From the NCBI GenBank assembly GCA_041498975.1, contig JBGQJI010000046.1, positions 1 to 16,781 of the forward strand: 16,781 bases of DNA, in the 5' to 3' direction. The notes under the pieces are model-generated. The model searched no databases and was not told the origin of the DNA. It worked only from the letters and a program-made list of their open reading frames with translations. Position 1 is the stretch's first letter. Each line of letters opens with the position of its first letter. Of this stretch, positions 1 to 16,781 are shown one piece after another. A program made the translations under genes and the position numbers. Source of the stretch: Candidatus Methylomirabilis sp. (GTDB lineage: Bacteria; Methylomirabilota; Methylomirabilia; Methylomirabilales; Methylomirabilaceae).

Positions 1-651
1 GGGCTCGGCGATGATGATGTCTCCCAGCATCGAGAAGCTGGCCGTGACCCCACCCGTCGTCGGATCAGCGAGGAGAGAGATGTACGGAATCCCCGCACGC
101 CCCAGGCGCGCGAGGGCGGCGCTGGTTTTCGCCATCTGCATCAGGGAGAGCACTCCCTCTTGCATCCGGGCGCCGCCCGTGCAAGAGACCAGAATCAACG
201 GCGAACGGGTGGTAAGGGCCCGCTCGACCGCTCGAGTGATCTTCTCCCCTACGACGGAGGCCATGCTTCCACCCATGAAAAAGAATTCCATGACGCCGAC
301 CACCACCCGGTGCCCACCGATAGTTCCGACCCCGCTCAGCAAGGCGTCCTCTAATCCGGTCTCCTTTTTGGCCGACTTTACGCGATCCGGGTAGGCCTTG
401 GAGTCCCTGAATCCCAGCGGATCGAGCGGACGGAGCCCGGCGTCGCTCTCCTGGAACGTGTCAGGGTCGAGCAGGAGGCGGATCCACTCGTGGGAGCCGA
501 TGCGGAAATGACGCTGGCATTTCGGGCAGACGTGGCTATTTCGTTCGACCTCGCGCTTGTACAGGATCTCCTTGCAACTGTCGCACTTGATCCAGATCCC
601 TTTAGGGGCCTTCCCTTTTTCCGACGGCGGCTGCGGCTTGGACACGGCCAT
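1..651 (-). CDS. accD: Acetyl-CoA carboxylase carboxyltransferase beta subunit (3' end runs off the window)
   Basis: Not in the ORF track because it has no stop in the window. Manual translation from ATG 651 (GGAG RBS upstream) gives MAVSKPQPPSEKGKAPKGIWIKCDSCKEILYKREVERNSHVCPKCQRHFRI (C4 zinc finger), then GGARMQEGVLSLMQMAKTSAAL and DPTTGGVTASFSMLGDIIIAEP, which are AccD hallmark motifs. Confidence 0.97.
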   Translation of the reverse strand, partial: MAVSKPQPPSEKGKAPKGIWIKCDSCKEILYKREVERNSHVCPKCQRHFRIGSHEWIRLLLDPDTFQESDAGLRPLDPLGFRDSKAYPDRVKSAKKETGLEDALLSGVGTIGGHRVVVGVMEFFFMGGSMASVVGEKITRAVERALTTRSPLILVSCTGGARMQEGVLSLMQMAKTSAALARLGRAGIPYISLLADPTTGGVTASFSMLGDIIIAEP

Positions 652-680
652 GGTCGATCTCTCCACTGGTGGCGACAGGT

Positions 681-702
681 GGAACGTTACGAGGAACGTT
701 AC
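681..702. repeat. Direct repeat GGAACGTTAC x2 (12-nt period)
   Basis: Identical 10-mers at 681-690 and 693-702, each containing the AACGTT palindrome, in the divergent accD / di-heme intergenic region. Confidence 0.6.
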
Positions 703-874
703 ACCGATACCCCGGTTCTGTCAAGACAGCAGCAGGGGGCCCTGCCCCCTCGGCTCGTGCCGTTCTAACTTCATCCCCCTCACACGACGATGACCCGCAG
801 GCATCCGGATCGGCCTTCGCAAAGGCTTATCATTTCTTCTTATCTTCTTACGCTCTTCAATCTGTGCTATGGTC

Positions 875-890
875 TGGCACGTTTATTGCT
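875..890 (+). promoter_or_regulatory. Sigma-54 (-24/-12) promoter for the di-heme gene
   Basis: TGGCAC-GTTTA-TTGCT matches the RpoN consensus TGGCAC-N5-TTGCW with exact GG-N10-GC spacing. It is intergenic, points toward the ORF at 1086, and has an AT-rich tract upstream (~826-850). Confidence 0.75.
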
Positions 891-970
891 CTAGTTTGTG
901 GACGCTATTCCCTTCAGACTGCCAACCTGAGGAGGGCCCTCCCAGCTCAATCGAACCACATCCATGCATG

Positions 971-999
971 ATAGATGGTGACTTCATAGATGGTGACTT
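971..999. repeat. Direct repeat ATAGATGGTGACTT x2 (15-nt period)
   Basis: Identical 14-mers at 971-984 and 986-999. Confidence 0.7.
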
Positions 1000-1085
1000 G
1001 ACATGGCCAGCTTGCGCGAAAAGGGGTGGCTCAGATACGGAGTTCCCCGCCGTGGATAACCCCGTAACACAAGGAGGAGGATGAG

Positions 1086-2282
1086 ATGCTAAGGCCCCCT
1101 AAGCGGTCCCTTTTTTTTGCCCTCGTTGCCATCGGAAGCCTCTTTTCGTTCCCACTCGGACCAGCGATCACAGATAGCATGGTCGAGTCGGGATTTGGTG
1201 ATCCGTTGTCGGGCCTTAGCCCGGATGATCTTGAGCTGTTCGATGCTGGGAAGGAGGATTTCCTCCAAGTCGAAGAGGTGATAGACGGATTGGGCCCCGG
1301 CTTCAACGCACGCTCGTGCGGGGAGTGCCACTCGTTCCCGACCACGGGTGGAGGCAGCGCAGTAAATGAGGTTCGCTTCGGGCGAAACGTCGGGGGCATC
1401 TTCGACCCTTTGGCTTCAAAAGGCGGCTCTTTGTTGCAGCTATTTGCTATCGAGCCGAAGTGCCAAGAAGTGTTACCTCACGAGGCCAACAAAGTGGGCG
1501 GCCGGCAGACCACCGCGCTGTTTGGAGCTGGTCTGGTCGAGGCGATCCCGGACGGCCAGATCCTTAATTACGCTAACTACCAGCACGTTAAGTACCCCTT
1601 CCAGGCCGGTCGCCCCCACATGGTGACGAGCGCGTCCGATGGCCAGGACCACGTCGGCCGATTCGGGTGGAAGGCGCAGCAGGCGCTTCTGCTGGATTTC
1701 AGCGGCGACGCGTACCTCAATGAGATGGGTATCACGAACTTCCTGTTCCCGCTCGAGAATGCGCCGAACGGGGATGAAGCACTGTTGGCCGAGTGCGATA
1801 CCGTCGATGACCCCGAAGACACGGTAGATCCAAGCACCGGCCGGCGGGGGATCGATAACTTCACGAATTTCATGCGGTTCCTCGCGCCGCCGCCCCGCGG
1901 ACCCATCACGACCCGGGTCCTCCAAGGCGAGGCGCTTTTTCACCTGGCCGATTGCACGCTCTGTCATCGTCCGTCGTATACCGCCGTCAGTTCCCATTCG
2001 GTCATCAACGGCCAAATGGTGAACGCCTTTTCCGATTTCTTGCTGCATGACATCGGAACTGGCGATGGGATCGCTCTGGGCAACGCTAGACCCAACGAAT
2101 TCCGTACGGCGCCTCTCTGGGGTCTGAGAGTCGGCGCGCCCTACCTGCACGATGGGTCCGCGGCCACGCCGCTTCAGGCCATCCTTGCGCATGGCAAGCA
2201 GGCCGATTCGGCCCGCAGGCGGTTTGAGCGGCTATCGGCCGACCAACAAGGGGCGCTTCTGGCGTTCCTGAACTCATTGTAG
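1086..2282 (+). CDS. Secreted di-heme c-type oxidoreductase (DUF1111-like)
   Basis: 398 aa with an N-terminal signal-like segment. Two CxxCH motifs: CGECH (1317-1331) and CTLCH (1953-1967). Family-typical motifs GLGPxFN, GRFGWKA, AYLNEMGIT, SDFLLHD, FRTAPLWG, PYLHDG. Strong RBS AAGGAGGAGG at 1071-1080. Confidence 0.88.
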   Translation: MLRPPKRSLFFALVAIGSLFSFPLGPAITDSMVESGFGDPLSGLSPDDLELFDAGKEDFLQVEEVIDGLGPGFNARSCGECHSFPTTGGGSAVNEVRFGRNVGGIFDPLASKGGSLLQLFAIEPKCQEVLPHEANKVGGRQTTALFGAGLVEAIPDGQILNYANYQHVKYPFQAGRPHMVTSASDGQDHVGRFGWKAQQALLLDFSGDAYLNEMGITNFLFPLENAPNGDEALLAECDTVDDPEDTVDPSTGRRGIDNFTNFMRFLAPPPRGPITTRVLQGEALFHLADCTLCHRPSYTAVSSHSVINGQMVNAFSDFLLHDIGTGDGIALGNARPNEFRTAPLWGLRVGAPYLHDGSAATPLQAILAHGKQADSARRRFERLSADQQGALLAFLNSL

Positions 2283-2597
2283 GTGGTCGAACAGGGAGCC
2301 CATACTAAGAGAATCCGGTTGGAAGAGATCAGGAATGGGGTCGATCATGCCGGATGAACAGTGTGCCAAACGTGTCAAGGGAGGGTACCATCGAGGGGAG
2401 ATCGCCTGAATTAAATACATAGTGCTATGAAATTTCTGGCATCGAGACCATAAACGATCTCCTGGGCCGACTCCCCGGTCCACGTCGTGACGGGCCGTGG
2501 GCCGCATTGAGGACGAATCAGGTTGCGACTCCGCCATCCGGGTGTTAGGCTTGCAGAAGAAGCGCAGCCTCGCATTCAGCGCCACGATGGTCCCAGG

Positions 2598-3551
2598 ATG
2601 ATAGACAATCACGTCGAACGGATCGCCCGCCTGCAGGCGAACATCGAGCAGGTCCTTTTCGGCAAGCCCGAGCCGATACGCCTGTCCATCGTCGCACTGC
2701 TCGCCCGGGGCCATCTGTTGATCGAAGACATCCCGGGCGTCGGAAAGACCACCCTCGCTCAGGCGCTTGCCCGATCCCTGGGCGGCAGCTTCCAGCGGAT
2801 CCAGTTTACCAGCGACCTCCTTCCCTCCGATATCCTCGGCGTCTCCATCTACGATCCCCGGCAGGGTCAGTTCGAGTTCAAGCCGGGCCCCATCTTCGCC
2901 AACGTCGTCCTGGCCGACGAAATCAACCGGACCACCCCCAAGACCCAGTCAAGCCTCCTCGAGGCGATGAATGACTATCAGGTATCGGTCGATCACCACA
3001 CGTATCCGCTCCCGCAGCCATTCCTGGTGCTGGCCACTCAAAACCCGCTCGAGTACCACGGCACGCACCCGCTGCCCGAGTCTCAAATGGACCGGTTCCT
3101 GTTAAGGCTGAGACTTGGCTACCCAGACCGGAATGAGGAGAAACGGATCCTGCGAGCCCAGGCCGCTTCTGCCACGCTTGATCGGTTGCAGCCGGTGCTG
3201 AACCAGGACGAACTGCTCACGCTGCAGCAAATGGTGGGACAGGTCCGGATCGAGGAATCCCTCGTGGACTACCTGATGGCCATCGTCGATGCCACCCGCC
3301 GCTGCGAGGGCTTGACGCTCGGCGTGAGCCCGAGGGGGGCCCTTGCCCTTTACAGGGCAGCGCAGGCGCTTGCCTTGATCCAGGGCCGTGACTACTGCGT
3401 TCCGGATGATGTCAAGCGGCTCGCCATCCCAGTGCTCGCCCACCGACTCCTGGTCAAGGGAGGCTGGACCGGTCGTGGCGGCGGCCAGGGCTTTGATGCG
3501 GCGGCGCATCTCCTCCAGAATTTACTCGCAGAGATCCAGGTGCCTGACTGA
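2598..3551 (+). CDS. MoxR-family AAA+ ATPase
   Basis: Walker [21 protein letters not shown], Walker [24 protein letters not shown]. Start moved to ATG 2598 (MIDNHV) on family length; the track's start at 2523 adds a non-conserved-looking extension. Confidence 0.93.
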
Positions 3552-3565
3552 CCGATAGGTGACCG

Positions 3566-4696
3566 ATGCGCGCTTCCACCTCCGTCCAAGCGCGGCTAAG
3601 GGCTTGGTTCCGCCTGCCTCGGGTGATCCGTCCCGCCCGCGAAGGATGGTGGTACCTGTCTGTGACGATGGCCGTCGGGGTAGCTGCGACTAACACCGGC
3701 AACAACCTGCTCTACCTGATTCTCAGCATGCTGCTGGCGGGAATCATCGTGTCCGGCCTCCTGTCGGAGCAAACGTTGCGCGGGGTCGCCGTTCGGCGTG
3801 AGCTGGCCCGCCCACTTTTTGCGGGCCAACCGGCATTCGGCCGAGTGCTGGTCGCGAACCGCAAGCGCCGCCTTCGCTCCTTCTCACTTCGGATCCGCCA
3901 GATAGATCCCAACGGGACTCCCAGTCTCCTCGCGTATCTGCCGCACCTGGCCCCCGCGAGTGAGGCCCAAACGGCGTACAAGACCCGTTTCGAGCGCCGA
4001 GGCCTCGTGCGACTGCCGGCGATCCAGACTACCACGGGCTTCCCTTTCGGCCTGTTTGTCAAGGCGACCCAGCCCCAGGCCGGGGAGGAGGTGCTCGTTC
4101 TGCCGAGAATCGTCCCTCTTCCGGCCGATCTGGTGCAGGCGCTGGACGAGGCGGGGGTCTCGGCACGGCCGGTACGTGGGCCAGGCGCGGACCTTCACGA
4201 CCTGCGCCCCTTCCGGGTCGGGGACGATCCTCGCCTGATCCACTGGAAGCAATCGGCCAAGCTGGATCGGCCGATGGTGAAGGAGTTGGAGTCGGAAGAG
4301 GGCGGACGGATCACGCTGATTCTCGTGGACCCGACGCCTTCGCCGCAAAAACCCGATGAGCTCGAACGACTGGAACAGGACATCACGTTTGTCGCCTCGC
4401 TCGCCGCTCACCTGCTGCAGAGGGGGGGCGAGATCGAGGTTCGCGATCGTGGCGGCCGGCAGGGAGCCCTTCGGGGCGAGGCAGGATTGTTTCACCTGCT
4501 CGAGCATCTCGCCCGCTACGAGCCGCCTGACTCAGTCGAGGCGCCCGGACCGGTGGGCGCGGGTGATGGTGCACCGCATGAGGCAACAACCGTCACGGTG
4601 TGGCTCGGGCGGGGACTTGTCGCAATCCCCGGATCAGCCGGCGAGGGAGGCCGCCTCGTGAGGGTCGCGCTGCCGCCACAGGAGATGACTCGGTGA
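3566..4696 (+). CDS. DUF58 domain membrane-anchored protein (MoxR partner)
   Basis: N-terminal hydrophobic hairpin with AATNTGNNLLYL, FPFGLF, and the DUF58 core LRPFRVGDDPRLIHWKQSAK. Lies directly downstream of the MoxR gene. Confidence 0.9.
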   Translation: MRASTSVQARLRAWFRLPRVIRPAREGWWYLSVTMAVGVAATNTGNNLLYLILSMLLAGIIVSGLLSEQTLRGVAVRRELARPLFAGQPAFGRVLVANRKRRLRSFSLRIRQIDPNGTPSLLAYLPHLAPASEAQTAYKTRFERRGLVRLPAIQTTTGFPFGLFVKATQPQAGEEVLVLPRIVPLPADLVQALDEAGVSARPVRGPGADLHDLRPFRVGDDPRLIHWKQSAKLDRPMVKELESEEGGRITLILVDPTPSPQKPDELERLEQDITFVASLAAHLLQRGGEIEVRDRGGRQGALRGEAGLFHLLEHLARYEPPDSVEAPGPVGAGDGAPHEATTVTVWLGRGLVAIPGSAGEGGRLVRVALPPQEMTR

Positions 4697-6843
4697 CCTT
4701 CGACCAGTGGTTCCGGCTCTCCTCCCTCCTCCTCCTCGGCGACGGTCTGCTGGCCCTCTGGATGGCCGGCTTACTCGGCTCGGCCGAGGCCCTTCTCGTC
4801 GGGCTTGGTCTGATCCTCGGTCTCAGAAGCGAGGCCCAAAGTCTCTCGCCTCGGTCCAGACGGATCGCGCAGCGGATCGCCATGGGCCTCTTGCCCCTCC
4901 TCCTCGCTGCCGATGTCCTGTACCTCGCCGATTCTCTCCTGCACGGCCTGATCCACCTGCTCACTCTTCTGGGGCTCCTCAAGCTCTTTCTCCGCACAAA
5001 CGACCGGGATTTTCGCGACCTCTTCATCATCAGCTTCTTTCAACTGGTGGCGGCGTCGGCCACCACGACCAGCGTGGGCTTTCTGGTGGTCTTCCTCCTC
5101 TACCTGTTCCTCGGGATCTGGGCCTTCCTCCTGCTTCACCTGAAGCAGGAAGGGGTGGATAGGAGCCCTGAATGGAGCGCGCTGCCCGCCAAGCTCCTTC
5201 CCACCAGCCTGGCCGTCTCCTGCACGGTCCTCCTGCTCAGTGTCGTGCTCTTCATCGCCATCCCCCGGGCGGGGCGGGCCTTTCTCCCCCGGAAGGCGAT
5301 GGCAGGTGCGATGGTGGCCGGCTTCTCGGAGAAGGTCGAGCTGGGTAGCTTGGGCAAGATCCAGACTGAGACGAGCATCGTCATGCGGATCAGGCTGCCG
5401 AACGTGCGGCCCGAAGATCTCCATCGGCTCCCCCTCCGCTGGCGGGGGGTGGCGTTCGATCGGTTCGACGGCACCACCTGGACGATGACGGGACCGGAGC
5501 GAGAGCCCCCCGAGCGAAGCCGCGGGGGGCTTGCGACCTTCGGGGCGCCATCCGGAGCGGGGCGGCTAGTCCGCCAGGAGATCCAGCTCGAACCGATCGG
5601 CACAGACGTCCTGTTTGCCGCGCCCCGGCTGATCCAGATGCTTGGCGATTTCCCGCGCCTTTTCACCGACGCGAGAGACACCGTCAGTCTCCCGAGCCCA
5701 CCTTCCAACCGGATGACGTACCTGGCCCTCTCCGAGCTGGAGACCGCCGATTCCAGCGCCCTATCGGGTGCGGAGGGGACGTATCCCGACGCGATCCGGG
5801 AAACGTATCTTCAGCTCCCGCCGCTGGTCCCGAGGGTCAGGGCCCTGGCAGAGGAGCTGGCCAGGGGCGCGCGTACTCCCCTCGAGGTCGCCCGCCGGGT
5901 TGAGGCTCATCTCCGCGAGAGATATCGCTACACCCTCGATCTGCAAAGGGACAGCCGGTTCGATCCGCTCGATGATTTCCTGTTCGTCCAGCGCGAAGGC
6001 AATTGCGAGTATTTCGCCGCCAGCATGGCGGTGCTGCTCAGGGCTGCGGGGATTCCGGCCAGGGTGGTGAATGGGTTTCAACGTGGGGAATGGAACGAAT
6101 ACGGCGGCTACCTCGCGGTGAAGCAGCGGGATGCCCATTCCTGGGTCGAGGTCTATTTCCCTCGGGGCCGCTGGCTTACGTTCGATCCATCGCCGAGAGC
6201 GAGCAGCGAGGCGTCCAGGAACGCCCTCCTCGCCCGCGTCTCCAGATACCTGGATGCGCTCGGCATGCGATGGGACCGCTACGTCGTCTCGTACAATCTC
6301 TCCGATCAGCTTCGCATCGTGTCGGTCACGAGGCGGCGAGCCGATCTGCTTCGATGGCAGGCGCTCGGACTCTTCCGGGGATTCGAGCGGGCGGCGAAGG
6401 CCGCAGCGCACGCCCTCGCGGCTAGACTCCATGCAGGCGGGCTGCTCCTGCTGGCGATCACCATCGCGTGCGCGGGTCTGGTGGTGGCGGTGCGCAAAGG
6501 GGCATTCGGCTGGGGCCGCTTCGGGAAGCGGGGCGGCCAGGGTACCGTGCAATTCTACCGAGAGCTGCTCGGCCTGCTGGCCCGCAAAGGCTTTGTCAAG
6601 GGAAGGGACATCACACCCCGTGAGTTCGCGGCATCCGTGGAGGCAGATGGCCGGTCCGAATTTGCAGGGGTCTCGCAGGTCGTCGAAAGCTACTACCGGG
6701 TCCGTTACGGCGCCCGACAGATCTCCGCATCGGAGCACGCGCGCATCGCACAGATCCTCCACCGTCTTGCCACTGGGCAAGTCCAGCGGCCAGCCGCTGT
6801 CGGACGCGACCGGATTCCATCCTCAGACGTTTCCGACGCCTAA
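4693..6843 (+). CDS. Membrane transglutaminase-like protein (TgpA type: DUF3488 TM region, transglutaminase core, DUF4129-like C-terminus)
   Basis: GTG 4693 overlaps the DUF58 stop (GTGA) with a CAGGAG RBS. Multiple N-terminal TM helices. Catalytic motifs GNCEYFAASM, DAHSWVEVY and WLTFDPS supply the Cys-His-Asp triad. C-terminal TPREF and YYRVRYG. Confidence 0.92.
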   Translation: MTFDQWFRLSSLLLLGDGLLALWMAGLLGSAEALLVGLGLILGLRSEAQSLSPRSRRIAQRIAMGLLPLLLAADVLYLADSLLHGLIHLLTLLGLLKLFLRTNDRDFRDLFIISFFQLVAASATTTSVGFLVVFLLYLFLGIWAFLLLHLKQEGVDRSPEWSALPAKLLPTSLAVSCTVLLLSVVLFIAIPRAGRAFLPRKAMAGAMVAGFSEKVELGSLGKIQTETSIVMRIRLPNVRPEDLHRLPLRWRGVAFDRFDGTTWTMTGPEREPPERSRGGLATFGAPSGAGRLVRQEIQLEPIGTDVLFAAPRLIQMLGDFPRLFTDARDTVSLPSPPSNRMTYLALSELETADSSALSGAEGTYPDAIRETYLQLPPLVPRVRALAEELARGARTPLEVARRVEAHLRERYRYTLDLQRDSRFDPLDDFLFVQREGNCEYFAASMAVLLRAAGIPARVVNGFQRGEWNEYGGYLAVKQRDAHSWVEVYFPRGRWLTFDPSPRASSEASRNALLARVSRYLDALGMRWDRYVVSYNLSDQLRIVSVTRRRADLLRWQALGLFRGFERAAKAAAHALAARLHAGGLLLLAITIACAGLVVAVRKGAFGWGRFGKRGGQGTVQFYRELLGLLARKGFVKGRDITPREFAASVEADGRSEFAGVSQVVESYYRVRYGARQISASEHARIAQILHRLATGQVQRPAAVGRDRIPSSDVSDA

Positions 6844-6938
6844 CAGGCCACTTCTCAGAGACTCATCCCAGCCCCGAGGCCCCCTCCTTGCCCCCGGGCG
6901 CGCATCACCACGGCTTCACCGCGACTTCGTACGAGTGC

Positions 6939-7460
6939 TTACTTGGAAGAGATCACGCCGCAAGCGATCCTGGCCCCGGCGTTTCCGGCGGGGTCCGTCA
7001 TGTCGTCATCTGCAACCGCATGGATGACAAGGGCAGAGCCTTCGCGACCGAAGAGAGAATTCTCGGCCTGCTCCAGAGTGACCTGCGAGGCAACGACCTC
7101 GGCGGTAGCGGTGCCATCAGGCCCTACGACTAGGTTGGGTAGATCCCCCGCATGCGCGCCTGCTGGATTCTTCACCCCATGCTTCTTTCCGTCCGGGTTA
7201 AAGTGGCCGCCGGCCGACATAAAGGTGGGCGGATCGCACCTGCCGACGGCGTGGATATGGAACCCATGTGGGCCAGGGGTGAGCTTCCAGGCCTCCAATG
7301 ATATTCTGACGCCCCCCTGCTGCTGGGTAAGAGTCGCGCGACCCACCGTCTTTCCCTTTGAGCTGAGCAGCTCTACCTCAGCCGTCTGGGCGCTCGCCTG
7401 ACTGTAGGCGATAGCGCTAAAGAGAAGAAATGCCCCTGCAACGAACGCTGTGCGCTCCAT
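6939..7460 (-). CDS. sodC: Periplasmic Cu/Zn superoxide dismutase
   Basis: Signal peptide, then HGFHIH, SAGGHFNP, KKHG, HAGDLPNL, LVIHA and GNAGARIACGVI. All canonical Cu/Zn ligands and both disulfide Cys appear present. GGAGGAG RBS. Confidence 0.97.
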   Translation of the reverse strand: MERTAFVAGAFLLFSAIAYSQASAQTAEVELLSSKGKTVGRATLTQQQGGVRISLEAWKLTPGPHGFHIHAVGRCDPPTFMSAGGHFNPDGKKHGVKNPAGAHAGDLPNLVVGPDGTATAEVVASQVTLEQAENSLFGREGSALVIHAVADDDMTDPAGNAGARIACGVISSK

Positions 7461-7578
7461 GTTCTCCTCCCGGTCATGTTGTTGTGTGGCTCCACCTCGC
7501 CCACTGCTTCATTGCCGAACGGCTTCATTGATCCGCTAAGACCCCAGCTAGAGGTTCTTACTGAATCGGCACGACAAA

Positions 7579-7623
7579 TGACGATTATGCGTCAGTATAA
7601 CAGGGCCGTGCGACCCGCTTCAA
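7579..7623 (-). promoter_or_regulatory. Candidate sigma-70 promoter of sodC with an overlapping palindromic operator
   Basis: On the minus strand: TTGAAG (7623-7618), 18 nt, then TATACT (7599-7594) with an extended-10 TG. Immediately followed by the inverted repeat TGACG-N6-CGTCA (7579-7594). Confidence 0.5.
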
Positions 7624-7705
7624 CACCATTTCTGCAGCTTGGTCGCGATAACTTCGCCGCAGCAGACCAAGCTAGGTCGTTCGCGAGTCTGGCCCGGTCA
7701 GTGAT

Positions 7706-8191
7706 CTACCAGAGCGGCGAGTTCGGATACCGTCGGGCCAACCATCGATCGAGTCCGAACGAACGCCCGGAACGGGCGAGAAACACCACCACCAGACCGG
7801 CCATGAACCCCTGATCCGAGGTAGTGCCCGGCGACCCACCCCCTTTCGCCAAGAAGAAGTTGAGCGTCAGCAAGATTCCCCCCAAGGCTGCCAGCCTCGT
7901 GAAGAGGCCGAACAGAAGCGCCAGGCCGGCCAGTATCATCCCCCAGGTAACGAGCTGGGCAAAGAGTTGATGATGGGGGATGGCCACGCTCTTCAGGAAT
8001 GGCTTGTACCACTGAAACGCCCTATCGTTGGCCCACGGGAGGAGTAGCTTCTCCAAGGCGCCGGGGCGAGTGAAGCCGCTGGTCAACTTCCCGAGCCCAT
8101 CAAACAGGAAGTAATAGCCGAAAAAGATGCGCAAGAGCGCCACCTGCCAAAGCTTTGTCTCCTCCTCCCAATTGCCCCTGAGCACGGTCAC
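7706..8191 (-). CDS. DoxX/DoxD-family membrane protein
   Basis: About 4 TM helices. LLRIFFGxxFxxxGLGK, WYKPFL, GLALLFGLFTRLAA and GRSFGLD are DoxX-like patterns. GTG start with AAAGGAG RBS. Confidence 0.85.
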   Translation of the reverse strand: MTVLRGNWEEETKLWQVALLRIFFGYYFLFDGLGKLTSGFTRPGALEKLLLPWANDRAFQWYKPFLKSVAIPHHQLFAQLVTWGMILAGLALLFGLFTRLAALGGILLTLNFFLAKGGGSPGTTSDQGFMAGLVVVFLARSGRSFGLDRWLARRYPNSPLW

Positions 8192-8332
8192 GTGTCACTC
8201 CTTTCGGGTGATGCTGGCGCTAGCAGGCGTCGCCGATTTCCGGGCCTGCCCCAATCCTTTCCGGAACTGCCCAATGCGTTCCCCCACCTGAGTAGTTCAC
8301 GCGAGCCGATCACGAGCCGCGTAAATGCGAAG

Positions 8333-8731
8333 TTACTTCACGCTGAAGATGAAACGGCCTCGCGCCGGATGGCCGTCGAGGGAAAGTATCCTCCAGCGGA
8401 TCACGTACGACCCGGGGGAGAGCTTCCCGAGTTGCACAACGAGATTCGTCCGGTCCTGCGGGTTCACCCGCGAGATCCCATTCTCAACGCGCCTGCCATC
8501 CGCATCGGTTACCTCGATCGAGTTGAACTCATCTTCGAGGCGCTCGTTAAACCAGAGCTTCACCTCGGCTGGCGCCATAGCGAGCGCCTCGAAGGCCAGA
8601 GGCTGGGAGCGGATCAACTTGGCGTGAGCGAGCACCTCGGGGGTGGCCAAGAAACCGCCCAGGAAGAGCAGTCCGCACAGGGCGCCCGCTATTTGCTTCG
8701 CGAACTGCGGCGCAACCGATCCCGGCAACAC
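8333..8731 (-). CDS. copC: CopC-family periplasmic copper-binding protein (second copy)
   Basis: Signal peptide ending VLA, mature N-terminal His (HAKLIRSQP), LWFNE, and C-terminal WRILSLDGH Cu(II) motif. Confidence 0.9.
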   Translation of the reverse strand: MLPGSVAPQFAKQIAGALCGLLFLGGFLATPEVLAHAKLIRSQPLAFEALAMAPAEVKLWFNERLEDEFNSIEVTDADGRRVENGISRVNPQDRTNLVVQLGKLSPGSYVIRWRILSLDGHPARGRFIFSVK

Positions 8732-8734
8732 CTG

Positions 8735-8977
8735 CTATGCCTTCTCCACTTCGAAAACCCGGGCTCCGTCCTCTTCGCGGGCGCCGATGAGCTTCAGGCC
8801 GGCGCCCGCCATCACGGATTCGAAGATCGCCGCCGTGAACGGAAATCGCTCTGCGTCGAAGACGAATTCGACCCGCTCGCCGGCCTGAAGCTCCTCGGCG
8901 TGGATCCGCAACACCCGCTTCAAGTAGGTGACGATATCAGCGCCACACGCGGGGGCGCGGACGACGATGCGCTGCAT
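8735..8977 (-). CDS. Small TusA/SirA-like protein with one Cys
   Basis: 80 aa. It sits tightly between prx (16-nt gap) and copC (3-nt gap). Pattern resembles TusA: Cys near residue 11, LQAGERVEFVFD, GLKL, and terminal RVFEVEK. The CPxP motif is replaced by CGAD. Confidence 0.6.
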   Translation of the reverse strand: MQRIVVRAPACGADIVTYLKRVLRIHAEELQAGERVEFVFDAERFPFTAAIFESVMAGAGLKLIGAREEDGARVFEVEKA

Positions 8978-8993
8978 CGACCGGAGGCCGCGG

Positions 8994-9602
8994 CTAGATA
9001 TGCTTCCGCATCATGTACCAGCGGTCGGCGCCCGCCTTGGCTCGCTTGTCGGCCTCCTCGAGGGTCTGTGGCGGGGGAATGATGACATCCTGGCCGGGCT
9101 GCCAATTCACCGGGCAGGCCACCCCGTATTTGTCCACTGTCTGCAGCGCCTTCAGGCTCCGGAGGATCTCATCGATGTTCCGGCCGAACGGGATCGGGTA
9201 GTACATCGCAAATCGGACCACCCCTTCCGGATCGATGAAGAAGACGCCGCGGACGGTGAGCCCGACCTCGGGGTTGATCAGGTCGTAGAGGTTGGCCACG
9301 ACCTTCTCCGGATCGGCGACCACCGGGAACTCGATCTTGACCTTCGCCATCTCCTCCATGTGGCGGAGCCATTCGATGTGCGAGTAGATGCTGTCCACGC
9401 TCAGGCCGATGACCTCGCATCCGAGGTCCTTGAACTCCTTGTGGCGCCTGGCGAACTCGATGAACTCCGTCGTGCAAACCGGGGTGAAGTCGGCCGGATG
9501 AGCAAACAGCAGCACCCACTTGCCGCGGAACTGCGACAGGGTTATAGGGCCCTTCGTCGTGTTGGCAGTGAAATCCGGGGCCTTGGATCCGATCTTGACC
9601 AT
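8994..9602 (-). CDS. Peroxiredoxin, Prx6 subfamily
   Basis: HPADFTPVCTTE peroxidatic motif, GLSVDS, TVRGVFFIDP, GRNIDEILR, PVNWQPG. Start reassigned to ATG 9602 (MVKIGSKAPDF) with an AAAGGAGG RBS, giving 202 aa. Confidence 0.95.
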   Translation of the reverse strand: MVKIGSKAPDFTANTTKGPITLSQFRGKWVLLFAHPADFTPVCTTEFIEFARRHKEFKDLGCEVIGLSVDSIYSHIEWLRHMEEMAKVKIEFPVVADPEKVVANLYDLINPEVGLTVRGVFFIDPEGVVRFAMYYPIPFGRNIDEILRSLKALQTVDKYGVACPVNWQPGQDVIIPPPQTLEEADKRAKAGADRWYMMRKHI

Positions 9603-9780
9603 TCTTGCCTCCTTTACGGTACAGTTCGCAGAGTCTTCGGGGTTTGGCCATTCGACCCTCTTCAGATCAGTCGATCGGTTGCGAAGCCAGGATGCCGCCG
9701 ATTCATCCGGCGTTCCGACGTTCTTGAACATCCTTCTCCCAAAAAAGGAGTGTAGCTTCTTGATCCCTGGCGATGCAACG

Positions 9781-9808
9781 GTTTTTTCCTGCTGGTTTTT
9801 TCCTGCTG
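9781..9808. repeat. Tandem repeat GTTTTTTCCTGCTG x2
   Basis: Perfect adjacent 14-mers at 9781-9794 and 9795-9808 in the intergenic region upstream of prx. Confidence 0.7.
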
Positions 9809-9911
9809 ATTCGGTGAACAACAAGGTGCAGTTCCCTCTGGCCGTCGAGAAGGTCGCAAGGAAGGAGATTGTTTCGCACCCCGGAGGACCTCGAACTGTC
9901 CGATAGGATCA

Positions 9912-10778
9912 TCACATCATGCCATCTCCATGGCGCATCCTGCGGGAAAGCCAGGCCACCGTCACCAGGAGGCTGAGGAGAGCGACTGTCATCTGAGCGG
10001 GGGGATAATCGTAGTGGTTGGCAAGCACAAACCCGACCGTGCCCATCCCCACTGCGACAACAGGCGCCACAAAGAACATGGGGCGAATCTCCCGGCACAC
10101 GTGCTTCGCGACAAGGGCGGGAAGCACCAGGCATCCAAACGTGTAGAGCATCCCGGAGGACCTGATGGAGAGTCCCACAGCAAGGCCGAGGCAAGTAGAC
10201 GTGAACGCTCCCCAGCGAGCGATCTTCATGCCCACTGCCGCAGCCATCAGTGGGTCCATGGCGAAGAGAAGGACGCGCCGATGCGTGACCCAGAGGGAAA
10301 GCACGGCGAGTCCGGCGAGCATGCCGAAGGTCCAGACGTCGGCTTTCGTGGCTCCGATGATGCTTGATGAGAGCAGCCGGTGGATCTCCTCCAGCCCGTG
10401 TGGGCTCTTGGAGACAACCAAGATGGAGAGGCTCGCCGACAGCAGGAAGACCCAGCCCGTGAGCGCCTCGTGGCTCTCTTTCGTCGTTTCTCCTCCAGGG
10501 CCAGTGATCAGAGCGGCGATCACGGAGAACACCACGGCCATGGTGGACAGGAATCCATCCGAGCGAAGCCAGGAGAGGGGGCTCGTGGCCGCTAAACCAC
10601 CGATCCACATCGCCAACGCGATTCCGAGGGTGGATGCCTGCGACACGGCCGCGCCGATGAAGATCTGGTCGCGGGCCACCACGAGCACGCCGACGAGTGA
10701 GAGGAGAAGGCCGATCAGCCAACCGGCGAGATAGGTGTTGTGAAACAGCGTCCAGGAAGAGAGGAAGCTCTCGATCAT
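9912..10778 (-). CDS. Zn/Mn-type ABC transporter permease (ZnuB-like)
   Basis: Highly hydrophobic. GVLVVARDQIFIGAAVSQAS, MDPLMAAAVG, GMLYTFGCLVLPA and DYPPAQ fit the ABC-3 permease pattern. ATG 10778 overlaps the ATPase stop (ATGA) with a GGAGG RBS. Confidence 0.9.
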   Translation of the reverse strand: MIESFLSSWTLFHNTYLAGWLIGLLLSLVGVLVVARDQIFIGAAVSQASTLGIALAMWIGGLAATSPLSWLRSDGFLSTMAVVFSVIAALITGPGGETTKESHEALTGWVFLLSASLSILVVSKSPHGLEEIHRLLSSSIIGATKADVWTFGMLAGLAVLSLWVTHRRVLLFAMDPLMAAAVGMKIARWGAFTSTCLGLAVGLSIRSSGMLYTFGCLVLPALVAKHVCREIRPMFFVAPVVAVGMGTVGFVLANHYDYPPAQMTVALLSLLVTVAWLSRRMRHGDGMM

Positions 10779-11545
10779 CGGTTTCCTCCCGGCGGACAGA
10801 CCCGAACCGCGACCGAGCCCGACGGGTCGCAAGACACCTCCACCCCGACTCCGTAGACCCGTTCGAGCGAGTCCACGTTCAGCATCTCATCGCGCGGACC
10901 GAACTCGACGCCCTTTGAATGAAAGAGAGCGACATGCGTGGCGTAGCGCGCTGCGATCGCGATATCGTGCGTCACAAAAAGCAGGGTCAGATGCTCCGCC
11001 AGGTTCAGGTTGGCGAGAAACCGCAGGAACAAGTCCTCCGTGGAGAGGTCGAGGCCGTTCGTGGGCTCGTCCAGGATCAAGAGCTTGGGCCGTCGCACGA
11101 GGGCCCGGGCCACCAGCGCGCGTTGCCGTTGGCCGCCGGAGAGGGACCAGTAATCCCGTCCCGCCATCCCTTCCAGGCCGACCCTGGCAAGCGCCCACTC
11201 CAGACGTTCCGACTCTTCCTTCCTGGTTGCCCGAATGCCGACGAGCCCCAACACGACGAACTCCCGGACCGTGGTAGGAAGCGACGGATTCATGTCGCAA
11301 CGCTGGGGAACAAAACCGATCTGCTCAAGGCGCGCAAGGTCCGGGTGGAGCGACAAGCGGCCAGCCTGGGGTCGAAGCATCCCCAGGATGGCCCGGATCA
11401 GGGTGGTCTTTCCCGAGCCGTTCGGCCCGAGAAAGAAACAGAACTCTCCCTGTCGCAGCTCATAGTTGATGTTCTCAAGGACGATCCTTCGATCATAGGA
11501 CAGAGACAGTTGGGTCGTCTTTATGACAACATCGGTGTTCTCCAT
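10775..11545 (-). CDS. Zn/Mn-type ABC transporter ATPase (ZnuC-like)
   Basis: Walker A GPNGSGKT, IGFVPQ, signature LSGGQRQR, Walker B LLILDEP, and VTHD. Start at ATG 11545 with a GAGGAG RBS. Confidence 0.93.
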   Translation of the reverse strand: MENTDVVIKTTQLSLSYDRRIVLENINYELRQGEFCFFLGPNGSGKTTLIRAILGMLRPQAGRLSLHPDLARLEQIGFVPQRCDMNPSLPTTVREFVVLGLVGIRATRKEESERLEWALARVGLEGMAGRDYWSLSGGQRQRALVARALVRRPKLLILDEPTNGLDLSTEDLFLRFLANLNLAEHLTLLFVTHDIAIAARYATHVALFHSKGVEFGPRDEMLNVDSLERVYGVGVEVSCDPSGSVAVRVCPPGGNR

Positions 11546-11650
11546 ACTCCTCTCAGTCCTGGCAGTGCGCTCAGGTGAAGGACGCGGCCGGGCCGTCGTG
11601 AACTGCAACCGCGCAATGGAAAGAATCGGTGACGGGGTGTGGCCTCTGCC

Positions 11651-12709
11651 TCACCGCCTCAACGCAGTCGCAACCTGCCGGATATCGTAATCAATCATGG
11701 ACAGGTAGTCATCGCTGCCTTCCCGTGCGCCTACCTGATGGGCCAGGTTGACAACTCTTGCGCTTGTATTCTCCGAGATGAATCGCGCATGCCGAGGGTC
11801 ATAGTAGGGAGCCGCGAGGACAACCATGACCCCTTCGGCCCTTATCCTCTCCACCAGCGCGCGAAGGTGACTGGTTGTCGGAGGGATCCCCGGCTTCGGC
11901 TCCATGTGACCGATCACCTCGATCCCGAAACGGCGAGCGTAATAGGGCCACATATTATGGTCATCCACCACCTTGGCTCCACGATAGGGTAACATCGAAC
12001 CCAGCCATCCGCCAAGAAGCGACTCCTCCCTCTGTTCCTTTAAGAAGGGGCCGAGCCTGCCGCGCTCAAAGAGGATGGCCAGCTTCTCGATATCGTACTT
12101 CTTGGCGAGCCTCTCGCCGACTAGTGCCGTGCCCAGTCGCTGGCTGAAGGAGGCGTAGCGATCCTCGAAGTATGCCTTCCTCTCCGGCCGGAGTTCGATC
12201 AGTTTGTCACGGATCAACCGGGCCACCTTGAGCCCATTCAGAGGGTCTAACAGGTAGTGTGGATTCCCCAAGGGGTGGACATCCCCCATAGAACGATCCA
12301 CCGGCCCGGTGGGAACCTCGAGGGGGGAGATCACCCTGGAAGCGTCAAGGTAACCGGGAGCGCCGGGTAAGATCGTGCCGTTCCTGGCATTCTGCAGGAG
12401 GACCGGCGCCCAGCCGATTTCCAAATCCATTCCCACCTGGACGTAGAGATTACACTGGCTCAACACCTTGATAAAGCTGGGCTTGGCCTCGACGAAGTGT
12501 GCATCTTCCGGCCCCTTGGCGAAGATTATGATCGTGACCTGGTCACCACCCACCTCGCGAGTGAGACTCCCCAAGTCGGGAACCGTCGCGCAGACCTGAA
12601 TCGGCTTGGTACCCCCCTGAGCAGAGACGGTGGGGGTGACGAGCCCCATGGGTGCCAGCAAGAACGCGAACGCCGCCATCCTGCAACTTCGGCCCATTAT
12701 GTGCAACAT
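11651..12709 (-). CDS. Metal ABC transporter substrate-binding protein (ZnuA/TroA, cluster A-I)
   Basis: Signal peptide, EDAHFVEAKPS, GMDLEIGW, GDVHPLGNPHYLLDP, DHNMWPY, EPKPGIPPT. Start at ATG 12709 with an AAAGGAG RBS. Confidence 0.92.
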   Translation of the reverse strand: MLHIMGRSCRMAAFAFLLAPMGLVTPTVSAQGGTKPIQVCATVPDLGSLTREVGGDQVTIIIFAKGPEDAHFVEAKPSFIKVLSQCNLYVQVGMDLEIGWAPVLLQNARNGTILPGAPGYLDASRVISPLEVPTGPVDRSMGDVHPLGNPHYLLDPLNGLKVARLIRDKLIELRPERKAYFEDRYASFSQRLGTALVGERLAKKYDIEKLAILFERGRLGPFLKEQREESLLGGWLGSMLPYRGAKVVDDHNMWPYYARRFGIEVIGHMEPKPGIPPTTSHLRALVERIRAEGVMVVLAAPYYDPRHARFISENTSARVVNLAHQVGAREGSDDYLSMIDYDIRQVATALRR

Positions 12710-12725
12710 CCGAGTCTCCTTTCGT

Positions 12726-14225
12726 TTAGTACTTGTGAGCAGGATGAGCGCCGTAGAGGAATTCGACTCCCAGCCAGACGGAATGGGCGTCCTTGTGTTC
12801 GAGGTGCTCCGCCCGATCGTAGTTGTATTGCAGGCGGATCCGGGAGAACTCGGACGGATGCCAGACAAGGAGCGGCGAGATGCGATGACGGTCGTCTCGG
12901 AATGGGTCCGCGTCCCTCCCATTAAAGGTCAGCACGCTCGCCCCACTCCCGCTGGCATACTCGTACCGCAGCCCGCCGGCCCAGCCATAGGTGAACCCGT
13001 ACAATGCCTGGGTGTAGAACCCCCAATCCCGTAGGGTGGTACGCGGCAGGTCGATGACGTTGGCCGGATCGCTCTCGCTGAGGAAGCGATCCGCCGTATA
13101 GTCCCGCCGCATGATCTCCGACTCCCAGAGGAAGAAAGGCCACCCCCGGAAGTTGTTCGCTGGACGCCACCTCACCTTGAGGTCCGCGCCGTAGATGCGG
13201 GTGTCACCGTCCGGTCCCGTGGCATTCGGGCCGAAGAGCCCCGAGAAGCCAAGTTTGGCGCCCAGCTCATCGCTCAGATTCCAGAAGTTCTCCCAGCGGA
13301 CGGAGTAAAGGAGATCCTTCAGGCTGCTGACGTCGCGCTTGACGAACGGTCGCCCACCGATCGGTCGCTCCCCAAAGAACTCCTCGTTTGCAAGAAAACT
13401 CGACGCGGTCTCGCCATTCGCGTTCTGCACGCCGACGTAAAGTTCAGAGAACCAGGGCAGGGGCGTGAGCCAACCCAATCGAACGCCGGCCTGTCGCAGG
13501 CCGTCCGGACCGAAGAGCCGCGTGTTGATGACCGGCTGATCCAACCAGTGCCATGCATGCGGGTGGACTGGATTGATCAGCCCGAACTCGGTGAAATAGA
13601 ACCCACCCTTCAACTGGACTCCGTAGGGAAGTGACTGGGTGGTCAGGAATGCCTCCTCCATTTCGACTCTCGTGTCACCGACAGCAGGGTCGATGAGGTA
13701 AATGATATGGGCCTCGCCCGTGAAGTAGGGGTCCACAGCGCCCGAGAACGACAGCTCGACCTGTTGGACGGTAAAGCCACGCTTACGCGGATCGTGGTCG
13801 GCTCCTTCAAGGTTCTGGAGTGACGAGTCGCGTTCAGTGGAGGTGCCAGCGGCGAACAGGGCATCCAGGGAGATGTCGATGAGCCGGAATGTGGTCCCCC
13901 CGATCTGACGGGAAAAGAGCTCGGTTGCCACAGGCTGCGGCCCAGGCGGCCCTGTCTCCTTTAATGCTTTGTCGAGGGCGGATTCCGGCGCCGTGGGCTT
14001 TTCCGCGGCAACGGGTTGAGATCCGATGGCCTGAATTCGCCGCTGCAGTTCGTCGAGCTTCCTCTGTTTTTCGGCGTCGCTCCGCCGAAGCTCTTCGATC
14101 TCCTTCTTCAGGGCCTCGAGTTCGGAGTTTTTGGCCTGGGCCAGCGCGCTGTCCACGTGAATGGTCATTGTGGCGAGAACGGTGAACACGATCAGGCCCC
14201 ACTGTCTAGCGTAGGGGAATGGCAT
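12726..14225 (-). CDS. His-rich putative outer-membrane beta-barrel metal uptake protein
   Basis: Signal peptide, coiled coil, Pro-rich linker, then amphipathic beta-strands. Motifs ELSFSGAVDPYF, EEAFL, FGLINPVHPHAW, PSEFSRIRLQY and C-terminal GAHPAHKY resemble proteins annotated as zinc-regulated outer-membrane receptors next to znuABC (recalled, not searched). GGGAGG RBS. Confidence 0.8.
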   Translation of the reverse strand: MPFPYARQWGLIVFTVLATMTIHVDSALAQAKNSELEALKKEIEELRRSDAEKQRKLDELQRRIQAIGSQPVAAEKPTAPESALDKALKETGPPGPQPVATELFSRQIGGTTFRLIDISLDALFAAGTSTERDSSLQNLEGADHDPRKRGFTVQQVELSFSGAVDPYFTGEAHIIYLIDPAVGDTRVEMEEAFLTTQSLPYGVQLKGGFYFTEFGLINPVHPHAWHWLDQPVINTRLFGPDGLRQAGVRLGWLTPLPWFSELYVGVQNANGETASSFLANEEFFGERPIGGRPFVKRDVSSLKDLLYSVRWENFWNLSDELGAKLGFSGLFGPNATGPDGDTRIYGADLKVRWRPANNFRGWPFFLWESEIMRRDYTADRFLSESDPANVIDLPRTTLRDWGFYTQALYGFTYGWAGGLRYEYASGSGASVLTFNGRDADPFRDDRHRISPLLVWHPSEFSRIRLQYNYDRAEHLEHKDAHSVWLGVEFLYGAHPAHKY

Positions 14226-14368
14226 TGATTGTCCCTCCCTGTGTGCGAAGATACTTGTCGCGCTACGAGAGAACTGCGCGGCTAGGAGAAGGAGAAGTGA
14301 GTCGGTCTCCGGCCTTCGAAGACGAATACGAGACCGGTTACCGACCGGCGGCTAGCTTGACGCGGATG

Positions 14369-14755
14369 CTAGAGGAGAATCGGTGGGGCGCGGCTGTGGA
14401 ACGATCCGAGCTCTGTGACGCTGGCGAGTGCAACGAACGAGAGAACTCGGAACTCATAGTCGAAGAAGAAACCGAGCAGAAGAGCGAGGAGGAGGCCGGT
14501 GGAGGCGACCTGCTGCCAGAAATGGATCGGGCAGAACCCTTGGGGTTCCGGCCGAGGCTTGGCGCCGGTGCCCTGAGCATCAGTGATCGGGGTCGAACTG
14601 GGAAGCAGGGGTCGAAAGAGGCCACCGAGAGAACCGGCATCACCATGATCATGCGGGTCGGGGACCAGGAGCAAGAATGCGATCGCGAAGAGCACGAGGA
14701 CCGCTGCCCCATGCTTTGTCTCGATGCCTGTCTTTCTACGCTCGCGCAAATCCAC
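14369..14755 (-). CDS. DUF2946/CruR/CutF-like leader ORF with C-terminal RAPP motif
   Basis: 128 aa, GTG start. N-terminal hydrophobic segment, HDH (14645-14653), CPIH (14522-14533), a second hydrophobic stretch, and terminal HSRAPPILL (RAPP at 14381-14392). Directly upstream of the outer-membrane metal uptake gene. Confidence 0.75.
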   Translation of the reverse strand: MDLRERRKTGIETKHGAAVLVLFAIAFLLLVPDPHDHGDAGSLGGLFRPLLPSSTPITDAQGTGAKPRPEPQGFCPIHFWQQVASTGLLLALLLGFFFDYEFRVLSFVALASVTELGSFHSRAPPILL

Positions 14756-14831
14756 CTGCTTTCACCATAAGAGTGGATCGAATTGCAGAAACTGCCATCA
14801 TCGTTGCACCCTCACCACCGTGAATGAGATC

Positions 14832-15977
14832 CTACCAAGGCCGTCCCACCCTGTCCAGGGGAAACTTCCCACCTTGCTGTTTTCCAGCCAGCGACCAGCG
14901 AGGCGTGGTCATCCCCTGCACGGGCTGGTGGGTCGCATGCTGTTCAAGGTGTTGGTGGGAGCGGATATGGCGGGCCGGCGGGAGCTGGGTGAGCAGCGCC
15001 GTGCAGGCCAGCGCCCCGACGGCCACAAGCCACTCCAACCGCACAGACCTGAAGAACTGCTGTTGAATCTTCTCCTCGTCTTTGCTCCCCTTGTCCGTCG
15101 GCAGGGTGCCGGCGAGCCGGCCGATCGTCCTGACGATCAGCCGGTCACGGGCGAACGAGCTGCCTCCCAACCGGGAGAGGAAATAGTAGCGGTTGAGCGC
15201 CGCGATCATCAACACCAGCAGCACAAGCGAGAGTTTGACGAGGAGCGTCCACCCGTACGAGGTGGTGAAGAGGGGCCAGATGGACGTCACCTGTATCCAG
15301 GCATTGTAGCACCCCGCCGCAAGAAAGCCTGCCGCGCAGCAGGCCGCCATCCTGGAGAACCGCAGCGCGATCGAAGCCAAGCCCTGCACTTTCTCCCCGC
15401 TGCCAGGGGGCCCCAGCGAGCCGCGAAGCACGAACCCAAGCGTGAAAAGGCCGCCGGTCCAGGCGGAGACCGCCAGCAGATGGAACCAGTCTACCAGGAC
15501 CGGCACTGTCAGATCTCCCCAGTCTGCTGCATGGCCTGTGAGACTTGTCGTCAGGGCGACAAGGGTGGCCCCAACGAGGGATGCCCCAGCGGACCAGTGG
15601 AGGCGTGGCGTTCCTCCCCGCCTGAGCAGCCACGACCCGCCGAGCAACCCGATCAGGCTGATCCGAACGATCCACACGGTCCCAAAGTGGGTCTGGCTGA
15701 GCACCGCCGGGAGGGCAGTGCCCAGATCGGCCAGGGTCCCTTCGCTCATCATCAATGTCCTCAGGAGCAGGTCCCCGAGGCTCGCCAGGGCCACGAGCAC
15801 GATCGAGCCGGCCTCTGCGCGTCGAAGGCGTCCTTCAAAGCTCTCGATCTCCTGGCGCGAGAGAAGGGCTGGCCGGACGACCAGGCAACGAAATGCCAGT
15901 CCGCCGACCAGCGTCGTGAGGCCGACGAAGTCCAGCCATCGTAGAAAGGTCTGAAGAAGCATCTCGGAAACGCTCAT
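14832..15977 (-). CDS. copD: CopD-family inner-membrane copper protein with a His-rich tail
   Basis: About 8 TM helices. THFGTVW, SLTGHAA, DWFHLLAVSAWTGGL, RFSRMA, TSYGWTLLVKL, AALNR. ATGA overlap with copC. Confidence 0.92.
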   Translation of the reverse strand: MSVSEMLLQTFLRWLDFVGLTTLVGGLAFRCLVVRPALLSRQEIESFEGRLRRAEAGSIVLVALASLGDLLLRTLMMSEGTLADLGTALPAVLSQTHFGTVWIVRISLIGLLGGSWLLRRGGTPRLHWSAGASLVGATLVALTTSLTGHAADWGDLTVPVLVDWFHLLAVSAWTGGLFTLGFVLRGSLGPPGSGEKVQGLASIALRFSRMAACCAAGFLAAGCYNAWIQVTSIWPLFTTSYGWTLLVKLSLVLLVLMIAALNRYYFLSRLGGSSFARDRLIVRTIGRLAGTLPTDKGSKDEEKIQQQFFRSVRLEWLVAVGALACTALLTQLPPARHIRSHQHLEQHATHQPVQGMTTPRWSLAGKQQGGKFPLDRVGRPW

Positions 15978-16360
15978 GGACGCAGCTCAATGGTGAACGG
16001 AAAATCGCCCTCCGTGCGGTGGCCGTCTCGGGCGATGACACTCCAGAAGACTCGATATTTTCCAGGTGGAAGCGCTGGCACGCTGACCTCGAGGATGGTG
16101 TTGTCCGACGGGTTGACCCGCCCGTCTTGCTTATCCACCCGTTGCTTGTCGGCGTTCACCACCTTGATCGTGCTGAAGACGGGCTCCAGCGCTCCATCAA
16201 ACCAGATCCTCACCTGGGCGGGGGCCGTGGGCAAGGTCCACCCCACCCGAGGCTCCGAATGGTCGGGGAATGCATGGCCCCAGGCGGACGCGGCCACAAG
16301 GAGCAGTGCGAGCCCCAGTGCGGCCGGTCCGCGCAAGGACCGCTCCTGCAAATCGTTCAT
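15974..16360 (-). CDS. copC: CopC-family periplasmic copper-binding protein
   Basis: Signal peptide ending AWG, mature N-terminal HAFPDHSEP, C-terminal WSVIARDGH. Translationally coupled to copD. Confidence 0.93.
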   Translation of the reverse strand: MNDLQERSLRGPAALGLALLLVAASAWGHAFPDHSEPRVGWTLPTAPAQVRIWFDGALEPVFSTIKVVNADKQRVDKQDGRVNPSDNTILEVSVPALPPGKYRVFWSVIARDGHRTEGDFPFTIELRP

Positions 16361-16781
16361 TTCGGCATCGACTGTGGCCCCAGCACCCCGTGGAAGGGAG
16401 TCCAGGTGAAGATATTGGGCGCGATGTCGTCGAGAAAGACATGAATCATCCCCAGGACCCCTACATGGTGGCCGGAAACCTCGTTTAGGGGGATCTGGGC
16501 CTCGATCGCCAGTTCAAAATACTTTCCGGCCCAGATCAGGCCGGGATTGGCAAAGGCGGTGGTCTGGCCGCTCTCATGCCCGGTGAGCAGCGTCTCCCCG
16601 TTGAACTCCACGATGGGGATCAGGCGGCTGAAGGGCCATGGGATTCCCACATCCTTCACGAACGATTGCAGATAGGGAATGCTGTACATCAGGGTGACAC
16701 CCCATTCAAGGCTGTTGTCGAGTTCTTCGGTGTGGCTGTGGCCGGTGAACAGGTTGAAACCGAGCGAACCTGTGACCGCAA
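16357..16781 (-). CDS. 3' part of a putative outer-membrane protein upstream of copCD (5' end outside the window)
   Basis: The frame stays open from the track's ATG 16689 to the window edge (AVTGSLGFNLFTGHSHTEELDNSLEWGVTLMYSIPYLQSFVKDVG...). It has alternating beta-strand patterns, and its stop overlaps the copC ATG (ATGA). Confidence 0.7.
   Translation of the reverse strand, partial: AVTGSLGFNLFTGHSHTEELDNSLEWGVTLMYSIPYLQSFVKDVGIPWPFSRLIPIVEFNGETLLTGHESGQTTAFANPGLIWAGKYFELAIEAQIPLNEVSGHHVGVLGMIHVFLDDIAPNIFTWTPFHGVLGPQSMPK

Follow-up and report, generated by a model that had tools for sequence, protein, structure and literature searches.

A conserved small reading frame ending in RAPP before a porin-like gene and a ZnuABC-type importer in Methylomirabilota: a candidate metal-sensing arrest leader

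The locus and its genes

The window analysed here (i.e., the whole stretch of 16,781 nucleotides from Candidatus Methylomirabilis sp., contig JBGQJI010000046.1) carries on its reverse strand a small open reading frame that ends in RAPP, followed by a gene for a porin-like outer-membrane protein and by the genes of a ZnuABC-type importer (Table 1). A first-pass annotation, made from the letters of the DNA, had described a 128-aa frame with a signal/TM segment, HDH, CPIH and a RAPP three residues before the stop, located 143 nt upstream of an outer-membrane protein and an ABC importer, and all of these elements are present: the spacer leads to the ATG at 14225, and behind it come the 499-aa protein, a ZnuA-family protein (PF01297), an ABC ATPase and an ABC-3 permease. 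It had also seen no Zur or Fur gene in the window, which agrees with the lack of any Fur/Zur-family Pfam match among the 25 ORFs scanned out of 102. Genes for CopC and CopD lie directly upstream of the small frame, as they do in the related loci L001 and L004, and a gene for an AhpC/TSA-family peroxiredoxin follows (directly after the porin gene in L006).

Table 1. Coordinates of the features in the window
Feature	Position	Strand	Remarks
Promoter-like site, TGGACA-17 nt-TAGGAT with TG extension	14829..14857	(-)	overlaps last codons and stop of copD
Leader ORF	14369..14755	(-)	128 aa; GTG start; purine-rich SD-like stretch before GTG
Hydrophobic segment 1, aa 17-31	14663..14707	(-)	Kyte-Doolittle hydropathy up to 3.26; AF2 helix 12-30
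PDPHDHGD, aa 32-39	14639..14662	(-)	candidate metal ligands His35/His37 plus Asp
CxxH motif, C75-P-I-H78-F-W	14516..14533	(-)	position matches DUF2946 CxxC
Hydrophobic segment 2, aa 83-98	14462..14509	(-)	Kyte-Doolittle hydropathy up to 2.26
RAPP codons R122-P125, CGC GCC CCA CCG	14392->14381	(-)	predicted arrest point
Tail codons ILL and stop	14369..14380	(-)	pyrimidine-rich, complementary to downstream SD
C>G region, rut-like composition	14200..14700	(-)	C/G 1.3-1.8
Spacer/leader, 143 nt	14226..14368	(-)	hairpin region, CU-rich element, second hairpin upstream of SD; one hairpin pair with four double changes
Hairpin region in spacer	about 14301-14346	(-)	within spacer
CU-rich anti-SD-like element	14285-14297	(-)	within spacer
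Porin-gene Shine-Dalgarno, GGGAGGG	14233..14239	(-)	predicted sequestered
Porin-like outer-membrane protein, 499 aa	12726..14225	(-)	signal peptide, coiled coil aa 35-67, beta-barrel; ATG 14225
ZnuA-family substrate-binding protein	11651..12709	(-)	PF01297, E 1.3e-39
ABC ATPase	10775-11608	(-)	best NCBIfam match AztA, below cut-off
ABC-3 permease	9912-10832	(-)	best NCBIfam match AztB, below cut-off

The promoter-like site lies about 75 nt upstream of the start of the small frame, and one such site was found where 0.1 was expected in shuffled sequences; no inverted repeat or operator-like palindrome was found in 14740-14920. With this predicted promoter, the frame is placed at the head of a transcription unit of its own, apart from copCD, and it is referred to below as the leader ORF. 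Visual inspection of the aligned upstream regions shows hexamers resembling -35 and -10 boxes at the equivalent position in L001, L004, L005/L006 and L007.

The first hydrophobic segment of the leader protein is probably an anchor or signal with an N-in/C-out orientation, as judged from the distribution of charges, since a basic N-terminus precedes it and an acidic loop follows it (the positive-inside rule). With the ribosome at RAPP, the second one would still be inside the exit tunnel, the assignment of the motif to the P and A sites being that of PMC10951233. The AF2 model is poor (overall pLDDT 61) and holds no formed metal site; it contains a long helix (76-117, pLDDT about 80) that includes segment 2, and the loop is mostly predicted to be disordered. 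At that pLDDT, a metal-site reading and a fold search from this model were dropped. As to RAPP itself, the corresponding nucleotide pattern occurs 3 times in the window, close to the 2.77 expected, and the one in the leader ORF is the sole in-frame R[AGS]PP among 16 likely genes (4992 residues); its weight derives from its conservation in the family, always 2-4 residues from the end.

According to its AF2 model (pLDDT 70.7), the product of the next gene folds as a porin-like barrel, and its best Foldseek matches in the PDB are the chitoporin 5mdq, DcaP 6eus and OprP 2o4v (E 1e-10 to 1e-8). A PDB search by sequence gave nothing relevant for this protein, and for 37 of its relatives Pfam returned nothing beyond noise from the coiled coil and weak matches to a few porin families. 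It belongs to a large and misnamed family (more than 2377 relatives) and carries invariant clusters of His and Asp (e.g., H144, D145, H221, H223, H494 and H497). The binding protein encoded thereafter has an open frame that extends back to 12922, its true start being probably M72 at 12709. Its nearest solved structure is the Zn-specific ZnuA of Synechocystis (2ov1), and the His residues in its DAH, NPH and DDH align with all three His-ligand positions of 2ov1, which we take to sit in DPH, DPH and H-x-x-W. The His/acidic-rich flexible loop is absent from this protein, and its insert at aa 263-308 is without a His run.

The leader ORF precedes the same porin-like gene in all seven related loci, so that the synteny on which the first-pass reading had been made to depend does hold, and the spacer measures 115-146 nt there and across all eight loci with the window included (in L005, only the first 44 codons of the porin gene remain). 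ABC importer genes come after the porin gene in L001, L002, L003 and L007 and are absent in L006, which has the leader ORF and the porin without them. The first-pass annotation had named a ZnuABC-like system as the target: a ZnuABC-type importer does follow here, but the constant partner of the leader ORF is the porin-like protein, not ZnuABC.

Conservation of the reading frame and features of its transcript

Is the leader ORF a gene at all? It could be imagined as a chance frame in a GC-rich spacer, in a sense that it gives no Pfam match at E<=10 and no NCBIfam match at E<=1, and that long alternative frames in the ORF list of the window overlap it. Against this, the frame has 105 homologues at E<=0.01 (the named ones being mostly NC10/Methylomirabilota records) that share its motifs, a median dN/dS of 0.277 (21 pairs from 7 sequences, a set that omits L007 owing to N), a GC content by codon position of 0.68/0.46/0.70 that resembles that of adjacent genes, and a GTG start kept, together with an SD-like stretch, in 6/6 aligned upstream regions. 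The homologues, the conserved motifs, their fixed spacing and the dN/dS (about 0.28) refute the chance reading, whose probability we regard as negligible; the leader ORF, judged by these signatures, is a real gene under purifying selection.

The most conserved parts of the protein are HDH, CxxH and RAPP, whose conservation had been proposed as a check in the first-pass annotation. PDPHDHGD is found in 106/108 family sequences (one of the two that lack it is P0112, an N-terminal fragment) and is invariant across an alignment of 37; CxxH is found in 107/108, and CxxC in none; RAPP is found in 99/108, with RGPP in two and RSPP in three. Among the 104 motif-bearing sequences, the tail behind the arrest motif has three residues in 89, four in 14 and two in one, and the distance from H78 to R122 is exactly 43 intervening residues in 104/104. 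The loop between HDH and CxxH is, by contrast, variable, with indels of up to 16 residues in the 37-sequence alignment, in which F27 and L30 of segment 1 are invariant and position 94 of segment 2 is Arg in most homologues. The codons for RAPP vary synonymously among relatives (GCC/GCT, CCA/CCG and CCG/CCC), and therefore it is the peptide that is conserved, not the RNA. Two candidates were removed from the family: P0113, a repeat protein from the exhaustive HMM search that matches the CPIH region only, and L008 (Streptacidiphilus), a spurious pattern match whose frame is antisense to a long kinase-like ORF.

At the RNA level, the ribosome-binding site of the porin gene is predicted to be the most occluded of the 14 starts compared in the window, with an opening cost of 10.0 kcal/mol (2.1-7.5 in the others), and the predicted cost in the comparison across the eight loci is 6.4-9.2 kcal/mol. 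A pairing between the tail codons and the SD is predicted by RNAalifold for the full set as well as for either subgroup; among the eight sequences it shows no compensatory changes, and there is a G-G mismatch in two. The CU-rich element is the best predicted partner of the SD in 4/8 loci (the window, L002, L003 and L005) and a close second in L006. Placing a modelled stalled ribosome on the eight transcripts shifts the opening cost of the SD by -0.5 to +3.0 kcal/mol, with no consistent relief, and the leader of the window, folded as a single sequence, does not exceed its shuffles in stability (z = -0.30). Neither an Rfam match (E<=1, over 14000-15100) nor an intrinsic terminator (leader/spacer region) was found. 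The last 300 nt of the leader ORF have a C/G ratio of 1.57-1.95 in 8/8 loci; the ratio is 0.84-1.07 for the next gene and, for the 5 loci with at least 190 nt of upstream DNA, 0.88-1.24 upstream. The skew of the ORF may be partly due to its content in Pro, Leu, His and Ala codons.

Kinship with CruR, CutF and other arrest peptides

The closest parallel is CruR (Bp2923) of Bordetella pertussis, a member of the DUF2946 family (Roy et al. 2022, PMC9426467). As described there, CruR has an N-terminal export signal and a RAPP three residues from its end, is encoded first in its operon ahead of a 162-nt spacer, has its rut site mapped to a C>G bubble in cruR, and is judged in the Discussion to be short-lived as a protein. 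The product of the leader ORF is likewise small and little structured in prediction, with a probable export signal at its N-terminus and three residues behind RAPP; its gene is the first of an operon for outer-membrane metal acquisition, has a C>G bubble and precedes a long spacer (143 nt). Both also carry a Cys metal motif at a fixed distance from RAPP, with 45 residues in between in CruR (PMC9426467) and 43 here; the first-pass proposal that CxxC is replaced by CxxH is in keeping with this, the CxxH standing at the position of the DUF2946 CxxC. Unlike CruR, the leader protein contains the invariant PDPHDHGD and a second hydrophobic segment between the metal motif and RAPP, and whereas cruR precedes a TonB-dependent transporter with PepSY_TM, the genes downstream here encode a porin-like barrel and a cluster A-I ABC importer. 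The Rho dependence and the metal response that are attributed to CruR are, for the leader ORF, predictions from composition and sequence.

The leader family belongs to another phylum (Methylomirabilota) and falls below the Pfam threshold for DUF2946 (PF11162, gathering score 23.7 bits). The HMM search against DUF2946 advised in the first-pass annotation thus turned out against membership: the ORF of the window has no match at E<=10, no member of the family reaches the gathering score, and 10/37 relatives match weakly at E<=10 (about 11-15 bits, best E 0.051). The nine of these that were detailed score 10.8-14.8 bits, and in eight of them the profile is matched colinearly from position 1-4 to 117 of 117, the weak matches ending at RAPP. 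In the ESM-Atlas, 7 of the 30 nearest clusters are in a set carrying DUF2946, at a score of 0.95. An exhaustive HMM search with the leader family yielded four representative clusters only, one of them spurious, and therefore no chain of intermediates leads to DUF2946.

A second parallel is the leader peptide CutF of Rhodobacter capsulatus (Ozturk et al., preprint 10.1101/2025.02.05.636593). It combines an export signal and a metal motif with Cys with a proline stall site at its C-terminus, and the SD of the next gene is shielded by a stem-loop in the mRNA that the stalled ribosome melts; a shielded SD is predicted here as well. The motifs differ, being CxxxC and an EF-P-dependent PPP in CutF but CxxH and RAPP, with no PPP, in the leader protein. 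In CutF, copper induces the stalling and thereby switches on a detoxifying oxidase, whereas the target here is an uptake system, and therefore the opposite sign is expected.

RAPP leaders have also been surveyed more broadly. According to PMC12992588 (2025), proteomes are depleted of RAPP, with an enrichment close to the C-terminal ends of small exported proteins encoded upstream of metal genes, and the arrest caused by RAPP is robust and EF-P-resistant. File 8 of that work lists nine uORFs of 95-132 aa, each followed after about 50-260 nt by an outer-membrane gene of 400-500 aa, so that RAPP leaders in front of this porin family have been catalogued before, in its supplement. All nine have a Cys motif and a C-terminal RAPP, nearly all start, by eye, with a hydrophobic segment and then a His-rich stretch, three have a spacing of 43-44 between the Cys motif and the Arg (counted by hand), one is annotated as DUF2946, and one has FHSRAPP, as here. 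The differences are that the Cys motif is CxxC in 8/9 and C-x3-H in the remaining one, that PDPHDHG occurs in none of them within the part of the file covered, and that the nine come from other lineages and appear without individual discussion in the main text of that source. Finally, the RAPP core is shared with the RAPP-type arrest peptides ApdA, ApdP and SecM (Morici et al. 2024, PMC10951233), which monitor Sec/YidC capacity and are without metal motifs.

A proposed mechanism and its competitors

Taken on balance, we lean towards reading the leader ORF, a real gene that heads its own unit, as specific to NC10 and as a strongly diverged relative, or else an analogue, of the metal-sensing arrest leaders of the CruR/CutF (DUF2946) class, with CxxH and HDH in place of CxxC. 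Arrest at RAPP is proposed by analogy with the cases in PMC10951233 and PMC12992588, and the binding of a metal, its identity, the direction of the response and the mode of coupling (Rho or masking of the SD) are likewise inferred. In the proposed mechanism, a ribosome halted at RAPP would keep the porin gene expressed and, where present, the ZnuABC-type importer. It might do so as in CruR, by barring Rho from the 3' part of the ORF, which is rich in C and poor in G, or as in CutF and SecM, by preventing the tail codons and the leader from pairing with the otherwise sequestered SD. During the arrest, C75-x-x-H78, 43 residues from R122, would have just emerged from the exit tunnel, and the invariant H35-D-H37 would be farther out, beside the membrane anchor. 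A metal held by these ligands, most likely Zn(II) and possibly Cu, would fold or compact the nascent chain and so release the arrest, leading to termination and to a drop in downstream expression, i.e., to a feedback repression of the uptake system.

The same leader mechanism could, however, sense copper, as CruR and CutF do, with the porin serving copper acquisition by a copper-hungry methanotroph beside a CopCD importer. We consider this somewhat unlikely, although several observations point that way: the neighbouring copC and copD described above; the occurrence of CopC and AhpC_TSA genes in the DUF2946 operons reported in PMC9426467, matched here by the peroxiredoxin that follows; the presence in L006 of the leader ORF and the porin without a Zn-type ABC system; and the ability of Cys and His ligands to bind Cu. 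What weighs against copper is that the CxxC typical of Cu(I) has its second Cys replaced by His in all but one of the 108 family sequences, that a promoter-like site separates copCD from the leader ORF, and that copCD are 5 kb away in L006 and missing from the 7 kb upstream in L005. Moreover, the co-transcribed binding protein, whose closest solved relative is a Zn-binding ZnuA, has a three-His ligand set, and because of that set zinc, one of the three metals (Zn, Ni or Co) put forward in the first-pass annotation, is favoured as the sensed metal.

Less probable still is that the product is a stable inner-membrane metalloprotein with two helices, its periplasmic His/Cys site acting as a chaperone or accessory of the porin or importer, and RAPP having another role or causing a mild pause. 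The two hydrophobic segments and the confident long helix would suit it, segment 2 and the invariant anchor and loop residues would fit a membrane hairpin, the invariance of anchor and loop motif goes beyond what a mere leader might need, and the two metal motifs would, by topology, flank a loop at the membrane face. Such a protein is hard to reconcile with a motif that is avoided in proteomes and arrests robustly in the presence of EF-P (PMC12992588) being kept so close to the end in most of the family. It also has no obvious need, once mature, of the invariant 43-residue distance, which suits a ruler set by the exit tunnel; the loop is mostly predicted to be disordered, and CruR, of the same layout, is regarded as short-lived in the Discussion of PMC9426467. 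A further alternative, which we hold to be very improbable, is a force-sensing monitoring substrate of the SecM, MifM or ApdA kind, in which the insertion of the hydrophobic segments into the membrane releases the arrest and reports Sec/YidC capacity rather than metal. An export signal at the N-terminus combined with RAPP close to the other end is the hallmark of ApdA and ApdP (PMC7897499, PMC10987492 and PMC10951233), but what follows the leader ORF is a porin gene and then the genes of a metal ABC importer, none of them belonging to the Sec/YidC pathway, and the His/Cys/Asp motifs are what is most conserved in it.

Returning to the metal-sensing arrest leader, CruR and CutF have established, according to their reports (PMC9426467; 10.1101/2025.02.05.636593), that copper can be sensed by a peptide still under synthesis, with ribosome arrest as the means of controlling the genes downstream, and Roy et al. 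(PMC9426467) state that neither Cu nor Zn has a known riboswitch. Among the papers searched, we found no account of the leader family, nor of any zinc-responsive arrest peptide; the novelty is bounded by the fact that RAPP leaders upstream of metal genes, including those of this porin family, are catalogued in PMC12992588. A variant with conserved Cys/His and HDH motifs ahead of a Zn-type uptake system gives direct access to two questions: does the class reach beyond copper, and is specificity set by the chemistry of the ligands at a fixed distance from the arrest site? The boldest version, possible but doubtful in our view, is that a metal that is not copper would here be sensed by a nascent chain for the first time: a RAPP peptide with HDH and CxxH would measure Zn(II) during its own synthesis and set the expression of a zinc porin and a ZnuABC-type importer after the initiation of transcription, without Zur or alongside it, the change from Cys to His at the 43-residue ruler being the specificity switch within the CruR/CutF class. 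If true, this would give a function to an orphan family of the Methylomirabilota and would link a large, misnamed porin family to metal uptake.

The leader ORF and its homologues

The leader ORF is a gene. A word-indexed protein search (320 candidates) gave 105 homologues at E<=0.01, the named ones being 'hypothetical protein' entries, mostly from NC10/Methylomirabilis records and with three from MAGs assigned to other phyla. The family is narrow, since 1.84 billion representatives, searched exhaustively by HMM, gave only 4 clusters, one of them spurious (P0113, a repeat protein, which was dropped). The GC content at the three codon positions (0.68/0.46/0.70) resembles that of adjacent genes, the median pairwise dN/dS is 0.277 (21 pairs from 7 DNA sequences, L007 being left out owing to N), the RAPP codons show synonymous variation among the compared DNA sequences, and the GTG start with its preceding purine-rich stretch is kept in 6/6 upstream regions long enough for alignment.

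The product has a basic N-terminus, a hydrophobic segment (aa 17-31), PDPHDHGD (aa 32-39), a loop, C75-P-I-H78-F-W, a second hydrophobic segment (aa 83-98; both by hydropathy) and the C-terminus S-F-H-S-R-A-P-P-I-L-L-stop, located 143 nt before ATG 14225 of the next gene. The first-pass annotation had described an ORF with a signal/TM segment, HDH, CPIH, RAPP three residues before the stop and this same gap, and every point was found in the sequence. At the DNA level, the RAPP pattern occurs in the window about as often as expected (3 matches vs 2.77); in frame, the leader ORF is the sole case of R[AGS]PP among the 16 likely window genes (4992 residues in all).

In the 37-sequence alignment of the family, F27, L30, PDPHDHGD, S42 and G44-G45 are invariant, and C75, P76, H78, F79, W80, Q82 and R122-A-P-P125 are at least 90% conserved. 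The motifs singled out in that annotation (HxH, CxxH and RAPP) also hold in a set of 108 sequences (the window, the 105 search matches and two representatives): PDPHDHGD is present in 106/108, C-x-x-H in 107/108 (CxxC in 0/108) and RAPP in 99, the remainder having RGPP (2), RSPP (3) or no motif (4: P0050 and P0105 end early, P0108 diverges before CxxH and P0028 has PAPP). Three residues follow the motif in 89 sequences, four in 14 and two in 1. From the CxxH His to the RAPP Arg there are exactly 43 residues in all 104 sequences having both, unlike the loop between HDH and CxxH, where indels reach 16 residues in the alignment.

Coordinates of the leader ORF and of features on the same strand of the window
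Feature	Position	Strand	Remark
Leader ORF, 128 residues	14369..14755	-	GTG start
RAPP codons of leader ORF	14392->14381	-	
Promoter-like site	14857-14829	-	between CopD and leader ORF in gene order
Outer-membrane protein, 499 aa	12726-14225	-	porin-like barrel
ZnuA-family binding-protein ORF	11651-12922	-	longest open frame; likely start M72 at 12709
1-Cys peroxiredoxin	8994-9824	-	
DoxX	7706-8191	-	
Cu/Zn superoxide dismutase	6939-7460	-	

Comparison with known RAPP leaders

In the portions of Roy et al. 2022 (PMC9426467) used here, CruR is described as having an export signal, a CXXC 45 residues upstream of RAPP, the first place in metal operons with TonB transporters, CopC and AhpC_TSA genes, and a 162-nt spacer, with a C>G bubble that contains a rut site; the operon stays on through arrest at RAPP, which is relieved by copper. 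As far as those portions go, this anatomy is matched point by point in the leader ORF, with CxxH at 43 residues where CruR has CxxC at 45. However, the DUF2946 HMM, to which the first-pass annotation had pointed, did not match the window ORF, which Pfam does not recognise, and the matches of its relatives (10/37) are weak: the nine detailed score 10.8-14.8 bits vs a cut-off of 23.7, 8/9 aligning over profile positions 1-4 through 117, with RAPP at the end of the match. Among the 30 nearest ESM-Atlas clusters, 7 belong to a set carrying DUF2946. The leader ORF is not formally a DUF2946 member and is taken as either a distant relative or a convergent analogue.

According to the parts of Fujiwara et al. 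2025 (PMC12992588) considered here, RAPP is under-represented in proteomes, is concentrated close to the C-termini of small exported proteins and is over-represented upstream of metal genes. Nine uORFs listed before outer-membrane genes in its supplement (file 8) comprise eight with CxxC and one with C-x3-H, one of the nine being annotated DUF2946, and by hand count the Cys-motif-to-R spacing is 43-44 in three of them. For genes that follow RAPP uORFs in that file, 'Carbohydrate porin' shows one of the strongest enrichments (54 RAPP vs 5 AAPP, 42-fold), which suggests that leader-controlled porins are common, and the leader-plus-porin pairing is already catalogued there. PDPHDHG was not found among the file 8 rows searched, nor was a description of the CxxH/HDH form in NC10 in the literature searched.

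Gene order and the candidate metal

On one strand of the window, an unnamed conserved ORF, CopC, CopD, the promoter-like site, the leader ORF and its spacer are followed by the outer-membrane protein, the ZnuA-family binding protein, an ABC ATPase and an ABC-3 permease, and then by 1-Cys peroxiredoxin, DoxX and Cu/Zn superoxide dismutase. A genome scan with the family alignment gave 8 loci, seven from Methylomirabilota-type MAGs, of which one is filed under another name; the eighth, L008, was judged spurious. The outer-membrane gene is the constant partner of the leader ORF, as it follows it in 7/7 loci (tblastn; spacer 115-146 nt across loci), whereas the ABC genes and copD vary. In L005, merely its first 44 codons or so are left before an unrelated opposite-strand gene. 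The ABC genes come after it in L001, L002, L003 and L007 (tblastn) and are absent in L006, where peroxiredoxin and DoxX directly follow the porin; L004 ends too early to be scored. The copD gene adjoins the leader ORF on its upstream side in the window as well as in L001 and L004. In L006 it lies at a distance of 5 kb, and the upstream 7 kb in L005 do not contain it. Of the earlier description of a leader in front of an outer-membrane protein and an ABC importer, the former element recurs in 7/7 loci and the latter is missing from L006.

Other features of these loci were recorded. The ORF upstream of copC (16357-16779, minus strand, 5' open) has no Pfam or NCBIfam match and shares 89% identity with its L004 counterpart and 75% with that of L006. 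On the plus strand of the window (1086-6843), a DHOR (di-haem oxidoreductase) gene precedes a MoxR ATPase, DUF58, TgpA-like transglutaminase cluster, unrelated to the leader. The opposite-strand gene beside the cut porin of L005 (7518-10127; ~44 codons) is of the alpha-amylase family, the cut being either a rearrangement or a misassembly, and a Porin_O_P paralogue and a FitA/PemK-like pair lie upstream. In L006 (1879-2373 and 3060-6758), an SMBP (small metal-binding protein, PF16785) gene comes after copCD, which is separated from the leader ORF by a gene for B12-dependent methionine synthase.

No Pfam family was found for the outer-membrane protein, which belongs to a large family (at least 2377 relatives among 8000 candidates scored, in several phyla) with invariant His/Asp clusters (H144/D145, H221/H223, H494/H497). 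Its AF2 model (37-sequence alignment; pLDDT 70.7, pTM 0.65) shows a beta-barrel preceded by a signal helix and a coiled coil (aa 35-67), and the best Foldseek matches are the trimeric porins chitoporin 5mdq, DcaP 6eus and OprP 2o4v (E 1e-10 to 1e-8), DcaP sharing the N-terminal coiled coil; the protein corresponds to a porin in modelled fold and in size. The full frame of the binding protein shares 197 nt with the 3' end of the porin gene, so that M72, which a signal peptide follows, is the probable start. Among solved structures, Synechocystis ZnuA is the nearest to the binding protein, which has His at the three metal-ligand positions; a His-rich loop was not found in it, and a 45-residue insert occupies aa 263-308.

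Which metal would be sensed? Zinc is favoured, given the three-His binding protein, the His/Asp-rich ligands and an annotation lead for the porin family. Copper is possible: copCD adjoins the leader ORF, copper DUF2946 operons typically include AhpC/TSA genes, and L006 does without the ABC system. Links between DUF2946 and zinc exist in print, since a table in PMC4176598 lists a Zur box for a Caulobacter protein with a DUF2946 domain, its gene adjoining the czrCBA Zn/Cd efflux genes.

Predicted arrest and its coupling to the porin gene

With the ribosome arrested at RAPP, CxxH would have just emerged from the tunnel, at 46-49 residues' distance from the peptidyl-transferase centre, with the second hydrophobic segment still inside. 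Metal binding by CxxH and HDH may then alter the folding of the nascent chain or the pulling force on it, and hence the arrest length. As the target is an uptake system, metal would be expected to relieve the arrest and lower downstream expression, as in CruR.

The coupling could be exerted by Rho. The leader transcript is C-rich (C/G 1.3-1.8 over about 14700-14200), and the last 300 nt of the leader ORF have a C/G of 1.57-1.95 in 8/8 loci (the window included), compared with 0.84-1.07 in the next gene and 0.88-1.24 in upstream DNA (loci with at least 190 nt upstream). This composition fits Rho coupling, and no intrinsic terminator was found at the leader region. Alternatively, the arrest could act through masking of the porin Shine-Dalgarno (SD) sequence, whose ribosome-binding site has the highest predicted opening cost among 14 starts (10.0 kcal/mol) and which RNAalifold pairs with the three tail codons of the leader, both for the whole set and for each of the two subgroups. 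Nevertheless, this helix has no compensatory change, the SD pairs better with a CU-rich spacer element (14285-14297) in 4/8 loci and almost as well with it in one more, a modelled stalled ribosome fails to free the SD consistently, and the fold of the window leader is no more stable than that of shuffled sequences. Compensatory changes do occur at one spacer hairpin pair, in 4/8 sequences.

The observation made in the first-pass annotation is confirmed. Its proposal of a nascent-chain metal sensor with CxxH and HDH replacing CxxC is partly supported: it agrees with the motifs, the fixed spacing and the CruR-like anatomy, although not with the DUF2946 score. The leader ORF is a putative variant of the CruR/CutF-type metal-sensing arrest leaders, restricted to Methylomirabilota. 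RAPP leader-plus-porin pairs are already catalogued elsewhere; the CxxH/HDH form of the RAPP leader in NC10 is new relative to the literature searched.
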